Shown here: positions 1-64,000 of the stretch, in pieces
Layout of the letters: each line of letters starts with the position of its first letter
How positions within the stretch are numbered: the stretch's first letter is position 1
From: an uncultured Gammaproteobacteria bacterium
GTDB lineage: Bacteria; Patescibacteriota; Microgenomatia; Levybacterales; UBA12049
Assembly: GCA_964637955.1 (NCBI GenBank)
Contig: CAZWXQ010000003.1
Location: forward strand, 223,154 to 287,153
Direction: 5' to 3'
Length of the DNA stretch: 64,000 nucleotides
The notes under the pieces: model-generated
The model's database searches: none
Told to the model about the DNA's origin: nothing
What the model saw: only the letters and a program-made list of their open reading frames with translations
Position numbers and translations under genes: made by a program

Positions 1-238
1 GACGAATGGATTTAAGATGTACAAAAGAAGTTTGATTAAAAAAATCAAGCTCAAGTCCGTTGGGTGGGAATTCGGTATGGAGCTGGTAATAAAAGCAAAT
101 AGTCAGGGGTATAAAATTTCAGAAGTTCCTGTTACATCAAATAAAAGAACGCACGGAAAATCAAAGTTTAAGTTTTTTTCGTGGCTGCCTAATTACTTGC
201 GATGGCTTTTTTTAGGGATTTATTTGAGATTTAAGTAA
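1..238 (+). CDS. GT2-family glycosyltransferase, C-terminal fragment (polyprenol-phosphate sugar synthase, DPM1/ArnC-like). The 5' end lies outside the window.
   Basis: The open frame runs from position 2 with no upstream stop. The translation ...[19 protein letters not shown] matches the conserved C-terminus of DPM1-like GT2 enzymes (EVP..F.DR..G.SK) and is followed by a hydrophobic tail. Confidence 0.55.
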
Positions 239-1068
239 GAAAGGGAATTATCTATATTTTTCAAGATGGATTTATTTGAAGCGTTATGAAATTTATCTGT
301 AATTAGTACGCTTTTTTTCTTTCTGTAGGAAATTCTTTCACTTAAAAACTCATTAAATGAAATCTTTTTAATAAGCTTACTATTTAGATTCAACTGATTA
401 GCAGCTTTAATAAGGAGCTCATAATTTGATTTTGAATCTAGGGCGCCTAGATTGTAGATGCCTTGAAGATTATTATTTACTGCAAAGAGAATTGACTGTG
501 CTGCAATAGTTACATATATTGGATTATTTATTTGATCAATAATGCCAGGGAATTCTTTATTTTTAGATAAATTATCTATCATTCTTTGTATGAAATTTTC
601 CTTATTCCCATTGCCAAATAAATTAATAATTCTAAGAGAAGCAGTTTTTTTAAATGTTAGAACTGTGTATTCTCCTTTTTCTTTACTTATTCCATACACA
701 CTCTTTGCTTTGGTTTTATCAATTTCGGTGAATTCAAATTTATTTTTGTAACCATCGAAAACTGCATCAGTAGAAATATAATAAAAGGATATATTATTTT
801 TCGATGCAAACTTAGCTAGAAGTCCAGGGATTTTATAGTTAAGGTTGTTTGTAATAGTTTTGTTTTTTTGAGCAAAATCCATTGACGAGATTCCTGCACA
901 GTAAATAATTTTTTCAGGCATTAATTTGTAAATATATTCATAAATATCTTGTGTATTATTCAAGTCTATGTTTGATCTTGGGGGAGCAATCAATTTTTTG
1001 TCAATTTTTAGAATGGTTGATCCTAGAAATCCAGAACCACCAAAAAGCAATATTTTCCTAGAAGGCAT
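220..1068 (-). CDS. NAD(P)-dependent sugar-nucleotide reductase, dTDP-4-dehydrorhamnose reductase (RmlD)-like
   Basis: The N-terminus carries a Rossmann motif, [15 protein letters not shown]. An ISTDAVFDG motif matches the RmlD STDYVFDG signature. Confidence 0.6.
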
Positions 1069-1272
1069 ATCGTTTATTATTTTTAATAATTATTTTATAA
1101 ATCTCAAGCACGATTCTTATACCTCCAGCATATAAATTCTTTATTGTAAATTAAAATTTTATCTTATTCCAATCCGATGGGTGAACATTTTTCTCATACT
1201 AGACTAATAAGCTAGAGCATTATATATTTGTAAAATGTTATTTGTAAATACGGCTGAGCGATTTAACATAGT

Positions 1273-3831
1273 TTGATAAAAAATATGAAAACCTCTTTAA
1301 TTCTAACGGTTTTTAACGAAGAAAAAAATATTCTGAATTTTTTAAATTCATTAAAAATTCAAATAAAAAAATCTGATGAAATTCTTATAGTAGATGCGTG
1401 TTCTACTGATAATACAGTTCTAGTTATAAAAGGTTTTATAGAAAAAAATAAAAAAATAAACTTAAAGATATTTTCTAAAAATGGAAATATTTCAGTCGGT
1501 AGAAATTACGCAATTAAAAATGCAAAGAATGAAATTATTCTTTGTACTGATGCGGACTGTGAATTAGATAAAAAGTGGGTTAAAAATATTTCTATACCTT
1601 TTGAAGATAAGAAAATTGATGTAGTAGCTGGTTTTTATAAACCCAAAGCAAATTCAGTATTTGAAAAATGTCTTGCAACATATACAAGTGTTATGCCGGA
1701 TAAATTGGATAAAGATAACTTTATTCCTTCGTCTAGATCAATTGCGTTTAGAAAATCTGCTTGGGAAAAAATTGGCGGATATCCGCAGTGGCTTGATAGA
1801 GGTGAAGACTTATATTTTGCAAAAGCCTTAAAAGAAAAAGGACTTAATTTCAAATTTGCTAAAGACGCATTTGTTCACTGGCCTCAGAGAAAAAATCTTC
1901 ACGAAGCGTTTATGCAATTTTATGGATATGCAAAAGGAGACGGACAAGCATTAAATATTAGAAACGGAGCTTTATTAGTTTATCTTAGGTACTTTTTAGC
2001 AAGTTATCTTATTTTTATAAGTATCTTAGAAAGGTCTATTATTGGAGTACTGTTTGTCGGGATCTTATTTATTTTTTATATACTCTGGAGCATTAAAAAA
2101 AATTATTATTATGTGAAAGAAAAGAAAGCAATATTTATTTTACCTTTACTTCAATTTGCCGCAGATTTTGCAATTCTTTCAGGTACGATTTTAGGTTTAA
2201 TTAGGAGAATTTCTTTTATAAAAATTAAAAAAGTTTTTATTGAAAACAAATTCATATTACTTGTTTTATGGATATATACTTTTTATTTACTTTTTACCAT
2301 AAACTCTGGGGCACCTGGGATGAATAATCCCTATCCTTTTAATATGGATGAATGGCATCAATTTCAAGCCGTAAGGACTACTGTAGCTTATGGTACTCCG
2401 AATATTTTTGGCTCAGCGAATGGAACAATGCTTCATTTTTTAATATCTGCAATTTATCTTGTTCCATTTACGCTAATTGGGTACATAGACCCAATTAATT
2501 TACCTGTTACTGATCTATTAATGAGGGGGAGAATCTTCGACCTTTTAAGAATAAATACCTTAATATTTGGATTATTTTCAATTCTAGCTTTGTATTTATT
2601 AGCGAAGAAATTAAATATCTCAAAAATAATTACAATATTATTTTTTGTATTTTCTCCGATTTGGATAAGCTTTAGTGGACTTTTTAAATATGATATAGCG
2701 CTTTCATTTTTTATTATTACATCTTTACTTATTTTTATTAATTTTATAAAGAATCCATCAGCAAAGAATTATTTTATTTGTGCTGCTATTGCCGCTTTAG
2801 CATTTTCTGTAAAATTTAGCGCTTTGCCATTGTTGCCAATTTTAATAATTTCATTTTTTTGTTTTTTTAAAAATCCTTTTCATAATTTAAAAATATTTTT
2901 GATAAGCTGTGCGATTTATTTAATTACAGTATTACTTTTTGGTGTTCCAGATACTGTATTTGGAAATGGAAATATAATTCTCTTTTTAAGAGAAAATTTA
3001 ATTGGATTTCCTTCTTCTGTAGGAAGTTTCAGCTTGGGAATGAATCCAAGGATTTTTTTACTTTTTAAACAATACCCAATAATTTTTGGACACAGTATGT
3101 TTTTATTATTTTTACTCTCACTTGTTGGACTTACATATTTCTTGATAAAAGCATGGTTAAAGAAAAATAACTCAAATTATAAAGACGACTTATTTATTCT
3201 ACTTTCATTTGCATTATTTTATATTAGCTTAATTCCATTAAATTTATATGCTGGGGGAAATAAAAGTTTGGTACTCCTACCGTTTATAGTTTTAATAATT
3301 GGACTTTTTTTGAAGAGATCAAAAGATTATGGATTGACTAGAAAAACTGTTCCCTTTTTAGTAATAATAGTTTTAATATTAAATATTTTTGAGACTTTTC
3401 TTTGGATAAATTTAAAAAGGGCTGAAAGTCCACAATTTATAGCTTCAGAATGGATAATAAAAAATATTCCTAAAGGAACAGAGATAGGACTTGAAAATGT
3501 GCCAATATATCAAGGGATTCCTGATATTTTAGAAAAAGAATTTTATTTCAAGCAAGATGGTTATGGAGAAGCTAATATTTATAAATACTCTATAATTGAC
3601 TCAAATTCTGAGAAATTACCTAAGGTGATAGTAATATCAAACGGTGAGATCGATAGCATAACAAATAAAAATTCAGTTAAAAAAAAGTTAATTGAAAGAT
3701 TATATAGAGAGGGTTATGTAAAAAAGTATGATTTACATGCAAAAAAACCTTATAAAATGTCTGAATTAGATTTTCATTTTTCATGGATTGGGTTTGCTCA
3801 AACTTCACTTGCTGTTTATATAAAGAAGTAG
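1273..3831 (+). CDS. Fusion protein: N-terminal GT2 (GT-A fold) domain joined to a large polytopic GT-C-like (ArnT/PMT-like) membrane domain
   Basis: It is 852 aa. The first ~230 aa carry GT2 motifs (IVDACSTDNT, CTDADCELD). The rest holds at least 12 hydrophobic segments with an extracytoplasmic-loop NMDEW acidic motif typical of GT-C enzymes. Confidence 0.65.
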   Translation: MIKNMKTSLILTVFNEEKNILNFLNSLKIQIKKSDEILIVDACSTDNTVLVIKGFIEKNKKINLKIFSKNGNISVGRNYAIKNAKNEIILCTDADCELDKKWVKNISIPFEDKKIDVVAGFYKPKANSVFEKCLATYTSVMPDKLDKDNFIPSSRSIAFRKSAWEKIGGYPQWLDRGEDLYFAKALKEKGLNFKFAKDAFVHWPQRKNLHEAFMQFYGYAKGDGQALNIRNGALLVYLRYFLASYLIFISILERSIIGVLFVGILFIFYILWSIKKNYYYVKEKKAIFILPLLQFAADFAILSGTILGLIRRISFIKIKKVFIENKFILLVLWIYTFYLLFTINSGAPGMNNPYPFNMDEWHQFQAVRTTVAYGTPNIFGSANGTMLHFLISAIYLVPFTLIGYIDPINLPVTDLLMRGRIFDLLRINTLIFGLFSILALYLLAKKLNISKIITILFFVFSPIWISFSGLFKYDIALSFFIITSLLIFINFIKNPSAKNYFICAAIAALAFSVKFSALPLLPILIISFFCFFKNPFHNLKIFLISCAIYLITVLLFGVPDTVFGNGNIILFLRENLIGFPSSVGSFSLGMNPRIFLLFKQYPIIFGHSMFLLFLLSLVGLTYFLIKAWLKKNNSNYKDDLFILLSFALFYISLIPLNLYAGGNKSLVLLPFIVLIIGLFLKRSKDYGLTRKTVPFLVIIVLILNIFETFLWINLKRAESPQFIASEWIIKNIPKGTEIGLENVPIYQGIPDILEKEFYFKQDGYGEANIYKYSIIDSNSEKLPKVIVISNGEIDSITNKNSVKKKLIERLYREGYVKKYDLHAKKPYKMSELDFHFSWIGFAQTSLAVYIKK

Positions 3832-3849
3832 CATTGTTATAATGCTTTT

Positions 3850-5067
3850 ATGGGATATAAAACACCTGCTTTAAAAGGTATCACCTGGATGGGTTTTCTT
3901 AGAGCTTCTACGAGATTAATCGCATTCGTAAGGTTGGCTGTTCTTGCAAGAATACTTTCACCTGCTCAATTCGGTGCCTTTGGTGTTGCTACGCTCGTTC
4001 TTTCATTTCTTGAGGTAATTACCGAAACTGGAATAAATGTATTTCTGATACAAAATAAAGAAAAATCTAATGATTATATTAGTTCTGCCTGGATTGTCTC
4101 GATTGTAAGAGGTAGTTTAATTGCTCTTTTGTTGGTTTTATTTGCTCCTTTAATCTCTAGTTTTTTTAATTCTCCAGAGTCATATAATATTCTACTCCTT
4201 ATAGCACCGGTTCCGTTTATTAGAGGATTTATAAACCCTTCAATAATTAATATTCAGAAAAATATAGAATTTCATAAAGAATTTTACCTACGCTCAATTT
4301 TGCTTTTAGTAGATGCAAGTGTTGCTATTATTGCAGCTTTTGTAACAAAAAGCGCCGTAAGTATGGCATATGGACTTATCGTCTCTGCGGTCATTGAAGT
4401 AGTATTATCTTTTATACTATTTAAACCATGGCCAAAGTTAACTTTCGAGAAAGATAAGATGCTCCATATTTTTAGTAGGGGATGGTCTGTTACTTTAACG
4501 GGAATTTTCCTATATTTGTCTGAAAATTTAGACAATATTACTGTTGGGAGAATACTTGGTGTAGGTTCTCTTGGAATTTATCAAAATGCCTATAAGATTT
4601 CTACTCTTACGATATCTGAAATTGCTGAAGTAGTAAATAAAGTTACATTTCCAGTTTATTCTAAATTTTCAGATGATAAGCAGAGATTAAGTAATGCGTT
4701 TAAGAAAGTCATCTCTTCGTCATCGTTAGTAGCAATAGCGCTTGGAATATTTATTTTTATTTTTGCAGATTTAATAGTTAGAATTATTCTTGGGCCGGAT
4801 TGGGCTAGCGCAGTTCCAATTGTAAAAATACTTTCTGTTTATGGAGTTCTGCGAACAATTTTTGGAAATGTACCACCATTGCTATTGTCCCTTGGAAAGC
4901 AGAAGTATGTTGCAGGAATTGTTTTTGTGAGGCTTTTTGTTTTGGCTATTGTAATAGTTCCTTTAGTAAGTAGATTTGGCATGGAAGGCGCGGCCTATGC
5001 AATGGTAATCTCAGTATTTGCAGAAATTCCTCTTATGATATTTTCAGCAAGGAGGGTTTTAAAATAA
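3850..5067 (+). CDS. MOP-superfamily polysaccharide flippase (Wzx-like)
   Basis: It is a 405 aa polytopic protein. The N-terminus RLAVLARILSPAQFGAFGVATLVLSFLEVITETGINVFLIQ matches the polysaccharide biosynthesis protein (Wzx) family signature. Confidence 0.65.
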   Translation: MGYKTPALKGITWMGFLRASTRLIAFVRLAVLARILSPAQFGAFGVATLVLSFLEVITETGINVFLIQNKEKSNDYISSAWIVSIVRGSLIALLLVLFAPLISSFFNSPESYNILLLIAPVPFIRGFINPSIINIQKNIEFHKEFYLRSILLLVDASVAIIAAFVTKSAVSMAYGLIVSAVIEVVLSFILFKPWPKLTFEKDKMLHIFSRGWSVTLTGIFLYLSENLDNITVGRILGVGSLGIYQNAYKISTLTISEIAEVVNKVTFPVYSKFSDDKQRLSNAFKKVISSSSLVAIALGIFIFIFADLIVRIILGPDWASAVPIVKILSVYGVLRTIFGNVPPLLLSLGKQKYVAGIVFVRLFVLAIVIVPLVSRFGMEGAAYAMVISVFAEIPLMIFSARRVLK

Positions 5068-5900
5068 TGAAAGGCCTCAGCCCGGAAATCTACGATACTG
5101 ATTACTATTTAAACTCAAACTTAGGATCTGAAGAATTTAAAAAATATAAAGGTAAAAAAGTTCATGAAACCATTTATAATTTTGCAAATCTTCTTGGAGA
5201 CGTTAAGAATAAAAAAATTTTAGATTTAGGATGCGGAAGGGGAGATTTGGTAATTGAACTTGCAAGGAGAGGAGCGCTAGCAACTGGCGTTGATTATTCG
5301 AAGGATGGTATAGATTTAGCAAAAGCTGCTCTTAAAATTCAGTCAAAAGAAATAAAAAGTAGAACTAATTTTTTTGTCAAGGATATTGTTAAAACAGATT
5401 TTGAAAAGAATAGTTTTGATATTGTAGTTTCCACTGATGTTTTTGAGCATTTATATAAGGAGGAGCTGGAAATTGTCGTTGAGAAGCTTTCAAAAACATT
5501 AAATCCAAATGGATTTTTATTAATTCACACAGGGACTAATAAAATTTATCTTGATTTTACTCATATCCTTTGGTGTTATTGGATGGATTTGTTTCTTTTA
5601 AAAATTTACAATTTTATATCAAGAAATAATTATCCTGGACTTCCTAAAGACCCAAGAAATGATCTGCATAAAACTCAGCATGTAAATGAACCAACTTATT
5701 TTTATCTAAAATCTTTGTTTGAAAGACATGAATTTAAAGGAGAAATTAATTCTATGGTGCCATATAAACCAAATTTAAGCTGGAAAGATAAAATTTATAA
5801 CATCATAGTTTATCTTTATCCAATATCTAATTATTTTCCGCTAAATTTAATGTTTGCAACCGAATATATTTGCTTGCAAAAGAAAGACACAAAAAAGTAA
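5067..5900 (+). CDS. Class I SAM-dependent methyltransferase
   Basis: Motif I is ILDLGCGRGDLVIELA. An acidic residue ends beta2 (GVDYS). A DVFEHL motif is present. Confidence 0.7.
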   Translation: MKGLSPEIYDTDYYLNSNLGSEEFKKYKGKKVHETIYNFANLLGDVKNKKILDLGCGRGDLVIELARRGALATGVDYSKDGIDLAKAALKIQSKEIKSRTNFFVKDIVKTDFEKNSFDIVVSTDVFEHLYKEELEIVVEKLSKTLNPNGFLLIHTGTNKIYLDFTHILWCYWMDLFLLKIYNFISRNNYPGLPKDPRNDLHKTQHVNEPTYFYLKSLFERHEFKGEINSMVPYKPNLSWKDKIYNIIVYLYPISNYFPLNLMFATEYICLQKKDTKK

Positions 5901-5935
5901 TTTTAAAATTTGGTAGAATCTTCTAGATAAAACTA

Positions 5936-7024
5936 ATGAAAATAGCTTTTTTCCATGAACTGCCATATGGAGGTGCAAGACGCGCTGTTCTTGAGTTTGG
6001 AAAAGCTATGGGAAGTGAGCACCAAGTTGATATTTTTTATATCGACGAAAAAAAAGAAGAAAAAGTTGAAAAAATATTTAATAAATCTAAATTTTATAAA
6101 TTTACACCTCGAAAATGGAGTGGAGGAGATTGGAAATCAAAGTTACATAAAGATACTATAGAGCTTGTTAAGTTATACAAAATCCACAAAGAAATTGCGA
6201 AAAATATTGATCAAAAAGATTACGACTTCGTTTTTGTACATGGGTCTAAATTTACCCAAGCACCATTTATTTTAAGATTACTAAAAACCAAGTCAATTTA
6301 TTATTGCCAAGAGCCATTGAGAATGGTTTATGAAGATCTTTTCGATATTCCAGTTGATTTATCAATTGGTAAAAAAATATATGAAAGAATTAATAGAAAC
6401 AACAGGAGATTAATTGATAAATATTGTGCAAAAAAAGCAAACATTTTGCTTGCAAACTCAAGATTTACAAAAATGAATATAAAGTCTTGGCTTGGTCTGG
6501 ATTCTGTAGTGGCATATATGGGAATAGACCCTAAAAGATTTTATCCTGAAAAAGTTAAGAAAGAATTTGATTTGCTTTTTGTGGGGTCCAGAGAAGAAAT
6601 TGATGGATATTCTTTTTTTGTAAGATCGCTTGATAACATGAAAAAAAAGCCGAGCGTGAGGTGGTTGCTTCGTGAAGATGAGTGGATTGATGACGATAGC
6701 AAGTTAAGAGATATATATTCGAAATCAAAAATTTTGGTTTGTACGGCATATAAAGAGCCTTTTGGATTACTTCCAATTGAAGCTCAGGCTTGTGGTCTTG
6801 CTGTAGTAGCGGTTAAAGAAGGTGGTTATTTGGATACCGTTGAAAATGATAAGACCGGGATATTATTTAAAAGGAATGAAAAAGTCCTAGCAGAGACACT
6901 TAGTGAAATTTTAAAAGACACAAAAAAAGTTGATGAATTTTCAAAAAATGCAATTGAAAATATTAAAAATAATTGGACCTGGGATATAAATTCTAAAAAA
7001 ATTATTGAGATTGCAAATTCATAA
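5936..7024 (+). CDS. GT4-family (GT-B fold) glycosyltransferase
   Basis: The C-terminal EX7E motif is EPFGLLPIEAQACGLAVVA. Length is 362 aa. Confidence 0.75.
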   Translation: MKIAFFHELPYGGARRAVLEFGKAMGSEHQVDIFYIDEKKEEKVEKIFNKSKFYKFTPRKWSGGDWKSKLHKDTIELVKLYKIHKEIAKNIDQKDYDFVFVHGSKFTQAPFILRLLKTKSIYYCQEPLRMVYEDLFDIPVDLSIGKKIYERINRNNRRLIDKYCAKKANILLANSRFTKMNIKSWLGLDSVVAYMGIDPKRFYPEKVKKEFDLLFVGSREEIDGYSFFVRSLDNMKKKPSVRWLLREDEWIDDDSKLRDIYSKSKILVCTAYKEPFGLLPIEAQACGLAVVAVKEGGYLDTVENDKTGILFKRNEKVLAETLSEILKDTKKVDEFSKNAIENIKNNWTWDINSKKIIEIANS

Positions 7025-7052
7025 AAAAATGATGCTATAATACCTCAATCTT

Positions 7053-8087
7053 ATGTCGAAAAACATTCTTATTACAGGTGGAGCAGGATTTATTGGGACC
7101 AATACTGCGAAATACTATTTAAACAGGAATGATAACGTTACGATTTTGGACAATTTCTCCAGGTATGGTTCTCTAGAAAACATTAAATATTTAAAAAGTT
7201 TAAAAAATAAAAATTTAAAAATTATTAAACATGACGTTCGAAAAGATGATAAAAAATTATCAGACACAGTAAAGTCAGCTGACATTATATTTCATCTTGC
7301 AGCACAAGTTGCTGTAACAACCTCTGTTGAAAATCCTCTTGAAGACTCTCAAATAAATGTAAATGGGACTCTGAATGTTTTAGAAGCAGCGAGAAAGTCT
7401 AAACGAAATCCCATTTTTATTTACAGCTCTACAAATAAAGTTTATGGAAATTTAGGAAATCAAAAAATTGAAAAACAGAAAACGAGATATGTTTTGAAAG
7501 ACAATTCCTTCGGGATTTCAGAATCTACTCCTTTGGATTTTTATTCGCCATATGGTTGCAGCAAGGGCGCAGCGGATCAATACGTTCACGATTATAATCG
7601 AATTTATGGGCTTCGAAGTATTGTTTTTAGACAATCTTGCATTTATGGTCCTCATCAATTTGGCATAGAAGATCAGGGATGGATCGCCTGGTTTTTAATT
7701 GCAATAATGAAAAATAAAAAAATTACTATTTATGGAGATGGCAAACAGGTTAGAGATTTACTTTTCGTAGATGATTTAGTAATTGCTTATGACCAAGCCA
7801 TAAAAAACATTAGTAAAACGGAAGGAAATGTATACAACATTGGGGGTGGGCCAAAGAATACAATTTCTGTTTGGGCTGAGCTTGAGCCGATTTTAAGAAA
7901 ATTATTTAATAAAAAAATAAATGCAGGTATAGCAGATGAAAGACCAGGAGACCAAAAAATATTTGTTTCCGATATTCGAAAAGCTAAAAAAGATTTTAAT
8001 TGGACACCTAAGAATAATGTAGAAACAGGTATTGAGAAATTATATTTCTGGCTTAGAGAAAATGAAAAAATAATTAATAAGTATTAA
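7053..8087 (+). CDS. NAD-dependent nucleotide-sugar epimerase/dehydratase (extended SDR family)
   Basis: TGGAGFIGTN is the Rossmann motif. YSPYGCSKGAADQY carries the YxxxK catalytic dyad. Length is 344 aa. Confidence 0.8.
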   Translation: MSKNILITGGAGFIGTNTAKYYLNRNDNVTILDNFSRYGSLENIKYLKSLKNKNLKIIKHDVRKDDKKLSDTVKSADIIFHLAAQVAVTTSVENPLEDSQINVNGTLNVLEAARKSKRNPIFIYSSTNKVYGNLGNQKIEKQKTRYVLKDNSFGISESTPLDFYSPYGCSKGAADQYVHDYNRIYGLRSIVFRQSCIYGPHQFGIEDQGWIAWFLIAIMKNKKITIYGDGKQVRDLLFVDDLVIAYDQAIKNISKTEGNVYNIGGGPKNTISVWAELEPILRKLFNKKINAGIADERPGDQKIFVSDIRKAKKDFNWTPKNNVETGIEKLYFWLRENEKIINKY

Positions 8088-8254
8088 ACCCGTTGATTAA
8101 ATTGTAATTGCAATAAATTTTAATATAAAAAATATTGACCCCCATAGAGAAAGATTTAAAGGCATTAATAATCTGCCTGTTTATGATATTAAGAATAAGA
8201 AAGTGATAAAGAAAAAGGAAATATGCGAATAATAAAAAATACATTTTCGTACCA

Positions 8255-10459
8255 ATGAATAAAAATATAATAGTCTCAATTATAATAGTAAATTATAAAG
8301 TAAGGGATGAACTATTTGAGTGCATTGATTCTATTCTTAAAACAAAACAAAATATAGAGCTGGAGATAATAGTAGTTGATAATTCGGAAAAGGATGAAGT
8401 TAAATCCGATTTAAAAAAGAAATTTCCAAAAGTTAAATATATTAAAAGTAAATCAAATCTTGGGTTTGGAGCAGGAAATAACTTAGGAGCAGAATCAGCC
8501 AAAAGTGAGTATTTATTTTTTTTAAATCCTGACACTAAAATTATAAAAGGAAAAATATCATCACTCGTAAAATTTATAAAAAATAACAAAAAAGTTGGAG
8601 CTGTGGCGCCACAGTTACTGAACGATAAAAATGAAGTTTATGATGAGCAGGGGGCTCGGGAGTTAACTCCGAAAAGAGCAGTAACTATATTGTCATTTAT
8701 AAACAGACTATTTCCAAAAAATAGATTCTGGAAAGAATATTGGAAAATACCTTGGGATAAAAAAAGAGTGAAAAATGTAGATGTAATTCCTGGGACTGCA
8801 TTTATGATTAAAAAAGAATTATTTGAAAAAATAGGTGGGTTTGACGAGAAGTATTTTTTGTATTTTGAAGAATTTGATTTATGTAAAAATTTAATTAAAT
8901 CAGGATATAAAAACTACATACTTCCAGATTTAAAATTGGCACATAAATGGGGAGCAAGTACTAAGAAAAATGAATCCTCTAAAAAATATTTTATTCAGAG
9001 TAGATTTTATTATTTCAGAAAAAATTATGGTTTAATAAAAAGTTTAATTGTAGAAAACCTTTTAAGACTTAATAAAGAAAGCGTAATAATTTTAGGAATA
9101 ATAGTTCTTGGTTTAGGTTTAAGAATTTATAATCTTAGTTACGCGATGCAATTTCTGGGTGATACTGCATGGTTTTTCATTGCTGCAAGAGATATTCTCG
9201 AAAATGGTCAATTGCCACTCGTAGGTATAACTTCAAGTCATGTTTGGCTGCATCAGGGGCCATATTGGAGCTATATATTAGCAATTATTTTAAAAGTCTT
9301 TGGATTTAATCCTTTGAATGCTGGATATTTTACTATTATTTTAGATTTATTAACTTTATTTTCACTATATTTGTTTTGTAAAACATTTTTTAACCATAAA
9401 ATCGCAATGCTTAGTGCACTTCTGTATGCAATTTCACCTTTTATTATAATTTCTGCGCAAATACCTTATCACACGAACCCAATTCCACTTTTGGTGATTC
9501 TTCTATTAGCTTCAATTTTAAAATGGGTCAGGGGAGAAAGATATTATTTTCCGATTTCTATTTTTTTGCTAGCGGTGCTTTATAATTTTCAAATCTCTTC
9601 AGTGCCACTTTTCATAAGCTTTATGGTTATTTGTGCATTTGGATTTATAAAACGTAAAAAATGGTTTATGAAAATATTGAACATAAGAATATTTTTAATA
9701 TCTTTACTAGCTTTTACCGTCCCAATGATTCCTATGCTTTTATTTGATATAAAAAATGGTTTTCCACAGACGCTAAAAGTAATAATTTGGATTTTTTATA
9801 AAATTGCTGTATTTTTCGGATACCCTCCTGTAAATCCTGCATTTGCAGACGAACCAAGAAGAATATTTTTCGAATTTGTATTACTGCATTTAGGGAGAAT
9901 ATATTTTGTAATGAATAATTATATTGGTTTGATTTTGTTCATAATATTTATTTCTATATTTATATTTGGAATTATAAAAAGTAAATATAAAGATCTCTCA
10001 CTTAATGTTGTTTTTATTTTTTTTATTATTCCAGCAATAGCATTTTTAGGAATGAATTCAAGATCTCAAGCATATCTGCCTATGTTTTATCCCACAATGA
10101 TTATTATTGCTTCTTATTCCATAACAAAAATATTAAACAAAAATAAATTTATAGGTGGCTTGATTGTGCTCACAATCTTATTTGTTAATGTATTTGGAAT
10201 TATTAATTATCCGAAAAGTTCAGTTTCCTTAAGCTTGAGAACAGAAGCCGTAAAAAAGATGATTAATGAAGCAAATGGTAGTGCATATAATATGGTTGGA
10301 GAAGGCCCCTCAAGTGAGTTTGCAAGCTTTATTTATCCCTATGAATACCTAGCTTGGTATTTGGGAAATCCATCTTCAAATACAGATGAAAAAATAAAGT
10401 TTTATATTACGGATAGAGCTGATACTATAGTAATTAGAAAACAGATTAACATAAAATGA
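8255..10459 (+). CDS. Fusion protein: GT2 (GT-A) domain joined to a polytopic GT-C-like membrane domain
   Basis: The N-terminus VSIIIVNYK...IIVVDNSEKDE...FFLNPDTKI is a GT2 rhamnosyl/glycosyltransferase-type domain. The C-terminal ~450 aa is multi-TM with a GDTAWFFIAARD loop motif. Confidence 0.65.
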   Translation: MNKNIIVSIIIVNYKVRDELFECIDSILKTKQNIELEIIVVDNSEKDEVKSDLKKKFPKVKYIKSKSNLGFGAGNNLGAESAKSEYLFFLNPDTKIIKGKISSLVKFIKNNKKVGAVAPQLLNDKNEVYDEQGARELTPKRAVTILSFINRLFPKNRFWKEYWKIPWDKKRVKNVDVIPGTAFMIKKELFEKIGGFDEKYFLYFEEFDLCKNLIKSGYKNYILPDLKLAHKWGASTKKNESSKKYFIQSRFYYFRKNYGLIKSLIVENLLRLNKESVIILGIIVLGLGLRIYNLSYAMQFLGDTAWFFIAARDILENGQLPLVGITSSHVWLHQGPYWSYILAIILKVFGFNPLNAGYFTIILDLLTLFSLYLFCKTFFNHKIAMLSALLYAISPFIIISAQIPYHTNPIPLLVILLLASILKWVRGERYYFPISIFLLAVLYNFQISSVPLFISFMVICAFGFIKRKKWFMKILNIRIFLISLLAFTVPMIPMLLFDIKNGFPQTLKVIIWIFYKIAVFFGYPPVNPAFADEPRRIFFEFVLLHLGRIYFVMNNYIGLILFIIFISIFIFGIIKSKYKDLSLNVVFIFFIIPAIAFLGMNSRSQAYLPMFYPTMIIIASYSITKILNKNKFIGGLIVLTILFVNVFGIINYPKSSVSLSLRTEAVKKMINEANGSAYNMVGEGPSSEFASFIYPYEYLAWYLGNPSSNTDEKIKFYITDRADTIVIRKQINIK

Positions 10460-11214
10460 TAACAGCAATTGTGCTTACAAAAGACGAAGAGAAAAATATT
10501 GTAGATTGCATTGATGGTTTAGGATTTTGCTCAGAAATTATCATCATCGATGATTACTCGATTGATAAGACATTTGAAATAATTGAAAATTTGTCTTTAA
10601 AAAATAAGAAATTAAAAGTCTTTAAAAGACAACTTGATAATGATTTTTCAGAGCAAAGAAGATTTGGGATTGGAAAGAGTAGTAATGATTGGATTTTTTT
10701 CGTTGATGCAGATGAAAGGATAACTCCAGAACTTGCTACGGAAATAAAAGAAAATTTAACAGTAGATAATAGGTATGGAGGATATCTAATTCCTAGACAC
10801 GATTTTATGTGGGGAAAAAGTCTAGATCATGGGGAGACAGGGAATATAAAGCTATTAAGACTTTTTAACAAAAATAATGGAAAGCTTGAAGGGAAAGTTC
10901 ATGAAATATGGGTTACAAAAAAAGATGTTGGGAGATTAATAAATCCTATTTTGCATTATCCACATCCTACAGTCAGTGAATTTTTAAGAGAAATTAATTT
11001 TTATACAGATCTTCGGGCAAAAGAGCTGTACGATAAGAAAGTTAAAGTAAACGCATTTTCTATAATTCTATATCCCTGTGCTAAATTTATAAGAAATTTT
11101 ATTTTTAAGAGAGGATTTTTAGATGGAGTTGCTGGATTAGTCCATGCAATTTTAATGAGCTTTCACTCCTTTCTTGTTCGTGGAAAGCTTTGGTTTCTTT
11201 GGCAAGATAAATAG
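10456..11214 (+). CDS. GT2-family glycosyltransferase
   Basis: AIVLTKDEEKNIVDCIDGL...EIIIIDDYSIDKT matches GT2 motifs. A 4-nt ATGA overlap with the upstream gene suggests translational coupling. Confidence 0.7.
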   Translation: MITAIVLTKDEEKNIVDCIDGLGFCSEIIIIDDYSIDKTFEIIENLSLKNKKLKVFKRQLDNDFSEQRRFGIGKSSNDWIFFVDADERITPELATEIKENLTVDNRYGGYLIPRHDFMWGKSLDHGETGNIKLLRLFNKNNGKLEGKVHEIWVTKKDVGRLINPILHYPHPTVSEFLREINFYTDLRAKELYDKKVKVNAFSIILYPCAKFIRNFIFKRGFLDGVAGLVHAILMSFHSFLVRGKLWFLWQDK

Positions 11215-12216
11215 ACTTTTATATTTATCAAAAAAAATAGATATTGCTAAACAAACTGCAGGGAGAACTGGGAGCATATATCTTGAAAAATTTTCGATTA
11301 GAGTAAAAGGTGAAAGAGAAAAAACAAAAATTAATGAAAATAACATCCAATAAAAACAAAATTTAATTAATCTGTCTTTTTTTCTAAATTTATAAAGGAA
11401 AAATAAAGCAAAGAAATTTAAAATTAAGTAAATCGAACCTGACAGGAAAATGCGGTATTGTCCCCAATCTAAAGTTCTATATAGGTCATGAAATATTTGA
11501 ATAAAACCTATTCTTACAACTCCATAATTCTGGTCAAGATTTTTAAATTGGATAAGTAGGTCATCTTTCCCAAAAATTAAAAAATTATAAACAATAAGAA
11601 GTGAAGAAGTTAGTGCAAATCCAATCAGGACTCTACTAATTTCTTTATATTTTTTTTCAAAAAATAAAATTATAAATGTAGCCAGTAAAAAACATCCCGA
11701 GATTATCCTTACGTTAAATGCAATTCCTATGATGAGTCCTGAAGTAAAATAATTTTTCTTTATAAAAAAATAAAGAGAGGAAAGAAGTAAAAAGGTTGTT
11801 AATGGTTCGCTTGATGCTTTGGAAGTTTGCATAAGCCATACAGGAGGAAAAAATGCAAACAAGAAATTTATAAAAACATTTTTGAAAATTTTCCACATTA
11901 AATAAAATGAGATCGCAAAAATAACTAGATTTAAAATTATGCCAATTGCTATAATTTGATTAATTAGGTAAGTGAAAGGCAGAATTATTAACAAGTATCC
12001 TGGGAAAAGTCGTTGGTCATAGGCACCGAAATTTGGATTATTTATAAATCCATTTTTTAAAGAGTTAATATAATATACATATCCTTCTTGTTCAAATGAA
12101 AAATTTGGGTTTTCTCTGTTAATTAAGATTAAAATTAATCGAATGCCTATCGCTAGAAGCAAGATGACAATTAGTGTTTTCTGAGTGTTTAATTCAGATT
12201 TTTTAATAATATCCAT
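11152..12216 (-). CDS. Polytopic membrane protein, putative GT-C-like glycosyltransferase or polymerase
   Basis: The 354 aa translation is dominated by hydrophobic helices. It lies within the glycan island. Confidence 0.45.
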   Translation of the reverse strand: MDIIKKSELNTQKTLIVILLLAIGIRLILILINRENPNFSFEQEGYVYYINSLKNGFINNPNFGAYDQRLFPGYLLIILPFTYLINQIIAIGIILNLVIFAISFYLMWKIFKNVFINFLFAFFPPVWLMQTSKASSEPLTTFLLLSSLYFFIKKNYFTSGLIIGIAFNVRIISGCFLLATFIILFFEKKYKEISRVLIGFALTSSLLIVYNFLIFGKDDLLIQFKNLDQNYGVVRIGFIQIFHDLYRTLDWGQYRIFLSGSIYLILNFFALFFLYKFRKKDRLIKFCFYWMLFSLIFVFSLSPFTLIENFSRYMLPVLPAVCLAISIFFDKYKSLFILPKKPKLSTNKKGVKAH

Positions 12217-12341
12217 ATAATCTTAAATGTTATAATAGCTTAAGTATAATTTAAAGTGACTAAAGCCGCATTTTTTTTCATATTCTGGAGTATTCTCATT
12301 TTAATCATCTATGTATATTTTCTGCTTTGTAGAGGAGGATT

Positions 12342-13919
12342 ATGTTTGCAATAGCAATTTTAATTGGTATTTACTCTTATATAATTTTTGCTCTTGGGAT
12401 AGTGGGATTTTTGTCTAAGATTCCAGTTTTGATTTCTACTATAATTTTTCTTTTTGGCGCTGCATTATATTTTAAAAAGCATAGGGAAGATCTTCCAAGA
12501 TTTCAAATTAAAAACCGAAAATTTAAACAACTATTTATTCTATTTTGTGTCTTCGCAGTCATAAATCTAGTCGGAGTATTAGGGCCTGAAATTTCTTTTG
12601 ATGCTTTGTGGTATCACCTGACCATTCCCAAAATCTTTATCGATGCACATAAAATATTTTTTATTGAAGGAAACATTTTTTATTATTCACTAATGCCAAA
12701 ACTTACGGAAATGCTTTATATTCCAGCATTAATGTTTGGTAATGAAAACCTTCCAAAGTTTATTCAATGGTCTTTTGGTATTCTAACAAGCATCGTTGTT
12801 TACAAGATTTCAAGAAAATATTTTGATGAAAAAGTTTCATTTTTTGCTGTGCTTATATTTTATGGAAGTTTGGTAGTGGCTTGGGAATCGACTGTAGCAT
12901 ATATAGATTTATCTCGAACTTTTTTTGAGGTGATGGGACTTCTTGGATTTATAAATTGGTATGAAACAAAAGATAGGAAATGGTTGGTGGAATCAGCAGT
13001 GATGGTAGGATTTGCAATGTCTACAAAAAATTTGGCGATTGGGAGTCTAGTAATTTATTTTGTTTTATTTTTATGTGCAGATAAAAATTATAAACAGATG
13101 ATAAAAAATGCGATATTATTTGTGCTCGTAGCAATATTAACAGCATTGCCTTGGTATCTCTATGCGTATATGTTTTCAGGAAATCCTATCTATCCATTTT
13201 TTGATAAGAGAATAGTTTATAATACTTCATCAGCAATTAATTTAATTACGTTTCCAAAAGAAGCGTTTGATTTTTTCTTAAAACTTGCAGATCCTATTTC
13301 TCCTCTATTTTTAATATTCTTACCGTTAATAATAATTTATTTTAGAAGATTTAATAAACCATTAAAATTAATCGCAATTTACTGCTTGGTAGCAATAATA
13401 ATTTGGTATATAACTCCACGTACTGGTGGAGGGAGATTTATTCTTCCTTATCTTCCTGCTTTTTCGGTGGTCGCAATCGCAGCAATAAGTGAGTTTAAAG
13501 ATAAAAGAATTAAAAAGTTTTCATATTTTTTAATTATTTTGGTATTTGTAATTAATTTGACTTATAGAGCAGTTGCAAATTCCAGATATATACCAGTCAT
13601 AATTGGAAAAGAGTCAAAAGATGAATTTTTAACCAAAAATTTAAATTTTAATTTCAGTGAATTTTATGACACAGATGGATTTTTTAAAGAGAATATAAAA
13701 AAAAATGATAGAGTACTTCTTTTCGGATTCCACAATCTTTATTACGCAGACTTTCCATTTGTAGACTCTTCATATATTAAAAAAGGTGAAGAGTTTAACT
13801 TCGTCGCGACCCAAAACTCTGAACTTCCAGAAAGATTTAAAAATTGGGATTTAATTTATGTTAATGATCTTACAAAAGTTAAAGTATATACTTTAGGAAG
13901 AATAAAATGGCACTACTAA
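12342..13919 (+). CDS. Polytopic membrane protein, putative GT-C-like glycosyltransferase
   Basis: A strong Shine-Dalgarno sequence GAGGAGG lies 6 nt upstream of the ATG. The 525 aa protein has about 12 TM segments and an acidic first-loop motif (ISFDALWYH). Confidence 0.45.
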   Translation: MFAIAILIGIYSYIIFALGIVGFLSKIPVLISTIIFLFGAALYFKKHREDLPRFQIKNRKFKQLFILFCVFAVINLVGVLGPEISFDALWYHLTIPKIFIDAHKIFFIEGNIFYYSLMPKLTEMLYIPALMFGNENLPKFIQWSFGILTSIVVYKISRKYFDEKVSFFAVLIFYGSLVVAWESTVAYIDLSRTFFEVMGLLGFINWYETKDRKWLVESAVMVGFAMSTKNLAIGSLVIYFVLFLCADKNYKQMIKNAILFVLVAILTALPWYLYAYMFSGNPIYPFFDKRIVYNTSSAINLITFPKEAFDFFLKLADPISPLFLIFLPLIIIYFRRFNKPLKLIAIYCLVAIIIWYITPRTGGGRFILPYLPAFSVVAIAAISEFKDKRIKKFSYFLIILVFVINLTYRAVANSRYIPVIIGKESKDEFLTKNLNFNFSEFYDTDGFFKENIKKNDRVLLFGFHNLYYADFPFVDSSYIKKGEEFNFVATQNSELPERFKNWDLIYVNDLTKVKVYTLGRIKWHY

Positions 13920-15103
13920 AATATTTGTTTCCAATACTTTTCTTGGCATTTTCTTTCGGAGAACTAGCGCGAATAAGACTTTTTGCATCAGTTAATTCAG
14001 GAATATTCGATCTAATATTAATTTCTATTCTAGGGATTTGGTTTTTATTTTCCAAAAAATCAAAATACACCCTTTTAAAACCACTTCTACTTTTTTCAGG
14101 TCTAGCACTTTTTTCTTTAGTTATTAATTTTGGAAAATTTCATGTTGATCAGATTTTTATTTCGTCACTTTATCTTGTCAGATTTATTTTATACTCGGGA
14201 ATTTATTTTGTCTTAGTTGATCTAGATAAAAAAAATATAAATCGCATTTCTTTTTATATGCTTTTTTCAGGTCTAGTAATAATAATTTTAGGTTTTCTTC
14301 AATATTTCTTTTACCCAAGCTTAAAAAATTTATACTATCTGGGATGGGATGATCATATGTACAGGTTGTTTTCCACTTTTCTTGACCCAAATTTTACCGG
14401 ATCATTTTTTGTTTTGTTTCTGGTGTTTGTATATATTCTCAAAGAAAAGTTATTTCCAAAAAAATACTTGTGGGCTTCATATCTTGTAATAGCTTTAAAT
14501 TTGATTGCGATAGTTCTGACATTTTCTAGAGGTGCTCTTTTAATGCTTCTAGTTTGCGTAGTTACATATTCCTTATTATCTAAAAACTGGAAAATTACTG
14601 GAGGAATCATTGTCGGATTTATTTTGGTATTCTTTATTCTTTCTCCTAAGTTTTATGTTGAGAATATGAATTTACTTCGCTTCGCTTCCACTGAAGCAAG
14701 AATTGAGTCAGCAAAAAGGGGATTATCTATTTGGCAGGAAAATCCGATGGGAGTAGGATTCAATACTTACAGATTCGCTCGCAAAGCTTATGAGCCCACA
14801 GATTGGACTAATTTTGGTCCAAGTCATGCTGGGAGTGGTATTGATAATAGTTTAATTTTGGTTCTTGCTACAGCGGGTTTTATGGGCTTTGGCGCGTATG
14901 TGTACCTGCTTTATAGGATATTTAAATTGGGTTATTCGAATATTCATGAGAAAGTTAAAGAAAATAAGTTTGCTTTAGTGCTTGTTATTTCGCTCGTTGG
15001 ACTTACGGTAAACAGTTTATTTATCAATAGCCTTTTTTATAGCTTTTTATTATTTTGGATTTTTGTTCTTGCTGGACTTACTGAGAATAGTTCACGTGAA
15101 TGA
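13907..15103 (+). CDS. O-antigen ligase / Wzy_C-domain glycan polymerase family protein
   Basis: It is multi-TM with the LTFSRGALLMLL motif typical of the Wzy_C domain. Length is 398 aa. Confidence 0.6.
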   Translation: MALLKYLFPILFLAFSFGELARIRLFASVNSGIFDLILISILGIWFLFSKKSKYTLLKPLLLFSGLALFSLVINFGKFHVDQIFISSLYLVRFILYSGIYFVLVDLDKKNINRISFYMLFSGLVIIILGFLQYFFYPSLKNLYYLGWDDHMYRLFSTFLDPNFTGSFFVLFLVFVYILKEKLFPKKYLWASYLVIALNLIAIVLTFSRGALLMLLVCVVTYSLLSKNWKITGGIIVGFILVFFILSPKFYVENMNLLRFASTEARIESAKRGLSIWQENPMGVGFNTYRFARKAYEPTDWTNFGPSHAGSGIDNSLILVLATAGFMGFGAYVYLLYRIFKLGYSNIHEKVKENKFALVLVISLVGLTVNSLFINSLFYSFLLFWIFVLAGLTENSSRE

Positions 15104-15890
15104 TTTTTTCAGTTGAATTTCCAGCTCCATCAGTAGAAACTACTTTGATTTCATTATCCCCACCTTTAAGAGTTAAGAAGTAAGACCATTCATTTTGGTT
15201 ATTAAGAATTGCTTGAAAATCATTGACGATTACGCTACTGTCGGGATCACTTTTTCCTTTTACTTCAATTGGATTTGCTCCTGAAATTTGTGCGCCATCA
15301 GAAGGAGAATCGATACTAAGCTCAGGTCCCTTTATTTTATAAGAAACTGTTTGAGAAGGTGAGAATTCGCTTTCAGAAGCGCCTTTAAGAGCTTTTGCTT
15401 TTATGATATTTTCGCCGTCAGTAAGTTCAATATTTGTTTCGAAATCACCATTTTCATCAGCTTTTACTTCTGCTTCTTTGCTACCATTTAAATAAACATA
15501 AACGGTGAGTCCTGAAATGGATGATCCTCCGATTCTCAAAAGCTTTTCTTTGGTTGCTTTGGGTAGTCCATCTAAATCTGGAGCTGAAACAAATTCTTTT
15601 TCAGTTTCCATAGTTTCTTTTTTATCAGGTGAGCTAGTAATTTTTCCAAATAAAAAGCTGGCATCACTAATAAGTGGTAATCCAAATTTGAATAGAAGTG
15701 CGAGAATAATAATTATTCCCAAGACACTAAAAATGAAAGTGTTTCTGGATTTTCTTTGAAAACTTTTATTTAGTCTTGATCTTTTTGGCATAGGTTCTTG
15801 ATTTGTTTTTGGAACATTACTGGAAGAAATATTTTCTTCTCCATCTATTCTAATATTAGCACTTTCGATAGGTGTTTGATTATCCGTCAT
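15078..15890 (-). CDS. Membrane-anchored surface protein with bacterial Ig-like repeats
   Basis: It has a basic N-terminal tail, one TM helix (FIFSVLGIIIILALLF), then two beta-rich repeats ending in DG(A)GN-type motifs. Confidence 0.45.
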   Translation of the reverse strand: MTDNQTPIESANIRIDGEENISSSNVPKTNQEPMPKRSRLNKSFQRKSRNTFIFSVLGIIIILALLFKFGLPLISDASFLFGKITSSPDKKETMETEKEFVSAPDLDGLPKATKEKLLRIGGSSISGLTVYVYLNGSKEAEVKADENGDFETNIELTDGENIIKAKALKGASESEFSPSQTVSYKIKGPELSIDSPSDGAQISGANPIEVKGKSDPDSSVIVNDFQAILNNQNEWSYFLTLKGGDNEIKVVSTDGAGNSTEKIIHVNYSQ

Positions 15891-16441
15891 TTTACATTTT
15901 TGTATTTAAGTATGTGGTCGTCGTATCCATTTTCAAGTTTAATGCCATTTGGAAATTTTCCTAAAACTTTATATCCGGCTTTCTCATACATTCGAACTGC
16001 TTTCTCATTACTTGCGAATGCAGTTAAAAATATTATTTCCAGGTCTGGTAGAGTTTCTATAGCCTCTTTTTCTATTTGATCCAGTAGAATTTTTCCAATT
16101 CCTTTTCCCCTGTAATCTTTAGCAATAGAAATTCCAAGTGTTCCGATATGCCTTTCAGTTCTTTTTCCAAGATCTATCGCAGAATTGCCAATTAGTTTAT
16201 TGTCCGCGAATACCAAAAGCATTACTGATTTTTTATTCAAAATTTGTTCTAATTTCGAATTTAAAAAAGAAATTTCAGTCTCTAAAGTCTCATGTTCGCC
16301 TTGATACGCGATAAATGTTCTTTCATCAGACAGAGTATTTATGTAATCTGTCATGACCTGGGCATCAGAAGAGTCTGGATATCTAATCAGAATTTCTATT
16401 CCTGTTTCTGTTTTGCCTTGAAATACTATTTTTGTATCCAT
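15887..16441 (-). CDS. GNAT-family N-acetyltransferase
   Basis: The acetyl-CoA binding motif A is LGISIAKDYRGKGIGKILL. Length is 184 aa. Confidence 0.75.
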   Translation of the reverse strand: MDTKIVFQGKTETGIEILIRYPDSSDAQVMTDYINTLSDERTFIAYQGEHETLETEISFLNSKLEQILNKKSVMLLVFADNKLIGNSAIDLGKRTERHIGTLGISIAKDYRGKGIGKILLDQIEKEAIETLPDLEIIFLTAFASNEKAVRMYEKAGYKVLGKFPNGIKLENGYDDHILKYKNVK

Positions 16442-16557
16442 ATTAATTAACTGATTGTAATTTATCTTTAACTACTATATTTATAGCCAGTAATTTTAGT
16501 GAGCCGAAGATGAAGATCGAACTCACGGCTTGCTCTTTATACCATTAAATTTTGTTG

Positions 16558-16629
16558 AGCCGTTTCTCGGGATTGAACCGAGGACCTACTCTTTACGAAA
16601 GAGTTGCTCTACCACTGAGCTAAAACGGC
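16558..16629 (-). tRNA. tRNA-Thr (anticodon CGU)
   Basis: The reverse complement folds as a cloverleaf. The acceptor is GCCGTTT/AAACGGC, the D-arm GCTC/GAGC, the anticodon stem ACTCT/AGAGT with loop TTCGTAA, and the T-arm CTCGG-TTCAATC-CCGAG. No CCA is encoded. Confidence 0.75.
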
Positions 16630-16681
16630 ACAGCTCGTTAATTTTACGTAAAAAAGTCCGAAAGGGCAAGAAAATCAACTA

Positions 16682-17920
16682 ATGTTGATTGACATTATAG
16701 GTTTTGATAAAATTCCGTCCATGAACATAGAAGCAGGTCCAAATATTGGTAGTTGGGAAAGTTACGGTGGGGGAGTTTTTAGAAGAGAATCAAGTTTCCC
16801 TGATGGTAAAAGAGTATTAGAGAAAAAGATTACGACTGGATTTAAAAAAGAGTCGAGGCAAGAAACTTATCCAGATGGAATGGAGAGATTTTCAAGTTTT
16901 ACTGACAGGGAAGAATTCCTTAAAAATATTGGAAGCGTTGCTTTACTTGAATCTATTGCTCCACCTGTAGAAATAAGATATCAATTTGACGGGACCCAAG
17001 TTTCACTATTTTTTTCTGATGATGGCCAAACACATATCTTGATGTCTTTTGGTGAGTTTGGTACTTCCTGGGTGAGTAGAAATCATTCTACTTTTATATA
17101 TGCGAATTATGATACTGAAGGTAAAATAGCGAATTTGTCATTAAAAACAGACGAGATTAAAGAAAAAATAGAGCATGAAGAATTTGATGATTCTTATGCT
17201 GCACTTCATGAGCTCATGTCATATATCGACCATGATCTAGATGAATATTCGGGTATAATACAGGGTGGTATTATTCATCTAAATGAGCAGATAGAAAGAT
17301 TTTCGAGTGATCAAAATACTCTAGATTTTCTGAGGGGCTTTAGCTCTATTCTTTACGAGAGAGTTTTAGATATGATTGATGACCCAATAGAACGAGAGAA
17401 AGCAGACGTAAAGCTTAAAAAAATTGGACTGGAAGATGATATTTTATATCGTTTGCTTGTAGAGGCAGACCCAGGAGAAACAATAAGTAGAAAGGCATTA
17501 GAGGATATAGAAAGTGGAGAATTTATAAAAGATATTATAAGTAGTTCAGTAGATGTTGCTTCAAGATCAAATCGTTTTTATTCGAAACGGAGAGTGTCGA
17601 TAAATGTGTCAAATGAGAATGAATTTACATATCGAGAAACAGAACTTGATTCAGAAAAAGAACTCGAGGGCTATGCGCTAGTAGCTGAAGATAAATTTGA
17701 GTGGGATGAAGTTATTAAAAGTCAGGATATGGAAATAAGTTTTAGTATAAACGAGAATATGCTTAAGATTTTATGGAAAAGAAGTGATAGGCAGGTGTAT
17801 ATGGCAGAGATTCCATATAAATTAACTGATAAAAATGCATATAAAATAGCGAAGGATCCAGATGCAGACTTCAGGGTAGTAAGAGATCTAATTCCAGCTA
17901 GTCTTCAAAAAGTAGTTTAA
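16682..17920 (+). CDS. Hypothetical acidic soluble protein
   Basis: It is a 412 aa ORF with no recognisable motif. An alternative leaderless start at 16721 (MNIEAG) sits 7 nt after a TTGATT-N17-TAAAAT promoter-like element. Confidence 0.5.
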   Translation: MLIDIIGFDKIPSMNIEAGPNIGSWESYGGGVFRRESSFPDGKRVLEKKITTGFKKESRQETYPDGMERFSSFTDREEFLKNIGSVALLESIAPPVEIRYQFDGTQVSLFFSDDGQTHILMSFGEFGTSWVSRNHSTFIYANYDTEGKIANLSLKTDEIKEKIEHEEFDDSYAALHELMSYIDHDLDEYSGIIQGGIIHLNEQIERFSSDQNTLDFLRGFSSILYERVLDMIDDPIEREKADVKLKKIGLEDDILYRLLVEADPGETISRKALEDIESGEFIKDIISSSVDVASRSNRFYSKRRVSINVSNENEFTYRETELDSEKELEGYALVAEDKFEWDEVIKSQDMEISFSINENMLKILWKRSDRQVYMAEIPYKLTDKNAYKIAKDPDADFRVVRDLIPASLQKVV

Positions 17921-17940
17921 TGCTATAATTTTAGGAATTC

Positions 17941-19146
17941 ATGAATAAGTCACTTTCTTGGTTTATTTCTCGCATCGCATTAATTATTTTTGCCTACATA
18001 ATTCTTTATTTTGGCCTGAATGGTTTGACTAGCACTTACAGAGAGGGTGATAGTATTAATTATCATATTCCGATCGCTGAAGCCTTTTTAAATGGAGACA
18101 TAGTTAATCCAGCAAATTTTCAAGCGGAAAGATTTCTCAAGTATTCACCTGGAAGTAGTGAGGCAGTTATAGCTGGATTAATGCTACTTAAGATTCCAAT
18201 AAATGTTTTTAATGTAATTGCAGTTATCGTTTTGTTTGGAGTTTGTTTCTTCACTGCTAGACGGTTTCTCATGGAAAAAGATTACGCGATAATTTTCGCA
18301 GGAAGTATAGTGACACTTCATACTATGACTCGATGGATAAATACCCAGGTTGTAGATATTTGGATAGCTATTTGGTTTTTTTTGGTTCTTGGTCTTTTAG
18401 AGAAGCCGGAAAAATCTATAAAGTATTTTTTATTCCTAGGTTTTGGAGCTGGAATGTTAATTGGATCCAAATATTCAGGGCCACTTTTTCTTTTGGTTTT
18501 AGGAATTTTTTATTTTAAGAAGATTCTAAAATTCATAAATTTAGAAAGAATAATAGCCTTTCTAATTCCATTTTCACTAGCAGGACTTACTTGGTATTTT
18601 AGAAACTTTTTAGTGACAGGAAATCCTATGTATCCTCAAGGATTTCTTATGTTTAAGGACGGAGGATTTAAAATTTTGAACATAAATGTTTGGCGGGCTA
18701 CATTTTTATATCCGAGCGGAATAAGTAACTTTATAAACGCCATAATTAGCGAGTTCGGCTTATGGTCAATTTCGATTTTTACTCCACTGTTATTGTTAAA
18801 TAAAAAAATCAGAAATACAAATTATGTAAGTTTGATTTTCATTGGAAGCTTCGTGTTTGCTATCTTCCTTTTTCTTCCATCAGATAGACATTATAATATA
18901 GCTGTATCAGTTTTCAGATATTCTTATCCAGCGTTTATTACATTTATTCTAGCGATATTTTTACTTGCTAAAAAGTTTAAAAAGGAAAATATACTTATTA
19001 TTTTCGCTCTCGCAAATATGATTATAATTCCAGAGCTAGCATATAGACCAAAATTAATTTTTTTACTTTTGCCAATAGTTTTTATAGTTTTTTATGAAGA
19101 TGAAGTGGTGAAATTTATTAAAGGTAAAGCTCGGCAAGTAAATTAA
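17941..19146 (+). CDS. Polytopic membrane protein, putative GT-C-like glycosyltransferase
   Basis: It is 401 aa with at least 9 TM helices and a first-loop YREGDSINYH acidic motif. It converges on the polyprenol-P sugar synthase gene. Confidence 0.45.
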   Translation: MNKSLSWFISRIALIIFAYIILYFGLNGLTSTYREGDSINYHIPIAEAFLNGDIVNPANFQAERFLKYSPGSSEAVIAGLMLLKIPINVFNVIAVIVLFGVCFFTARRFLMEKDYAIIFAGSIVTLHTMTRWINTQVVDIWIAIWFFLVLGLLEKPEKSIKYFLFLGFGAGMLIGSKYSGPLFLLVLGIFYFKKILKFINLERIIAFLIPFSLAGLTWYFRNFLVTGNPMYPQGFLMFKDGGFKILNINVWRATFLYPSGISNFINAIISEFGLWSISIFTPLLLLNKKIRNTNYVSLIFIGSFVFAIFLFLPSDRHYNIAVSVFRYSYPAFITFILAIFLLAKKFKKENILIIFALANMIIIPELAYRPKLIFLLLPIVFIVFYEDEVVKFIKGKARQVN

Positions 19147-19816
19147 AAATAAGTTTAATCCCAGTAATGGTATGAAGCTTACTCTTGCCCCATTTTCTGG
19201 CGTTTTCGCGAGTAGGAACTTCCATAAGTCTATATTTTTTCTTCAGGCATTTGACCACAAATTCCTGTTCTATATCAAAACCGTCTGCTTTAAGGTCTAG
19301 TTTTAGAGCCACAGATTTTTTGACAGCGCGAAAGCTAAAAAGCACATCGCTATAACCAGTGTTAAACCTTTTGTTTACCAGATAGGCAAGGAAATCTGCG
19401 CCGCCTGATCTGGCGATTCCCCAGAAGTCCATGTTTAGATCATAGCTTCCGCCAGTGCGCCTCGAACCAATCACGGCATCTGCTTTATCTTGAAAAAGGG
19501 GATTTAATAAAGAAGGAATTTCTTTTTCATTATGTGATCCATCAGCGTCAAAGAACAGAAGATATGGATTCTTGGCTTTTTTAATTCCAATGCGCACTGC
19601 GTCTCCGCGACCAACACCATTATCTAGAATATAGTGAGCTCCAAACTTCTTTGTAATTTCCTTCGTAGAGTCCGTAGAATGCCCATCAACGACGATTATT
19701 TCGCTTCCGTATGGCTTTACACTTTTCAGTATTCGAAGCAGCCCTTCGCCTTCATTACGTGCTGGGATAATTACTGTAACTTTTGATTTATTAAAACGAG
19801 TCGCTTTTGTTGCCAT
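19118..19816 (-). CDS. GT2 polyprenol-monophosphate sugar synthase (DPM1/GtrB-like)
   Basis: VTVIIPARNEGEGL...IIVVDGHSTDSTKEI matches this family. Length is 232 aa. Confidence 0.75.
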   Translation of the reverse strand: MATKATRFNKSKVTVIIPARNEGEGLLRILKSVKPYGSEIIVVDGHSTDSTKEITKKFGAHYILDNGVGRGDAVRIGIKKAKNPYLLFFDADGSHNEKEIPSLLNPLFQDKADAVIGSRRTGGSYDLNMDFWGIARSGGADFLAYLVNKRFNTGYSDVLFSFRAVKKSVALKLDLKADGFDIEQEFVVKCLKKKYRLMEVPTRENARKWGKSKLHTITGIKLIFNLLAELYL

Positions 19817-19868
19817 TACAAGCTATTCTATGAAATTTAAATCAAAAGGGCAATATAAGTTTTGATGT

Positions 19869-19877
19869 TGATATAAT
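19869..19877 (+). promoter_or_regulatory. Extended -10 promoter element (TGaTATAAT) 4 nt upstream of the ATG-ATG start
   Basis: TGATATAAT spans 19869-19877. The ORF starts at 19882/19885. This implies a leaderless transcript. Confidence 0.4.
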
Positions 19878-19881
19878 ACAC

Positions 19882-20397
19882 ATGATGAACAAGCAGAAGA
19901 CTGCATACTTGAATATTTGGGAATATCCATCAAGGCTTGATGATCCAATTCATTGGTATGCTAAAGCTTGGAGTTATGCTTCTACCTCTCACTATCTAAT
20001 GGTTCATTTTGAAAATATAAAAGATGGCGAAAAGCTAGAGGATGTAGGTCATTTATTTAACGCTATTCAAGCAGTACCTTTTATAACAGGAATAGCAATA
20101 GAATTATTTATGAAAGGTTATCTTGTGTTTCAAGGTGTCGATTCTGATGAGCTAATGAGTGAGTACAGGCATAATCTTAAAAAAATTCGACAAAAATGCT
20201 GCACATACGATGATAAAAGATTTTTAAATCGCGAATTGATATTCTTCACTGATAAGCTTGGAGAGCAAATAATGAGTAAAGGGGGAATTAGATATCCTGA
20301 TAAGCTCAATACTGGCGTATACTTTGAAGATTTTAATATTGCTTTAATTACTTTAGAAAAAATTACTACAGAAATTTCTTCTGACGTAGTTAAATAA
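19882..20397 (+). CDS. Hypothetical protein
   Basis: It is a 171 aa ORF with higher GC than the flanks. It has its own promoter and no recognisable domain. Confidence 0.5.
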   Translation: MMNKQKTAYLNIWEYPSRLDDPIHWYAKAWSYASTSHYLMVHFENIKDGEKLEDVGHLFNAIQAVPFITGIAIELFMKGYLVFQGVDSDELMSEYRHNLKKIRQKCCTYDDKRFLNRELIFFTDKLGEQIMSKGGIRYPDKLNTGVYFEDFNIALITLEKITTEISSDVVK

Positions 20398-20488
20398 GTA
20401 TCTCTAAGTTAGCAAAAGTTGTAAATTTAATTTCTATATTTGCAGCGTTCGATGACTTTGATTTTGATAAGTTTGGTAAGATAAGAGA

Positions 20489-21535
20489 ATGGATGAAATA
20501 GTTGTTTCAGAGCCTTCAGGAGAACTTCCCATATCCGGTCAAAAATTAGGAATGATTGTGAGCGCTATGGAATCTTCAGCGCTTGTGGTTTATGATAGTG
20601 CGCCTGGTCAACAAATCCTAGAAGGAGATATTGATGGATTGGGTTTTAGAGTAAGAATGCCACATCTGAGAAAAGGAAAGCATGCAAATGTAGGAATTGT
20701 TGATATTAATGATGTCGATGGTAGTGTTTATTCATTTGTTTTAAGAAATAAATCTCATGATGCGAAGAAACATCAGGAAATAGTTAAAAATCATCCAGGA
20801 GTTAGAGGTTTACTGCCAAGGCAGTACGACATTGTTGGGGACTGGGTAGTTTTGGAAAGGTTGCAAGGGTTAGAGCTAGAAGAATTATTAGATAGAATGG
20901 ATACGGATTCTGATTTTGTGGTTAAGTACGCAGAAGAAGCCTGGAGTACAATTCAATCAGTTTTGGGAGAGGGACTGGAAACACAAGATGTTAGATTTGC
21001 AATCGGTCATAATGTTATGGTTAATCCTGAATCTGCAAAGGTAAGACTGATTGAGCAAACTTCTCTCTCAAAGTCGCCAAGAGGTTATTCGGGAAATGAG
21101 AGATTAACGCGAATGCTGATGAATGAGCTGGAAGGTGCAAATGAATATTCTGATTCGCAGCTGCAGTTTTTGATTTCACTTTTTGGAAAAGCAATAGAAG
21201 TAAATGATCCAAATCAATTATTTGTGAGAGGAAGGGCAATTAAGAAAGGGCATCCTGATTTCGAAGATATTTGGAAGTCTTATTATGGAGGCAGCATGAT
21301 TCTTAAGTCCGAGGGAAATGATAAGCCTTGGTATTTAGAGCAGAGAACCACCGAGCCGCCAGAGACTCTTGGCTTTTGGGAACAAGGAGTTACAAGAACT
21401 TTTTCTCCTGCATTTTGGGATTCTGTTAATGCTGGTTCAGTTGAAGGATTGAGAGATGTATTGAATTCTGGAGCAGGTAGAGCTGAAATTACTGATCCTA
21501 ATGACTTTAGGAGTAGACCTATTTTAATTATTTAA
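20489..21535 (+). CDS. Hypothetical protein with weak protein-kinase-like features (possible atypical or pseudo-kinase)
   Basis: It is 348 aa. The segment VVLERLQGLEL...AIGHNVMVNPESAKVRLIEQ resembles a kinase hinge plus catalytic loop, with His-Asn in place of HxD and IEQ in place of DFG. Confidence 0.45.
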   Translation: MDEIVVSEPSGELPISGQKLGMIVSAMESSALVVYDSAPGQQILEGDIDGLGFRVRMPHLRKGKHANVGIVDINDVDGSVYSFVLRNKSHDAKKHQEIVKNHPGVRGLLPRQYDIVGDWVVLERLQGLELEELLDRMDTDSDFVVKYAEEAWSTIQSVLGEGLETQDVRFAIGHNVMVNPESAKVRLIEQTSLSKSPRGYSGNERLTRMLMNELEGANEYSDSQLQFLISLFGKAIEVNDPNQLFVRGRAIKKGHPDFEDIWKSYYGGSMILKSEGNDKPWYLEQRTTEPPETLGFWEQGVTRTFSPAFWDSVNAGSVEGLRDVLNSGAGRAEITDPNDFRSRPILII

Positions 21536-21580
21536 ACAAAGCTAGGAAAATTAATTTTTGTGTTTGCACGTTCGATAATG

Positions 21581-21609
21581 TTGACACTGGCTTTTGAAGT
21601 GATATAATC
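21581..21609 (+). promoter_or_regulatory. Sigma70-type promoter, TTGACA-N16-TATAAT, 10 nt upstream of the ATG at 21619 (leaderless)
   Basis: TTGACA spans 21581-21586 and TATAAT 21603-21608, read directly from the sequence. Confidence 0.5.
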
Positions 21610-21618
21610 CCCGTTAAT

Positions 21619-22227
21619 ATGTTAAATCCAGATAAAAGACCCATGCTTGGCGCAGCGATTGTATTAGGCACCTTTGCTGTTTTAGGAGGAGGAATAGCAG
21701 CAAATAACATTGGAGATTTTTATAGAAAAGCAAGCGAAAGACGAGCTGCAGAAGAACAATCTAAAAGAAATGAAGAACAGGCTTGGCTTACACGGGTCGC
21801 AAGCGACCGTCTAGGTGAATGGGGGCTTACTGGAGAAGTGACCGTAACAGGAGGACCAGAGGTTGTAGTCCAAAAAAATGAGGATGGTTCTGAAATTCTC
21901 ATGATTAATTTCACTTGGCTTGATCCTGATGGAGAAACAAGTCATTTTGCATCCTTACATCCTAGAGCAACAAAAATAGATGTAGTTAAATCTGAAGATC
22001 CTCAAGCTGAATCAACTATGGAAGTAGACTTTGAAGATTTGTCAGGTCTAGGATATAACATAGCACTCGCCGACACATACGAGATTATGGGTGAATATAG
22101 GGAGCCGGAATATCCATTGGAGGCTTTTTCATCAAGAGTTACTTTTAATTTGAATCCAGTTGATCTCCAAGCTTTTAATGATTCGCTTGGAGCACAGCCT
22201 CTTCAAGATCCATCAGTAAATTCATAA
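21619..22227 (+). CDS. Hypothetical membrane-anchored protein
   Basis: It is 202 aa with an N-terminal TM or signal anchor (MLGAAIVLGTFAVLGGGIAA) and an acidic C-terminal domain. Confidence 0.5.
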   Translation: MLNPDKRPMLGAAIVLGTFAVLGGGIAANNIGDFYRKASERRAAEEQSKRNEEQAWLTRVASDRLGEWGLTGEVTVTGGPEVVVQKNEDGSEILMINFTWLDPDGETSHFASLHPRATKIDVVKSEDPQAESTMEVDFEDLSGLGYNIALADTYEIMGEYREPEYPLEAFSSRVTFNLNPVDLQAFNDSLGAQPLQDPSVNS

Positions 22228-22282
22228 AGTTCATTTGTTTGATTACTCCGTTTCTTATATTGGTGATTGTATACGTTTTTAA

Positions 22283-22311
22283 TTGATTTGTAGCTATTTT
22301 ATGGCTATAAT
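22283..22311 (+). promoter_or_regulatory. Sigma70-type promoter, TTGATT-N17-TATAAT, 8 nt upstream of the ATG at 22320 (leaderless)
   Basis: Read directly from the sequence. Confidence 0.45.
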
Positions 22312-22319
22312 CCATTCTC

Positions 22320-23786
22320 ATGTCGCCAGAACGTCAAATGTCAGATAAAAGCAGAAGGTATAGAGAAAGAGATGCTCGCTTAGGGATTGATCGGAAATGG
22401 CCTGAAGACAAGCCGCCTGGAAAATTTGTAGGTGATCTTTTAGGTTGGGATCAAGAAAAATTTACTGGGCCTGCAAGAGGTTTAGATCGGGCTGTGGAAA
22501 GGGCGCAGAATTTCGAACTTTGGAGTCCCGAAATTGAAGAAAGAACCTTAAGATTTGCGACATCTTTCGGGCTTTTATATGCAGAAAATTATCTTCAAGC
22601 TGCAAATAATATAAGAATTTTGGATGGATTAAGAGAGGCTCCAGTCAATCACCAAGCCCAAGATACCCTGTATGAAGTCTCACTTGATGCATATAGAACT
22701 TTAAAAAGAAAAGCAGGTCAGTTTTTCTTAAAATCCTATCCTGCTATGATTAAGCTTGGTCAAGATCCACATCAATATTTAGCTAGGGTTCAAAGTGCTA
22801 AAAGCGCTGGAGGAAGTTTGTTTGCTGCAAAAGTTGCCACATATTTACCAGACGTAATTGGAAAGGGTGGAAATCCAGATGAATTTAGCGCTGCTGCTTT
22901 AGCTGTTAGGCATGACGTTTCTTTTAAAACATCTTCGTTATTTATGTCACTTGCATCTGAAGTAGCTAGTGAAGGTGAAGGAAGGATGTTTGATTTTAAA
23001 GATAGAGTGATAGAAAGCGCAGAAGTATTGGGACCTGAAACTACTGCCTGGGCTCTGCCAGCATTTGTTTATCTAGAGCATCGAGCAGGAGTAAATAGCG
23101 CACAAACTCAAGCAGAAATCGCAGAAATAATTAAGCAAAAAGGAGATAAAGCTGCGCAGTGGTATATCGCGGGACTCAGGCGTATTGGAGGTGCAATGAT
23201 AAACCCTGATGACGACCCAAGTAAATATAGACGTAGATTAGAGCATCCTGAGGATATTATTCCTACTGTGCAAACGCTTGAAGATTTTAAAGCAGTCTAT
23301 CCGCAGGTTTTAGATCGGCTTGGAATTACCGCTGCATCTTTTTTCTCACGTACAGTGGAATTTACTGACCCAGCTTCTTATATGGATGCTATGGTATATG
23401 CTCAAGGAGTAATAGGCAAGCCATTATTTGATAAAGCATTATGGGCAATCATAAGATCTTCTAAAGGGGCTTGGAATCATGGTGAAGCCACAAGCGCTTG
23501 GATGATGTTTAATCATTTAGTTAGTAAATATAGGAGAAATCCTGATGAGAAGTTTTCTGCACTTATGGATTATGCAGTTAAAACAGCAAGCTTTAAAGAC
23601 AGTCGACTTGGAACTTTATCTCCTCGTAGAAAAATGTCAGAAGAGCTACAAGCTAGATATGGATTTGAAGGATATAGTTCTGATTATGCCTCTACAGACG
23701 AAGGAGAAACAGAGCTATATAGAAAGTGGAGAGCCCCGCAACGTGAAGCAACTCAGAGATGGCTAGCAAGTCAAAATAAATCTTAA
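22320..23786 (+). CDS. Hypothetical protein
   Basis: It is a 488 aa soluble protein of mostly alpha-helical composition with no recognisable motif. Confidence 0.55.
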   Translation: MSPERQMSDKSRRYRERDARLGIDRKWPEDKPPGKFVGDLLGWDQEKFTGPARGLDRAVERAQNFELWSPEIEERTLRFATSFGLLYAENYLQAANNIRILDGLREAPVNHQAQDTLYEVSLDAYRTLKRKAGQFFLKSYPAMIKLGQDPHQYLARVQSAKSAGGSLFAAKVATYLPDVIGKGGNPDEFSAAALAVRHDVSFKTSSLFMSLASEVASEGEGRMFDFKDRVIESAEVLGPETTAWALPAFVYLEHRAGVNSAQTQAEIAEIIKQKGDKAAQWYIAGLRRIGGAMINPDDDPSKYRRRLEHPEDIIPTVQTLEDFKAVYPQVLDRLGITAASFFSRTVEFTDPASYMDAMVYAQGVIGKPLFDKALWAIIRSSKGAWNHGEATSAWMMFNHLVSKYRRNPDEKFSALMDYAVKTASFKDSRLGTLSPRRKMSEELQARYGFEGYSSDYASTDEGETELYRKWRAPQREATQRWLASQNKS

Positions 23787-23804
23787 TCCTTCGGTGCTTT
23801 TAAT

Positions 23805-24215
23805 CTAATTTCTGTGTTTTCTTCGTTCGGCGACTTTGAGCTGGAGGATGCTTCTTCGAAGTTCTGTCTCGAGTTGTGCTAATTCTTCTTGAGATTTACT
23901 TTCTGATTTCATTTTTTCAGCTTTAGCTCTAGCTTGTTCTACTTTTGCAATTTCAATATCTTCCGCTCTGACCGCATAGTCCCCAAGAATATTTACTTTA
24001 TTATTATTTACTTCCATATAGCCTCCCATAATAGCTATTGAATCAGTTTTATTCCCATTTTTTATTTGAAGTTCACCTGGTAATACTTGTGTTAAGAGGG
24101 AAATATGATGAGGCAAAATTCCAAGCTCTCCTTTTACAGTTGGCACAAGAACTTCATCGGCTTCACCCGAAAAGATCTGGGCTTGGGGAGTTAAGATATC
24201 AACTGTTAGTTTCAT
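23805..24215 (-). CDS. atpC: F1Fo ATP synthase epsilon subunit
   Basis: It is 136 aa with an N-terminal beta-sandwich-type sequence. It is the last gene of the atp operon. Confidence 0.8.
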   Translation of the reverse strand: MKLTVDILTPQAQIFSGEADEVLVPTVKGELGILPHHISLLTQVLPGELQIKNGNKTDSIAIMGGYMEVNNNKVNILGDYAVRAEDIEIAKVEQARAKAEKMKSESKSQEELAQLETELRRSILQLKVAERRKHRN

Positions 24216-24247
24216 AATTAGTGGAGTTAGAGCAAATGCTCTAAAAA

Positions 24248-26492
<2,245 letters not shown>

Positions 26493-26496
26493 AATT

Positions 26497-28023
26497 TTAT
26501 TTGAATATTTTCTTAAAGTCTTTTAGTGCTTTTTCAAGTTCAGCAGATGATTTATCGTTAATTTTTTCTCCAGATTCGATAAGCGTTACGACTTTTGGAT
26601 GATTTCTTTTTATGAAAGTATGCAACTCTTTTTCAAATCTTCCTACTTCAGAAAGTTCTACATCATCAAGGAATCCATTTGTGACAGACCAAATACTTAG
26701 TACTTCATAAGCTTCTGGAAGAGGTACATATTGACCTTGTTTTAAGATTTCTTGTGTTCTTTTTCCTCGCTCTAAGGCTTGGGCTGTTGCTGCATCAAGG
26801 TCAGATCCAAATTGAGAAAATGCTGCAAGTTCCATGAACTGTGCAACTTCAAGTTTCATTTTTCCTGCAACTGATTTCATTACTCCTGTTTGAGCGTCTC
26901 CTCCTACACGAGAAACTGAAGTTCCTACGTTAATAGCGGGTCTGAATCCACTATTGAAAAGACTGTTCTGTACGAAAATTTGACCGTCAGTAATAGAAAT
27001 AACATTGGTAGGAATATATGCAGAAATATCATCTGCTTGAGTTTCAATAATTGGTAATGCAGTGATTGATCCACCACCATTATCTTTGTTAAGTTTAACT
27101 GCTCTTTCAAGAAGGCGAGAGTGAAGGTAAAAAACATCTCCGGGATAAGCTTCACGACCTGCAGGTCGCCTTAGAACTAATGAAATCTGCCTATATGCCC
27201 AAGCGTGCTTGGTAAGATCATCGTAGATTACTAATACGTCTTGACCTTTTTCTAGGAAATATTCAGAAATTGCAGCTCCAGCATATGGCGCTAAATATTG
27301 CTTAGCTACTGGATCAGATGATGAAGCAGAAACGACGATTGAATATTCCATAGCTTCTGTTTCTTGAAGTTTTCCTATAATTCTTGCAATATTAGATTTT
27401 TTCTGACCGATAGCTACATAGACACAAACAACTGGTTTAAGCTTTGCGTCTTTCTTCCTAAATTCTTTTTGATTGATAATAGTGTCAATTGCGATAGCAG
27501 TTTTTCCAAGTCCTCTGTCTCCAATAATAAGCTGTCTTTGACCTCGTCCAATAGGGAACATAGCATCAATTGCTTTTATGCCAGTCTTGAGTGGGGTATT
27601 AACGTGTTCGCGCTCAACAACTCCAGGAGCGATATGCTCAAGAGGCATTAGTTTTCCTTTTTTAACTGCTGGTTTCCCATCTTCTGGTGTTCCAAGTGGA
27701 TCTATAACTCTTCCCAAAAGATCGTCGGAGACATTAATCGAGAGGAGCTCTCCTGTAGTTTTTACTTTATCTCCTTCTTTAATGTCATTTCCTTCGCCGA
27801 GAAGAATAATTGAAACTGAGTCTTCGTCAAGATTTAGAACTACTCCATTTACGCCGTTTTCAAATTCCACTCTTTCTCCCATAGTTGCTTGGGAGAGTCC
27901 TGTGGCTTTTATAACGCCATCGGTATTTTGTTCAACGTATCCTACATTCTGAAGTTTTGGATCTGAGCTCCAAGATGTAAGATTCTTTTCTAAATTTTTA
28001 ATTATATTATCTTCGTTAATCAT
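26497..28023 (-). CDS. atpA: F1Fo ATP synthase alpha subunit
   Basis: The P-loop GDRGLGKTAIA is present. Length is 508 aa. Confidence 0.95.
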   Translation of the reverse strand: MINEDNIIKNLEKNLTSWSSDPKLQNVGYVEQNTDGVIKATGLSQATMGERVEFENGVNGVVLNLDEDSVSIILLGEGNDIKEGDKVKTTGELLSINVSDDLLGRVIDPLGTPEDGKPAVKKGKLMPLEHIAPGVVEREHVNTPLKTGIKAIDAMFPIGRGQRQLIIGDRGLGKTAIAIDTIINQKEFRKKDAKLKPVVCVYVAIGQKKSNIARIIGKLQETEAMEYSIVVSASSSDPVAKQYLAPYAGAAISEYFLEKGQDVLVIYDDLTKHAWAYRQISLVLRRPAGREAYPGDVFYLHSRLLERAVKLNKDNGGGSITALPIIETQADDISAYIPTNVISITDGQIFVQNSLFNSGFRPAINVGTSVSRVGGDAQTGVMKSVAGKMKLEVAQFMELAAFSQFGSDLDAATAQALERGKRTQEILKQGQYVPLPEAYEVLSIWSVTNGFLDDVELSEVGRFEKELHTFIKRNHPKVVTLIESGEKINDKSSAELEKALKDFKKIFK

Positions 28024-28366
28024 TTGTTGTTTTTATAGAACTTTCTAGGAATCCTTTTAATGATAATTCATATTCATTATCAAAATCGACTACTTTTATT
28101 CCAGTTAAAAGAGTTGGATCGATTGCAAATATAATTTTCTTGTCCGGATAAAGTTTCGTAAATTGATCTTTAATTTCTCTAATACCTTCTTCACTTGGGA
28201 GAGTGACAGTAACAGTTTTTCTTGAATCAAGCGCTTTTAAGCTTTTTATGTATACTTTTAAATCCTCTCTTTTAAGATTTTTAGCAATTTTTTCTATTTT
28301 ATCATGATCAAGGTCGTTTTTGGTATAGCTTTCTTCTGCAAGTTTTTTTATTAAATTTTTCTTCAT
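28016..28366 (-). CDS. atpH: F1Fo ATP synthase delta subunit, unusually short at 116 aa
   Basis: Its position between atpF and atpA supports the call. The C-terminus IDPTLLTGIKVVDFDNEYELSLKGFLESS resembles the OSCP/delta C-terminal domain. The N-terminal domain appears absent. Confidence 0.55.
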   Translation of the reverse strand: MKKNLIKKLAEESYTKNDLDHDKIEKIAKNLKREDLKVYIKSLKALDSRKTVTVTLPSEEGIREIKDQFTKLYPDKKIIFAIDPTLLTGIKVVDFDNEYELSLKGFLESSIKTTND

Positions 28367-28367
28367 G

Positions 28368-28877
28368 TTATGCTATATTTTGCTTTTTAAGCTGTGCCTC
28401 TGCTTTTTCGAGAATAAAAGATTGTTCGGATTTTCCAAAAATTCCTGTCAGTGATTTTTCTAGTAAATTTATTGCAATTCCACCAATCTTAGCTGTAAGG
28501 CGTTCTTCGGCGAGTCTAGTTTCGTTCTCGATAGTTTCTCTTGCAATACTTAGCATCTTTTCTGCATCTTTTCTTGCAGCCTCTTCGATTTGAGCCCTAG
28601 TTTCGTTAGCTTCTGCTTTAGCATCAGCTACGATTTTTTCAGCCTTCGCTTGAGCACTTTGTAGTAGCTGAGTTTCTTTTGTCTGCGCATCAGCTAAAAG
28701 CTTTTCAGCTTCTTCTTTGTTTTTAATCCCTTGTTTTACATCCTGCTCGCGCTTATTCAGCATGTCTAAAACAGGCTTGTAGAGAATTTTCTTTAACAGA
28801 AACATGATTATTAAGAAATTAATAATCTGTGCTATAAAAAGAGTTGGATTAAACCCAAATTCTTTTAATATATCCAT
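28368..28877 (-). CDS. atpF: F1Fo ATP synthase b subunit
   Basis: It has an N-terminal TM helix followed by a long charged helix. Length is 169 aa. Confidence 0.7.
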   Translation of the reverse strand: MDILKEFGFNPTLFIAQIINFLIIMFLLKKILYKPVLDMLNKREQDVKQGIKNKEEAEKLLADAQTKETQLLQSAQAKAEKIVADAKAEANETRAQIEEAARKDAEKMLSIARETIENETRLAEERLTAKIGGIAINLLEKSLTGIFGKSEQSFILEKAEAQLKKQNIA

Positions 28878-28888
28878 AATTTAAAAGC

Positions 28889-29095
28889 TTATCCTGTAAA
28901 AGCCAAGATAAGAGAGTAAATTGCGATAGCTTCTGCGAACGCCATTCCTAAAAGCATAGCTGGTAATATTTTTCCTGAAGCATCAGGATTTCTTCCGATA
29001 GCTTCCATAGCTTTCATACCAATAAGACCGATTGCGATAGCAGGTAACATACCTCCGAGAGCTACAATTAAACCTCCTGAAATACTAAATTCCAC
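28889..29095 (-). CDS. atpE: F1Fo ATP synthase c subunit
   Basis: It is a 68 aa two-helix hairpin with the conserved carboxylate in AFAEAIAIY. Confidence 0.85.
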   Translation of the reverse strand: MEFSISGGLIVALGGMLPAIAIGLIGMKAMEAIGRNPDASGKILPAMLLGMAFAEAIAIYSLILAFTG

Positions 29096-29180
29096 TAGTG
29101 ACTCACCTCCCTTCGCCCTTCAATACTTTTTATGTTAGAAGGGTTTTTTAAATTATATAAAAATGTTTTATTGTTCATAT

Positions 29181-30047
29181 TTATTTTACACTCACTGGTA
29201 ATTTTTCCTGAGTATGTTCTTCGTCTTCATGATGAGAGCTCGACAGGATAATCATAAATACCATTGTTAACATTGAGAAAACCAACGCCTGAATTCCGCC
29301 AGCAATTAGCTCAAGCATCATAAAGGGTATTGGGAAAATAAAGGCAAATATTCCATGGACAGTGTTAAGCACAACTTCTCCCGCATATATATTACCAAAA
29401 AGACGGAAAGAAAGCGATATGGCTTTTACGAATTCAGAAAGAAGTTCCAGAAGTCCAACGAAAATTAATACTATTGGGGTGATAATGGATACAACTAGAT
29501 CGAGTGGATTCATGTTTTTAACACTTACTTTGCCCTGACCAATTTTTATTAGATAGGGAATAAAAGCAAAGAATTTACTTAAGTATTCCCTAAATCCAAG
29601 AAGCCTTATCGCGTATACGTGTGTAATTACGAGAGATAAAACTGCTAAAGCAAGAGTTGTATTTAAATCGCTTGTTGTAGGTCTATTAAATGGAATGAAT
29701 TCTTTTTCAAGATGGCCATCATGCATTACTGGCTCATAAATTCCAAAAGTTCCAAGTCCTGGAACAAGACCTGATAAATTTGCTACCAAAATAAATAAGA
29801 AAAAAGACATGAAGATGGGAAAGATTGCTTTAGTTTTGTTTTCTGCAACGCCATTTACAAAATTATGAAAACCTGAGAGAAAAAGTTCAATAACATTTTG
29901 AAATTTTCCTGGAATATATTTGAGTTTGGACTTTGTGGCAAATGCTAATGCAATCAAAAAACCATCCACAAAAATGGTGTTAATTACTGTATTTGTAACT
30001 GGGAATCTCCCAATTTCGAATAAAACCTCAGGTGCAAACGATGACAT
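29181..30047 (-). CDS. atpB: F1Fo ATP synthase a subunit
   Basis: The conserved essential-Arg motif LSFRLFGNIYAGE is present. Length is 288 aa. Confidence 0.85.
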   Translation of the reverse strand: MSSFAPEVLFEIGRFPVTNTVINTIFVDGFLIALAFATKSKLKYIPGKFQNVIELFLSGFHNFVNGVAENKTKAIFPIFMSFFLFILVANLSGLVPGLGTFGIYEPVMHDGHLEKEFIPFNRPTTSDLNTTLALAVLSLVITHVYAIRLLGFREYLSKFFAFIPYLIKIGQGKVSVKNMNPLDLVVSIITPIVLIFVGLLELLSEFVKAISLSFRLFGNIYAGEVVLNTVHGIFAFIFPIPFMMLELIAGGIQALVFSMLTMVFMIILSSSHHEDEEHTQEKLPVSVK

Positions 30048-30151
30048 AAAAAATCTTAATTTTTAATTACTAACAACAGAAAGTATTTTACAATTCAAGG
30101 CTATAATTCGTCAAGCAGCGAATTTTAGAGCATTCATATATTGTGAAATGT

Positions 30152-30180
30152 TTGACAACAAATTTCTAGTTATTTATAAT
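30152..30180 (+). promoter_or_regulatory. Consensus sigma70 promoter TTGACA-N17-TATAAT, 8 nt upstream of the ATG at 30189 (leaderless)
   Basis: TTGACA spans 30152-30157 and TATAAT 30175-30180, with an exactly 17-nt spacer. Confidence 0.5.
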
Positions 30181-30188
30181 CCCAATCT

Positions 30189-30659
30189 ATGTCAGCATCT
30201 GAAAGACGATCAGCGGAAAGAGCTTGGAGGGATGGATTGCCCAGAGTGGAAGAAGTGGTAAGTCCAGCTCTTATAAGGTACTTAAGACAATCTGCTGTCG
30301 ATAGGTATGGCCACGCAGAAGAAAAAGCAGTTAAAGATTTTGCTCAAGCATTTCTAACAGATTTTGCAGGACATCCAAGAATTGAAGAGGAAGTTGCGCG
30401 ATTGGTTTTGCGTTCAGTAGTTCAAGGTCAGTGGGCAACAGTTGTCTCACTTAATCCTTATTCTGATTCGCGAGCTGATTATAATGCGCAGTTAATAGCT
30501 GAGGGTTATGGCTTATTAAGGCCTTTCAATTTTGGAGAAAGACAGGAAGATGTTGATCCTGTGAATGCACTTAGGCCGACAAGATTTTTATTGGAAGGTG
30601 TTGCGGCAAGATTAAATGGAGATATAGCAATAAAAGTAACTCCAGAAGGCCGACGCTAA
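30189..30659 (+). CDS. Hypothetical protein
   Basis: It is a 156 aa ORF, noticeably GC-richer than its surroundings. It sits between the atp operon and dnaE. Confidence 0.5.
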   Translation: MSASERRSAERAWRDGLPRVEEVVSPALIRYLRQSAVDRYGHAEEKAVKDFAQAFLTDFAGHPRIEEEVARLVLRSVVQGQWATVVSLNPYSDSRADYNAQLIAEGYGLLRPFNFGERQEDVDPVNALRPTRFLLEGVAARLNGDIAIKVTPEGRR

Positions 30660-33600
30660 ATCATTGATATTTTTTCAGCGAGGATGACGGGGCGGTCGTT
30701 TTTTGTATCAAGCTTTCCCTCAATAAGAACACAAGAATCTATCCCTATAAAGCTTTTATATTTCTCAAAAACCTTCGGGAAAACCACGCATTCTATAGTT
30801 GCACCGTTTTCATCAGCTATTGTAATGAATGACATTTCAGCTCCAGTTTTTTTAGTAAATATTTTGCGGTTTGTTTCAACGATTCCTCCAATCTTAACCA
30901 TTTTTCCCTCAACTTCTTCCTCAAGAGAAGTAATACTGTGAGTCGTTTGATCTTTAAGTGATAAGAGATTTTGTAATTGAGGATGGGAAGTGAGATAAAA
31001 ACCTAGGTATTCTTTTTCAAAAGCCAGTTTTTCATCGCTTGAAAAGTCAGCGACGCTGTTTGAGGGACTACTCATAGAGACGGGTGCATCAATTTCTCCA
31101 AACAGACTGTCTTGTCCTGAACTAATTTGTTTTTTTCTTTTACCGATTAGGTCTATGGTGTTTGAATAGTTTGCTAAAATTTCTGCTCGATTTATTCCAA
31201 ATGTATCCATGGCTCCAGCCTTAATAAGACTCTCCATAGTTTTTTTATTAATAGTTCCTAAATCCACTCTTTCGCAGAAGTCTTCGAAAGATTTAAAATC
31301 TCCTTTTTTGCGATTTTCAATGATGTTTTTAATAGCAGCTTCACCTACGTTTTTTATTGCAGAGAGTCCAAATCTTATTAATTTTCCTTCCTCAATAGTA
31401 AAGTCTTTATAAGATTTATTTATGTCTGGAGGTAGAACTGTGAGATTTAGTCTTTTACATTCTGAGATTGCCTGGGAAATTTTTTCGTTTTTCGCAGGTC
31501 CTGTGGTGCCGCGTGACTCAGCAGTGAGAAGCGCAGTCATAAACTCTACGGAATAATTTGCTTTAAGATAAGCTGTTCTGTATGCGATGGTTGCATAGCA
31601 CGCAGCATGGGCTTTATTAAATCCATAACCAGCAAATGGAGCAATGAGTTCAAATATTGATTCAGCTTTTTTTTGAGTAAGTCCTTTTTCAACTGCACCT
31701 TTCAAAAATTGCTCTTTTTGTTTTTTCATTTCAGCAGGAATTTTCTTACCCATAGCTTTTCGGAATTTATCTGCATCAAGCCAAGTGTATCCCGCAATTT
31801 CAATAGTGGTAAGAAGAACGTCATCTTGATACACAAGCATTCCGTATGACTGTTCAAGAGCTTCTTTTAGTCTTTTATCTGGGAGTTTGATTTTACTTGC
31901 ATCTCTTTTCCTTTCAATAAATTCCGGGATGTTTGCCATAGGACCCGGTCTATAAAGAGCCACCATTGCCATAAGATCAAAAATAGAAGTAGGACGAAGA
32001 TCTTTTATGTATCTTCTCATTCCTGCAGACTCAAGTTGAAATATTCCAGTGGTTTCTGCTTCAGAAAGTAGATCGTATGTTTTTTTATCATCAAGTGGAA
32101 CAGTGGAAAGATCGATCTCGATACCCAGATTATCTTTAATGAAATTTAAAGCCTCCTCGATAATGGTTAAGTTTCGAAGACCAAGGAAATCCATTTTGAG
32201 AAGTCCAACTCCGTCTTCCCCTACGTTGTACATATCATATTGGGTGATTATTTTATCTCCATTTGATTCTCTTTGAAGGGGAGTATAGTCAGTGATTGGT
32301 TTGTCAGCTATAACAACTCCTGCAGCATGGACGGAAGCATGTCTTGCTACTCCCTCAATTTTTTTAGAAAGATCTATAAGCCTTCTGGTTTCAGATTCTG
32401 TAGTATACGCCATGCGAAGTTCTGGGCTTTGTTCAAGCGCATTGTCTAAGGTCATTGCGTGACCTTGCCAGCCTGGTGGAATCATTTTGGAGATTCTGTC
32501 TGGGCCTGAATAAGGCATACCGAGAGTTCTTCCGGTGTCTCTGATTGAACCCTTTGCCTCCATGGTTCCAAAGGTGATGATCTGGGCGACTTTATCTAAA
32601 CCATATTTCTGTGTAACATAGGCGATTACTTCGTCTCGTCTCGTGTCTGCGAAATCAAGATCAATATCGGGAGCAGAAGGACGATCTGGATTTAAAAAAC
32701 GCTCAAAAGGAAGCTTAAAGAAAAATGGATCTACGTCAGTAATACTTAGTGCGTAAGAAACCAATGAACCTGCTGCGGATCCACGACCAGGACCAACGCT
32801 TATTCCTTGGGACTTGGCCCAGTTCACGAAATCAGCTACGATTAAAAAATAAGTTTCATATTTTTTCTTAAGAATAATTGAAAGTTCATATTCTGCTCTT
32901 TCCTTTTTTTCACTTGTAATTTCTCCATATCTACTTTTAATTCCTTCCATAACGAGTTTTGTAAGATAATCTCCACTTGATGTTCCATCTGGTACCTCAA
33001 AAACAGGCATGATCCATTTGCCAAGTGATATCTCAAGGTTGCACATTTCGGCAATTTTTACAGTGTTATTTATAGCTTCTGGAGTTTGGATAAAAAGACC
33101 AGTCATTTCTTCGGGAGATTTCATGTAAAAATCAGGCGAGTCAATCATGGAAAGTCTTCTTCCGGGAGTGGTTAGTGTTGTTTGAGTTTGAATACACAGT
33201 AGTACTTCTTGCGCTTCTGCATCCCCATTTTTAACATAGTGATTGTCGTTGGTTGCTACCAGAGGGATTCCAAGTTTTTCTGAAAGCTTTATGAGTTTTG
33301 TATTCAATTCATCTTGTTTTTTAACATTAAGATGCTTTTGCATTTCAAGATAAAAATGATCTTTTCCAAATATCTCAGATAGCTGTTGCGCTCTTTTTTC
33401 AGCTACTTCTTCGAGGTTTTCCAATAGTGGCTCTGAAACCCAGCCATTTACACATGCAGAAAGACAAATTAGTCCTTCATGATGTTCTTTTAGGAGTTCG
33501 ATGTCGCTTCTCGGCTTGTAATAATAGCCTTCAAGGTTTGATTTAGATATGATCCTCATAAGATTTTTATATCCAGTATCATCTTTAGCTAAAAGAATAA

Positions 33601-33883
33601 GATGGTTTGAGTCTGAATCAATTCCAGCTTCCTTGTCATGGCGGGATCTGCGAGCCATATAAATTTCGCATCCGATAATTGGTTTTATTCCAGCTTCTTT
33701 ACACGCTTTATAAAACTTAATTGCACCATATAGATTTCCATGGTCGGTGATAGCTAGGGAAGTCATGCCAAGAGATTTGGCCTGCGCCACCATATAGTCT
33801 ATCTTGCTAAGACCATCAAGAAGTGAATACTCAGAATGATTGTGAAGATGTACAAAATCAGCCATTAGATTCGCTTTCTCCAA
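30656..33883 (-). CDS. dnaE: DNA polymerase III alpha subunit
   Basis: The N-terminal PHP domain HLHNHSEYSLLDG is present. The length is 1075 aa, with conserved palm and fingers regions. Confidence 0.95.
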   Translation of the reverse strand: MEKANLMADFVHLHNHSEYSLLDGLSKIDYMVAQAKSLGMTSLAITDHGNLYGAIKFYKACKEAGIKPIIGCEIYMARRSRHDKEAGIDSDSNHLILLAKDDTGYKNLMRIISKSNLEGYYYKPRSDIELLKEHHEGLICLSACVNGWVSEPLLENLEEVAEKRAQQLSEIFGKDHFYLEMQKHLNVKKQDELNTKLIKLSEKLGIPLVATNDNHYVKNGDAEAQEVLLCIQTQTTLTTPGRRLSMIDSPDFYMKSPEEMTGLFIQTPEAINNTVKIAEMCNLEISLGKWIMPVFEVPDGTSSGDYLTKLVMEGIKSRYGEITSEKKERAEYELSIILKKKYETYFLIVADFVNWAKSQGISVGPGRGSAAGSLVSYALSITDVDPFFFKLPFERFLNPDRPSAPDIDLDFADTRRDEVIAYVTQKYGLDKVAQIITFGTMEAKGSIRDTGRTLGMPYSGPDRISKMIPPGWQGHAMTLDNALEQSPELRMAYTTESETRRLIDLSKKIEGVARHASVHAAGVVIADKPITDYTPLQRESNGDKIITQYDMYNVGEDGVGLLKMDFLGLRNLTIIEEALNFIKDNLGIEIDLSTVPLDDKKTYDLLSEAETTGIFQLESAGMRRYIKDLRPTSIFDLMAMVALYRPGPMANIPEFIERKRDASKIKLPDKRLKEALEQSYGMLVYQDDVLLTTIEIAGYTWLDADKFRKAMGKKIPAEMKKQKEQFLKGAVEKGLTQKKAESIFELIAPFAGYGFNKAHAACYATIAYRTAYLKANYSVEFMTALLTAESRGTTGPAKNEKISQAISECKRLNLTVLPPDINKSYKDFTIEEGKLIRFGLSAIKNVGEAAIKNIIENRKKGDFKSFEDFCERVDLGTINKKTMESLIKAGAMDTFGINRAEILANYSNTIDLIGKRKKQISSGQDSLFGEIDAPVSMSSPSNSVADFSSDEKLAFEKEYLGFYLTSHPQLQNLLSLKDQTTHSITSLEEEVEGKMVKIGGIVETNRKIFTKKTGAEMSFITIADENGATIECVVFPKVFEKYKSFIGIDSCVLIEGKLDTKNDRPVILAEKISMI

Positions 33884-34748
33884 TTGGCTTCGCTAATGCT
33901 GATGCAGCAGCTAATTGTGCTTGTTCTATGTTGTGACGAATTGTTTCTGCTTGAGCTGAATCTACAACTTGGTTTCTTCCCCCATTTTTACCTAGGTATA
34001 ATCTTTCATCGGCTACATGCAAAGAGTCTTCAAGTAATCTTTCGGGAGATCTTCTTTCATTGTCTTCATTGTTCATATTAATTTGTGTAATTCCTGCGGT
34101 CATAGTTACTTCTCTGTCTAGGCCACTTTTATCTCTAACGCTTTGAGGTAGGGATGCGCGTAATTCGTTCATTCTTACAGCTGCATCAGATTCGTTCATA
34201 CCTCGAAAGAGAACCAGTATTTCTTCTCCTCCCCATTTTGCAACTAAGTCGCTTGCTCTAACTCCATTCTGAAGAGTTCTTGCTACTGCAAGAAGAACTT
34301 TGTCGCCTGCTGCGTGTCCTTCTTCATCATTGACCAACTTAAATTTATCTACATCACACATAGCAACAGTTAAATCTTCTCCATTTGCGAGTGCAAGTCT
34401 AATTATTTGTTCAGCCATTTCTTGGCCTGCAAGTCTTGTAGGAAGCTCCATTACGGCATCAATCATTGCACCTTTTCTTTGCTCTTCTGCAAGTAAAGCT
34501 AATGCTTCAGCTGACTCTTCTTCTTCAATTTCACCAGCCCTATTTGCTCTAAGAATAGTTCTTATATTTGGCTTTCTTCTTTCGATTTGATCTTCAAAAG
34601 CTTGATCATCCTCACCGTTTTTGTATGCGACTCTTACTTGATCAGCTAGTGCAAGTACTTGACTGGTGGTTAATTCAATTGGGGGGATTGGTTCGATCGG
34701 ACTAAGAGCATCTGCTTGTTCTTCTGTTATTTCTCCTACTTCTGGCAT
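33858..34748 (-). CDS. GGDEF-domain diguanylate cyclase-like protein (A-site variant GGEEI, intact RxxD I-site)
   Basis: Conserved GGDEF-family blocks are VAMCDVDKFKLVNDEEGHAAGDKVL, VRASDLVAKWGGEEILVLF and ADERLYLGKNGGRNQV. The N-terminus is acidic with no sensor domain. Confidence 0.8.
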   Translation of the reverse strand: MPEVGEITEEQADALSPIEPIPPIELTTSQVLALADQVRVAYKNGEDDQAFEDQIERRKPNIRTILRANRAGEIEEEESAEALALLAEEQRKGAMIDAVMELPTRLAGQEMAEQIIRLALANGEDLTVAMCDVDKFKLVNDEEGHAAGDKVLLAVARTLQNGVRASDLVAKWGGEEILVLFRGMNESDAAVRMNELRASLPQSVRDKSGLDREVTMTAGITQINMNNEDNERRSPERLLEDSLHVADERLYLGKNGGRNQVVDSAQAETIRHNIEQAQLAAASALAKPIGESESNG

Positions 34749-34750
34749 AT

Positions 34751-36070
34751 TTATTTTAATTTCGAGAGCAAGCTCTCCTTAACTTTTCCTGAGTCGATTT
34801 TCTCAGGAAATTGGCGCATAACTTGGCCAACTAAGAACATAATAACAGTTTCTTTTCCGTTTTTGAAGTCAGTAACAGCCTTTTCATTTTCATTTATAAC
34901 TTTTTCAACAATTTCATTAAGTTTACTTTCATCTACATCTGCGACTTTTGTAGACTGAACTATTGTTTGTATTAATTGTGCAGGTAAAACATCTTCAATA
35001 TTTGTTTTTTTGTTAATTATTTGATTTGCAATTTGCTTAGGTTTTATTCCAAATTCTTTTCCGTCATTTACAGCTCTTTCGAAATAATCAGCCATAGATT
35101 TGTCTCGTGTCAAAATTTCAGCATCATATATTGGTAATTCATATTCATCTTGAAATCTTTTTGACTTAGTATCGGGTAGTTCCGGGATTCGAGACTTAAG
35201 GTCTGAAATTTGATCATCCGTAAATCTAAGCGGTGGGATGTCGGGTTCTGGAAAATATCTGTACTGCTCGGCATCTTCTTTAGATCTTTGTGAAACGGTT
35301 GAAGAGTTTGATTCAACATATCCTCGAGTTTCTTGAGCTGGCCTTTCGCTTCGATCAAGAATTTCTGCTTGTCTCTTGATTTCATATTCAATTGCTTTTA
35401 CTACGAAATTAAATGAATTTATATTTTTTACTTCTACTTTATAGTTTGGTAGTTCGGTTTGACCTTCATGACGAAGTGAAATATTTGGCTCAAGTCTCAT
35501 GTTTCCTTTTTCCATGTCAGCATCAGAAACATCAAGATAGCGAACGATTTGCTGAAGTCTTTGAAGATATTCTTTTACATCTTCTGGATTATCAAAATCA
35601 GGCTCAGTTACTATCTCTACGAGTGGAACTCCGGACCTATTAAAATCAATTAAAGATACTTTTTCGCCGTTTATAACTTCGTGGCTTAGCTTTCCAGTAT
35701 CTTCTTCCATATGGACGCGGGTTATGCCAATCTTCTTGCCGCTTGAAAGAGTCATATAGCCGTTTTTTGCAAAAGGGAGGTCATATTGACTGATCTGGTA
35801 TCCTTTTGCTAGGTCTGGATAAAAATAGTTTTTACGATCGAATTTGGAGAACAGATTTATCTCGCAGTTTAGTGCAAGTCCTATCATGATGCACCACTCG
35901 ATAGCTTTTTTATTTGGAACGGGAAGTGCACCTGGAAGTCCAAGACAAACTGGACAAGTGTGAGTATTTGGTTCTTGTCCAAAATAATCTGCAGAACAAG
36001 CACAAAACATCTTAGATTTTGTTTTAAGTTCTACGTGTACTTCAAGGCCTGTTACCAATGTGTACTTCAT
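34751..36070 (-). CDS. gatB: Asp/Glu-tRNA(Asn/Gln) amidotransferase subunit B
   Basis: The N-terminus is MKYTLVTGLEVHVELKTKSKMFCAC. Length is 439 aa. Confidence 0.9.
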   Translation of the reverse strand: MKYTLVTGLEVHVELKTKSKMFCACSADYFGQEPNTHTCPVCLGLPGALPVPNKKAIEWCIMIGLALNCEINLFSKFDRKNYFYPDLAKGYQISQYDLPFAKNGYMTLSSGKKIGITRVHMEEDTGKLSHEVINGEKVSLIDFNRSGVPLVEIVTEPDFDNPEDVKEYLQRLQQIVRYLDVSDADMEKGNMRLEPNISLRHEGQTELPNYKVEVKNINSFNFVVKAIEYEIKRQAEILDRSERPAQETRGYVESNSSTVSQRSKEDAEQYRYFPEPDIPPLRFTDDQISDLKSRIPELPDTKSKRFQDEYELPIYDAEILTRDKSMADYFERAVNDGKEFGIKPKQIANQIINKKTNIEDVLPAQLIQTIVQSTKVADVDESKLNEIVEKVINENEKAVTDFKNGKETVIMFLVGQVMRQFPEKIDSGKVKESLLSKLK

Positions 36071-36071
36071 A

Positions 36072-36521
36072 TTATTCTTTTATTCTGTCTACTAGACCTC
36101 CTGTAAATCTTGCTTCGTAAATAAGCTTTCCGTTTCTTGTGATAGTTTCATGAATATTAAATTCCTCATCGTTTCCAGTCGCAATATTTTTATAAGAAAA
36201 TTCTCCTTGCGTGTGTGACTGTGGGCCTCTTAAAGATTTTGGTGCGAGATTTAAAACCTTTTTCAAGTATCCATAAACTTCAGCAAGATCGTGACCAGGC
36301 ATTACTGCGCCATAATAAACCATTATCCAGCAAGGCTTATCATCATAAGACACAATTTGTCTTCCGCCATAAGGTTCACCACCGAAGAAATTATCGTGAC
36401 TTCTGAACTTGTCTTTTTCATAAACAAAGGTCGTTGAGCCGTCATCTTCTTTTATTCCATCTGCGCCACTTGCATAGCCGTTTAGGTTCGCTTCAGCAAT
36501 AAAATCTGCAAGTCCTTTCAT
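36072..36521 (-). CDS. Hypothetical protein embedded between gatA and gatB
   Basis: It is a 149 aa ORF. It is tightly packed, 2 nt from gatB and 4 nt overlapping gatA. Confidence 0.5.
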   Translation of the reverse strand: MKGLADFIAEANLNGYASGADGIKEDDGSTTFVYEKDKFRSHDNFFGGEPYGGRQIVSYDDKPCWIMVYYGAVMPGHDLAEVYGYLKKVLNLAPKSLRGPQSHTQGEFSYKNIATGNDEEFNIHETITRNGKLIYEARFTGGLVDRIKE

Positions 36522-37939
36522 AGTTCAACCTCCTTTTTTCTCCAAACTTCATCTTGAGTTGTGCTCTCATAAATATTGGCAATTTGTATGATTTTTGATT
36601 CTCCCCACTGAGGTCCAATGATCTGCATTCCAATTGGTAAGTTTGAACTAGAAAATCCGACTGGAATATTTATGCCAGTGAGTCCTGCGATAGAGCTTGG
36701 TTCTACTAATATATCTGCAAGCTCACCAAACATTGATTGGCCTTCGCTTGCTCCAACAGGGAGTGCAAGGGTTGGGGAAGTGGGAGCAAGAATTGCATCT
36801 ACTTTTTCAAAAGCTTTTTTAAAGTCATTAATGATCACGGTTCTAACTTTGGAAGCCTTGTTGTAATATTGATCATAGTAACCAGAGGAAAGTGCATGAG
36901 TTCCAAACATAATTCTTCTCTTTGCTTCCTGACCAAAAGCATCTCTAGTATTTCCGTATCTAATGCCGTCATATCTTGCTAAATTTGAGCTTACTTCTGA
37001 GCGTTGAATGATGGTATAAACATCAATTGCATATTTTGGATCAAAAAGTTTAATGGTTTCAATTTTAAATCCTAATTTTTCAAGTTTTTTAACAGCTTCT
37101 TTAATTGATGCTGATAGTTCCTTGTCTACGCCGTTAAAATACTCTTCTGAAATTCCAAGGATTAAATCTTTATTTGAATTATTTATTGTTTTCAAATAAT
37201 CTTCAGGCTCGAGTGGAGAAGTCGTAGCATCCATATTGTCTTGCCCTGCGAGTATATTTAAGATTAGCGCTGAGTCTTCAACAGTTTTAGTAATAGGTCC
37301 AGGAGAGTCTAAACTCGATCCCATCGCTACTACACCATATCTACTAACTCTGCCATATGTAGGTTTGAGTCCTACGACCCCACACCACGATGCAGGTTGT
37401 CTTATAGATCCAGCTGTTTCGCTTCCAATTGCTGCAATCACTTGATTGGCTGCTACAGTTGCAGCGCTTCCTCCAGAAGAGCCTCCGGGAAGATAATCTG
37501 TGTTCCAAGGATTTAAAGTCGGACCAAAGTCAGATGTTTCCGTGCTGCTTCCATGTGCCCAAGCGTCCATGTTGGTTTTTCCAATCATAACCATTCCAGC
37601 ACTTTTAAGTTTACTAACCACTGTCGAATCAAAAGGAGGAATGTAACCATCTAAAACTTTTGCAGAAGCAGTCGTTCTTACGCCAATTGTTGAAAAATTA
37701 TCTTTTACTGCGATTGGAATTCCAAGAAGAGGAAGATCTTCACCTTTAGCTATTTGTTCATCGGCTTTTTTCGCGCTTTCAAGTGCAGAATCTTCGGTAA
37801 GAGTTACGAATACGTTAAGTTTGTCGTCAGTTGCATTTATCCTATCAAAACAAGCTTTGGTAAGCTCCACTGACGAAAACTCTTTTTTCTTTAGTCCTTC
37901 TTTTGCTTGAGCAATATTCAATTTATTAAGCATTTGCAA
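36518..37939 (-). CDS. gatA: Glu-tRNA(Gln) amidotransferase subunit A (amidase family)
   Basis: The amidase signature GGSSGGSAA and Ser-cisSer-Lys context are present. Length is 473 aa. Confidence 0.9.
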   Translation of the reverse strand: MQMLNKLNIAQAKEGLKKKEFSSVELTKACFDRINATDDKLNVFVTLTEDSALESAKKADEQIAKGEDLPLLGIPIAVKDNFSTIGVRTTASAKVLDGYIPPFDSTVVSKLKSAGMVMIGKTNMDAWAHGSSTETSDFGPTLNPWNTDYLPGGSSGGSAATVAANQVIAAIGSETAGSIRQPASWCGVVGLKPTYGRVSRYGVVAMGSSLDSPGPITKTVEDSALILNILAGQDNMDATTSPLEPEDYLKTINNSNKDLILGISEEYFNGVDKELSASIKEAVKKLEKLGFKIETIKLFDPKYAIDVYTIIQRSEVSSNLARYDGIRYGNTRDAFGQEAKRRIMFGTHALSSGYYDQYYNKASKVRTVIINDFKKAFEKVDAILAPTSPTLALPVGASEGQSMFGELADILVEPSSIAGLTGINIPVGFSSSNLPIGMQIIGPQWGESKIIQIANIYESTTQDEVWRKKEVEL

Positions 37940-38549
37940 AATTTATCCCCTCATATTCTTTTATAAAAAAATCTACTCCATCTGTTTTAATTTTAACGTA
38001 AGCAGAGTTAGTTACTGCACCGTGAATAAGTTGTTTGTAAGTTCCAATCCCAAGTTTTACAAGCACAGCTCTTAGAAATCCTCCATGCGAAACTACTAGT
38101 AAAGTTTTACCAGGATCTACGATAGCCATTTCTCTTATGAATGTCATAAATCTCATATAAATTTCTTCATCACTTTCCGTGTCGCCTTTATATTTGAATT
38201 TATAATGTTCTTCCTCCGATAAATCTTTTATTAGTTCATCCCATTCTCTAAAATTAATAGAGGGAGTTCCTTCAATTTCTCCATAAGTTCTTTCTCTCAG
38301 AAGTTGTGTTGCCTTAATTGTTAATTTATGTTCCTCGTTAATAATCTCAGCTGTTTTCATTGCTCTTCCTAAATCAGATGAAAAGATGTAGTCAAACTTA
38401 ATGTCTTTAAATTTTTTTGTCAAAGCTTTTGCTTGTTCTTCTCCTTTCTCGGTTAAGGGGGAATCGGAATGACCTTGAATAATGTGCTCTATATTCCAGA
38501 CAGTTTCGCCGTGTCTAATGATATAAATTGTTGTTAATTTGTTTTGCAT
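37926..38549 (-). CDS. Histidine phosphatase family protein (phosphoglycerate mutase-like)
   Basis: The RHGETVWN catalytic motif is present. Length is 207 aa. Confidence 0.75.
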   Translation of the reverse strand: MQNKLTTIYIIRHGETVWNIEHIIQGHSDSPLTEKGEEQAKALTKKFKDIKFDYIFSSDLGRAMKTAEIINEEHKLTIKATQLLRERTYGEIEGTPSINFREWDELIKDLSEEEHYKFKYKGDTESDEEIYMRFMTFIREMAIVDPGKTLLVVSHGGFLRAVLVKLGIGTYKQLIHGAVTNSAYVKIKTDGVDFFIKEYEGINFANA

Positions 38550-39172
38550 TAATCTATTAACTCTACTCCTTTCATGTCTTTTATATAAAAATCTATGCCA
38601 TCTGATTCAAGCTTAATATAAGCAGTATTATGGACTTTTTTTATTTTTTTGTGCGTAGAATATCCTAAGTGAATGAGTAGATTGTGCATAAGTCCACCGT
38701 GTGTTGTGATAAGAACTGTTTTCCCCATGTAGCCTATTGCTACTTCTCTCAGAAAGGTTATGAGCCTTGCAGAAACATCTTCCCAGCTTTCTACATTTTT
38801 ATACTTTTCATAATTTTCATCCTTTTTTCTTTCTTCCTCGGAAAGGGCACGCCACTGATCAAATTTAGTAAAGAAGTTTCGAGTAATTGTTCCCTCAAAT
38901 TCACCATAATTTAATTCACGTAAGATCTTGGTAGTCTCAATTGCTAATTCTTTTTCCAGTACAATAATTTCCGCAGTTCTTTTAGCTCTTAATAAGTCTG
39001 AGGAGAAAACTTTATCAAATTTTACATCTTTTAATTCTTTCTTTAATTCATGTGCCTGTTTTTCACCTTCTTCATTGAGAAGAGTATCAGTATGTCCTTG
39101 AATAATATGCTGAGCGTTCCAATCTGTTTCGCCATGTCTAACTACATATAGAGTTGTTAAATTATTATTCAT
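38549..39172 (-). CDS. Histidine phosphatase family protein (tandem paralogue)
   Basis: RHGETDWN is present. The start is probably the internal Met (MNNNLTTLYVV) at 39172 rather than 39202. Confidence 0.7.
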   Translation of the reverse strand: MNNNLTTLYVVRHGETDWNAQHIIQGHTDTLLNEEGEKQAHELKKELKDVKFDKVFSSDLLRAKRTAEIIVLEKELAIETTKILRELNYGEFEGTITRNFFTKFDQWRALSEEERKKDENYEKYKNVESWEDVSARLITFLREVAIGYMGKTVLITTHGGLMHNLLIHLGYSTHKKIKKVHNTAYIKLESDGIDFYIKDMKGVELID

Positions 39173-39173
39173 A

Positions 39174-39635
39174 TTATTCGCTAAAAAGTGAAAATAAAAC
39201 ATTATTTTTATAATTCGCGATTATAGATTTTATGTATCTTGATGTGTTTTCGGGAATATTGTTTAAATCTGTCCAAATCATGTCGTCACTTTTATTTTCG
39301 TTTGTAAGTTTTGGTTCACCTGTCCAATTTCTGGCTAGGAAAACTAAGTCTATATAATCTGCGTTTGTTTCTTTAGAAATTTCAGGAATAAATTTTCTAT
39401 GAACTACTTGAATTAATTCTAAATCTTTTTCAAAGACATTTAAATCTGATTCTTCTTTTGCTTCTCTGATTGCTGCTTCGATTGCCGATTCATTTTCCTC
39501 AAGGTGTCCTGCAGGTAGTCCATATTTCCCGTCTTGCCAGCCTGTATTTGCTCTTCGATACATTAATAATTTTCCTTCTTTAATAAAGAGTACGTAGACA
39601 GCACATCTGAGCATGAATCTTTTTTCCTCAGTCAT
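39174..39635 (-). CDS. NUDIX hydrolase
   Basis: The Nudix box is GHLEENESAIEAAIREAKEESDL. Confidence 0.8.
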   Translation of the reverse strand: MTEEKRFMLRCAVYVLFIKEGKLLMYRRANTGWQDGKYGLPAGHLEENESAIEAAIREAKEESDLNVFEKDLELIQVVHRKFIPEISKETNADYIDLVFLARNWTGEPKLTNENKSDDMIWTDLNNIPENTSRYIKSIIANYKNNVLFSLFSE

Positions 39636-39912
39636 TATTTAGAATTCCTTTCACTTTGAAAAAGCCATTATGGGTTGATTTAGCGTTAGATAACGCTTGA
39701 TCCTGAGTGAGTGAAGGTTTTACTTCATCTTCTCTAGTTATATTTTCAAGTCCCGTTACCTGAGAAGTTGGATCTAGGTCATTTGTATCTACTTCATCAA
39801 GACTTCTTATGTACTCTGTTGTTTCTTCGAGTTGTTTAGAAAATTTATCTTCTTCATTAGAGTTGAGAGTTAAATTTGCAAGTTTTGCAACGCTTTTAAT
39901 ATCAAACTTCAT
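39628..39912 (-). CDS. gatC: Asp/Glu-tRNA amidotransferase subunit C
   Basis: MKFDIKSVAKLANLTLNSNEEDKF...EVDT matches GatC. The start is assigned to an internal Met; the ORF-track start at 39990 adds an unlikely hydrophobic extension. Confidence 0.7.
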   Translation of the reverse strand: MKFDIKSVAKLANLTLNSNEEDKFSKQLEETTEYIRSLDEVDTNDLDPTSQVTGLENITREDEVKPSLTQDQALSNAKSTHNGFFKVKGILNND

Positions 39913-39974
39913 GCATGAATTATATAAAAGAACAGAATGTATAGCAATAAAGCTTGGAGTATTTATGCTCCAAT

Positions 39975-40003
39975 TTGTAATTACCTCCACATAGGAATAT
40001 AAT
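39975..40003 (+). promoter_or_regulatory. Sigma70-like promoter TTGTAA-N17-TATAAT, 9 nt upstream of the GTG start at 40013 (leaderless)
   Basis: Read directly from the sequence. Confidence 0.4.
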
Positions 40004-40012
40004 TACTCACTT

Positions 40013-40639
40013 GTGAGTCAAGAAAGAATAACTCCATCAGAAATAATATTGCCTCAATGGCTAATTGTCGAAATTGGTTGTGGAAACTTTCCATTTCCTG
40101 TTTCAGGAGAAAGAAGATTAAAGGCAAATGAGAGATATTTAGGCGTTGAACTAAGGCATTATGATACTTGGGGTGATCATGATCCTGTTACAACGGCAAT
40201 TGAAAAGTTAAATAAATCTGATCCACCTCAAGAGGGAATATTTGAAGTTATCGAATGGGATGGTAGGATGATGGAGCTTTCTGATAGGTCTGCTGATGAA
40301 GTGCATATGCAAAATGTAATCGGGGATGAAAACTTCATTAATACAAGAGCGGCATTGTTAAAAGAAGGCGCAAGAATTTTAAAAAAATCTGGAGTTTTGA
40401 GAATTGTTGAAGATGAAGTTTCATCTAGAGCGCATCCAAGCTGGTTAAGAGAAATGATGGAACCCCTCGGAATGGTGCAGATCAATGAGGGTCGAGAGCA
40501 AGATTTGGATCTATTAAGAAATTATTGCAGTCTTAAAGTTGACCAGAGTCCTTTGGCTTTTGTTGCAGAATTTGGATTTGTAGATAACGTTGATGAATTA
40601 CCAAGTAATGTTATTTTATTTAAGCCCAGAAAAGCATAA
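40013..40639 (+). CDS. Hypothetical protein with a methyltransferase-like Rossmann motif
   Basis: It has a GTG start and is 208 aa. LIVEIGCGNF resembles SAM-MTase motif I. It is GC-richer than the flanks. Confidence 0.4.
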   Translation: MSQERITPSEIILPQWLIVEIGCGNFPFPVSGERRLKANERYLGVELRHYDTWGDHDPVTTAIEKLNKSDPPQEGIFEVIEWDGRMMELSDRSADEVHMQNVIGDENFINTRAALLKEGARILKKSGVLRIVEDEVSSRAHPSWLREMMEPLGMVQINEGREQDLDLLRNYCSLKVDQSPLAFVAEFGFVDNVDELPSNVILFKPRKA

Positions 40640-40641
40640 TT

Positions 40642-41364
40642 TTAAAGTTTTTTTAAGATAGCTTCACGCGCTTTTGATTCTATTTTGTCATCCAATGGTT
40701 TTAATTCATCAGTTTTAAGAGAAAGATTGAGTAAATAATCAGCAAGCTGTGGGTTTTTAGGTAAAATTGGTCCGTGAAGATAAGTTCCAAAACTGTTTTT
40801 ATGCCTGGCACCCTCAAATCCATCATCATTATTTCCATGGCCCTTAATCACTTTTCCAAATGGTTTTACATTTTCTCCAAGATAAGTTCTTCCGCCATGA
40901 TTTTCAAAACCTATGATTTGCTCATTTAGGCTTTCAGTAATAGGTTCAATAATTATATTTCCGATTAGTCTTTCAGAATTGTTTCCCGGGTTTTCAGTAT
41001 GTAAATCAAAAATTCCTAAGCCATCAACAATAGATCCATCTGCCTCCTTGTAGAAGTTTCCTAGAAATTGGAAGCCACCACATACAAAAAGACCGGGTAT
41101 TCCGTCATCAATCATCATTGACAGGGTTTTATGATGTTTTTTAAGATCTGTATTTACTATTGTTTGTTGTTTGTCCTGGGCCCCACCCATAACTAGAAGA
41201 TCGCAGTCATTAAGAAGCTTGTCATCAAATCCTGGATTTAATTCAATTACATCTACCTTTATGTCTCGCCACATTGCTCTTTTGACAAGAGTAGTGATGT
41301 TGCCTCGATCACCATAAATGTTCATAAGCTGTGGATACAGCCATCCGATTTTCAAATATGTCAT
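40642..41364 (-). CDS. gatD: Lipid II isoglutaminyl synthase, glutamine amidotransferase subunit GatD
   Basis: There is strong block similarity to S. aureus GatD: IYGDRGN, GLFVCGGFQFLG, GFENHGGRTY and GTYLHGPILPKN. Confidence 0.85.
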   Translation of the reverse strand: MTYLKIGWLYPQLMNIYGDRGNITTLVKRAMWRDIKVDVIELNPGFDDKLLNDCDLLVMGGAQDKQQTIVNTDLKKHHKTLSMMIDDGIPGLFVCGGFQFLGNFYKEADGSIVDGLGIFDLHTENPGNNSERLIGNIIIEPITESLNEQIIGFENHGGRTYLGENVKPFGKVIKGHGNNDDGFEGARHKNSFGTYLHGPILPKNPQLADYLLNLSLKTDELKPLDDKIESKAREAILKKL

Positions 41365-42329
41365 TGTTTTAAATATTCTATATCATCAAGTATGCTTTCT
41401 TTAGCATGATTAATTCCGCTGATGTGGCCATTCTGATCACTCCACCAAAGTAATTCAACTGTTAAAAACCCTTTAATTACATGGAAATTAAAATCAAAAT
41501 TTTCTAATGGGCTTATGGTTTCATATCCTTCTTTGAGATATTTGATTTGGTTTTTGTTTCTCTTATGCCAAAAATCCCAATCGGCAAAATCATGATAAAT
41601 TAAAGCGCTTTTACAAACTCCGAAGTCCAAAATTCCTGTAATTTTATCTTCAGTAACCATAATATGTTTTGGGCTGTAATCGCCATGAGCTAGATAAGTA
41701 TCCAAGTCGTTAAGTTTATTTTTGTCAGCCTCAAGTAGTTGAAATAGCTCTGGGATAATTTCAGGATTAAAATTATTTTTTATGGCTACTTCTTTAAATA
41801 TTTCTGCTTTTCCAAGAATTTCATTAGCATAAGACTCAAAATTCAGCATTTTTCCGTGTCCTTGTGGATCAATATCCCAATAGCCAGTTGTCTTAATTTT
41901 GTGAATTTTTGCAAGTATTTCTCCAGCGCTTATAAAAGTATCTTTAAAGTGATCATCTTCATATTCTTTGATAGACTCCGAGAGTGGTTTGCCTGGGACT
42001 TTAGATAATAGACAGTAATAAATTTTTTCTAATTCAAGCTCTTTTTCTCCGATCCCCAAAATATTTGGAATTGGGACGCCTTCATTTCTACTTTTTTCCA
42101 TAGCCCATACTTCGTAATCAAAGGATCTGTATCTTGAGATTCTTAAAATGTAGCTTTCATCATCTGAGGCTTTAACATCATATACTTCATTATCTTCGCC
42201 CTTAACTATTCTAGATTTATTAATTACCTTTGAGTTTGTAATTTTCTCAACGATTTCATTAATAGTGTCATCTGGGGTTCGATGCTTTGAGTGTTTTTCT
42301 TCGAGATATTTTTGATAATCAAATTTCAT
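41361..42329 (-). CDS. APH/ChoK-family phosphotransferase (protein-kinase-like fold)
   Basis: Conserved blocks are YILRI, HGDYSPKHIMV and ILDFG. It is 322 aa, with 4-nt overlaps to both neighbours. Confidence 0.75.
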   Translation of the reverse strand: MKFDYQKYLEEKHSKHRTPDDTINEIVEKITNSKVINKSRIVKGEDNEVYDVKASDDESYILRISRYRSFDYEVWAMEKSRNEGVPIPNILGIGEKELELEKIYYCLLSKVPGKPLSESIKEYEDDHFKDTFISAGEILAKIHKIKTTGYWDIDPQGHGKMLNFESYANEILGKAEIFKEVAIKNNFNPEIIPELFQLLEADKNKLNDLDTYLAHGDYSPKHIMVTEDKITGILDFGVCKSALIYHDFADWDFWHKRNKNQIKYLKEGYETISPLENFDFNFHVIKGFLTVELLWWSDQNGHISGINHAKESILDDIEYLKQ

Positions 42330-43072
42330 AATTTAGGAAAAATTTTGTTTTCGTCGTTTACTTCAATAAATCGTCCATTGTACATATCATGAAGCTTTCC
42401 ATTTTTATGCCATTTTTTGTTTTTATTATATTCATCTACCCATAAATAAGTATATGTATTAAAAAGTCCAGGTTTTTCGAAAAAATTATTTCTCTGAGAA
42501 ATATAAAACCAAAAATAATTTGATGGAGTATCAAAGCCTTTTGAATATTTATTATAAATCGTATTGTTTGAGTTTTGTCTAATTCCTTTGACTTCGAGTG
42601 CAAAATTTTTTATGTACTCACTACGGATTTCTAATGAGTTTAATGGAATTTCATCCTTTACATAGTACAAATTATTCATTGGATCTAAAACAAACCATTT
42701 TTTAAATTTTGAAGACCATATATCGCAAACACCATGGTGCATGTCTGGTTCAGTTGCTTCATGGTCGCTGTCTACTCCAAGTTTTCTGACATACCATCCA
42801 AGAGCAGTTGAGCATTGGATTAGAAGCTGAGTTTGCTGTGTGCAGCGAAAGTGCATTCCTTTTTCCAGATCTTTTAGAATTTCAAAAGATGAAAGATCAG
42901 AATAATCTTTATATTCACCACCTGAAGGGAGTTTGTTAAAAACCCAATTGTTTAAAGCAATTTGTTGTTCAAATTCATCATCTGAATTCAAAATAATTTC
43001 TTCTAAATGGCATAAACTTTTAAGTTCAATAAGTTTTGGATTATCAAACTTTTCCCAGATAAAATTCGTCAT
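42326..43072 (-). CDS. Transglutaminase-like cysteine-protease-fold protein
   Basis: FRCTQQTQLLIQCSTALGWYVRKLGV...HHGVCDIW...WFVLDP matches the Cys-His-Asp core layout of the transglutaminase-like superfamily. Confidence 0.5.
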   Translation of the reverse strand: MTNFIWEKFDNPKLIELKSLCHLEEIILNSDDEFEQQIALNNWVFNKLPSGGEYKDYSDLSSFEILKDLEKGMHFRCTQQTQLLIQCSTALGWYVRKLGVDSDHEATEPDMHHGVCDIWSSKFKKWFVLDPMNNLYYVKDEIPLNSLEIRSEYIKNFALEVKGIRQNSNNTIYNKYSKGFDTPSNYFWFYISQRNNFFEKPGLFNTYTYLWVDEYNKNKKWHKNGKLHDMYNGRFIEVNDENKIFPKL

Positions 43073-44364
43073 AATATTTTCTTTCCTGTAATTATTTTAC
43101 GTATATCTAGCATTGCAGAGTAATTGGGAAGAATGTAAAGTGTTTCGCCTCCTTCCAGGCTTTTTGCAGCTTGATCAAGTGCTTCTTCTGGATCAGAGTA
43201 TGAATGAGCAAAAATTTCTGTATATTTAAGTCGAAGTGCCATGTCAAAAACTCTGTCGCCACTTACTGTAATGTGCATGTTTTTACTTAGTAATTCTTCG
43301 AAGTTTATATCCCAAATCCAACTTACATCAAGTCCGTCCGGGATTTTATCATTAAATAAAATCAAGAGATTTTTGCCTTTAAGTTCTCTTATTGTTTCCA
43401 GGGATTCATTAAAGCTTGTTGGGTTTTTAGAAAGAAAAATTTGAACTTTATTCCCTTTATACTCTAGTGTTTCTTGTCTTCCAAAAGCAGGGGTGAAAGT
43501 GGAAAAAGCACTTTCTATTTTAGACTTAGAGATATCTTCTTGTTCTCCAAAAAGAGCAGCGGCAAGAGTATTGTATTTATTGTAGTTTCCGAAAAGAGGG
43601 AAGCTTGAAATATTGTCTAAATCTGGCTTTGGTCTTTCAAGTTTACAATTCGGGCATTTCCATATTCCAAGATGAGAGAAAAAGACAGTCGAAAAAGAAA
43701 GTTTTTCACTACATTTCGGACAATGCGTGGAATCTGCGCCATGTTTTAGTTCGGTTTTATCACCCTTTTCGAGACCGAAGTAAGCGGACTTGGCTTTTGA
43801 TTTATTCCCAAGATATGAAATCAGCGGATCATCGGCGTTTAGAATGAGTGTTGTTTTATTACTTAGTTTTTCAAAAGCCCTAGACCATTTTTGAGCAATA
43901 GAATCCACCTCGCCATAGCGATCCAGCTGATCTCTAAAAAGATTTAGTGCGACGATGTAATCTGGGCTAGTTTGTTCAAGGATTAGAGGAAGAGCATTTT
44001 CATCAGATTCAAAAATGAGATAATCTTTCTCTAGCCTCGCAAGGCCAGGCCTTGCGAGGCTAAGGTTTACTCCTCTTATTAAAGTTGAAGCAAGTCCATT
44101 TACTAGGTTGGCTCCTGCTTTGTTTTGAAGATAGGTTTTTTCGTTTTCTCTTATTATTGATGTTATGAGTCGGGAAGTGGTGGTTTTGCCATTTGTCCCT
44201 GCGACTATGATTATTTTTGTTTTTGAATTCTTGAGAACGTCTTTTATAAAGTTTTTATTTAGCTTCAGCGCAATATGTCCAGGCCAGGTAGAGCCTGAGC
44301 CGAGATTAAAAGTCGAACTAAGAATAATAAGTAGCTTTCCAATTAGAATAGAAGTTATATTCAT
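43069..44364 (-). CDS. murT: Lipid II isoglutaminyl synthase, Mur-ligase subunit MurT
   Basis: The P-loop IIVAGTNGKTTTSRLI and the MurT-specific Cys4 ribbon HCPKCSEKL...WKCPNC are present. NLFRDQLDRYGE is also conserved. Confidence 0.85.
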   Translation of the reverse strand: MNITSILIGKLLIILSSTFNLGSGSTWPGHIALKLNKNFIKDVLKNSKTKIIIVAGTNGKTTTSRLITSIIRENEKTYLQNKAGANLVNGLASTLIRGVNLSLARPGLARLEKDYLIFESDENALPLILEQTSPDYIVALNLFRDQLDRYGEVDSIAQKWSRAFEKLSNKTTLILNADDPLISYLGNKSKAKSAYFGLEKGDKTELKHGADSTHCPKCSEKLSFSTVFFSHLGIWKCPNCKLERPKPDLDNISSFPLFGNYNKYNTLAAALFGEQEDISKSKIESAFSTFTPAFGRQETLEYKGNKVQIFLSKNPTSFNESLETIRELKGKNLLILFNDKIPDGLDVSWIWDINFEELLSKNMHITVSGDRVFDMALRLKYTEIFAHSYSDPEEALDQAAKSLEGGETLYILPNYSAMLDIRKIITGKKIL

Positions 44365-44867
44365 GTTAAATTTGGATTGTCCAATGTACCTTTAAAGTAT
44401 TTCCATTCCTTGTTGTCTGGAGTTCCTCCACTTACTGCATGAGCTCCTGCATATCCAGATTTTTTAAAAATATCAATAGTTTTTCTTACTGAATCACCAT
44501 TTCCAAAAATTGATATCATAGATCCATCAGTCCATAATTCAACTTCAAACTGGACATCTTCTGGAGCTCTTTCTGGAGAAAGTCCTTCGCCTTCTCTCAG
44601 AAAACCATGATTAGAAGTATTATTACTATAAACGATAGAGCTACCAATGGTTACGCCTGTTATCCTGGATTTTGAGGCTGGCTCTTGTGAATTTTCTCCT
44701 AAATATGGTAAACGGTTTTCAAGAGACTCTTTAACATATGAGACTTTTCTTGCATTTCTTGTTTCCTCAGATAGACCTGTTTCATCTCTAACTTTTGGAA
44801 GGAAAGATTTATGTTCTGGTGCTTGTAAGAACCCTACTTCTACAGGAGCTATGTCAGTCATCTTCAT
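44361..44867 (-). CDS. Hypothetical protein
   Basis: It is 168 aa and overlaps the murT start by 4 nt. Confidence 0.45.
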   Translation of the reverse strand: MKMTDIAPVEVGFLQAPEHKSFLPKVRDETGLSEETRNARKVSYVKESLENRLPYLGENSQEPASKSRITGVTIGSSIVYSNNTSNHGFLREGEGLSPERAPEDVQFEVELWTDGSMISIFGNGDSVRKTIDIFKKSGYAGAHAVSGGTPDNKEWKYFKGTLDNPNLT

Positions 44868-44893
44868 ATTGTAGCAAAGATTTTGAGGTGAGT

Positions 44894-45331
44894 TTAGGAT
44901 GACATCTGAAGGAAATTTTTAATCATCTTATTTATTTTTTCTGTAGCAAGTTCTGAGTTAATCGTTTTTGGCACGTGGATAAATGAATATTTAGAATTTG
45001 GTATATTTTTTGTAATAAGAAAAGAAATATAGTTACAGTACGAATTTCCAATATCTTCTGAATAAATTACTCCATCGATTGGCTCAAGAAAATTATTTAT
45101 TTTAAGAGCTTGAGTATCGCTCTGACACTCGGTTTCCAATCTTATTTTGGTTTGTTCGGGTCCATCATAATCTCCAATGCCAATTATGAATTTATATTCA
45201 TATAGTTGGTCAGAGAAGTTTGGCAGCAATGTTTTTCCTCTTGGAGCAATTAGTCGATTTGGAAAATCGATTTCTATAATTATTCTCTTAGGAAGTTTGG
45301 CAGGTAGCGCAAAGATAACAAGATCTTTCAT
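44894..45331 (-). CDS. Hypothetical protein
   Basis: It is 145 aa and abuts the htpX stop. Confidence 0.45.
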   Translation of the reverse strand: MKDLVIFALPAKLPKRIIIEIDFPNRLIAPRGKTLLPNFSDQLYEYKFIIGIGDYDGPEQTKIRLETECQSDTQALKINNFLEPIDGVIYSEDIGNSYCNYISFLITKNIPNSKYSFIHVPKTINSELATEKINKMIKNFLQMSS

Positions 45332-46221
45332 TACATTGTTCTTAGGATTTTAATTCTTTCTTCTAGAGGCGGGTGAGTATTAAATAGTCCTGTGAACATG
45401 TTTTTAACGTTCTTTTTATTGTCAAATGGGTTTTCTATGAAAAGATGGGCAGTAGCATTGCTGGCATGTTTTGGAGGAGTATGGTCAGCTGCTAGCTTCT
45501 CAAGAGCCGAAGCCAAGCCTTCTGGATAACGCGTGAGAAGAGCGCCAGATGCATCAGCGAGAAGCTCTCTTTTTCTGCTTACTGAGAGTTGGATAAGAGT
45601 CGCTGCGATGGGTGAAAGAATTGCCAAGACTATAGCTACGATCATAAATAATGCATTACCTTTATTGTCGTCTGAGTTACTGAAGAATGAAATTCTGACA
45701 AACATGTCTGAGAGTATAGCCACAAATCCTACGAGAATTGCAAGAACTCCCGCAAGTCTTATGTCAAAGTTTTTTATATGAGAAAGTTCATGTGCGATCA
45801 CTCCTTCAAGTTCTGCTTCATTCATCATGTTTAGAAGGCCTGTGGAAGCTGCTACGACAGCGTGTTTGGGGTCTCGCCCTGTAGCGAAGGCATTTGGGGA
45901 AGGATCATTTATAACATAAACTTTTGGCATGGGAAGTCCTGAGGCAATCGAAAGATTCTCTACGGCTCTATAGTAATCTGGGAAATCTTGTTTTTGAATT
46001 AACTTAGCACCAGTGCTCGCAATAACCATTTTATCTGAGTAATAAAAACTGCCGATACTCATAATTCCAGAAATAACTAATGCTATTCCTGTAACGCCAA
46101 TTACACTAAGTCCAAGAGCTTTGCTCATGACGTAAACGATTGTAGTTATGAAGACCACAAAGAAAAACATGATAGCCCAAGTTTTCCATTTGTTTGAAGA
46201 TATATTACTGTAGATATTCAT
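45331..46221 (-). CDS. htpX: HtpX-like M48 zinc metalloprotease
   Basis: The HExxH motif HELSHIKN is present. There are 4 TM segments. Confidence 0.85.
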   Translation of the reverse strand: MNIYSNISSNKWKTWAIMFFFVVFITTIVYVMSKALGLSVIGVTGIALVISGIMSIGSFYYSDKMVIASTGAKLIQKQDFPDYYRAVENLSIASGLPMPKVYVINDPSPNAFATGRDPKHAVVAASTGLLNMMNEAELEGVIAHELSHIKNFDIRLAGVLAILVGFVAILSDMFVRISFFSNSDDNKGNALFMIVAIVLAILSPIAATLIQLSVSRKRELLADASGALLTRYPEGLASALEKLAADHTPPKHASNATAHLFIENPFDNKKNVKNMFTGLFNTHPPLEERIKILRTM

Positions 46222-46296
46222 AAAATTAAGAATTCTAAATAAATTTAGAATAACGATTTATTATTAATAAGAAATACTATTTTAAAACTCAATGAA

Positions 46297-46851
46297 TTAG
46301 AAAGATACTTTAACGTTTTTTCTTTCTTCTTCAGTGGCTCCGAAGAACTCCGCAGGTTGAAAATTAAGCATTTTTGCAAAAATTACATTTGGGAAAACTT
46401 GAAGTTTTGTGTTGTAATCAAGAACATTTGAATTATAAAACTGTCTGCTATAAGCGATTTTATTTTCTGTATCTGATAATTCTTCTTGCAGTTCTTTAAA
46501 ATTATCACTAGCTTTAAGTTCTGGATATGCTTCGGCTACTGCAAAAATTGATTTTAAAGCATCAGTAATTTGATTGTTAACTTCTGATTTTTTCTCAGGA
46601 GTTTTTGCACTCATTAAATCGCTTCTAAGCTCAGTTACTTTTTCAAAAACTGCTTTTTCGTGTTTAGCATAGCCTTTTACAGTTTCGATAAGATTTGGAA
46701 TAAGATCAGTTCTTCTTTTTAGCTGTACATCTATTTGAGAAAATGCTTCTTTGACTCTGAGTCTTGCTGAAATTAGAGAGTTATAAATATACCAAAGGAA
46801 TATTCCAATTCCTCCAACTATTATTACTAAAATTATTATTGTTGTATTCAT
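46297..46851 (-). CDS. lemA: LemA-family protein
   Basis: It has an N-terminal TM helix and the conserved block [21 protein letters not shown]...AYPELKA. Confidence 0.8.
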
Positions 46852-46880
46852 TATAAATTGATCCTTTTTCAGGTTTAAAG

Positions 46881-48647
46881 TTAACTCTTAAACCAATCCT
46901 TAACTTTATTATATAGCATTGTATTAATAATGTCATCTTTTTTAGCCCACCCTCGTCTTGCCTGAGAAACACCGTATGGCATAAGCTCCATCTGAGATTT
47001 TTCATGTGAATCAGTATCGATCACCAGTTTTACACCGGCCTCTATAGCCATTCGTACCACTGAGCCTTCCAGATCAAGTCGATTTGGAAATGAATTTATT
47101 TCAAGAGCTTTGTTGTTTGCGACGCAAAATTTGAATAACTTTTCGAAATCTACTTCGTATCCTGGTCTTTCATTAAGAAGTCTTCCAGTAGGATGAGCAA
47201 GAATCTTGGCTTTTGGATGAGACAAGCCTTTTATGATCCTCTCTGTCATTTCATCTTTTCGAGTTTTAAATACGCTGTGAATGGAAACTATACTTGCGTC
47301 TAGTTCATCTAGTGCAGCGTCTGGAAGTGCCAGAGATCCATTTGGGAGAATATCAGTTTCCATCAATTTAAAAATAGGGAAGTCGTGCTTTTTACTTCGC
47401 TTATCTATTTCAGCGTTTCTCTTTTTGATTAGATCAAGGATCTGATCATCAGAATGCTTTGATTGGGATGGATTATGTTCTGAAAAACCCATGTAGGAAT
47501 ATCCAAGAGACTTGGCTTTAAGAATCATCTCCTCGATGGTACTTTGGCCTAAATCATGGGAGGGTTCTATGGGAAAGCTAGAGTGAAGATGAAATTCTCC
47601 TTTTATATCTTTTAATTCCAGTAATTTTGGAAGTTTATTAGCAATTGCCAACTCAATTTCTCCAGAGTCTTCGCGCATTTCAGGAGGAATCCATGCAAGT
47701 CCAATTGCTTTATAAAAATCTTCCTCATTCGCATATTTGGTAACTTTTCCTGTTTTTACATTTTTTATTCCTTTTTCATTTAGAGATAATCCTTTTTTAA
47801 GAGCTAGCTCTCTCAAATGAACATTGTGATCTTTACTTCCTGTAAAATGCTGAAGGAGTGATCCCCATTGATCAGGCTCTAAAACCAAAAGATCGATTTG
47901 TGCGCCACCAGTGGTAAGAAGGGAAGAGCCGGATGGACCTTTTTCTATAATTCTGGATTTTCTGGGATAATCTGCGAAGTGATCAATGGTTTTGGCAGGA
48001 TCTTTACTAACAACTGCAATATCGATATCTCCGACCAGTGGTTTTCTTCTACGCAAACTACCAAGTGGCATGGCTTCTTTTACATTTTTATCTTCTTTAA
48101 GATAATCAATCATGTCCTGGGCAATTTCACCGGCATAGGGAAGTAGCATCTTAGTGGTTTTTCCAAATCCTTTTTTAAATTCTTCTATTGCTCGCAGAAT
48201 ATCAGCTTGGGATTTTTCTCCAAAGCCTTCAAGCTTTGCGATTTCTCCTGCTTCAGCTACCTTGGTTAAATCATCCAGAGCGGTTTTTTCATTCTCAATT
48301 TTGAACTCTGTCGCAAGTCGATATGCTTTCTTAGGACCAATACTCGGAATCTCTATAAATAGAAAAACTGGCTTGGGTATTCCTGACATGACCTCATCAA
48401 AATGGTCGACTTTCCCAGTTGAGAGAAGTTCTTCGAGTCTTTGCTTGAGAGTAGCTCCAACACCTGGGATCTGGTCAAGTTTTCCCTCTTTATATAAATC
48501 TGCGACTTGAATACTAAGTCCGTCTATGGCGTCAGCTGCATTTTGGTAGGCGAGAAGTTGAAATCGAAATTTCGCTTCATTTTTAATAATATAAGCAGCG
48601 GCTACATCGCGAAGAAGCTTAGAAATTTCCTTATTTGTCATGTCCAA
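46881..48647 (-). CDS. polX: Family X DNA polymerase with C-terminal PHP domain (PolX)
   Basis: It has N-terminal HhH motifs, a pol-beta nucleotidyltransferase motif [17 protein letters not shown] and a C-terminal PHP histidine cluster. Length is 588 aa. Confidence 0.8.
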
Positions 48648-48676
48648 ATAATATCATTTTGGAGAAAGAAGGTAAA

Positions 48677-49591
48677 TTATTTTTCGCTACTTTTTGTTTG
48701 CTCTCTAGATTTCCATAATTCTTGAATCGAAGCTTCATGAAAACGTTCGTATTCTGAATAGGCTGTTATAAAATTTTCGCTTCCTTCAATTCTTTTAAAA
48801 TCCACACTTTCGTAGAATTCTCTGAGTATTCTTCTTGCACTCTCAATATAAGTTGTAATTTCGGGATCGTCTGCAGATTCATATGCGAAGCTAAAATCAG
48901 GATGTGCGCCGCTATATCTTTGAGCAGCAGGATGTGCGGATAGTAGCATTGAATCTATTAAAGCCGGTACCTTTTTTTCTTTGTAAGCTTTATCAAAATC
49001 TATGATTGCTTGATCGGGATAGCCAAGCATTATTCCCTCAGCATAAGCTTGTTGTCTAAACTCATGAGACATAGGTCCTTCTAATGAAACTTCACTTAAA
49101 CGTTCAAAAAAGTTAGATCTCCAACTTTCAAAGCCTTCAAATCCCTGAGACATATTAAAAGGCTCAACACCTAACATTGGCAATAATTTAGTTGACCTAT
49201 GAGATTTATGGTCGTAGCCTCTTAAGCTATCAAACCTTCCTTCGGCGAGTTTGCCTGCAAATCCGGGTTTACTAATTAACAGTCTAATACCCTTACTCTC
49301 AAGCATTTTATTTGCAGCTTCTATTTTTGGTGCGCTTTCCGCAGGGGCTACAATTGAATAAACATAATTCTCGCCTTTTAAGCCTGCCATAGCTAGTACA
49401 TAGCTAGGTTCGACTAAAGTGCAGCCGGTTTCAAATCCTAAAATATCAATTGACTCTGAGACAATTTTGGCAACATCAGTTCCGGTTAATAATTCAGCAC
49501 CTGGAGACTTTATCTCAGTAGTGCGCGGGGAATCGAGTGCTATTTGTGCATCAGGAGGTGTGGCTGCTGATATAGGTTCTTGATGATCCAT
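48677..49591 (-). CDS. Hypothetical protein
   Basis: It is a 304 aa ORF with moderately higher GC. Confidence 0.5.
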   Translation of the reverse strand: MDHQEPISAATPPDAQIALDSPRTTEIKSPGAELLTGTDVAKIVSESIDILGFETGCTLVEPSYVLAMAGLKGENYVYSIVAPAESAPKIEAANKMLESKGIRLLISKPGFAGKLAEGRFDSLRGYDHKSHRSTKLLPMLGVEPFNMSQGFEGFESWRSNFFERLSEVSLEGPMSHEFRQQAYAEGIMLGYPDQAIIDFDKAYKEKKVPALIDSMLLSAHPAAQRYSGAHPDFSFAYESADDPEITTYIESARRILREFYESVDFKRIEGSENFITAYSEYERFHEASIQELWKSREQTKSSEK

Positions 49592-49674
49592 TTATTAACT
49601 AATAATACACCTTTTGGAAAACCTGAGATAGAGAGTGTAATGTGGCGGGTGCTAATCGGCTATGTTAGGAATAC

Positions 49675-50430
49675 TTATTGCAATACTGCTTCTTGAGGAA
49701 GGTATCTGAACAATAAATCTTGATCAAAGCTGCCTGGTGCAATAAGTCCATACTTTCTCGCCATTTCTACTGTTGGCTTTCCTGGAAAAGCAAAAGATGT
49801 TAGAAGTAAAATTCCTCCCTCAGTCATAACATTTGGGGCAAGCCTTAGAAACTCTTCTTTATTGTATCTGTCAATTGCGTCATGCAATCCGAAAGTGGTG
49901 ATTAAAGAATATTTTTTATTGTCTGGATTTGAAAGGAAAGAAAACATGCCCTGTTCTATAGCTGTAGATCCTGGAGCAACTCTGTCAATCCTTCTTCTTG
50001 CATGCTCGCTAAAGCGTCTGTCAAGAAGCGTCACTTTTTCAAATGGGATTCCAAGTTTTTGAGCTAATTCTAATTCCGCATGTGCTTGTCCTGCACCTAG
50101 ACCCAGCATCTCAGCTTGACTAAAATCAGTTTCTGGAAAGTAAAATTTAAGAGTATCTCGTGTAGTTTCGGCCCAGATACCATCTGAGTTTAGGTTGTCA
50201 TATGAATCTCCTATGTGTGAAACACGATCTAATTTGTGGGGTTGACTTTGTAATCCTGCTGAGCTACTCAACTCACTTAAAGCAGCAGACAATAATAGTG
50301 GCTTGGAGGGTAACACGCCAAAATATACACCATCAGCTACATGGCAGTAAAAATCCGATCTATCAATAATTTCAATAGGGGTCATTTCGTTCATGCGTGG
50401 GATTATATCAAGAAGGTTGGAGTATATCAA
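49675..50430 (-). CDS. Hypothetical protein with a methyltransferase-like Rossmann motif
   Basis: It is 251 aa with EMLGLGAGQAHAELELA as a motif-I-like segment. It starts 10 nt downstream of tRNA-Asp. Confidence 0.45.
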   Translation of the reverse strand: MIYSNLLDIIPRMNEMTPIEIIDRSDFYCHVADGVYFGVLPSKPLLLSAALSELSSSAGLQSQPHKLDRVSHIGDSYDNLNSDGIWAETTRDTLKFYFPETDFSQAEMLGLGAGQAHAELELAQKLGIPFEKVTLLDRRFSEHARRRIDRVAPGSTAIEQGMFSFLSNPDNKKYSLITTFGLHDAIDRYNKEEFLRLAPNVMTEGGILLLTSFAFPGKPTVEMARKYGLIAPGSFDQDLLFRYLPQEAVLQ

Positions 50431-50439
50431 ACTATATCT

Positions 50440-50517
50440 TGGCGGGGTGGACGGGACTCGAACCCGCGACCTCTTCCGTGACAGGGAAGCGCTCTAACCA
50501 AACTGAGCTACCACCCC
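50440..50517 (-). tRNA. tRNA-Asp (anticodon GUC), CCA encoded
   Basis: The reverse complement is GGGGTGGTAGCTCAGTTTGGTTAGAGCGCTTCCCTGTCACGGAAGAGGTCGCGGGTTCGAGTCCCGTCCACCCCGCCA. The anticodon loop is CTGTCAC. Confidence 0.85.
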
Positions 50518-50688
50518 TCGAGAGTCGTGGGACAAACCTCGCGGTTTTTCCCAACGATTTCCCTTTAGGGATGCTCTAGACCGCGATTAATCAGCTTACG
50601 GTCCAGGCGAGCAACTATAAAATCTTGCATTTAAAGTTGCAGATTACTATTTTACCAGAAGCTAGTTGTGCGTGCAACGATTTAATGC

Positions 50689-51327
50689 TTGCCAAGATTA
50701 AAAATGTTTGTTATAAATTTAAGCGAAATGGTAGTCGCAAAAAAAACGCAAAAAAAAGAAAAACTAAATAAGAAAGCATCTAAGGCTACGCCTGTACCTA
50801 AAAAAAATTCTACAAAGCCGGTTAAAAAAACATCTAAAACTCCAACTGTGTCAGTAAAATCAGATGTTAAATCTACAAAAAAGCCTGCTAAAAAAGTTTC
50901 AAATAAAAAATCTGTAGAAATTATTGAGTCGACGTCTGAAACTTCAAAAATAAATACTTCCAAAAAATCCAAATCAAATCAAAAGTTTTATGATCAATTG
51001 AAGTTAAGTGAATCATATGTAAGTTTGGTGCTTGGTGCAGTCGTGGTGGTGGGAATTTCATTTTTATTCTTAGTTTTTCTAAAAGAATCTAGAAAAACAA
51101 ATCTTACGAAACCGGAAGTCTTAAATGCTGAGATTAGTCCAGTGCTTACTAAAACACCCGCAAAAACTTATACCATGGGGGAAAATGAAACACTTTGGGA
51201 TGTGGCCGTGAAGTTTTATGGTGATGGATTTGCTTATCCAAAGATTATTGAAGCAAATAAAGATGTAATTCAGAATGCAGACTTTGTTCCACCGGGAACT
51301 GTGATTATTATTCCTGACGCAAAATAA
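50689..51327 (+). CDS. LysM-domain membrane protein with a lysine-rich N-terminal tail
   Basis: It has an N-terminal K/T/S-rich low-complexity region, one TM helix, and a C-terminal LysM (YTMGENETLWDVAVKFYG...IIIP). Confidence 0.7.
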   Translation: MPRLKMFVINLSEMVVAKKTQKKEKLNKKASKATPVPKKNSTKPVKKTSKTPTVSVKSDVKSTKKPAKKVSNKKSVEIIESTSETSKINTSKKSKSNQKFYDQLKLSESYVSLVLGAVVVVGISFLFLVFLKESRKTNLTKPEVLNAEISPVLTKTPAKTYTMGENETLWDVAVKFYGDGFAYPKIIEANKDVIQNADFVPPGTVIIIPDAK

Positions 51328-51330
51328 ATA

Positions 51331-52008
51331 CTATTTGCGAATAAGCTCTACTAAGATCAACCTAACGATAGCCCATCCATTAAAAAGGGGATGCATTTTG
51401 CGTTTACCGCCAATTCTTTTTGGTTCGCTTGCGGGAATCTCAGTTACTTTTAATTTTTCCTTCGCGCAGTGTATTGATAGCATGGGTTCTAGTCCTGCTC
51501 TCGGAATATTTATATCCATTTTTCTAACGACATCTTTTTTATAGGCGCGCATCATGACAAGAGTGTCTGTATACTTACCTCCAAAACATATATTAATTAT
51601 TTTTGTAAACATCCAGTTTCCAAATGCAGTAACTGGGTCATCGTCTTCACTTTTTGCGCCTTTCATGTATCTTGAGCCGATTACCATGTCATAATCTCCC
51701 TCCTTCATCTTTTTGACCAGAAGAGGAATTGCTTCAGGAAGAGAGTTTCCGTCGGGGCTAAATGATACGATTAGGTCACCTCGTGCAGCTTTAAGTCCTT
51801 CTCGAACAGCATTGGTTATACCTTTTTCTTTTTGCATGACGACTCTGTAGCCTTTGGACTTTGCATATTCTACGGTTCCATCTGTAGAGCCGCCATCTAA
51901 AAATAGGATTTCATCGACCCATTCTTTTTTAACATGAGGCATAACGACTTTCATGCCGTCAATTTCGTTTAACGTTGGAATAAGAAGAGTTACTTTATTT
52001 TTTTTCAT
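51331..52008 (-). CDS. GT2 polyprenol-phosphate sugar synthase (DPM1-like)
   Basis: VTLLIPTLNEIDGM...LFLDGGSTDGT is present. Length is 225 aa. Confidence 0.75.
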   Translation of the reverse strand: MKKNKVTLLIPTLNEIDGMKVVMPHVKKEWVDEILFLDGGSTDGTVEYAKSKGYRVVMQKEKGITNAVREGLKAARGDLIVSFSPDGNSLPEAIPLLVKKMKEGDYDMVIGSRYMKGAKSEDDDPVTAFGNWMFTKIINICFGGKYTDTLVMMRAYKKDVVRKMDINIPRAGLEPMLSIHCAKEKLKVTEIPASEPKRIGGKRKMHPLFNGWAIVRLILVELIRK

Positions 52009-52999
52009 TAAATACGTTGTATCTTTTATTTACGTCCTTTTTATTCGCCAAATACCATTCTATCGTCTCCTTGATTCCTTGTTCAAGTGTTACAAAGGGC
52101 GTGAATCCAAGAAGCTTCTTAGCCCGAGTTGTATCCATTAGTCTTTTTTTATCTCCCATGGGTTTGGTTTTATCCCACTTAATTTTAATAGGTCCGTTAG
52201 GCGCCAGGCTTGCTACTGTTTCTGCAATTTGCTTTATGGTTACCCCTGTTCCGCTTCCCAAATTAACTGGAACACTTATTCCATTTTCAAGAGCCAAAGA
52301 CATGCCACGGGCGACATCTTTGGCGTGAATGAGATCTCTTATTGGTGTGCCATCCCCCCATACTGTTAAAGGATTTTCTCCATTTACAGCTCTGTAAATA
52401 AGTGAAGGAATAACCATGGCATTCTCAGGATCAAAATTGTCATATGATCCGTACACGTTAGCCGGGCGAACTATTGAAATTTTATCCCAGCCATATTGAA
52501 TTTTGTAGCTTTCTGCTTGAAGTTCTCCCATGCGTTTTGCCCATCCTGCGAATTTATCATTTTCAGATGGAAAAGTTTTCCAAACATCATCCTCATAAAA
52601 AACTTCTGCTGGAGAATACACGCCAACTGAACTTGTATAAAGAAATCTTTTAACTTTTGCGCGACGGGAAGCCTCCATCATGTTGGTATTAAAAAGAATT
52701 GTTGGTACAAAAAAACTTGCAGGTTGTTCTTTTGTCATTTTCGGAGAGCCTTTTATGCCTGCGAGATGAAACACGAAGTCAATTCCTTCGCAAACCTGTC
52801 TGCAGTTATTTATATCTGTTAAATCTAATTTTGAAAACTTTGCTTTAGGATGAGCGCGAGATGAGTCATCAAGGGAAGCTATTGTAACTTTTGCACCCTT
52901 TTCAATCAGAAGATCGACGAGATATTTTCCAATCATGCCTGTCCCGCCTGTTACCAGTACTTTTTTATTTTTATAAAAATTATTTTTACTTTTTTCCAT
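51995..52999 (-). CDS. NAD-dependent nucleotide-sugar epimerase/dehydratase/reductase (SDR)
   Basis: KVLVTGGTGMIGKYL is the Rossmann motif. The start is assigned to the internal Met (MEKSKNN); the ORF-track start at 53137 adds a non-coding-looking leader. Confidence 0.7.
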   Translation of the reverse strand: MEKSKNNFYKNKKVLVTGGTGMIGKYLVDLLIEKGAKVTIASLDDSSRAHPKAKFSKLDLTDINNCRQVCEGIDFVFHLAGIKGSPKMTKEQPASFFVPTILFNTNMMEASRRAKVKRFLYTSSVGVYSPAEVFYEDDVWKTFPSENDKFAGWAKRMGELQAESYKIQYGWDKISIVRPANVYGSYDNFDPENAMVIPSLIYRAVNGENPLTVWGDGTPIRDLIHAKDVARGMSLALENGISVPVNLGSGTGVTIKQIAETVASLAPNGPIKIKWDKTKPMGDKKRLMDTTRAKKLLGFTPFVTLEQGIKETIEWYLANKKDVNKRYNVFNEKK

Positions 53000-53741
53000 T
53001 TGATTTCGTTTTTTTTGAAACTGTATTCGTAGGGATCGTGAAATATGCATATTTAAATGGAGACAAAAAAGCTGGAAGCTTAAGCCAAGGATATTCCAAA
53101 ACCACAAGATACCAGTAGAAAGGTCCAACAAGATCACTGAACTTTTTTGAGATTACCTCCTGTTTTTTAAATCCAGCTTTTTTTAAAAATCCATCCAAAG
53201 TGGACTGCGCAAGTACAAATGTCGGCATTGAGCCTGTGAGCTTAACTTTAATCCTTTCAAGTCTTTCCAAGTACTTAGGTAAAAAAATTTCGACAACTAT
53301 GATTTCTTTTTTACATACTCTTGCGAGCTCTTTGAAAAATTTCTCAAACTTCAAATATTGATCTTCATTTGATTCAAGTCCCAGGTGATGGAGTACGCCG
53401 TTTACTAAAACATAATCAAAGGAATTGTCTTTAAACGGTAAGTCCGCTCCGTCAGCTACTACTTGAATGTACTTATCTTTTCCATTTGATCTTTTTAGCA
53501 TCTCTTTATTTTTATCTACACCAACAAATTTAACTAGTGTTGCTGCGATCTCGTCTCCAAGGACATCGGACGGCTTAACTCCTCCGTTTCCAACATCAAG
53601 TACAGTAGATTTCTTTAGTCTTGGGTAATAGTTTTTAACTGCAACGTCGAAAATTGCTCTATTTACTCGAGAATTTACATCGTGTTCATAGTTTTTGCTG
53701 ATTTTGTCGAATTGATCTTTCTGCGATTTACTTAGACTCAT
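52986..53741 (-). CDS. Class I SAM-dependent methyltransferase
   Basis: Motif I is VLDVGNGGV. VGVDKN and FDYVLVNGVLHHL are present. Confidence 0.65.
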   Translation of the reverse strand: MSLSKSQKDQFDKISKNYEHDVNSRVNRAIFDVAVKNYYPRLKKSTVLDVGNGGVKPSDVLGDEIAATLVKFVGVDKNKEMLKRSNGKDKYIQVVADGADLPFKDNSFDYVLVNGVLHHLGLESNEDQYLKFEKFFKELARVCKKEIIVVEIFLPKYLERLERIKVKLTGSMPTFVLAQSTLDGFLKKAGFKKQEVISKKFSDLVGPFYWYLVVLEYPWLKLPAFLSPFKYAYFTIPTNTVSKKTKSNGKK

Positions 53742-54673
53742 ATATTTGCATAATCGTTTCTTTTAATTACCTGGTAGCCTTTAATTAATTCTGAAATACC
53801 TGATGACAAAGAAACCTTCGTTTTATATCCAGTCTTTTCTATTTTTTCATTTGAAACAATATAATTCCTTTGATCGGGATCCTTTCCAATAGGGGAATCA
53901 ACAAAGGTAAATTTTGGAATAAGTTTTTTAATTTCTTCGCAAAGTTCTCTTTTTGAGAGATTAGCTTCAGACAGGCCTACATTGTAGGCTTCATTTTTCA
54001 TTGTAGCAAAATTTTCCATAGTGTGGATAAACGCTCTAGCTACATCTCTAACGTGGATATAATTTCTCTTGAAGTCTGCTTCAAAAAGTACAACATAGCC
54101 ATCATTTAAGGCGCGGTAAGTAAAATCATTAACAAGAAGATCAAGTCTCATGCGAGGACTAATTCCAAAAACTGTTGCAAGTCGAAGCGTTATTACGTTT
54201 TTTTCTCGAAGTAGCGCTTTTTCTGCATCGACTTTTAGTTTTCCGTACAGTGAGATTGGATTAAGTGGCGATTTTTCGGTACAAAAAGCACCAGCCTTTC
54301 CGACCCCATATCCGCTATTAGTATTTGGAAAGATTATTTTTTGATTTGGTTTACGGAGTTTAAGAATTAGCTTAACCGCATCAAGATTAATTGATTTTGC
54401 TTCAAGTGGAAACTTGTCACATAATGGAGCGCCGACAAGACACGCGAGAGGAATAATAAAATCTTGGTTTAAGATAGCAGATTTCATCAATTTTTCATCT
54501 CGACAATCACCTCGAATTATCTTTAGATTTTTGTCATAACAAACATTGAGAAGGCTGTTTTGTTTGTAGTAAAAATTATCAACAACTGTTACTTCTATGC
54601 CTTTTTCAAGAAGCATAGGAACGAGAATCGAGCCAATATATCCGGCGCCTCCGGTCACTAAAACTTTTACCAT
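53738..54673 (-). CDS. NAD-dependent nucleotide-sugar epimerase/dehydratase (SDR)
   Basis: VLVTGGAGYIGS and YGKLKVDAEK (the YxxxK motif) are present. Confidence 0.75.
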   Translation of the reverse strand: MVKVLVTGGAGYIGSILVPMLLEKGIEVTVVDNFYYKQNSLLNVCYDKNLKIIRGDCRDEKLMKSAILNQDFIIPLACLVGAPLCDKFPLEAKSINLDAVKLILKLRKPNQKIIFPNTNSGYGVGKAGAFCTEKSPLNPISLYGKLKVDAEKALLREKNVITLRLATVFGISPRMRLDLLVNDFTYRALNDGYVVLFEADFKRNYIHVRDVARAFIHTMENFATMKNEAYNVGLSEANLSKRELCEEIKKLIPKFTFVDSPIGKDPDQRNYIVSNEKIEKTGYKTKVSLSSGISELIKGYQVIKRNDYANI

Positions 54674-54776
54674 TTATATAAATTCATACTTTAATAAATT
54701 CAGTATGACCCTTAGTTTTTCGCACATTCGATATTTTCAGTTCAACCCTGAGCAAAGTCGAAGTGGGTCGAGCGGG

Positions 54777-55721
54777 TCATAAAATATTTTTTTTGTACCA
54801 CGAAATTGTTTTTTCTATGCCTTCGTCCAAGGTGATTTTTGGCTTCCAGCCATAAGTTTTTTTCGCATGACTCGCATCAACAGCCAAATCAAATTTAATT
54901 GTTGGTTTTGATGAATCAAACTCCAAGTTAATTTTTTTACCGGAAATTTTAATAATTTTAGTTATTACTTCTTTTACTGAGAAGGCTTGCTCTATGCCTA
55001 AGTTAACCAAATCAAATTTTTCTTTTTGTTTTTTCAAAACTAATTCAACGAAATCAACTAAATCTGAAACATAAAGCAGGTCTCTCTTTTCAGATCCATC
55101 TCCCCAAACTGAAATCTTTTCATCTTTAGCGGTTAAAACCTTCGTAACCGTTGCTCCAAAAAAATGAGATCTTTCTAAATCGTACTTGTCGTAAGGCCCA
55201 TAAATATTTGAATGTCTTATCGCAGTATATTTGGTGTCTCCAATTCTTGAGTAAAACTCACACATTTTTTCCAAATAAACTTTTGTCCAACCAACTCCAA
55301 AATACTTATTAATAATTTGAGAATTAAAGTCGGTTTCTTTTACAGGTTTTTTTTGACTTGGATACATTGTGGTACAGCTAAAGAAGATTACATGTTTAAC
55401 TTTTTCTTCAAAACATGCTCGAAAGATAAGGCTATTCATTACGGCATTATCAGTAACATGGATGTACGGCCTTGTAACAACATCCTTTGAGCCAGTAGTT
55501 ACTGCAGCTGCTTGAATTACGATATCTTTTCCTTTTATTATTTTATCTACTTCTTCTGTTTTTGTTAGGTCAACTTTTATTAGTTTAATGCTTTTAATGT
55601 TGGGTTTTTTGGTAAGGTATGTGCCATAAATTTGTAAATCTTTTCTTTTGGAAAGTCTCTCCGCAATATTTTGTCCAATAAAACCGCTTACTCCGCAGAT
55701 TAATACGCTTGTTTTTTTCAT
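54777..55721 (-). CDS. NAD-dependent nucleotide-sugar epimerase/reductase (SDR)
   Basis: The Rossmann motif is VLICGVSGFIGQN. Length is 314 aa. Confidence 0.7.
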   Translation of the reverse strand: MKKTSVLICGVSGFIGQNIAERLSKRKDLQIYGTYLTKKPNIKSIKLIKVDLTKTEEVDKIIKGKDIVIQAAAVTTGSKDVVTRPYIHVTDNAVMNSLIFRACFEEKVKHVIFFSCTTMYPSQKKPVKETDFNSQIINKYFGVGWTKVYLEKMCEFYSRIGDTKYTAIRHSNIYGPYDKYDLERSHFFGATVTKVLTAKDEKISVWGDGSEKRDLLYVSDLVDFVELVLKKQKEKFDLVNLGIEQAFSVKEVITKIIKISGKKINLEFDSSKPTIKFDLAVDASHAKKTYGWKPKITLDEGIEKTISWYKKNIL

Positions 55722-55723
55722 TT

Positions 55724-56905
55724 TTATTTAACGTTATTCAATATATCACACAACTCATAAATTTTCTTCTCCTCAAGTGTGGGGTAGTTGCCTATATAAA
55801 AACCATAAAAATGAATGTGCTCTACGTTGGGAAATCTTTTATATTCTTTATCGTCAACAAGTTTTTTTAAATAAGGTTGTCTTAATTGATTTCCTCCACC
55901 AGAAGTTCCTCTACGAAATTCAACTCCATGAGCAAGAAGTGCTTTCATAACCTTTTCTGCAAAAAGCATATTAGGTTTTTTTATAACTAAAACAAATGCG
56001 TAATTACTGCTGCCTTCAGTTTCAAAATCTGTTTGATATATTTCCGAATTTAAATTTTCTAAAAAAACCTTTAAATTTTTTGTGCGAATTTTAATGTTTT
56101 TATCCAATCTTTTTAATTGTGATAATCCCATAACCGCAGCTATTTCAGTAGAGCGCATGTTATATGCAGGATAGGCGAATATGAAATCTGGATTTAGGTC
56201 CGGATATTTTTTTTGATAATATTTTTTTGTTTTGATAGAACTGGCCTCTCGTACCATGCCATGAGCGCGAAGCATTCGAAGCATTTCATAAATTTGGGAG
56301 TTATTTGTTGAGATCATTCCACCCTCTATCGTACTCATGTGATGAGCGTAATAAAAAGAAAAATTTGACATAAGACCAAATGTGCCAAGCTTTTTCTTTT
56401 TAAACGTTGCTCCATGTGATTCGCAAACGTCCTCAATAAGTGGAATTTTTCTAAGTCGCAACTCGTCTAATAATTTTTGAGTCAGTCCGTTATGTCCTAA
56501 TATATGAGTTAAAAAAACAGCTTTTGTTTTAGAATTAATTTTTTTCAAAACCTCTTTTTCTTCCATTGCGAGCGTTCTGGGATTGATATCCACAAATACC
56601 GGCTTAAAACCACATTGCATAACAGACGCTATATCAGAAACCCAGGTTAGGGGAGGGACAATTATTTCTCCCAAGCCGTATGTTTCTCGCAGAGCAAGAA
56701 TACTTAAAAGGTTTGCTGATGAGCCAGAGTTAACAAAAACACTATATTTACTTCCAAGCCATTTTGACCATTCTTGTTCAAATTTTTGTACATTAGTTGA
56801 CTGAGTAAGTATTGGATCGTTTTTGGATGAGAGGAATTCAATAACATTATCTAAATCTTCCCTTAAAATATTGTTTTGCATGAGTGGCCACTGTAGATTT
56901 TTCAT
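55724..56905 (-). CDS. DegT/DnrJ/EryC1-family PLP/PMP-dependent sugar 3-dehydratase (ColD/E1-like)
   Basis: SGSSANLL is present. The active-site block FSFYYAHHMSTIEGG has His at the position that holds the Schiff-base Lys in aminotransferases, as in ColD/E1 3-dehydratases. There is no C-terminal Cys cluster. Confidence 0.65.
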   Translation of the reverse strand: MKNLQWPLMQNNILREDLDNVIEFLSSKNDPILTQSTNVQKFEQEWSKWLGSKYSVFVNSGSSANLLSILALRETYGLGEIIVPPLTWVSDIASVMQCGFKPVFVDINPRTLAMEEKEVLKKINSKTKAVFLTHILGHNGLTQKLLDELRLRKIPLIEDVCESHGATFKKKKLGTFGLMSNFSFYYAHHMSTIEGGMISTNNSQIYEMLRMLRAHGMVREASSIKTKKYYQKKYPDLNPDFIFAYPAYNMRSTEIAAVMGLSQLKRLDKNIKIRTKNLKVFLENLNSEIYQTDFETEGSSNYAFVLVIKKPNMLFAEKVMKALLAHGVEFRRGTSGGGNQLRQPYLKKLVDDKEYKRFPNVEHIHFYGFYIGNYPTLEEKKIYELCDILNNVK

Positions 56906-57951
56906 TAAAACGGTCCTTTAAATTCAAATTCTGTAGACTTCAATGGTTCTTTGGGAGTCCATGTACTTCTTTTACCCGTAATCATTTTATACGCAGCCTG
57001 AGCGATCTGCAAGCCGTTAGGATAGAAAAGTTTCTCAAGTGATGGAGTAGGGGGACATGTAACCTGAGCAAAGCCCATACGATGAACTTTTATTTTTTTC
57101 TTATCTTGCATTTTTTCGACAACAGATGCGGTAATTTCACTACTAGCTCCACTTGTTATCCAATCATTGTCCACAACAATTAAGTGTCCTGTTTTAGAGA
57201 CAGATTTTGTAATGGTATCGATATCAAGAGGAGAAAGCCATATAGGATCTATAACTTCCGCACTTATTCCGATAGATTCTAAATACTCTCTTGCATGCAT
57301 GCACTCAAGCTGCATTTGTGAGATGCCAACTAAGGTTACGTCTTTGCCTTTTGCTGTTATTCTTGCTTTACCAGGCTCTACGGTGTATTGTTTTTCTGGT
57401 ACAAATCCTTTTTGGAAATGAAGAATTCTATGTTCAACAAAAATTACAGGATTATTGTCTCTAATTGCTGCAGTTAAAGATCCTTTTGCATCGTATGGGG
57501 TAGTTGGCGCTACTACTTTGAGGCCCGGAACATGCATAAAAAATGAGTAAAGTCCTTGTGAGTGCTGTGCTCCCTGGCCCCAGCTTTTGCCAATCATGCC
57601 TCTTACTACAAGAGGAATATTTACTTGTCCGCCATACATATAATGGGTTTTAGCAGCAATATTCACAAGTTGATTCATAGCAAGCATCATAAAATCCATT
57701 CTGATGTGTACGTGGATTGGTTTTAGTCCTGCAAGCGCCATGCCTACCGCTACTCCTGTCATAGAGTCTTCAGAAAGAGGAGTACCAAAGACACGACTCG
57801 AACCAAATTTATCAACTAGTCCTTTTGTAGTGCCTTGAATTGCTTTTGGATCATCTACATCCAGTCCGAATACGAGAACAGATTTATCCCGACTCATTTC
57901 TTGGTCGGTAGCTTCTCTTATTGCTTCAATGTAGGAAAGTTTGCGTATCAT
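56905..57951 (-). CDS. TPP-dependent dehydrogenase E1 beta-like subunit (transketolase-like)
   Basis: MIRKLSYIEAIREA...VLVFGLDV is a typical E1-beta N-terminus. The start is assigned to the internal Met at 57951. Confidence 0.7.
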   Translation of the reverse strand: MIRKLSYIEAIREATDQEMSRDKSVLVFGLDVDDPKAIQGTTKGLVDKFGSSRVFGTPLSEDSMTGVAVGMALAGLKPIHVHIRMDFMMLAMNQLVNIAAKTHYMYGGQVNIPLVVRGMIGKSWGQGAQHSQGLYSFFMHVPGLKVVAPTTPYDAKGSLTAAIRDNNPVIFVEHRILHFQKGFVPEKQYTVEPGKARITAKGKDVTLVGISQMQLECMHAREYLESIGISAEVIDPIWLSPLDIDTITKSVSKTGHLIVVDNDWITSGASSEITASVVEKMQDKKKIKVHRMGFAQVTCPPTPSLEKLFYPNGLQIAQAAYKMITGKRSTWTPKEPLKSTEFEFKGPF

Positions 57952-57952
57952 G

Positions 57953-58918
57953 TTAATCTTTAAAAACATCGCTGTAAAGCTCGGAGTCATTTGGGAATGG
58001 ACTTTTTTCTGCAAAATCGAAAGCATCTTGAATCTCTTTTTCTACAGTGTTTTCGATTTTATTGCGACTTTGTGTATCGATTAGCTCTCCAACTTTTTTA
58101 ACCTGGTCGTTTTTTACCCAAATCGCTCTTTCTTTTTCGCTTCTATATCCCAAATGAAAATCGTCATTTGGCCCTACATGTTCTTTCCACCTGTAAGTCA
58201 TGCATTCAAAGAAAAATGGACCTGAAATTCCTTGTCTTAAAGCTTGAATTTTAGATCCTACGCTGTCATATATTTTGAAAACGTCATTATTCTCAATTTT
58301 TTCAGAAGGTACTCCGAAAGATTTAACTTTTTCTAAAATGCTACTCCCTTGTCTTTGCTTTAAATGAGTATGTATTGCATAAAAGTTATTCTCGCAAATA
58401 AAGATAATTGGAAGTTTTTTAATGACAGCAAAATTGATACTTTCCCAAAAAACACCTTCATCAGTTGCACCGTCTCCAAAAAAACAGACTACAATAGACT
58501 TACTGCCTTTAGATTTTAGGGTATATGCATATCCAACTGCATGAGGAATGCTTGTTCCGACAACAGCAGATGTTCCCATAAAACCAGCTTCGATATCAAT
58601 TAGATGCATAGACCCTCCTTTTCCTTTAGCGCATCCCGTTGCTTTTCCATAGAGTTCTGCAATCATTTTACTTAAATCTCCACCTTTAGCTAGGTAAAGC
58701 GCATGGCCTCTATAAGTACCGAAAACGATATCGGTTGCTTTAAGAGCTTCACAAATACCAACTGAAACAGCCTCTTGGCCAATTGATAAGTGTACAGGAG
58801 ACTTAATTTTATCTGTTGGATAAACTTTCGCAATTTCTTCTTCAACGCGTCTAATTTTATATAAAGATTTATAGAATTTATTTGGTGATATTTTTTTCAT
58901 TTTTTTTAAACCATTCAA
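57953..58918 (-). CDS. TPP-dependent dehydrogenase E1 alpha-like subunit
   Basis: The TPP-binding motif GDGATDEG and YRGHALYLAKG are present. Length is 321 aa. Confidence 0.75.
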   Translation of the reverse strand: MNGLKKMKKISPNKFYKSLYKIRRVEEEIAKVYPTDKIKSPVHLSIGQEAVSVGICEALKATDIVFGTYRGHALYLAKGGDLSKMIAELYGKATGCAKGKGGSMHLIDIEAGFMGTSAVVGTSIPHAVGYAYTLKSKGSKSIVVCFFGDGATDEGVFWESINFAVIKKLPIIFICENNFYAIHTHLKQRQGSSILEKVKSFGVPSEKIENNDVFKIYDSVGSKIQALRQGISGPFFFECMTYRWKEHVGPNDDFHLGYRSEKERAIWVKNDQVKKVGELIDTQSRNKIENTVEKEIQDAFDFAEKSPFPNDSELYSDVFKD

Positions 58919-59822
58919 TAGTGAGATTTAATCCAACATCTAATGATGTTTTTGGCTCCCACCCTAAGGCTTTTATTTTTGAAGAATCTAAAAGTTTCCT
59001 TGGCATGCCATCTGGATGAGAAGTTTCAAATTTAATTTTTCCTTTAAATCCTGTTTGCTTACTGATTTCCTCAATCAATTCTTTTATAGATATATCATTT
59101 CCTGATCCAACATTAATAAACTCTGGATGATTATAATTTTGCATTAAAAAATATAGTGCATCTGCAAGGTCGTCAACATAGAGAAATTCTCTTTTTACTT
59201 TTCCAGTTCCCCAAATTTCAATGGAAGATAAATTATTTCGCTTGGCATCTAAGAATTTTCTTATAAGTGCCGGTAAAACATGAGAAACTTCTGGGTCAAA
59301 TTTATCGTTTGGGCCATAGATCGTTGCTGGCATCGCACAGATAAATTCTTTTTTAAATTGTTTAGAAATATACTCACAAAGTTTTAAGCCAGCGATTTTT
59401 GCAACAGCATATCCTTCATTGGAGGGTTCAAGTTTTCCAGTCAAAAGAAATTCTTCTTTCATTGGTTGAGGACTATCTTTTGGATAAATACATGAACTTA
59501 ATAAAAATAATAATTTTTTGACGTCTTTTTTATGCGATGTCCAGATTAAATTATTTTGAATCATTATGTTTTCATGCAAGAACTGCGCTTGGTGTGTCAT
59601 ATTGGCTTTAATTCCACCTACTTTGGCAGCAGCGATGATTACATATTCAGGTTTTTCTTCATCAAAAAATTTTTCAACTAAATCTTGTCTAGTTAAATCT
59701 AGCTCTGAATGAGTTTTAGTTATAATATTTTTATAGCCTTCTTTTTGGAACTTGGACAAAAGAGAAGAACCAACAAGTCCAGTGTGACCTGCGATATAAA
59801 TTCTAGCTTTTTTAGGTATCAT
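58878..59822 (-). CDS. GDP-L-fucose synthase family 3,5-epimerase/4-reductase (Fcl/ColC-like)
   Basis: Long blocks match E. coli Fcl: IYIAGHTGLVGSS, AAAKVGGI, KLLFLLSSCIYPK and EGYAVAKIAGLKLCE. The start is assigned to the internal Met at 59822. Confidence 0.8.
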   Translation of the reverse strand: MIPKKARIYIAGHTGLVGSSLLSKFQKEGYKNIITKTHSELDLTRQDLVEKFFDEEKPEYVIIAAAKVGGIKANMTHQAQFLHENIMIQNNLIWTSHKKDVKKLLFLLSSCIYPKDSPQPMKEEFLLTGKLEPSNEGYAVAKIAGLKLCEYISKQFKKEFICAMPATIYGPNDKFDPEVSHVLPALIRKFLDAKRNNLSSIEIWGTGKVKREFLYVDDLADALYFLMQNYNHPEFINVGSGNDISIKELIEEISKQTGFKGKIKFETSHPDGMPRKLLDSSKIKALGWEPKTSLDVGLNLTIEWFKKNEKNITK

Positions 59823-60819
59823 ATTTATATTCCTCCAGGATATCATAAAAAATAATTTGTGATCCTTCATGTTCAAATTTGAAGGGTACATGAACGAGCT
59901 TTTTTAATTTTTCTTTAACATTTTTTTGATTTTTTGGAGGAACAAAAAGGAGCAGGAATCCGCCGCCACCAGCGCCAATAAGTTTTCCACCTATTGCACC
60001 CGCGCTTTTTGCCTTTTTATATATTTCATCAATCTCGGAATTGGAGACAATTGGGCTTAGGGATCTTTTTAATTTCCAAAATTCGTCGAGCAACTCCCCT
60101 AATTCATTTAAATTTTTCTTACTGTTTAAAATTGAAATTGCTTCATCTACCGAAGCTTGCATAAGACTAAGCTGTTTTTGTTGGTTGTTAATTTTTTTTA
60201 CATAACTTTTTGCTATATTTGAAGCTGTTCTCGGAATTCCCGTATAAAATAACATGAGATGTTTTTCTAGTTCATTAATGCGATTTGCAGAAAGAGTCAT
60301 TGGTTTAACAATAATATTTCCGTCTCTTTGAAAAGTGATATGGTTAAATCCTCCATATGCGGCAAGAGTTTGATCTTGATATCCCACAGTTTCTTTTAAG
60401 ATTTCTTGTTCAAGTCGAATGCCTTCACGCGCCAATTGCTGTTTACTTAACATTTGTCCCTGCAAGGCATGGAGAGCGTTAAGGAGTCCCACCGTGAGAG
60501 CAGAACTTGTACCAAGTCCTGATCTTGCGGGTAAATCTCCATCGTGATGAATTGCTAATCCATCCTGAATTTTCAAGAAACGAATAGCTTCTCTTACTGC
60601 AGGATGCTTAATTTCATCAATTGTATTACATAATTCATTTTTTGAATACACAATACGATATTTGTGCCAAAAGAATGGAGGTAAATATCTTACATTTAAA
60701 TAAGAATATTTGTTAATTGTGGTAGCAAGGACTGCACCGCCGTGTTCTTTAACCCAATCGGGATAATCCGTACCTCCACCAAAAAAAGATATGCGGAAAG
60801 GGGTTCTGCTTATGACCAT
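59812..60819 (-). CDS. GHMP-family sugar kinase, HddA-like (D-glycero-D-manno-heptose 7-phosphate kinase)
   Basis: PFRISFFGGGTDYP and GLGTSSA GHMP motifs are present. It is adjacent to gmhA. Confidence 0.7.
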   Translation of the reverse strand: MVISRTPFRISFFGGGTDYPDWVKEHGGAVLATTINKYSYLNVRYLPPFFWHKYRIVYSKNELCNTIDEIKHPAVREAIRFLKIQDGLAIHHDGDLPARSGLGTSSALTVGLLNALHALQGQMLSKQQLAREGIRLEQEILKETVGYQDQTLAAYGGFNHITFQRDGNIIVKPMTLSANRINELEKHLMLFYTGIPRTASNIAKSYVKKINNQQKQLSLMQASVDEAISILNSKKNLNELGELLDEFWKLKRSLSPIVSNSEIDEIYKKAKSAGAIGGKLIGAGGGGFLLLFVPPKNQKNVKEKLKKLVHVPFKFEHEGSQIIFYDILEEYKYDT

Positions 60820-61430
60820 ATTTCTTTATGCTTCATTTTTACAAAAAGATAATGCTCAACAATTTCACAGAGTATGTGCTCAACAATCAAAAGAGATTCT
60901 TGAATATATTGGGTATTTTTGCTTGGAATAGAGATTGACAAATCTGCCACTTTTAAAAGTTCTCCGGAGCTGCCAGTTAAAGCAAGAGTGTGCAATTTTT
61001 TATGATTAGCTGCCTTAATAGCTCTGATAATATTCTTAGAGTTTCCGCTCGTTGAGATACCTATTAATAGATCGTTTTTTTGACCAAGTCCCTGCACTTG
61101 ACGTTCAAAAACTCCCTCAAAGCCAAAGTCATTGGAAAAAGCAGTTATCACTGATGAATCAGCAGTTAGGGCAAAGGCAGGTAGCGTTGGCCTACTTAGA
61201 TTTTTATCGAGCATATTAACAAATTCCGCCGCTATATGCTGACAATCGGCAGCGCTTCCTCCATTCCCACAAAGTAAAATTTTGCCACCTGATAAAAATG
61301 TGTCAACAATTAGCTGAGATGCAGCTAGTATGGAATCGTTACATGTTTTTAATGTGAGCTGATTGACTCGTATGCTTTCTAGTAAGTGTTTCTCTGCTTT
61401 TTTGCGATAGAAGTTATTGCTGTTAGCCAT
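60810..61430 (-). CDS. gmhA: SIS-domain phosphoheptose isomerase (sedoheptulose-7-phosphate isomerase)
   Basis: GNGGSAADCQHIAAEF matches the GmhA GNGGS..D..HFAEE block. Length is 206 aa. Confidence 0.85.
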   Translation of the reverse strand: MANSNNFYRKKAEKHLLESIRVNQLTLKTCNDSILAASQLIVDTFLSGGKILLCGNGGSAADCQHIAAEFVNMLDKNLSRPTLPAFALTADSSVITAFSNDFGFEGVFERQVQGLGQKNDLLIGISTSGNSKNIIRAIKAANHKKLHTLALTGSSGELLKVADLSISIPSKNTQYIQESLLIVEHILCEIVEHYLFVKMKHKEIWS

Positions 61431-61469
61431 TTTGTAGCAGAGTTTATGTCAAATTTATATTATTGTCAA

Positions 61470-62153
61470 TTATGGTTTGGAAGACATGATTTTATCGTAA
61501 ACTAATTGGGGAGTTATGTCTTTCCAAGTTGTAAATATTGCGTCCGGTTGCAGATCAAAAACTAATCCTTCGTGAACTGGAAAAACAACTACTCTTGCTC
61601 CAGCTTTTTCTGCTGCGATTTTGCCTGGTGGAGAATCTTCATGAACGAGCATCTTTTCAGGAGATGCTTGTATTCCGAAAATTTCAGAAGCCTTAATGTA
61701 AACTTCTGGGTCAGGCTTTAATTTTTTAACACTAGACTCAGTCAATATATGTCCTGGGTTGAAAAATCTTAATAGATCAGATCTTCTAAGTATCTCAAAT
61801 GCATTCCCATCAGGTGTAATTGAGGCAAGCACTAATTCTCCTCCTAGGCTTCTAACTGTTTCAAGATATTCTGAAACTCCTTCCCTAGGTGAAATAGGAT
61901 AAGAATAAAGTAGCTCTTCATATAGCTTTTCTTTTTCTGCACGAATTATTATTGGATCTATTTTATCGGTAGTCATTTTTGAGATTGCTTCAGATATTGC
62001 TTTATCTCCAGCTCCAACAAAACTATGGAATTCATGCTGTCCGAATCTTACACCGTAATTTGAGGCAACTTGCTCAAGAGCTTCTTGGTGTAATCCTTCT
62101 AAATCAACAGCTGTTCCTTCGAGATCTACTGCATTGTATTGAAAAATTTCCAT
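61470..62153 (-). CDS. HAD-superfamily (subfamily IA) phosphatase
   Basis: Motif I is VDLEGT, which has Glu at +2 instead of Asp. The motif IV region is HEDSPPG. Confidence 0.6.
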   Translation of the reverse strand: MEIFQYNAVDLEGTAVDLEGLHQEALEQVASNYGVRFGQHEFHSFVGAGDKAISEAISKMTTDKIDPIIIRAEKEKLYEELLYSYPISPREGVSEYLETVRSLGGELVLASITPDGNAFEILRRSDLLRFFNPGHILTESSVKKLKPDPEVYIKASEIFGIQASPEKMLVHEDSPPGKIAAEKAGARVVVFPVHEGLVFDLQPDAIFTTWKDITPQLVYDKIMSSKP

Positions 62154-62286
62154 TAATCTATTGCTATTAAGCGAGCATACTATCAGCTAATAGATAGGAA
62201 ATCAAATTCATTTCGTTAATTTGTAGATTATAGTTTTCAGAAAAATTAATTGCTATACTAATGAGCACAAGCAATTTTATATTACT

Positions 62287-63006
62287 ATGCAAGCGATTAT
62301 CATGGCAGGAGGGAAGGGTACAAGGCTCCAAAAAGTTACGAATGATGAAATCCCCAAAGCGTTGGTTCAAATAAACAATAAGCCTTTACTTGACTATGTC
62401 ATAGAGCATGCAATCAAAAATGATTTTGACAAAATAATTATATGTACTGGTCACTTAGGCCACAAAATTCAAGAGTATATTAGCAATAAAAATTATGATG
62501 CATCAATTTATATTTCTCAAGAAAGTGAGCCAATGGGCACAGCCGGTTCTCTTCATTTGATTTCTGATTTATTGGAAGATGAATTTTTTATTATATATGC
62601 TGATGTTTATTCGACAATAAATTTAAAAAAAATGTTTGATTTTCACAAAAAAACAAAAGCAAATGTAACAATTGCAGTTCATAAATCTAATCACCCGCAA
62701 GATAGTACAGTTGTAAAAATTGATAAAAACGGTAAGTACTTAGCTATGATTCAAAAACCGGGTGATAAGTGGAAAGAGTACGGCAATTTGACGCAAACAT
62801 CTCTTTATATAGTAAAAAAAGACATCTTAAATTATGTTAAAAAAAACATAAAGCAAGATTTTGAATCAGACATTTTTCCATTATTGCTTAACAAAGGTGA
62901 GGATATTTATGGCTACATGACTTCTGAATACACAAAAGATATGGGAACTCCGGAAAGGTATAGCGATCTTATAAATAAATTACAGGTAGAAAACCTTGGC
63001 AAATGA
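62287..63006 (+). CDS. Sugar-1-phosphate nucleotidyltransferase, HddC/ManC N-terminal-domain-like (probable heptose-1-phosphate guanylyltransferase)
   Basis: AIIMAGGKGTRL and EPMGTAGSL are present. Length is 239 aa. Confidence 0.8.
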   Translation: MQAIIMAGGKGTRLQKVTNDEIPKALVQINNKPLLDYVIEHAIKNDFDKIIICTGHLGHKIQEYISNKNYDASIYISQESEPMGTAGSLHLISDLLEDEFFIIYADVYSTINLKKMFDFHKKTKANVTIAVHKSNHPQDSTVVKIDKNGKYLAMIQKPGDKWKEYGNLTQTSLYIVKKDILNYVKKNIKQDFESDIFPLLLNKGEDIYGYMTSEYTKDMGTPERYSDLINKLQVENLGK

Positions 63007-64000
63007 AGAGAATTGATTATACCGTTTGTTTTTTGATTGGTTTTTCTGCTTTAATCTCTCGAATTCCGTTTGTTGAAAAATTTCAGTCATTTTGGGATGG
63101 GCCTCAGCTAACCATTGGAATATCACATTTTTCAGTTGTCGAGCATACGCCAGCAGCTCCTGGATATCCATATTTTATTGGTTTGGGAAAATTTTTCCAT
63201 TTATTTTTTTCTGATCTTCATACATCAATTGTTGCAGTGAGCGTATTTGCAGCTGTCGTGGGTGCTATTACTCTTTATATTGTTGGACTAAAAATGTTCA
63301 ATCGTTTTGTTGGTTTCGCTGCCTCTGTAATTTTTTTAACTGGTTCAACTTTTTATTTCTTTTCAATAGCTCCTCATCCATACGATTTACTAATTACAGC
63401 GACTACGCTACTGGCTTATAGCGTCTATCGAATTTTTGTTCAAAAAAAACAAGAAGGAATATTTTTGGGACTTACAATAGGGATTTGTATTGGAATACGT
63501 CCTCAAGAAATTATAAATATTTTCATTTTATTTCTTCTTGGATTCTTGGTTCTTTCTACTAAAGAAAAAATCAAATCAATATTAGCTTCTGCTGTCATAT
63601 GTTTTTCTTGGTTTATTCCGATTGTTAATAGTGTAGGTTTTAGAAATTATTTTACAGAAGCTTCAGCAATTGCTAAAACAGGCATAGCTAGTCAATCGAT
63701 TTCAAATCATATCGAGTCGATGTTTAAAGGATTCCTTCTGAGTTTTGGAATTTCTGGAGGGTTCCTTGCTTATTATTCACTCAAGTTAAATCGAATAAAG
63801 AAAATCTCCTCAAAAGAAAAAGACCTTCTGATTTTTTACGGCGCTTGGATGCTGCCTGGATTTATTTACAATTTATTTTTTAGATCAGATGCTGTGGGTT
63901 ATCAGTTTAGTTATTTAATACCGTTACTTTTTCTAATCTCAAATGCAATCTGGTATTTAACAAGGAAAAGTAAATTTTTATATTTCTTTGTGCTTGCTTG
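63003..64000 (+). CDS. Polytopic membrane protein, GT-C-like glycosyltransferase. The 3' end lies beyond the window.
   Basis: The ATG at 63003 overlaps the upstream stop (ATGA). The frame is open to the window end. It is multi-TM with loop motif FWDGPQ...HTPAAPGYPYF. Confidence 0.45.
   Translation, partial: MKRIDYTVCFLIGFSALISRIPFVEKFQSFWDGPQLTIGISHFSVVEHTPAAPGYPYFIGLGKFFHLFFSDLHTSIVAVSVFAAVVGAITLYIVGLKMFNRFVGFAASVIFLTGSTFYFFSIAPHPYDLLITATTLLAYSVYRIFVQKKQEGIFLGLTIGICIGIRPQEIINIFILFLLGFLVLSTKEKIKSILASAVICFSWFIPIVNSVGFRNYFTEASAIAKTGIASQSISNHIESMFKGFLLSFGISGGFLAYYSLKLNRIKKISSKEKDLLIFYGAWMLPGFIYNLFFRSDAVGYQFSYLIPLLFLISNAIWYLTRKSKFLYFFVLA

What the first reader, a model, noticed from the sequence alone, without database searches (positions are those of the whole stretch)
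55724..56905. DegT-family enzyme with His in place of the PLP lysine: a 3-dehydratase rather than an aminotransferase
In the active-site block FSFYYAHHMSTIEGG, the position that carries the Schiff-base Lys in sugar aminotransferases is His. This is the hallmark of ColD (GDP-4-keto-6-deoxymannose 3-dehydratase) and of E1/RfbH. The protein has a single Cys near its C-terminus, so it lacks the [2Fe-2S] motif of E1. This argues for the ColD type, which matches the GDP-linked (heptose) context.
Basis: partly seen in the sequence, partly recalled or inferred. Interest (0 to 1): 0.6.

Follow-up and report, generated by a model that had tools for sequence, protein, structure and literature searches.

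The report
ColD-like sugar 3-dehydratase, heptose-branching operon

Summary
Window 55724..56905 (-) encodes a 393-aa DegT-family protein. His188 (motif FSFYYAHHMSTIEGG) aligns with catalytic His188 of ColD and His220 of E1, where aminotransferases carry the Schiff-base Lys. One detail is wrong: the protein has three Cys (98, 161, 386), not one. None rebuilds E1's [2Fe-2S] motif.

ColD is the best solved relative by sequence (E 4e-59) and predicted fold (TM 0.83), so the ColD-type reading is supported. The protein is not ColD proper: it is 35% identical, whereas characterised GDP-heptose C3-dehydratases are 62-67% identical to ColD. It belongs to a conserved "YYAHH" clade (63-85% identity) with at least 469 genome loci across many phyla.

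In 54 of 59 informative loci a two-subunit thiamine enzyme lies within 7 kb, and in 50 it lies directly upstream.

The window operon has GDP-heptose synthesis genes and a 58%-identical Cj1427 homologue (GDP-heptose C4-dehydrogenase). It has no 4,6-dehydratase.

The likely substrate is therefore GDP-D-glycero-4-keto-heptose, with the 6-OH kept. Its 3-deoxy-4-keto product would feed thiamine-dependent C4 branching, as in yersiniose. I found no publication describing this cassette.

The parts
55724..56905 (-). Target gene: His-type DegT-family, PMP/PLP-dependent NDP-4-keto-sugar C3-dehydratase (ColD-like, 'YYAHH' clade), 393 aa
   Evidence: ORF. Pfam DegT 1.1e-66. Best PDB hit ColD, 3.9e-59. AlphaFold model pLDDT 80, pTM 0.84. 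Top Foldseek hits are all ColD.
56339..56344 (-). Codons for His188 (CAT, catalytic position replacing the Schiff-base Lys) and His189 (CAC)
   Evidence: for coordinates. for alignment to ColD H188 and E1 H220. Invariant in 120/120 homologues.
56429..56431 (-). Codon for Asp159, which aligns with the Asp of ColD's EDNCES block (residue 159 by my reading of the PDB numbering; its role as the cofactor pyridine-N ligand is general aminotransferase knowledge). Part of the conserved block EDVCES.
   Evidence: Aligned with the ColD EDNCES block. Invariant in alignment A1 together with E162, S163, S183, N249, R251, R219 and R331.
56905..58026 (-). E1-beta-like subunit of a two-subunit ThDP enzyme (alpha-KADH2 type). 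Its stop codon overlaps the target's ATG (TAATG), which suggests translational coupling.
   Evidence: Pfam Transket_pyr plus Transketolase_C. NCBIfam PDH E1-beta 300 bits, just below the cutoff of 321. Overlap seen. Motif TPLSED present.
57953..58918 (-). E1-alpha-like ThDP-binding subunit with an intact GDG-X26-NN motif
   Evidence: Pfam E1_dh 1.7e-61. NCBIfam PDH_E1_alph_y 289 bits, below the cutoff of 394. Motif at residues 148-178.
58878..59891 (-). SDR1: GDP-L-fucose-synthase (Fcl/ColC)-type epimerase/reductase
   Evidence: NCBIfam GDPFucSynFcl 429 bits (cutoff 500). PDB 7ll6 at 1e-98.
59812..60819 (-). GHMP kinase, HddA-like (heptose-7-phosphate 1-kinase candidate)
   Evidence: Pfam GHMP_kinases_N/C. 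Best NCBIfam hit is HddA, 161 bits, far below the cutoff of 600.
60810..61430 (-). SIS-domain sedoheptulose-7-phosphate isomerase, GmhA-like
   Evidence: Pfam SIS_2. NCBIfam phosphoheptose isomerase 202 bits (cutoff 276) and gmhA 183 bits (cutoff 209).
61470..62153 (-). HAD-family phosphatase, the candidate functional replacement for GmhB
   Evidence: Pfam HAD_2. Beta-PGM-family hydrolase. A phosphatase of a different family occupies this role in L002 (Inositol_P) and L084 (GmhB-like).
62287..63006 (+). Sugar-1-phosphate nucleotidyltransferase, guanylyltransferase/HddC-like, divergently transcribed
   Evidence: Pfam NTP_transferase 8e-35. Best NCBIfam hits are mannose-1-P guanylyltransferase (120 bits) and HddC (98 bits), both below cutoff.
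54777..55721 (-). SDR2: extended SDR, Fcl/GalE-like, specificity unknown. Starts 2 nt after the target's stop codon.
   Evidence: 68-71% identical orthologues lie directly downstream of the target's orthologue in L002, L004, L005, L007 and L008.
53738..54673 (-). [quoted passage not shown] Predicted supplier of the 4-keto substrate.
   Evidence: PDB 6vo6, E 9e-116, 58.4% identity over 308 gapless residues. Cj1427 function from PMC10680097. That 6vo6 is Cj1427 is from my own knowledge.
52986..53741 (-). Class I SAM-dependent methyltransferase
   Evidence: Pfam Methyltransf_11 6e-15.
51995..53137 (-). SDR4: extended SDR, Fcl/RmlB-like but without the acidic dehydratase motif. The true start is probably downstream of the listed GTG.
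   Evidence: Sequence YTSSVGVYS at the catalytic Ser/Thr block.
51331..52008 (-). GT2 resembling polyprenyl-phosphate sugar synthases (AglJ, ArnC, PpgS)
   Evidence: Pfam Glycos_transf_2. NCBIfam AglJ 127 bits and dolichyl-P hexose transferase 82 bits, both below cutoff.
63006..64000 (+). Open reading frame for a multi-pass membrane protein that runs off the window end. A role as the GT-C-type glycosyltransferase that uses the lipid-linked sugar is conjecture.
   Evidence: Open for 340 aa in frame, with a hydrophobic sequence. No family search was run.

Best explanation
The gene encodes a PMP/PLP-dependent nucleotide-sugar C3-dehydratase of the ColD mechanistic type. Proposed mechanism, by analogy with ColD: glutamate converts PLP to PMP. 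PMP forms a ketimine with C4 of a GDP-4-keto sugar. His188, which occupies the place of the aminotransferase lysine, abstracts the C4' proton so that the C3 hydroxyl is expelled. Hydrolysis then releases PLP, ammonia and a GDP-3-deoxy-4-keto sugar. No iron-sulfur cluster or reductase partner is needed. [quoted passage not shown] The Cj1427 homologue SDR3 oxidises it at C4 to GDP-D-glycero-4-keto-D-lyxo-heptose. The target removes the 3-OH to give GDP-D-glycero-3-deoxy-4-keto-heptose. Proposed downstream steps, inferred from conserved synteny and from the yersiniose and alpha-KADH2 precedents: the translationally coupled E1-alpha/beta ThDP enzyme adds an acetyl unit from pyruvate to the C4 ketone. 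SDRs and a methyltransferase tailor the product. A polyprenyl-phosphate GT2 passes it towards the cell surface. Shown here: the fold, the catalytic His, retained cofactor residues, absence of the Fe-S motif, clade membership and synteny. Inferred: substrate identity, order of steps, the branching reaction and the final sugar.
For: Enzyme class: DegT fold. His188 aligns with ColD H188 and E1 H220. H188/H189 are invariant in 120/120 homologues. D159, E162, S183, N249, R251, R219 and R331 are invariant and shared with ColD. ColD is the best sequence match in the PDB (4e-59). ColD is also the best structural match, followed by GDP-perosamine synthases. The E1 cluster cysteines are absent. No reductase partner is encoded in the operon.

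Substrate: SDR3 is 58% identical to PDB 6vo6 (Cj1427). None of the four SDRs is Gmd- or RmlB-like. Cj1427 combined with a ColD-family C3-dehydratase does make GDP-D-glycero-3-deoxy-4-keto-heptose in vitro (PMC10680097).

ThDP link: the E1-beta stop codon overlaps the target's ATG. Of 59 genome loci with at least 2.5 kb upstream, 50 carry a two-subunit ThDP enzyme immediately upstream and 4 more carry one within 7 kb. The ThDP enzyme is of three interchangeable families: E1-alpha/beta, split transketolase and a mini two-subunit type. The E1-alpha has an intact ThDP motif. YerE-like, alpha-KADH2 and transketolase enzymes are the three ThDP classes known or proposed to add acyl branches to deoxy-keto sugars (PMC12247030, PMC9306805, PMC4802897).
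Against: No activity data exist. The protein is only 35% identical to ColD, and NCBIfam has no model that it passes (best is RfbH, 195 bits against a cutoff of 423). Specificity therefore cannot be transferred by orthology. The HddA-, HddC- and GmhA-like genes all score below their equivalog cutoffs. Close relatives (L084) carry a Gmd/Rmd-like SDR next to the kinase, so a 6-deoxy substrate is possible in those loci. A 4,6-dehydratase encoded elsewhere in this genome cannot be excluded. The core Fcl-like SDR1 could reduce the 3-deoxy-4-keto sugar directly, as ColC does, leaving the ThDP enzyme with another role. No natural 4-C-branched 3-deoxy-heptose is known to me, and none turned up in the literature searches. 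The model's active-site loop 186-191 has pLDDT below 50.
Confidence: 0.6

Rival explanations
1. The chemistry is the same (ColD-type C3 deoxygenation) but the substrate or the order of steps differs. One option is that the enzyme acts on a GDP-6-deoxy-4-keto-heptose or -hexose made by a 4,6-dehydratase encoded elsewhere, and the Fcl-like SDR1 then finishes a colitose-like 3-deoxy or 3,6-dideoxy sugar. Another option is that it acts after the ThDP enzyme, on the carbonyl of the acyl branch.
For: Close relatives have a Gmd/Rmd-like SDR in the cassette (best PDB hits 2pk3 and 7us5, a GDP-heptose 4,6-dehydratase). SDR1 is Fcl-like, and ColC is an Fcl homologue by my own knowledge. C. jejuni makes 3,6-dideoxy-heptoses by the route 4,6-dehydratase, then C3-dehydratase, then epimerase, then reductase (PMC10440746).
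Against: The window operon has no Gmd- or RmlB-type enzyme. It does have a strong Cj1427 homologue. The ThDP enzyme is the most constant neighbour of the target across loci, which a plain colitose-like route does not explain.
Confidence: 0.2
2. An E1/SpnQ-type 3-dehydratase: the PMP-sugar-ene intermediate is reduced through an iron-sulfur cluster by an external reductase rather than hydrolysed.
For: The local motif YAHH matches E1's PAHH (Ala before the His pair) rather than ColD's YSHH. JGI pipelines name homologues 'CDP-6-deoxy-D-xylo-4-hexulose-3-dehydrase / E1'. The best NCBIfam hit is RfbH. Cys161 aligns with E1 C193.
Against: E1's C251, C253 and C261 have no counterpart in this protein or in 120 homologues, and ColD also has the C193-equivalent Cys. 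Cys98 and Cys386 vary in more distant clade members. The RfbH score is 195 against a cutoff of 423. E1 is a much weaker PDB match than ColD. No ferredoxin-reductase-like gene is in the operon.
Confidence: 0.05
3. An aminotransferase-like or non-catalytic protein: the His variant still yields a 4-amino sugar (as SpnQ can without a reductase), or serves only as a scaffold for the ThDP enzyme.
For: SpnQ shows transamination when PLP and glutamate are in excess (PMC8987622). There is tight translational coupling with E1-beta.
Against: ColD and E1 showed no such activity under similar conditions (PMC8987622). Cofactor-binding and catalytic residues are under strict conservation across phyla, which argues for catalysis. 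No N-acyl- or N-methyltransferase typical of amino-sugar routes is in the operon.
Confidence: 0.05

Closest known systems
ColD / WbdK, GDP-4-keto-6-deoxy-D-mannose 3-dehydratase of E. coli O55:H7 (PDB 2gms, 2gmu, 2r0t, 3b8x, 3gr9)
   Same: Same fold. Catalytic His at the same residue number (188), followed by a second His. Shared D159, E162, S183, YN(V/M)R, R219 and R331. No Fe-S motif. Best sequence and structural match. A GDP-linked substrate is predicted.
   Different: Only 35% identity. Ala instead of Ser at position 187. Different clade (AHH versus SHH). The operon has a C4-dehydrogenase rather than Gmd, and a ThDP enzyme that colitose operons lack. The predicted substrate is a 7-carbon sugar that keeps its 6-OH.
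C3-dehydratases of Campylobacter jejuni HS:5/HS:11 (GDP-6-deoxy-4-keto-D-lyxo-heptose 3-dehydratase; UniProt A0A0U3ALB0)
   Same: They act on GDP-heptose-derived 4-keto sugars. In vitro they also accept the Cj1427 product to give GDP-D-glycero-3-deoxy-4-keto-heptose (PMC10440746, PMC10680097). That is the reaction proposed here.
   Different: Those enzymes are 62-67% identical to ColD (PMC10440746), so they are true ColD-clade members, whereas the target is 35% identical. Their natural route runs through a 4,6-dehydratase and ends with an epimerase and reductase, with no ThDP enzyme.
E1 (AscC/RfbH/DdhC), CDP-6-deoxy-L-threo-D-glycero-4-hexulose 3-dehydrase, with E3, upstream of YerE/YerF in yersiniose A biosynthesis
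   Same: His replaces Lys, within an AHH motif. At pathway level the logic is the same: 3-deoxygenation of a 4-keto sugar creates the acceptor for a ThDP-dependent acyl branch at C4 (PMC9306805).
   Different: E1 has the C-X57-C-X-C-X7-C [2Fe-2S] motif and needs E3, and both are absent here. E1 uses CDP-hexose rather than GDP-heptose. YerE is a single-chain decarboxylase-type ThDP enzyme, whereas here the ThDP enzyme is a two-subunit E1-alpha/beta type. Identity to E1 is 31%.
alpha-KADH2-type two-subunit ThDP sugar-branching enzymes of antibiotic pathways (aldgamycin, kibdelomycin KbDH-alpha/beta, paulomycin Plm8/Plm9, avilamycin)
   Same: E1-alpha/beta-like pairs without E2 or E3 partners that transfer a C2 unit from pyruvate to a keto-sugar (PMC12247030, PMC4802897, PMC4425429). 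The partner gene of the target is of this type.
   Different: According to PMC12247030 these are described for secondary metabolites. Here the pair sits in cell-surface polysaccharide loci with Wzt/Wzm transporters, glycosyltransferases and polyprenyl-P GT2 genes, in many non-actinobacterial phyla, and with a GDP-heptose-derived acceptor. I did not compare sequences with those enzymes.

Membership tests
His-type PMP-dependent NDP-4-keto-sugar 3-dehydratases (ColD / E1 / SpnQ superfamily within DegT) | Fold-type I aminotransferase (DegT_DnrJ_EryC1) architecture over the full length | tested here: met
   Pfam PF01041, 1.1e-66, residues 17-389. Predicted structure has TM 0.81-0.84 to ColD chains.
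His-type PMP-dependent NDP-4-keto-sugar 3-dehydratases (ColD / E1 / SpnQ superfamily within DegT) | Histidine in place of the Schiff-base lysine | tested here: met
   His188 aligns with ColD H188 (column verified by the H188N and H188K mutant entries) and with E1 H220. Invariant in 120/120 homologues.
His-type PMP-dependent NDP-4-keto-sugar 3-dehydratases (ColD / E1 / SpnQ superfamily within DegT) | Cofactor-binding residues retained (Asp to pyridine N, Ser/Asn/Arg to phosphate and O3') | tested here: met
   D159, E162, S163, S183, N249 and R251 are invariant in alignment A1 and identical in ColD. Their roles are taken from general knowledge of the family.
His-type PMP-dependent NDP-4-keto-sugar 3-dehydratases (ColD / E1 / SpnQ superfamily within DegT) | Catalyses loss of the C3 hydroxyl from an NDP-4-keto sugar | not testable with these tools
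   Requires an enzyme assay.
ColD proper (GDP-4-keto-6-deoxy-D-mannose 3-dehydratase, colitose pathway) | Orthology-level similarity to characterised ColD (characterised members, including the C. jejuni heptose enzymes, are 62-67% identical to one another) | tested here: not met
   35.2% identity over 344 aligned residues. Full-length bit scores drop from at least 362 within the target's clade to 277 or less outside it. ColD-clade representatives carry SHH, and the target's clade carries AHH.
ColD proper (GDP-4-keto-6-deoxy-D-mannose 3-dehydratase, colitose pathway) | No iron-sulfur motif, and no need for a reductase partner | tested here: met
   E1's cluster cysteines are absent. No reductase gene is in the operon.
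ColD proper (GDP-4-keto-6-deoxy-D-mannose 3-dehydratase, colitose pathway) | Genomic context of GDP-mannose 4,6-dehydratase (Gmd) plus ColC | tested here: not met
   No Gmd-type SDR in the operon. An Fcl/ColC-like SDR1 is present. The 4-keto group is instead predicted to come from a Cj1427 homologue.
ColD proper (GDP-4-keto-6-deoxy-D-mannose 3-dehydratase, colitose pathway) | GDP-sugar binding (Arg219 and Arg331 contact the diphosphate in ColD; this role is from my memory of the Holden structures, which I could not re-read) | tested here: inconclusive
   Both Arg residues are conserved and invariant in the clade. After ColD, the next-best structural matches are GDP-perosamine synthases. Nucleotide specificity is not proven.
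E1 / RfbH (CDP-6-deoxy-L-threo-D-glycero-4-hexulose 3-dehydrase) | [2Fe-2S] motif C193-X57-C251-X-C253-X7-C261 | tested here: not met
   Only the C193 equivalent (Cys161) is present, and ColD shares it. The other three positions are a gap, Val and Thr in the target, and none is Cys in any of the 120 homologues.
E1 / RfbH (CDP-6-deoxy-L-threo-D-glycero-4-hexulose 3-dehydrase) | Passes the NCBIfam RfbH equivalog model | tested here: not met
   194.7 bits against a cutoff of 423.
E1 / RfbH (CDP-6-deoxy-L-threo-D-glycero-4-hexulose 3-dehydrase) | E3 (flavin/[2Fe-2S] reductase) partner and CDP-glucose genes nearby | tested here: not met
   None among the 13 operon genes.
DegT-type sugar aminotransferases | Schiff-base lysine in the S-x-x-x-K/H block | tested here: not met
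   His188 is at that position. The nearest Lys residues are at 172 and 225.

The most novel reading that the evidence does not exclude
The 'YYAHH' clade marks a widespread, undescribed pathway found from CPR bacteria and cyanobacteria to Verrucomicrobiota, Chloroflexota and deltaproteobacterial MAGs. In this reading a Cj1427-type C4-dehydrogenase and this C3-dehydratase convert GDP-heptose into a 3-deoxy-4-ulose. Interchangeable two-subunit ThDP enzymes (E1-alpha/beta, split transketolase, mini type) then acylate it at C4, and often a B12-radical-SAM enzyme elaborates it further. The result would be a family of branched higher-carbon 3-deoxy-heptoses in cell-surface glycans that chemistry has not yet reported. 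It would also be the first alpha-KADH2- and transketolase-type sugar branching found outside secondary metabolism.
Probability: 0.4. Interest if true: 0.7.

Novelty: new variant of a known kind. Interest (0 to 1): 0.5.

Why it matters
The Lys-to-His hallmark is textbook, so taken alone the enzyme is an ordinary new member of the sugar 3-dehydratases. The context is what matters. The protein represents a large clade that is conserved at 63-85% identity across phyla. Automated annotation labels it either 'DegT aminotransferase' or 'CDP-...E1', and both labels are wrong or misleading. The clade is almost always paired with a thiamine enzyme and GDP-heptose genes. This gives a directly testable route to natural GDP-3-deoxy-heptoses, which so far have been made only by mixing C. 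jejuni enzymes in vitro (PMC10680097). It also points to a possible new class of C4-branched heptoses on bacterial surfaces, and it extends two-subunit ThDP sugar carboligases from antibiotic pathways to envelope glycans. Such enzymes are also of interest as biocatalysts for tertiary alcohols (PMC12247030).

Tried and rejected
- I considered a non-canonical Fe-S site built from the three conserved Cys (98, 161, 386). I rejected it because Cys98 and Cys386 vary among 46-57%-identical clade representatives, and ColD shares Cys161.
- I looked for a 4,6-dehydratase in the operon. All four SDRs were searched against NCBIfam and the PDB. None is Gmd- or RmlB-like, and none has the acidic TDE/SxSE block. 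The only such candidate in the window (7053-8087) is RmlB-like, below cutoff, 47 kb away, and sits next to an RmlD-like gene.
- I tried to identify the source organism. An exact-sequence look-up found only an unnamed 299,907-bp NCBI contig and a Logan contig from SRR14271332. The best genome-collection relative is an uncultured gammaproteobacterial MAG at 78%. The window contains no rRNA. The organism remains unknown.
- I tried to read the ColD and Cj1427 structure papers (PMC2533848, PMC2242600, PMC7509852, PMC7500870). None is held. The residue roles for R219 and R331, and the identity of PDB 6vo6 as Cj1427, therefore rest on my own knowledge.
- Literature searches combining heptose, thiamine or E1, DegT or PLP, radical SAM and branching returned nothing. 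A Kuenenia S-layer glycan preprint that matched the search terms was irrelevant: 'cold' matched only as the ordinary word.
- tblastn alone under-reported the ThDP partners. Pfam scans of L014 and L037 showed that other ThDP families fill the same slot.
Full report
**1. The observation**

Window 55724..56905 (-) is a clean ATG-to-stop ORF of 393 aa. It matches Pfam DegT_DnrJ_EryC1 end to end at 1.1e-66. FSFYYAHHMSTIEGG occupies residues 182-196, and His188 and His189 are encoded at 56339-56344.

A phmmer search against all PDB sequences puts the four deposited ColD sequences first (3.9e-59 to 1.9e-57). Three of those entries are active-site mutants: 3b8x (H188N), 2r0t (H188K) and 3gr9 (S187N/H188K). 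The catalytic column is therefore unambiguous, and the query's first His sits on ColD His188. A second search with the C-terminal 241 residues brought up the E1 alignment (3bcx), in which the same His sits on E1 His220.

The His pair is invariant in the 120 best homologues. A His at the catalytic position is found in virtually all of the 150 best 50%-identity cluster representatives. The feature is real and under selection.

There are three Cys (98, 161, 386), not one.

**2. ColD type or E1 type?**

E1's unusual [2Fe-2S] motif uses C193, C251, C253 and C261. The motif is from Agnihotri et al. 2004, as cited in PMC8987622, and the residue numbers were counted on the 3bcx alignment. The target has only the C193 equivalent (Cys161), which ColD also has. 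The other three positions are a gap, Val and Thr, and they are never Cys in the 120 homologues. Cys98 and Cys386 are conserved among close relatives but vary in clade members at 46-57% identity, so they do not form a hidden cluster site.

The E1 match is far weaker than the ColD match (5.6e-31 against 3.9e-59). The NCBIfam RfbH model is missed by a wide margin (195 bits against a cutoff of 423). No flavin/ferredoxin-type reductase is among the operon genes.

An AlphaFold2 model (pLDDT 80, pTM 0.84) finds ColD chains as its top 12 Foldseek hits (TM 0.81-0.84). GDP-perosamine synthases come next. Residues that are invariant in the clade and identical in ColD include D159, E162, S183, the YN(M/V)R block, R219 and R331.

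The ColD-type, hydrolytic, glutamate-recycled mechanism (summarised in PMC8987622 and PMC10440746) is therefore the best-supported reading.

**3. It is not ColD itself**

Identity to ColD is 35% and to E1 31%. The GDP-heptose C3-dehydratases characterised from C. jejuni are 62-67% identical to ColD (PMC10440746).

The word-indexed search returned 8000 homologues below 1e-20. The best 120 are 68-85% identical (apart from the exact match to the window's own sequence) and come from very diverse sources. Automated names are either 'DegT aminotransferase' or 'CDP-...-3-dehydrase / E1'. The exhaustive search of 1.84 billion cluster representatives found 844 with E of 1e-30 or better. Full-length scores step down from at least 362 bits (at least 46% identity, motif YYAHH or YYGHH) to 277 bits or less. 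ColD-like representatives carry SHH.

The target thus belongs to a discrete subfamily of the His-type 3-dehydratases.

**4. Context in the window**

The gene lies in a tightly packed minus-strand operon, in this order:
- HAD phosphatase
- GmhA-like SIS isomerase
- HddA-like GHMP kinase
- SDR1
- E1-alpha-like ThDP subunit
- E1-beta-like subunit
- target
- SDR2
- SDR3
- SAM methyltransferase
- SDR4
- GT2

An HddC/guanylyltransferase-like nucleotidyltransferase is transcribed divergently. Beyond it lies a membrane-protein ORF that runs off the window. The E1-beta stop codon overlaps the target's ATG (TAATG), with an AAGGA upstream.

SDR1 is an Fcl-type epimerase/reductase (429 bits; PDB 7ll6 at 1e-98).

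SDR3 matches PDB 6vo6 at 9e-116, with 58.4% identity over 308 gapless residues. [quoted passage not shown] Its function is described in PMC10680097.

None of the four SDRs resembles Gmd or RmlB or carries the acidic dehydratase block. The 4-keto group, however, most likely arises by C4 oxidation with the 6-OH retained, not by 4,6-dehydration.

Raushel's group showed that Cj1427 plus a ColD-family C3-dehydratase produces GDP-D-glycero-3-deoxy-4-keto-D-threo-heptose in vitro, and described such 3-deoxy-heptoses as novel (PMC10680097). Here the two activities are encoded together naturally.

The GT2 resembles polyprenyl-phosphate sugar synthases. This hints at an ArnC/ArnT-like delivery route.

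**5. Context elsewhere**

A scan of one genome per species found at least 469 loci encoding relatives. The 80 kept are 62-78% identical. They come from Cyanobacteria, Verrucomicrobiota, Chloroflexota, delta- and betaproteobacterial MAGs, Planctomycetota, CPR (Levyibacteriota), a Paenibacillus MAG and one Woesearchaeota MAG.

I annotated their ORFs with the window's proteins, plus ThDP and radical-SAM queries taken from L014 and L037. The consensus order is:
- Cj1427-like SDR
- nucleotidyltransferase
- SIS isomerase (not always present)
- GHMP kinase
- Fcl-like SDR
- two-subunit ThDP enzyme
- DegT(His)
- B12-binding radical SAM enzyme

The counts are as follows:
- Of 59 loci with at least 2.5 kb upstream, 50 have a two-subunit ThDP enzyme directly upstream on the same strand. 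Of these, 38 are E1-alpha/beta, 5 are split transketolase and 7 are a mini two-subunit type. Four more loci have one within 7 kb.
- 40 of 44 loci with at least 7 kb upstream have the kinase, and 29 of 44 have the Cj1427-like SDR.
- 43 of 65 loci with enough downstream sequence have the B12-radical-SAM gene next.

The window and its nearest relatives lack the radical-SAM gene and carry SDR2 and SDR4 instead. Loci with precomputed annotation place the cassette among glycosyltransferases and Wzm/Wzt-type exporters.

In some close relatives the SDR next to the kinase is Gmd/Rmd-like rather than Fcl-like. The phosphatase belongs to a different family in different loci. The cassette is therefore modular.

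**6. Mechanistic proposal**

The most constant partner of this dehydratase is a ThDP enzyme, and the ThDP family is swapped while the dehydratase stays. The simplest explanation is that the dehydratase makes the acceptor for a ThDP carboligation.

That is the logic of yersiniose A biosynthesis. There E1/E3 make CDP-3,6-dideoxy-4-keto-glucose, YerE adds an acetyl unit from pyruvate at C4, and YerF reduces it (PMC9306805).

A 2025 review lists three ThDP classes that branch keto-sugars (PMC12247030):
- YerE-like decarboxylases, in LPS sugars.
- Two-subunit alpha-KADH2 enzymes, which use pyruvate to add a C2 branch in aldgamycin, kibdelomycin, paulomycin and related antibiotics.
- Transketolases, which are proposed to transfer a hydroxyacetyl unit in miharamycin and amipurimycin.

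Paulomycin genetics agree (PMC4802897, PMC4425429). The window's E1-alpha has an intact GDG-X26-NN motif, the E1-beta has the TPLSE block, and no E2 or E3 is present.

I therefore propose this route: GDP-heptose, then the 4-keto sugar (SDR3), then the 3-deoxy-4-keto sugar (target), then the 4-C-acetyl sugar (E1-alpha/beta), then reduction, epimerisation and methylation (SDR1, SDR2, SDR4, methyltransferase), then transfer to polyprenyl-phosphate (GT2).

Only the first enzyme assignments rest on strong homology. Everything after the dehydratase is inference from synteny and precedent.

**7. Novelty and literature**

Full-text searches combining heptose with thiamine or E1, DegT or PLP, radical SAM or branching found nothing. 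The review states that alpha-KADH2 and transketolase branching are known from secondary metabolites, and it mentions about 120 uncharacterised alpha-KADH2 clusters found in silico (PMC12247030). I could not check whether this cassette is among them.

The enzyme class is known. The clade, its probable 6-hydroxy-heptose substrate and its coupling to two-subunit ThDP enzymes in envelope-glycan loci appear undescribed.

**8. Verdict**

The gene is a new variant of a known kind.

Confidence that this is a His-type, Fe-S-independent C3-dehydratase is about 0.85. Confidence in the full proposal, including the substrate and the ThDP coupling, is about 0.6 or lower.

Interest is moderate (0.5). The hallmark itself is ordinary. 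The conserved, unannotated pathway it flags is worth an experiment.

Noticed in passing
window 220-15103: A second polysaccharide locus with markedly lower GC (27-31% against 33-39% elsewhere). It holds an RmlD-like reductase, two large GT2+PMT_2 fusion proteins (852 and 734 aa), a Wzx-type flippase, a methyltransferase, a GT1, an RmlB-like SDR below cutoff, another PMT_2 protein and a Wzy_C protein.
   Followed up: partly
window 16682-23786: Four sizeable ORFs (412, 401, 348 and 488 aa) with no Pfam hit at 1e-5. tRNA-Thr lies just upstream at 16557-16629.
   Followed up: no
window 51331-52008 (-) and 63006-64000 (+): The GT2 at the operon's end resembles polyprenyl-phosphate sugar synthases (AglJ, ArnC, PpgS). 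A multi-pass membrane ORF runs off the window end. Together they suggest an ArnC/ArnT-like two-step decoration route for the operon's sugar.
   Followed up: partly
L009-L083 (e.g. L012 10163-, L037 10188-11747): A B12-binding radical SAM enzyme follows the dehydratase gene in 43 of 65 related loci, but it is absent from the window and its closest relatives, which carry SDR2 and SDR4 instead. L014 additionally has a second radical SAM enzyme and a TylF-type methyltransferase between the ThDP genes and the dehydratase.
   Followed up: partly
L014 4321-6137; L037 7848-8987; L085 8232-10013: The ThDP partner is not always E1-alpha/beta. A split transketolase (Transketolase_N, then Transket_pyr plus Transketolase_C) or a miniature two-subunit enzyme (199 and 178 aa) occupies the same slot directly upstream of the dehydratase.
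   Followed up: partly
L084 7048-8025 versus window 58878-59891: The SDR between the GHMP kinase and E1-alpha is not orthologous among close relatives. It is Fcl-like in the window and Gmd/Rmd-like in L084 (PDB 2pk3 and 7us5, a GDP-heptose 4,6-dehydratase, about 1e-56). Some relatives may therefore make 6-deoxy versions of the sugar.
   Followed up: partly
window 61470-62153; L002 11181-11966; L084 13847-14392: The phosphatase of the cassette is filled by three unrelated families: HAD/beta-PGM type, inositol-monophosphatase type and GmhB/PNK3P type. This is non-orthologous replacement of one pathway step.
   Followed up: no
window 51995-53137 (-) and 58878-59891 (-): The mechanically listed starts of SDR4 (GTG, overlapping the methyltransferase by about 150 nt) and SDR1 (overlapping the kinase by 80 nt) are probably too far upstream. 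Homology begins near residue 56 of SDR4 and near residue 28 of SDR1.
   Followed up: no
window 46881-48647 (-), 30656-33883 (-), 24248-28023 (-): Housekeeping genes flank the sugar operon: a PolX-family polymerase with a PHP domain (TTG start), a compact 1075-aa DnaE, F-type ATP synthase alpha/beta subunits and GatB. The source organism could not be named; the nearest genome hit for the target is an uncultured gammaproteobacterial MAG at 78%.
   Followed up: partly
L027, L033, L039, L052, L078: These loci carry a second DegT-family paralogue within a few kb of the His-type dehydratase. Whether they are Lys-type aminotransferases was not checked.
   Followed up: no

Follow-up and report, generated by a model that had tools for sequence, protein, structure and literature searches.

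Branched and deoxygenated sugars in described systems

Stand-alone E1-type enzyme pairs that branch sugars have been described in actinomycetes. This alpha-KADH2 set includes AviB1/AviB2 (avilamycin eurekanate), Pau11/Pau12 or Plm8/Plm9 (paulomycose), EvdU5/EvdS3, the enzymes of aldgarose and kosinostatin, and KbDH-alpha/beta (kibdelomycin). C-acetyl branching has been assigned to AviB1/B2, Pau11/12 (Plm8/9) and EvdU5/S3 (PMC4753412, PMC4802897, PMC10338323), and KbDH-alpha/beta performs pyruvate-ketone carboligation in vitro, in a class that appears restricted to C2 branches (PMC12247030). Reduction or another modification of the C2 branch follows (PMC4753412, PMC4802897, PMC10338323, PMC12247030). 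The locus described here lies in a 64-kb stretch of DNA (the window). Its E1 alpha and E1 beta likewise lack E2/E3 and sit among nucleotide-sugar enzymes predicted to produce a deoxy-keto sugar. The expected reaction is also alike, as hydroxyethyl-ThDP from pyruvate would attack a ring ketone to give a tertiary alcohol that bears a C2 branch. The likeness is one of context and described chemistry. The scaffold would be a GDP-heptose in the window and is a dTDP/UDP deoxyhexose or pentose in the alpha-KADH2 set, and only in the window would the acceptor arise from a Cj1427-like C4 dehydrogenase and a ColD-type 3-dehydratase. Whereas the alpha-KADH2 set belongs to secondary-metabolite clusters of Actinomycetota, the window holds a polyprenyl-phosphate/GT-C surface-glycan locus, whose cassette occurs in over 12 phyla, Patescibacteria and Cyanobacteria among them.

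A similar logic is followed in the pathways of yersiniose A (DdhA-D, YerE, YerF) and of ErwE/MygE. The sugar is activated and converted to a 4-keto form, the 3-hydroxyl is removed by a PMP-dependent dehydratase, a ThDP-bound acyl anion is added to C4, and the branch is reduced (PMC9306805). YerE places a pyruvate-derived C2 unit on CDP-3,6-dideoxy-4-keto-glucose, so that its acceptor is the same kind of 3-deoxy-4-keto sugar as that proposed here (PMC9306805), and both products would enter a cell-surface glycan. However, YerE is a single-chain flavoenzyme of the acetolactate-synthase/decarboxylase type and not an E1 alpha/beta pair, and the yersiniose route uses a CDP-hexose and an Fe-S E1/E3 dehydratase in place of a GDP-heptose and a ColD-type, reductase-independent enzyme.

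The capsular GDP-heptose system of Campylobacter jejuni comprises GmhA, HddA, GmhB, HddC, the C4-dehydrogenase Cj1427, the HS:5 C3-dehydratase and the C4-reductases MlghC/DdahC. The window encodes homologues of the C4 dehydrogenase and the PLP-dependent C3-dehydratase, of the enzymes that activate the heptose, and of the Fcl-like reductases. The Campylobacter pathways include no ThDP enzyme ('thiamin' occurs 0 times in PMC10680097), unlike the window. GDP-D-glycero-3-deoxy-4-keto-heptose has been made in vitro with the Campylobacter counterparts, and the 3-deoxy-6-hydroxy series came from an artificial enzyme combination (PMC10680097), whereas in the window Cj1427-like and ColD-like enzymes form a natural and conserved combination. 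The GDP-colitose pathway (GMD, ColD, ColC) also has a His-for-Lys 3-dehydratase beside an Fcl/ColC-like SDR, acting on a GDP-4-keto sugar. Colitose, however, needs no C-C bond formation, while the E1 pair stands between the ColD-type and Fcl-like genes in the window, where the substrate would be a heptose and the 4-keto group would come from a dehydrogenase, not a 4,6-dehydratase.

The E1 pair and its conserved neighbours

Two minus-strand open reading frames, 56905..58026 and 57953..58918, were confirmed in the window. They encode an E1 alpha-type ThDP subunit (57953..58900, minus strand, 315 aa from ATG, identical to database protein P0001) and an E1 beta-type subunit (56905..57951, minus strand, 348 aa, alternative start at 57969). 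The first-pass annotation had described a GDGATDEG TPP motif in E1 alpha and a transketolase-like E1 beta, and both descriptions hold. E1 alpha matches Pfam E1_dh (1.6e-61), and its ThDP-binding motif is canonical, with NN 26 residues past GDG (GDG-X26-NN); E1 beta matches Transket_pyr (6e-37) and Transketolase_C (1.6e-28). The pair matches TPP_enzyme_C weakly (5.8e-5) and has no Pfam match to TPP_enzyme_N. The top PDB matches of E1 alpha are human PDH E1a (1e-44) and BCKDH E1a (2e-43), with near-equal scores, and that of E1 beta is 1ik6 (1.5e-64).

One base separates the E1 alpha stop (TAA, 57953-57955) from the E1 beta ATG at 57951, in line with the spacing of 1 nt reported earlier. In an identical Logan contig the gene caller chose the upstream ATG at 57969, which gives a 17-nt overlap, and the two genes are translationally coupled whichever start holds. 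The stop codon of E1 beta and the start codon of the following gene overlap as TAATG, and 23 nt are shared between E1 alpha and the 3' end of the Fcl-like gene before it. Both genes are intact and tightly coupled, and the genes of the cluster overlap or sit 1-2 nt apart.

That sugar-modifying enzymes flank the pair, as first annotated, is borne out by Pfam and NCBIfam matches. The ColD-type PLP/PMP-dependent GDP-4-keto-sugar 3-dehydratase (55724..56905, minus strand, 393 aa) has ColD as its top PDB match (2gms, 3.9e-59), against 5.6e-31 for 3bcx, an Fe-S-containing CDP-sugar 3-dehydrase. Its SFYYAHHMSTIEGG aligns with SHH of ColD, and therefore His replaces the catalytic Schiff-base Lys. On the other side lies a GDP-L-fucose-synthase-like (Fcl-like) SDR (58878..59822, minus strand, 314 aa), which reaches 429 bits with NCBIfam GDPFucSynFcl (below the cut-off of 500) and matches GDP-fucose synthases in the PDB (1e-98), as well as 7anh and 7anc, which are MlghC and DdahC, heptose C4 reductases of C. 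jejuni (names, PMC7949155). It is a candidate C5-epimerase/reductase or branch-ketone reductase. The Cj1427-like SDR (53738..54673, minus strand, 311 aa) matches PDB 6vo6 at 9.3e-116; we take 6VO6 and 6VO8, deposited under a generic name, to be structures of Cj1427.

Heptose activation is assigned by homology to a further set of genes. The HddA-like GHMP kinase (heptose 7-phosphate kinase; 59812..60819, minus strand) has GHMP kinase domains and matches NCBIfam GlMnHpPKinHddA under the cut-off (3.4e-47). GmhA, the sedoheptulose 7-phosphate isomerase (60810..61430, minus strand, SIS_2 domain), matches NCBIfam phosphoheptose isomerase (1e-59; 183 bits with TIGR00441 against a cut-off of 209). An HAD-family phosphatase (61470..62153, minus strand; HAD_2/Hydrolase domains; beta-phosphoglucomutase-family hydrolase 2.4e-19) is a candidate for the heptose 1,7-bisphosphate phosphatase step but no orthologue of GmhB, and its slot holds a GmhB-type HAD in other loci. 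The divergently transcribed sugar-1-phosphate nucleotidyltransferase (HddC/ManC-like; 62287..63006, plus strand; NTP_transferase 8e-35) matches mannose-1-P guanylyltransferase (9e-35) and HddC (6e-28), both under cut-off.

The remaining genes may serve tailoring and transfer. An extended SDR, distantly Fcl/GalE-like (54777..55721, minus strand, 314 aa; Epimerase domain 9e-41; top PDB matches GDP-fucose synthases, about 1e-22), is a candidate tailoring reductase or epimerase and has a 70% homologue after the ColD-like gene in locus L012. Another, distantly Fcl-like (51995..52999, minus strand, 334 aa; Epimerase domain 3.6e-51; PDB GDP-fucose synthetase 4.6e-32), has a 73% identical homologue in the same locus. 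They are accompanied by a class I SAM-dependent methyltransferase (52986..53741, minus strand, 251 aa; Methyltransf_11 6e-15) and a GT2 polyprenyl-phosphate glycosyltransferase-like protein of AglJ/Dpm1 type (51331..52008, minus strand, 225 aa; Glycos_transf_2 1.4e-21; AglJ 1.2e-36 and dolichyl-phosphate hexose transferase 3.5e-23, both under cut-off). A PMT_2/GT-C-type polytopic membrane glycosyltransferase (63003..64000, plus strand; PMT_2 1.2e-7, 32.5 bits against a cut-off of 26.1) overlaps the end of the nucleotidyltransferase gene and is partial, continuing past the window end.

The conserved cassette is SDR(Cj1427-like)-NTase-GmhB-GmhA-HddA-Fcl-E1a-E1b-ColD. Identities are 60-84% across more than 12 phyla, with hosts in Cyanobacteria, Patescibacteria, Binatia, Acidobacteriota, Chloroflexota, Planctomycetota, Verrucomicrobiota and others, and related cassettes occur in cultured Solidesulfovibrio magneticus RS-1 and Azospirillum spp. 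A His-type DegT (ColD-like) gene directly follows E1 beta in 28 of the 33 close loci with sequence there. The HddA-like kinase (54-72% identity, at most 8 kb from the pair) is kept in 27 of 38 close loci, and the Cj1427-like SDR (50-57%) in 22 of 38. Judged from this conserved cassette and the gene overlaps, the E1 pair is committed to a sugar pathway.

Predicted branching of a GDP-heptose

The E1 pair is probably an E2-independent ThDP carboligase of the alpha-KADH2 type, which would branch C4 during GDP-heptose modification; gene context and analogy are the basis of this predicted chemistry. The first-pass annotation had proposed that the pair attaches a C2 branch to a keto-sugar like AviB1/B2, a reading that the present comparison supports. 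The presence of a Cj1427-like dehydrogenase and a ColD-type 3-dehydratase on the flanks makes the proposal more specific. After activation, for which enzymes are assigned by homology, C4 would be oxidised by the Cj1427-like SDR, and the ColD-type enzyme would remove the C3 hydroxyl to give GDP-3-deoxy-4-keto-heptose. This acceptor is supported by the ColD match (3.9e-59, with the catalytic His) and the 6vo6 match (9.3e-116). E1 alpha/beta would then decarboxylate pyruvate and add the resulting hydroxyethylidene-ThDP to the C4 ketone, forming a tertiary alcohol with a C-acetyl branch by analogy with YerE, AviB1/B2, Plm8/9 and KbDH. One of the Fcl-type SDRs might reduce the branch ketone to 1-hydroxyethyl, epimerise the ring, or both, and the methyltransferase may tailor the product. 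As their domain types suggest, the GT2 enzyme could load the sugar onto polyprenyl phosphate and the PMT_2/GT-C enzyme could pass it to an acceptor at the surface. Pyruvate as donor, C4 as position and an acetyl or hydroxyethyl branch are predictions. If they are true, the pathway would yield a 3-deoxy-4-C-branched heptose of nine carbons in a surface glycan. To our knowledge, no natural 3-deoxy-4-C-branched heptose has been described, and the pair most likely serves to form a cell-surface sugar that is new to the literature.

The same enzyme class might instead serve the same sugar pathway through another carboligation, which is possible but rather unlikely. The donor could be hydroxypyruvate, 2-oxobutyrate or the 2-oxoglutarate of the ColD half-reaction; the acceptor could be the unreduced 4-keto-heptose or a carbonyl at C6 or C7; or the chain could be extended rather than branched, possibly with a B12-binding radical SAM enzyme. 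The Fcl family acts as 3,5-epimerase/4-reductase. Branching at C4 leaves no C4 ketone, so the Fcl-like SDR would either act ahead of branching or have a function unusual for its family. This strongly Fcl-like SDR is a constant companion of the pair, except in loci where a GMD-like 4,6-dehydratase-type SDR replaces it. The Cj1427-like, ColD-like and Fcl-like trio could alone yield a colitose-like 3-deoxy-heptose, in which case pathway logic would not dictate the E1 step. The YerE-type relatives ErwE and MygE take C4-C8 donors and not pyruvate (PMC9306805), so that the donor cannot be read from context, and 2-oxoglutarate is released by ColD chemistry and consumed by Cj1427 (PMC10680097). In 20 close loci a B12-binding radical SAM gene comes after the ColD-like one, and most relatives outside Patescibacteria have such a gene in addition, which suggests that the chemistry may exceed a simple C2 branch. 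However, this gene is absent from the window and from L012, and is therefore dispensable for the core step. C4 is the only carbonyl predicted from the conserved partners, and in a 2025 review the alpha-KADH2 branching enzymes have so far been C2 only, with pyruvate alone for KbDH (PMC12247030).

Relation to dehydrogenase complexes and carrier-dependent enzymes

The pair shares fold, domain order, ThDP motif and catalytic residues with the heterotetrameric E1 of pyruvate, acetoin and branched-chain complexes. The E1_dh and Transket_pyr/Transketolase_C architecture is complete, PDH E1 alpha and beta are the top NCBIfam models, and the residue aligned with human E1 alpha His263 and the E1 beta QHSQ motif, whose roles we presume, are kept. 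The window also covers no more than 64 kb of its contig, which is about 300 kb long. Nevertheless, it is very improbable that the pair is a genuine dehydrogenase E1 with E2/E3 elsewhere in the genome and an incidental operon position. Neither subunit reaches its curated PDH cut-off (289 bits against 394 for PDH_E1_alph_y; 300.6 against 321 for the E1 beta model), and their reading frames overlap those of sugar genes. As the first-pass annotation had stated, E2/E3 partners are absent from the window, where neither 2-oxoacid_dh, Biotin_lipoyl or Pyr_redox domains (Pfam, all ORFs of at least 380 aa and others), nor motif-scan hits, nor tblastn matches to six genuine E2/E3 proteins were found. The same six proteins found none across 83 related loci, about 1.3 Mb in all. 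By motif scan and tblastn, E2/E3 are missing within 10 kb on either side of the pair in all 38 close loci and in 42 more distant ones, except for one distant locus (L065), where a lipoyl-like stretch lies about 9 kb away. E2/E3 genes just outside the window had been named beforehand as evidence against sugar branching; the gene leaving it (63003 to 64000) encodes the PMT_2-type glycosyltransferase, and the homologous loci agree.

Nor does the pair cluster with genuine 2-oxoacid dehydrogenases. It is 38-44% identical to E2/E3-linked E1s but 60-84% to cassette members of its own clade in unrelated phyla. A concatenated alpha+beta tree, built without AviB1/B2 or other characterised sugar-branching E1 pairs, separates 77 E2-less from 8 E2-linked pairs with 100/100 bootstrap. 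E1 beta has a C-terminal extension ending in FKGPF, a tail seen in none of the four E2/E3-linked beta subunits compared. In related pairs of cultured organisms PGAP names beta a 'transketolase C-terminal domain-containing protein', and in E2-linked pairs an 'alpha-ketoacid dehydrogenase subunit beta'. Natural alpha-beta fusions occur in six cyanobacterial loci. Because of the sub-cut-off PDH scores, the absence of E2/E3 from the window and the related loci, and the tree split, the pair is not part of a 2-oxoacid dehydrogenase complex.

It is more improbable still that the pair hands a ThDP-bound C2 unit to a carrier protein without acting on a sugar, as E1-like enzymes of the RenH/QncN type do in tetrahydroisoquinoline NRPS pathways: RenH, from the renieramycin cluster, matches at 30% identity, and a pair on Streptomyces plasmid pSGRIFU1, beside NRPS/PKS genes (an NRPS condensation-domain gene), has a like tail (FAGPY) and falls within the E2-less clade, but ACP, E2-like and NRPS/PKS genes are absent from the window cluster and the conserved cassette, where the conserved neighbours are all nucleotide-sugar enzymes.

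The E1 pair and its operon

The first-pass annotation had described two adjacent genes encoding an E1 alpha/beta pair, spaced by a single nucleotide and flanked by sugar-modifying enzymes, and all of these features were recovered, with both ORFs on the minus strand. The E1 alpha gene most likely extends over 57953-58900 (minus strand) and encodes 315 aa, identical to the database protein P0001. E1 beta (56905-57951, minus strand) lies one base away when ATG 57951 is taken as its start; with the alternative ATG 57969, chosen by the gene caller on an identical 7.5-kb Logan contig, the two genes overlap by 17 nt. An exact database look-up of E1 beta with the ATG 57951 start gave no match, the database gene call starting upstream. 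In Pfam, E1 alpha matches E1_dh (1.6e-61, 208 bits) and E1 beta matches Transket_pyr (6e-37) and Transketolase_C (1.6e-28). The ThDP motif read from the E1 alpha translation is canonical (GDGATDEG, with NN 26 residues past GDG), and the pair has the domain architecture and the GDG-X(24-27)-NN spacing of alpha2beta2-type E1 enzymes, whose active site is located at the alpha/beta interface. E1 alpha is about equally distant from the human PDH and BCKDH E1 alpha subunits.

Overlapping or nearly abutting starts and stops couple the pair translationally to its neighbours in an operon that extends from the HAD phosphatase and GmhA genes (~62150) as far as a GT2 gene (51331): the upstream Fcl-like gene overlaps E1 alpha by 23 nt, and the stop codon of E1 beta and the start codon of the next gene overlap in TAATG. 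A promoter and terminator scan of the window gave counts no higher than expected from shuffling. On the minus strand, the phosphatase, a non-GmhB HAD, is followed by GmhA (1e-59) and by an HddA-like GHMP kinase (3.4e-47, well below the equivalog cut-off). The Fcl-like SDR preceding E1 alpha resembles GDP-fucose synthase (429 bits; PDB 1e-98) and also matches the C. jejuni heptose reductases MlghC and DdahC. Downstream of E1 beta are found a DegT-family protein, an extended SDR, an SDR resembling the Campylobacter GDP-heptose C4 dehydrogenase Cj1427, a SAM methyltransferase, a second Fcl-like SDR and the terminal AglJ/Dpm1-like GT2. The Cj1427-like SDR matches PDB entry 6vo6 (9.3e-116), which we take to be the Cj1427 structure, the file being titled 'putative sugar-nucleotide epimerase/dehydratase'. 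Divergent to the operon are an HddC/ManC-like nucleotidyltransferase (6e-28 and 9e-35, well below the equivalog cut-offs) and a PMT_2 (GT-C) membrane glycosyltransferase, which overlaps the nucleotidyltransferase stop and runs off the window. The putative heptose-activation set comprises a clear GmhA, a candidate kinase and a candidate nucleotidyltransferase, both below cut-off, and a phosphatase of another HAD type than GmhB. We infer that GDP is the activating nucleotide because the downstream enzymes belong to GDP-sugar families.

The DegT-family protein directly after E1 beta (55724-56905, minus strand) has as its best solved relative ColD, the PLP-type GDP-4-keto-sugar 3-dehydratase (3.9e-59, 203.7 bits), versus 5.6e-31 and 111 bits for 3bcx, an Fe-S CDP-sugar 3-dehydrase. 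In the alignment, the motif SFYYAHHMSTIEGG of the DegT-family protein pairs with the SHH of ColD, which places a His where the Schiff-base Lys would be expected, and this HH motif is essentially invariant among 27 close homologues. Judged by its sequence, the protein is a ColD-type 3-dehydratase.

Conservation and variation of the cassette

Relatives of E1 alpha number in the thousands, the best 120 clusters lying at 66-84% identity. A locus scan with one genome per species yielded 80 loci. In the 38 closest (59-75% identity), a cassette recurs that comprises a Cj1427-like SDR, a nucleotidyltransferase, a GmhB-type HAD, GmhA, HddA, an Fcl-like SDR, E1 alpha, E1 beta and a ColD-like gene. These loci originate from Cyanobacteria, Patescibacteria, Acidobacteriota, Binatia, Chloroflexota, Planctomycetota, Verrucomicrobiota, Poribacteria, Brocadiales and deltaproteobacterial MAGs, and the cassette is spread over more than a dozen phyla at 60-84% identity. 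The nearest relatives of the window's cluster genes are from Patescibacteria. A His-type DegT gene lies directly 3' of E1 beta in 28 of the 33 close loci with sequence there, HddA within 8 kb of the pair in 27/38, and a Cj1427-like SDR within the same distance in 22/38. Cultured carriers have also been found: Nodosilinea PCC 7104, Azospirillum plasmids with pairs at 52% identity, and plasmid pDMC1 of Solidesulfovibrio magneticus RS-1, whose related cassette reads GT2, GT2, radical SAM, NUDIX, kinase, E1 alpha, E1 beta, GDP-fucose synthase, His-type DegT, SDR, nucleotidyltransferase and GT-C.

Several variants accompany this core. A B12-binding radical SAM protein of ~510 aa (PF02310 + PF04055) is encoded directly 3' of the ColD-like gene in 20 close loci, including L003, L005, L006, L010, L013, L014, L016-L018, L020, L028, L029, L035 and L045. 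A second radical SAM protein of ~650-700 aa occurs in six places in five loci (twice in L009). Both types are absent from the window, which has two extra SDRs and the methyltransferase instead, and the Levyibacteriota locus L012 similarly carries two extra SDRs in the radical SAM place. In L002, L008, L015, L020, L033 and L036, an SDR of the GDP-mannose-4,6-dehydratase type (PF16363, 1e-68), immediately up- or downstream of the E1 pair, replaces or joins the Fcl-like gene, which suggests 6-deoxy (3,6-dideoxy) forms of the predicted branched heptose. In the distant loci L057, L063, L069, L074 and L075 (pairs 42-44% identical), the gene after E1 beta encodes a DegT aminotransferase of the Lys type (SFYPAK...) in place of the His-type dehydratase. 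These loci recall kibdelomycin, whose branch ketone is transaminated (PMC12247030), and may specify aminoethyl-branched sugars. Six cyanobacterial loci (L003, L006, L009, L017, L018 and L025) encode alpha and beta as a natural fusion in one ORF of 678-686 aa, which is convenient for expression and structure work.

Predicted chemistry of the pair

E1 alpha/beta pairs have been assigned C2 branching in the avilamycin, paulomycin and everninomicin pathways (PMC4753412, PMC4802897, PMC10338323), and KbDH-alpha/beta couples pyruvate to cyclic ketones in vitro (PMC12247030). The feature shared with this sugar-branching alpha-KADH2 class (AviB1/B2, Plm8/9, KbDH-alpha/beta) is a stand-alone E1 pair amid nucleotide-sugar genes that make a keto sugar, a likeness by context. 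The window operon has such a context in its heptose activation genes, Cj1427-like SDR and ColD-type dehydratase, in an arrangement kept across phyla. The predicted acceptor, GDP-3-deoxy-4-keto-heptose, was made in vitro by Campylobacter enzymes (PMC10680097), and the acceptor of YerE for the C2 branch of yersiniose is a 3-deoxy-4-keto nucleotide sugar (PMC9306805). From this YerE-like acceptor and the AviB, Plm and KbDH precedents, we infer that the E1 pair would add pyruvate-derived hydroxyethyl-ThDP onto C4 of GDP-3-deoxy-4-keto-heptose; such C4 two-carbon branching by the pair is fairly probable. An SDR would then reduce the acetyl branch or epimerise the ring, and the branched sugar would be loaded on polyprenyl phosphate by the GT2 and passed to the GT-C transferase. 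Candidate branch-modifying partners in the cluster are three Fcl-type SDRs and one methyltransferase; Pau7, the branch reductase known so far, belongs to another family, the aldo-keto reductases (PMC4753412).

One weak point of C4 branching is the lack of an evident task for an Fcl-type 3,5-epimerase/4-reductase after C4 becomes quaternary. The Cj1427-like, ColD-like and Fcl-like trio alone could yield a colitose-like 3-deoxyheptose. That the E1 pair carries out a different carboligation in the same pathway is possible, if doubtful. A hint of more elaborate chemistry comes from the radical SAM partner found in most relatives. It is rather unlikely that the core of Cj1427-like SDR, ColD-type dehydratase, E1 pair and Fcl-like SDR, with radical SAM in most phyla, makes an unseen higher-carbon or branched sugar beyond a simple C2 branch; such chemistry may, for example, draw on a donor other than pyruvate or combine ThDP steps with radical ones. 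If it did, this sugar would be widespread in the surface glycans of Patescibacteria, Cyanobacteria, Binatia, Planctomycetota and others, and the E2-independent, mostly FxGPF-tailed clade would represent a distinct ThDP carboligase family, beyond a few actinomycete oddities.

To date, sugar branching by E1 alpha/beta pairs has been described for actinomycete antibiotics, and a 2025 review of ThDP enzymes links secondary metabolites with alpha-KADH2-type branching, and LPS and envelope sugars with the YerE type; ~120 uncharacterised alpha-KADH2 clusters are cited there from a 2024 study (PMC12247030). Compared with the known alpha-KADH2 cases, the predicted enzyme logic is alike; what sets the cassette apart is a GDP-heptose as scaffold, an acceptor supply of the ColD/Cj1427 type, a surface-glycan setting and a very broad range of phyla. 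YerE-type enzymes are single chains with TPP_enzyme_N, M and C domains plus FAD, in contrast to the E1 alpha/beta architecture of the window; E1 alpha gives a weak partial Pfam match to TPP_enzyme_C (5.8e-5) and none to TPP_enzyme_N or M. The Campylobacter 3-deoxy-4-keto-heptose came from an artificial enzyme mix (PMC10680097), whereas here the Cj1427-like and ColD-like homologues occur naturally in the neighbourhood of the E1 pair, an association that is conserved. A literature search found no link between an E1 pair and heptoses. If the C4 branching proposed here is correct, E1-type branching would also serve GDP-heptoses of cell-surface glycans, and the cassette would have reached genome-reduced Patescibacteria, in which a dehydrogenase E1 would have little other use. 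It would also predict a nine-carbon 3-deoxy-4-C-branched heptose, a type of sugar not known to have been described.

Three further ideas were rejected. An erwiniose- or caryophyllose-type product of a radical SAM and heptose route was dropped because Steitz et al. proposed that YerE-like enzymes form such sugars from a CDP-hexose and long 2-oxoacid donors, with in vitro tests of ErwE supporting this for erwiniose (PMC9306805). A role as electron source for an Fe-S 3-dehydrase, with E3 replaced, was discarded because the dehydratase is of the ColD type, which needs no reductase (PMC10680097). A split transketolase making sedoheptulose 7-phosphate was set aside, the E1_dh match reaching 208 bits and the DXS/TK matches being merely marginal.

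Relation to dehydrogenase E1 subunits and the rest of the window

The E1_dh and Transket_pyr/Transketolase_C architecture and the ThDP motif are those expected of a component of a genuine dehydrogenase complex, but such a role is very improbable on the following evidence. Scores against the NCBIfam PDH models fall below the curated cut-offs, both for E1 alpha (289.2 vs 393.85) and for E1 beta (300.6 vs 321 and 289 vs 454). The first-pass annotation had reported no E2/E3 partners in the window, and this held: Pfam, regex motifs and tblastn detected no E2/E3 domain in the scanned ORFs of the 64 kb, and none was seen within 10 kb on either side of the pair in the 38 close loci. Genuine E2/E3 proteins were added as tblastn queries because the regex motifs recovered only some of the positive controls (E3 2/2, E2 DHRxxDG 1/3, lipoyl 1/3). 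Six such queries, from three of the eight control operons, matched nothing in the window and loci L001-L083 except one lipoyl-like stretch in the distant locus L065, ~9 kb from its E1 pair. The controls, plasmid operons of Priestia, Enterococcus, Phaeobacter, C. difficile, Brevibacillus, Acinetobacter, Novosphingobium and Tsukamurella, do show the order E1 alpha-E1 beta-E2-E3. E2-linked E1s are 38-44% identical to the window pair. In a midpoint-rooted, distance-based neighbour-joining tree of concatenated alpha and beta sequences (86 taxa, 631 columns), the 77 E2-less pairs and the 8 E2-linked pairs, a small and wholly plasmid-borne sample, split in 100/100 bootstraps. The window pair groups with two Patescibacteria loci, L004 and L012, in 97/100; together with gene content, this grouping is the basis for assigning the window to Patescibacteria. 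Clustering with genuine 2-oxoacid dehydrogenases, which the first-pass annotation had named, along with E2/E3 genes just outside the window, as evidence against a branching role, is clearly not seen, albeit with this limited sample. 'PDH E1' annotations in such genomes should not be taken to indicate pyruvate dehydrogenase or central carbon metabolism.

The E2-less clade also contains the pair of the Streptomyces griseofuscus plasmid pSGRIFU1 (L082, 11992-14038; beta tail FAGPY). It adjoins genes for an NRPS condensation domain, an ACP, a PPTase and ketosynthases, with no sugar genes adjacent, so members of this clade may serve non-sugar pathways too. For the window pair, which sits among sugar-nucleotide genes, a carrier-protein role is highly implausible.

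The window E1 beta ends in an extension of ~20 residues (56905-56970) terminating in ...EFKGPF-COOH. Among the loci compared (L002-L081, L082, L083 and L089), 59 of 74 beta homologues of the E2-less type have a [FWY]xGP[FYL] C-terminus, as do the Azospirillum and Streptomyces plasmid pairs. It is missing in 4/4 checked E2/E3-linked beta subunits and in one sugar-context clade (Omnitrophota/Delta/S. magneticus). The tail could occlude the E2-binding face, as placed by the G. stearothermophilus E1-PSBD structure.

Elsewhere in the window, a family-X DNA polymerase with PHP (46881-48647), a MurT-like ligase (43069-44364), a GGDEF protein (33858-34748), F-type ATP synthase subunits, GatA/GatB and DnaE are encoded, a housekeeping context that fits a small-genome, low-GC bacterium. 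At the thresholds applied, no Pfam family was assigned to the sizeable ORFs (251-488 aa) at 48677-49591, 49675-50430, 16682-17920, 17941-19146 and 22320-23786. A second glycan locus occupies the left end (1273-15103), where GC is 27-31% vs 33-39% elsewhere in the window. It encodes two GT2-PMT_2 fusion proteins (1273-3831 and 8255-10459), a Wzx-type flippase (3850-5067), a GT1 (5936-7024), a GMD-like SDR (7053-8087), a PMT_2 protein (12342-13919) and a Wzy_C/O-antigen-ligase-like protein (13907-15103).
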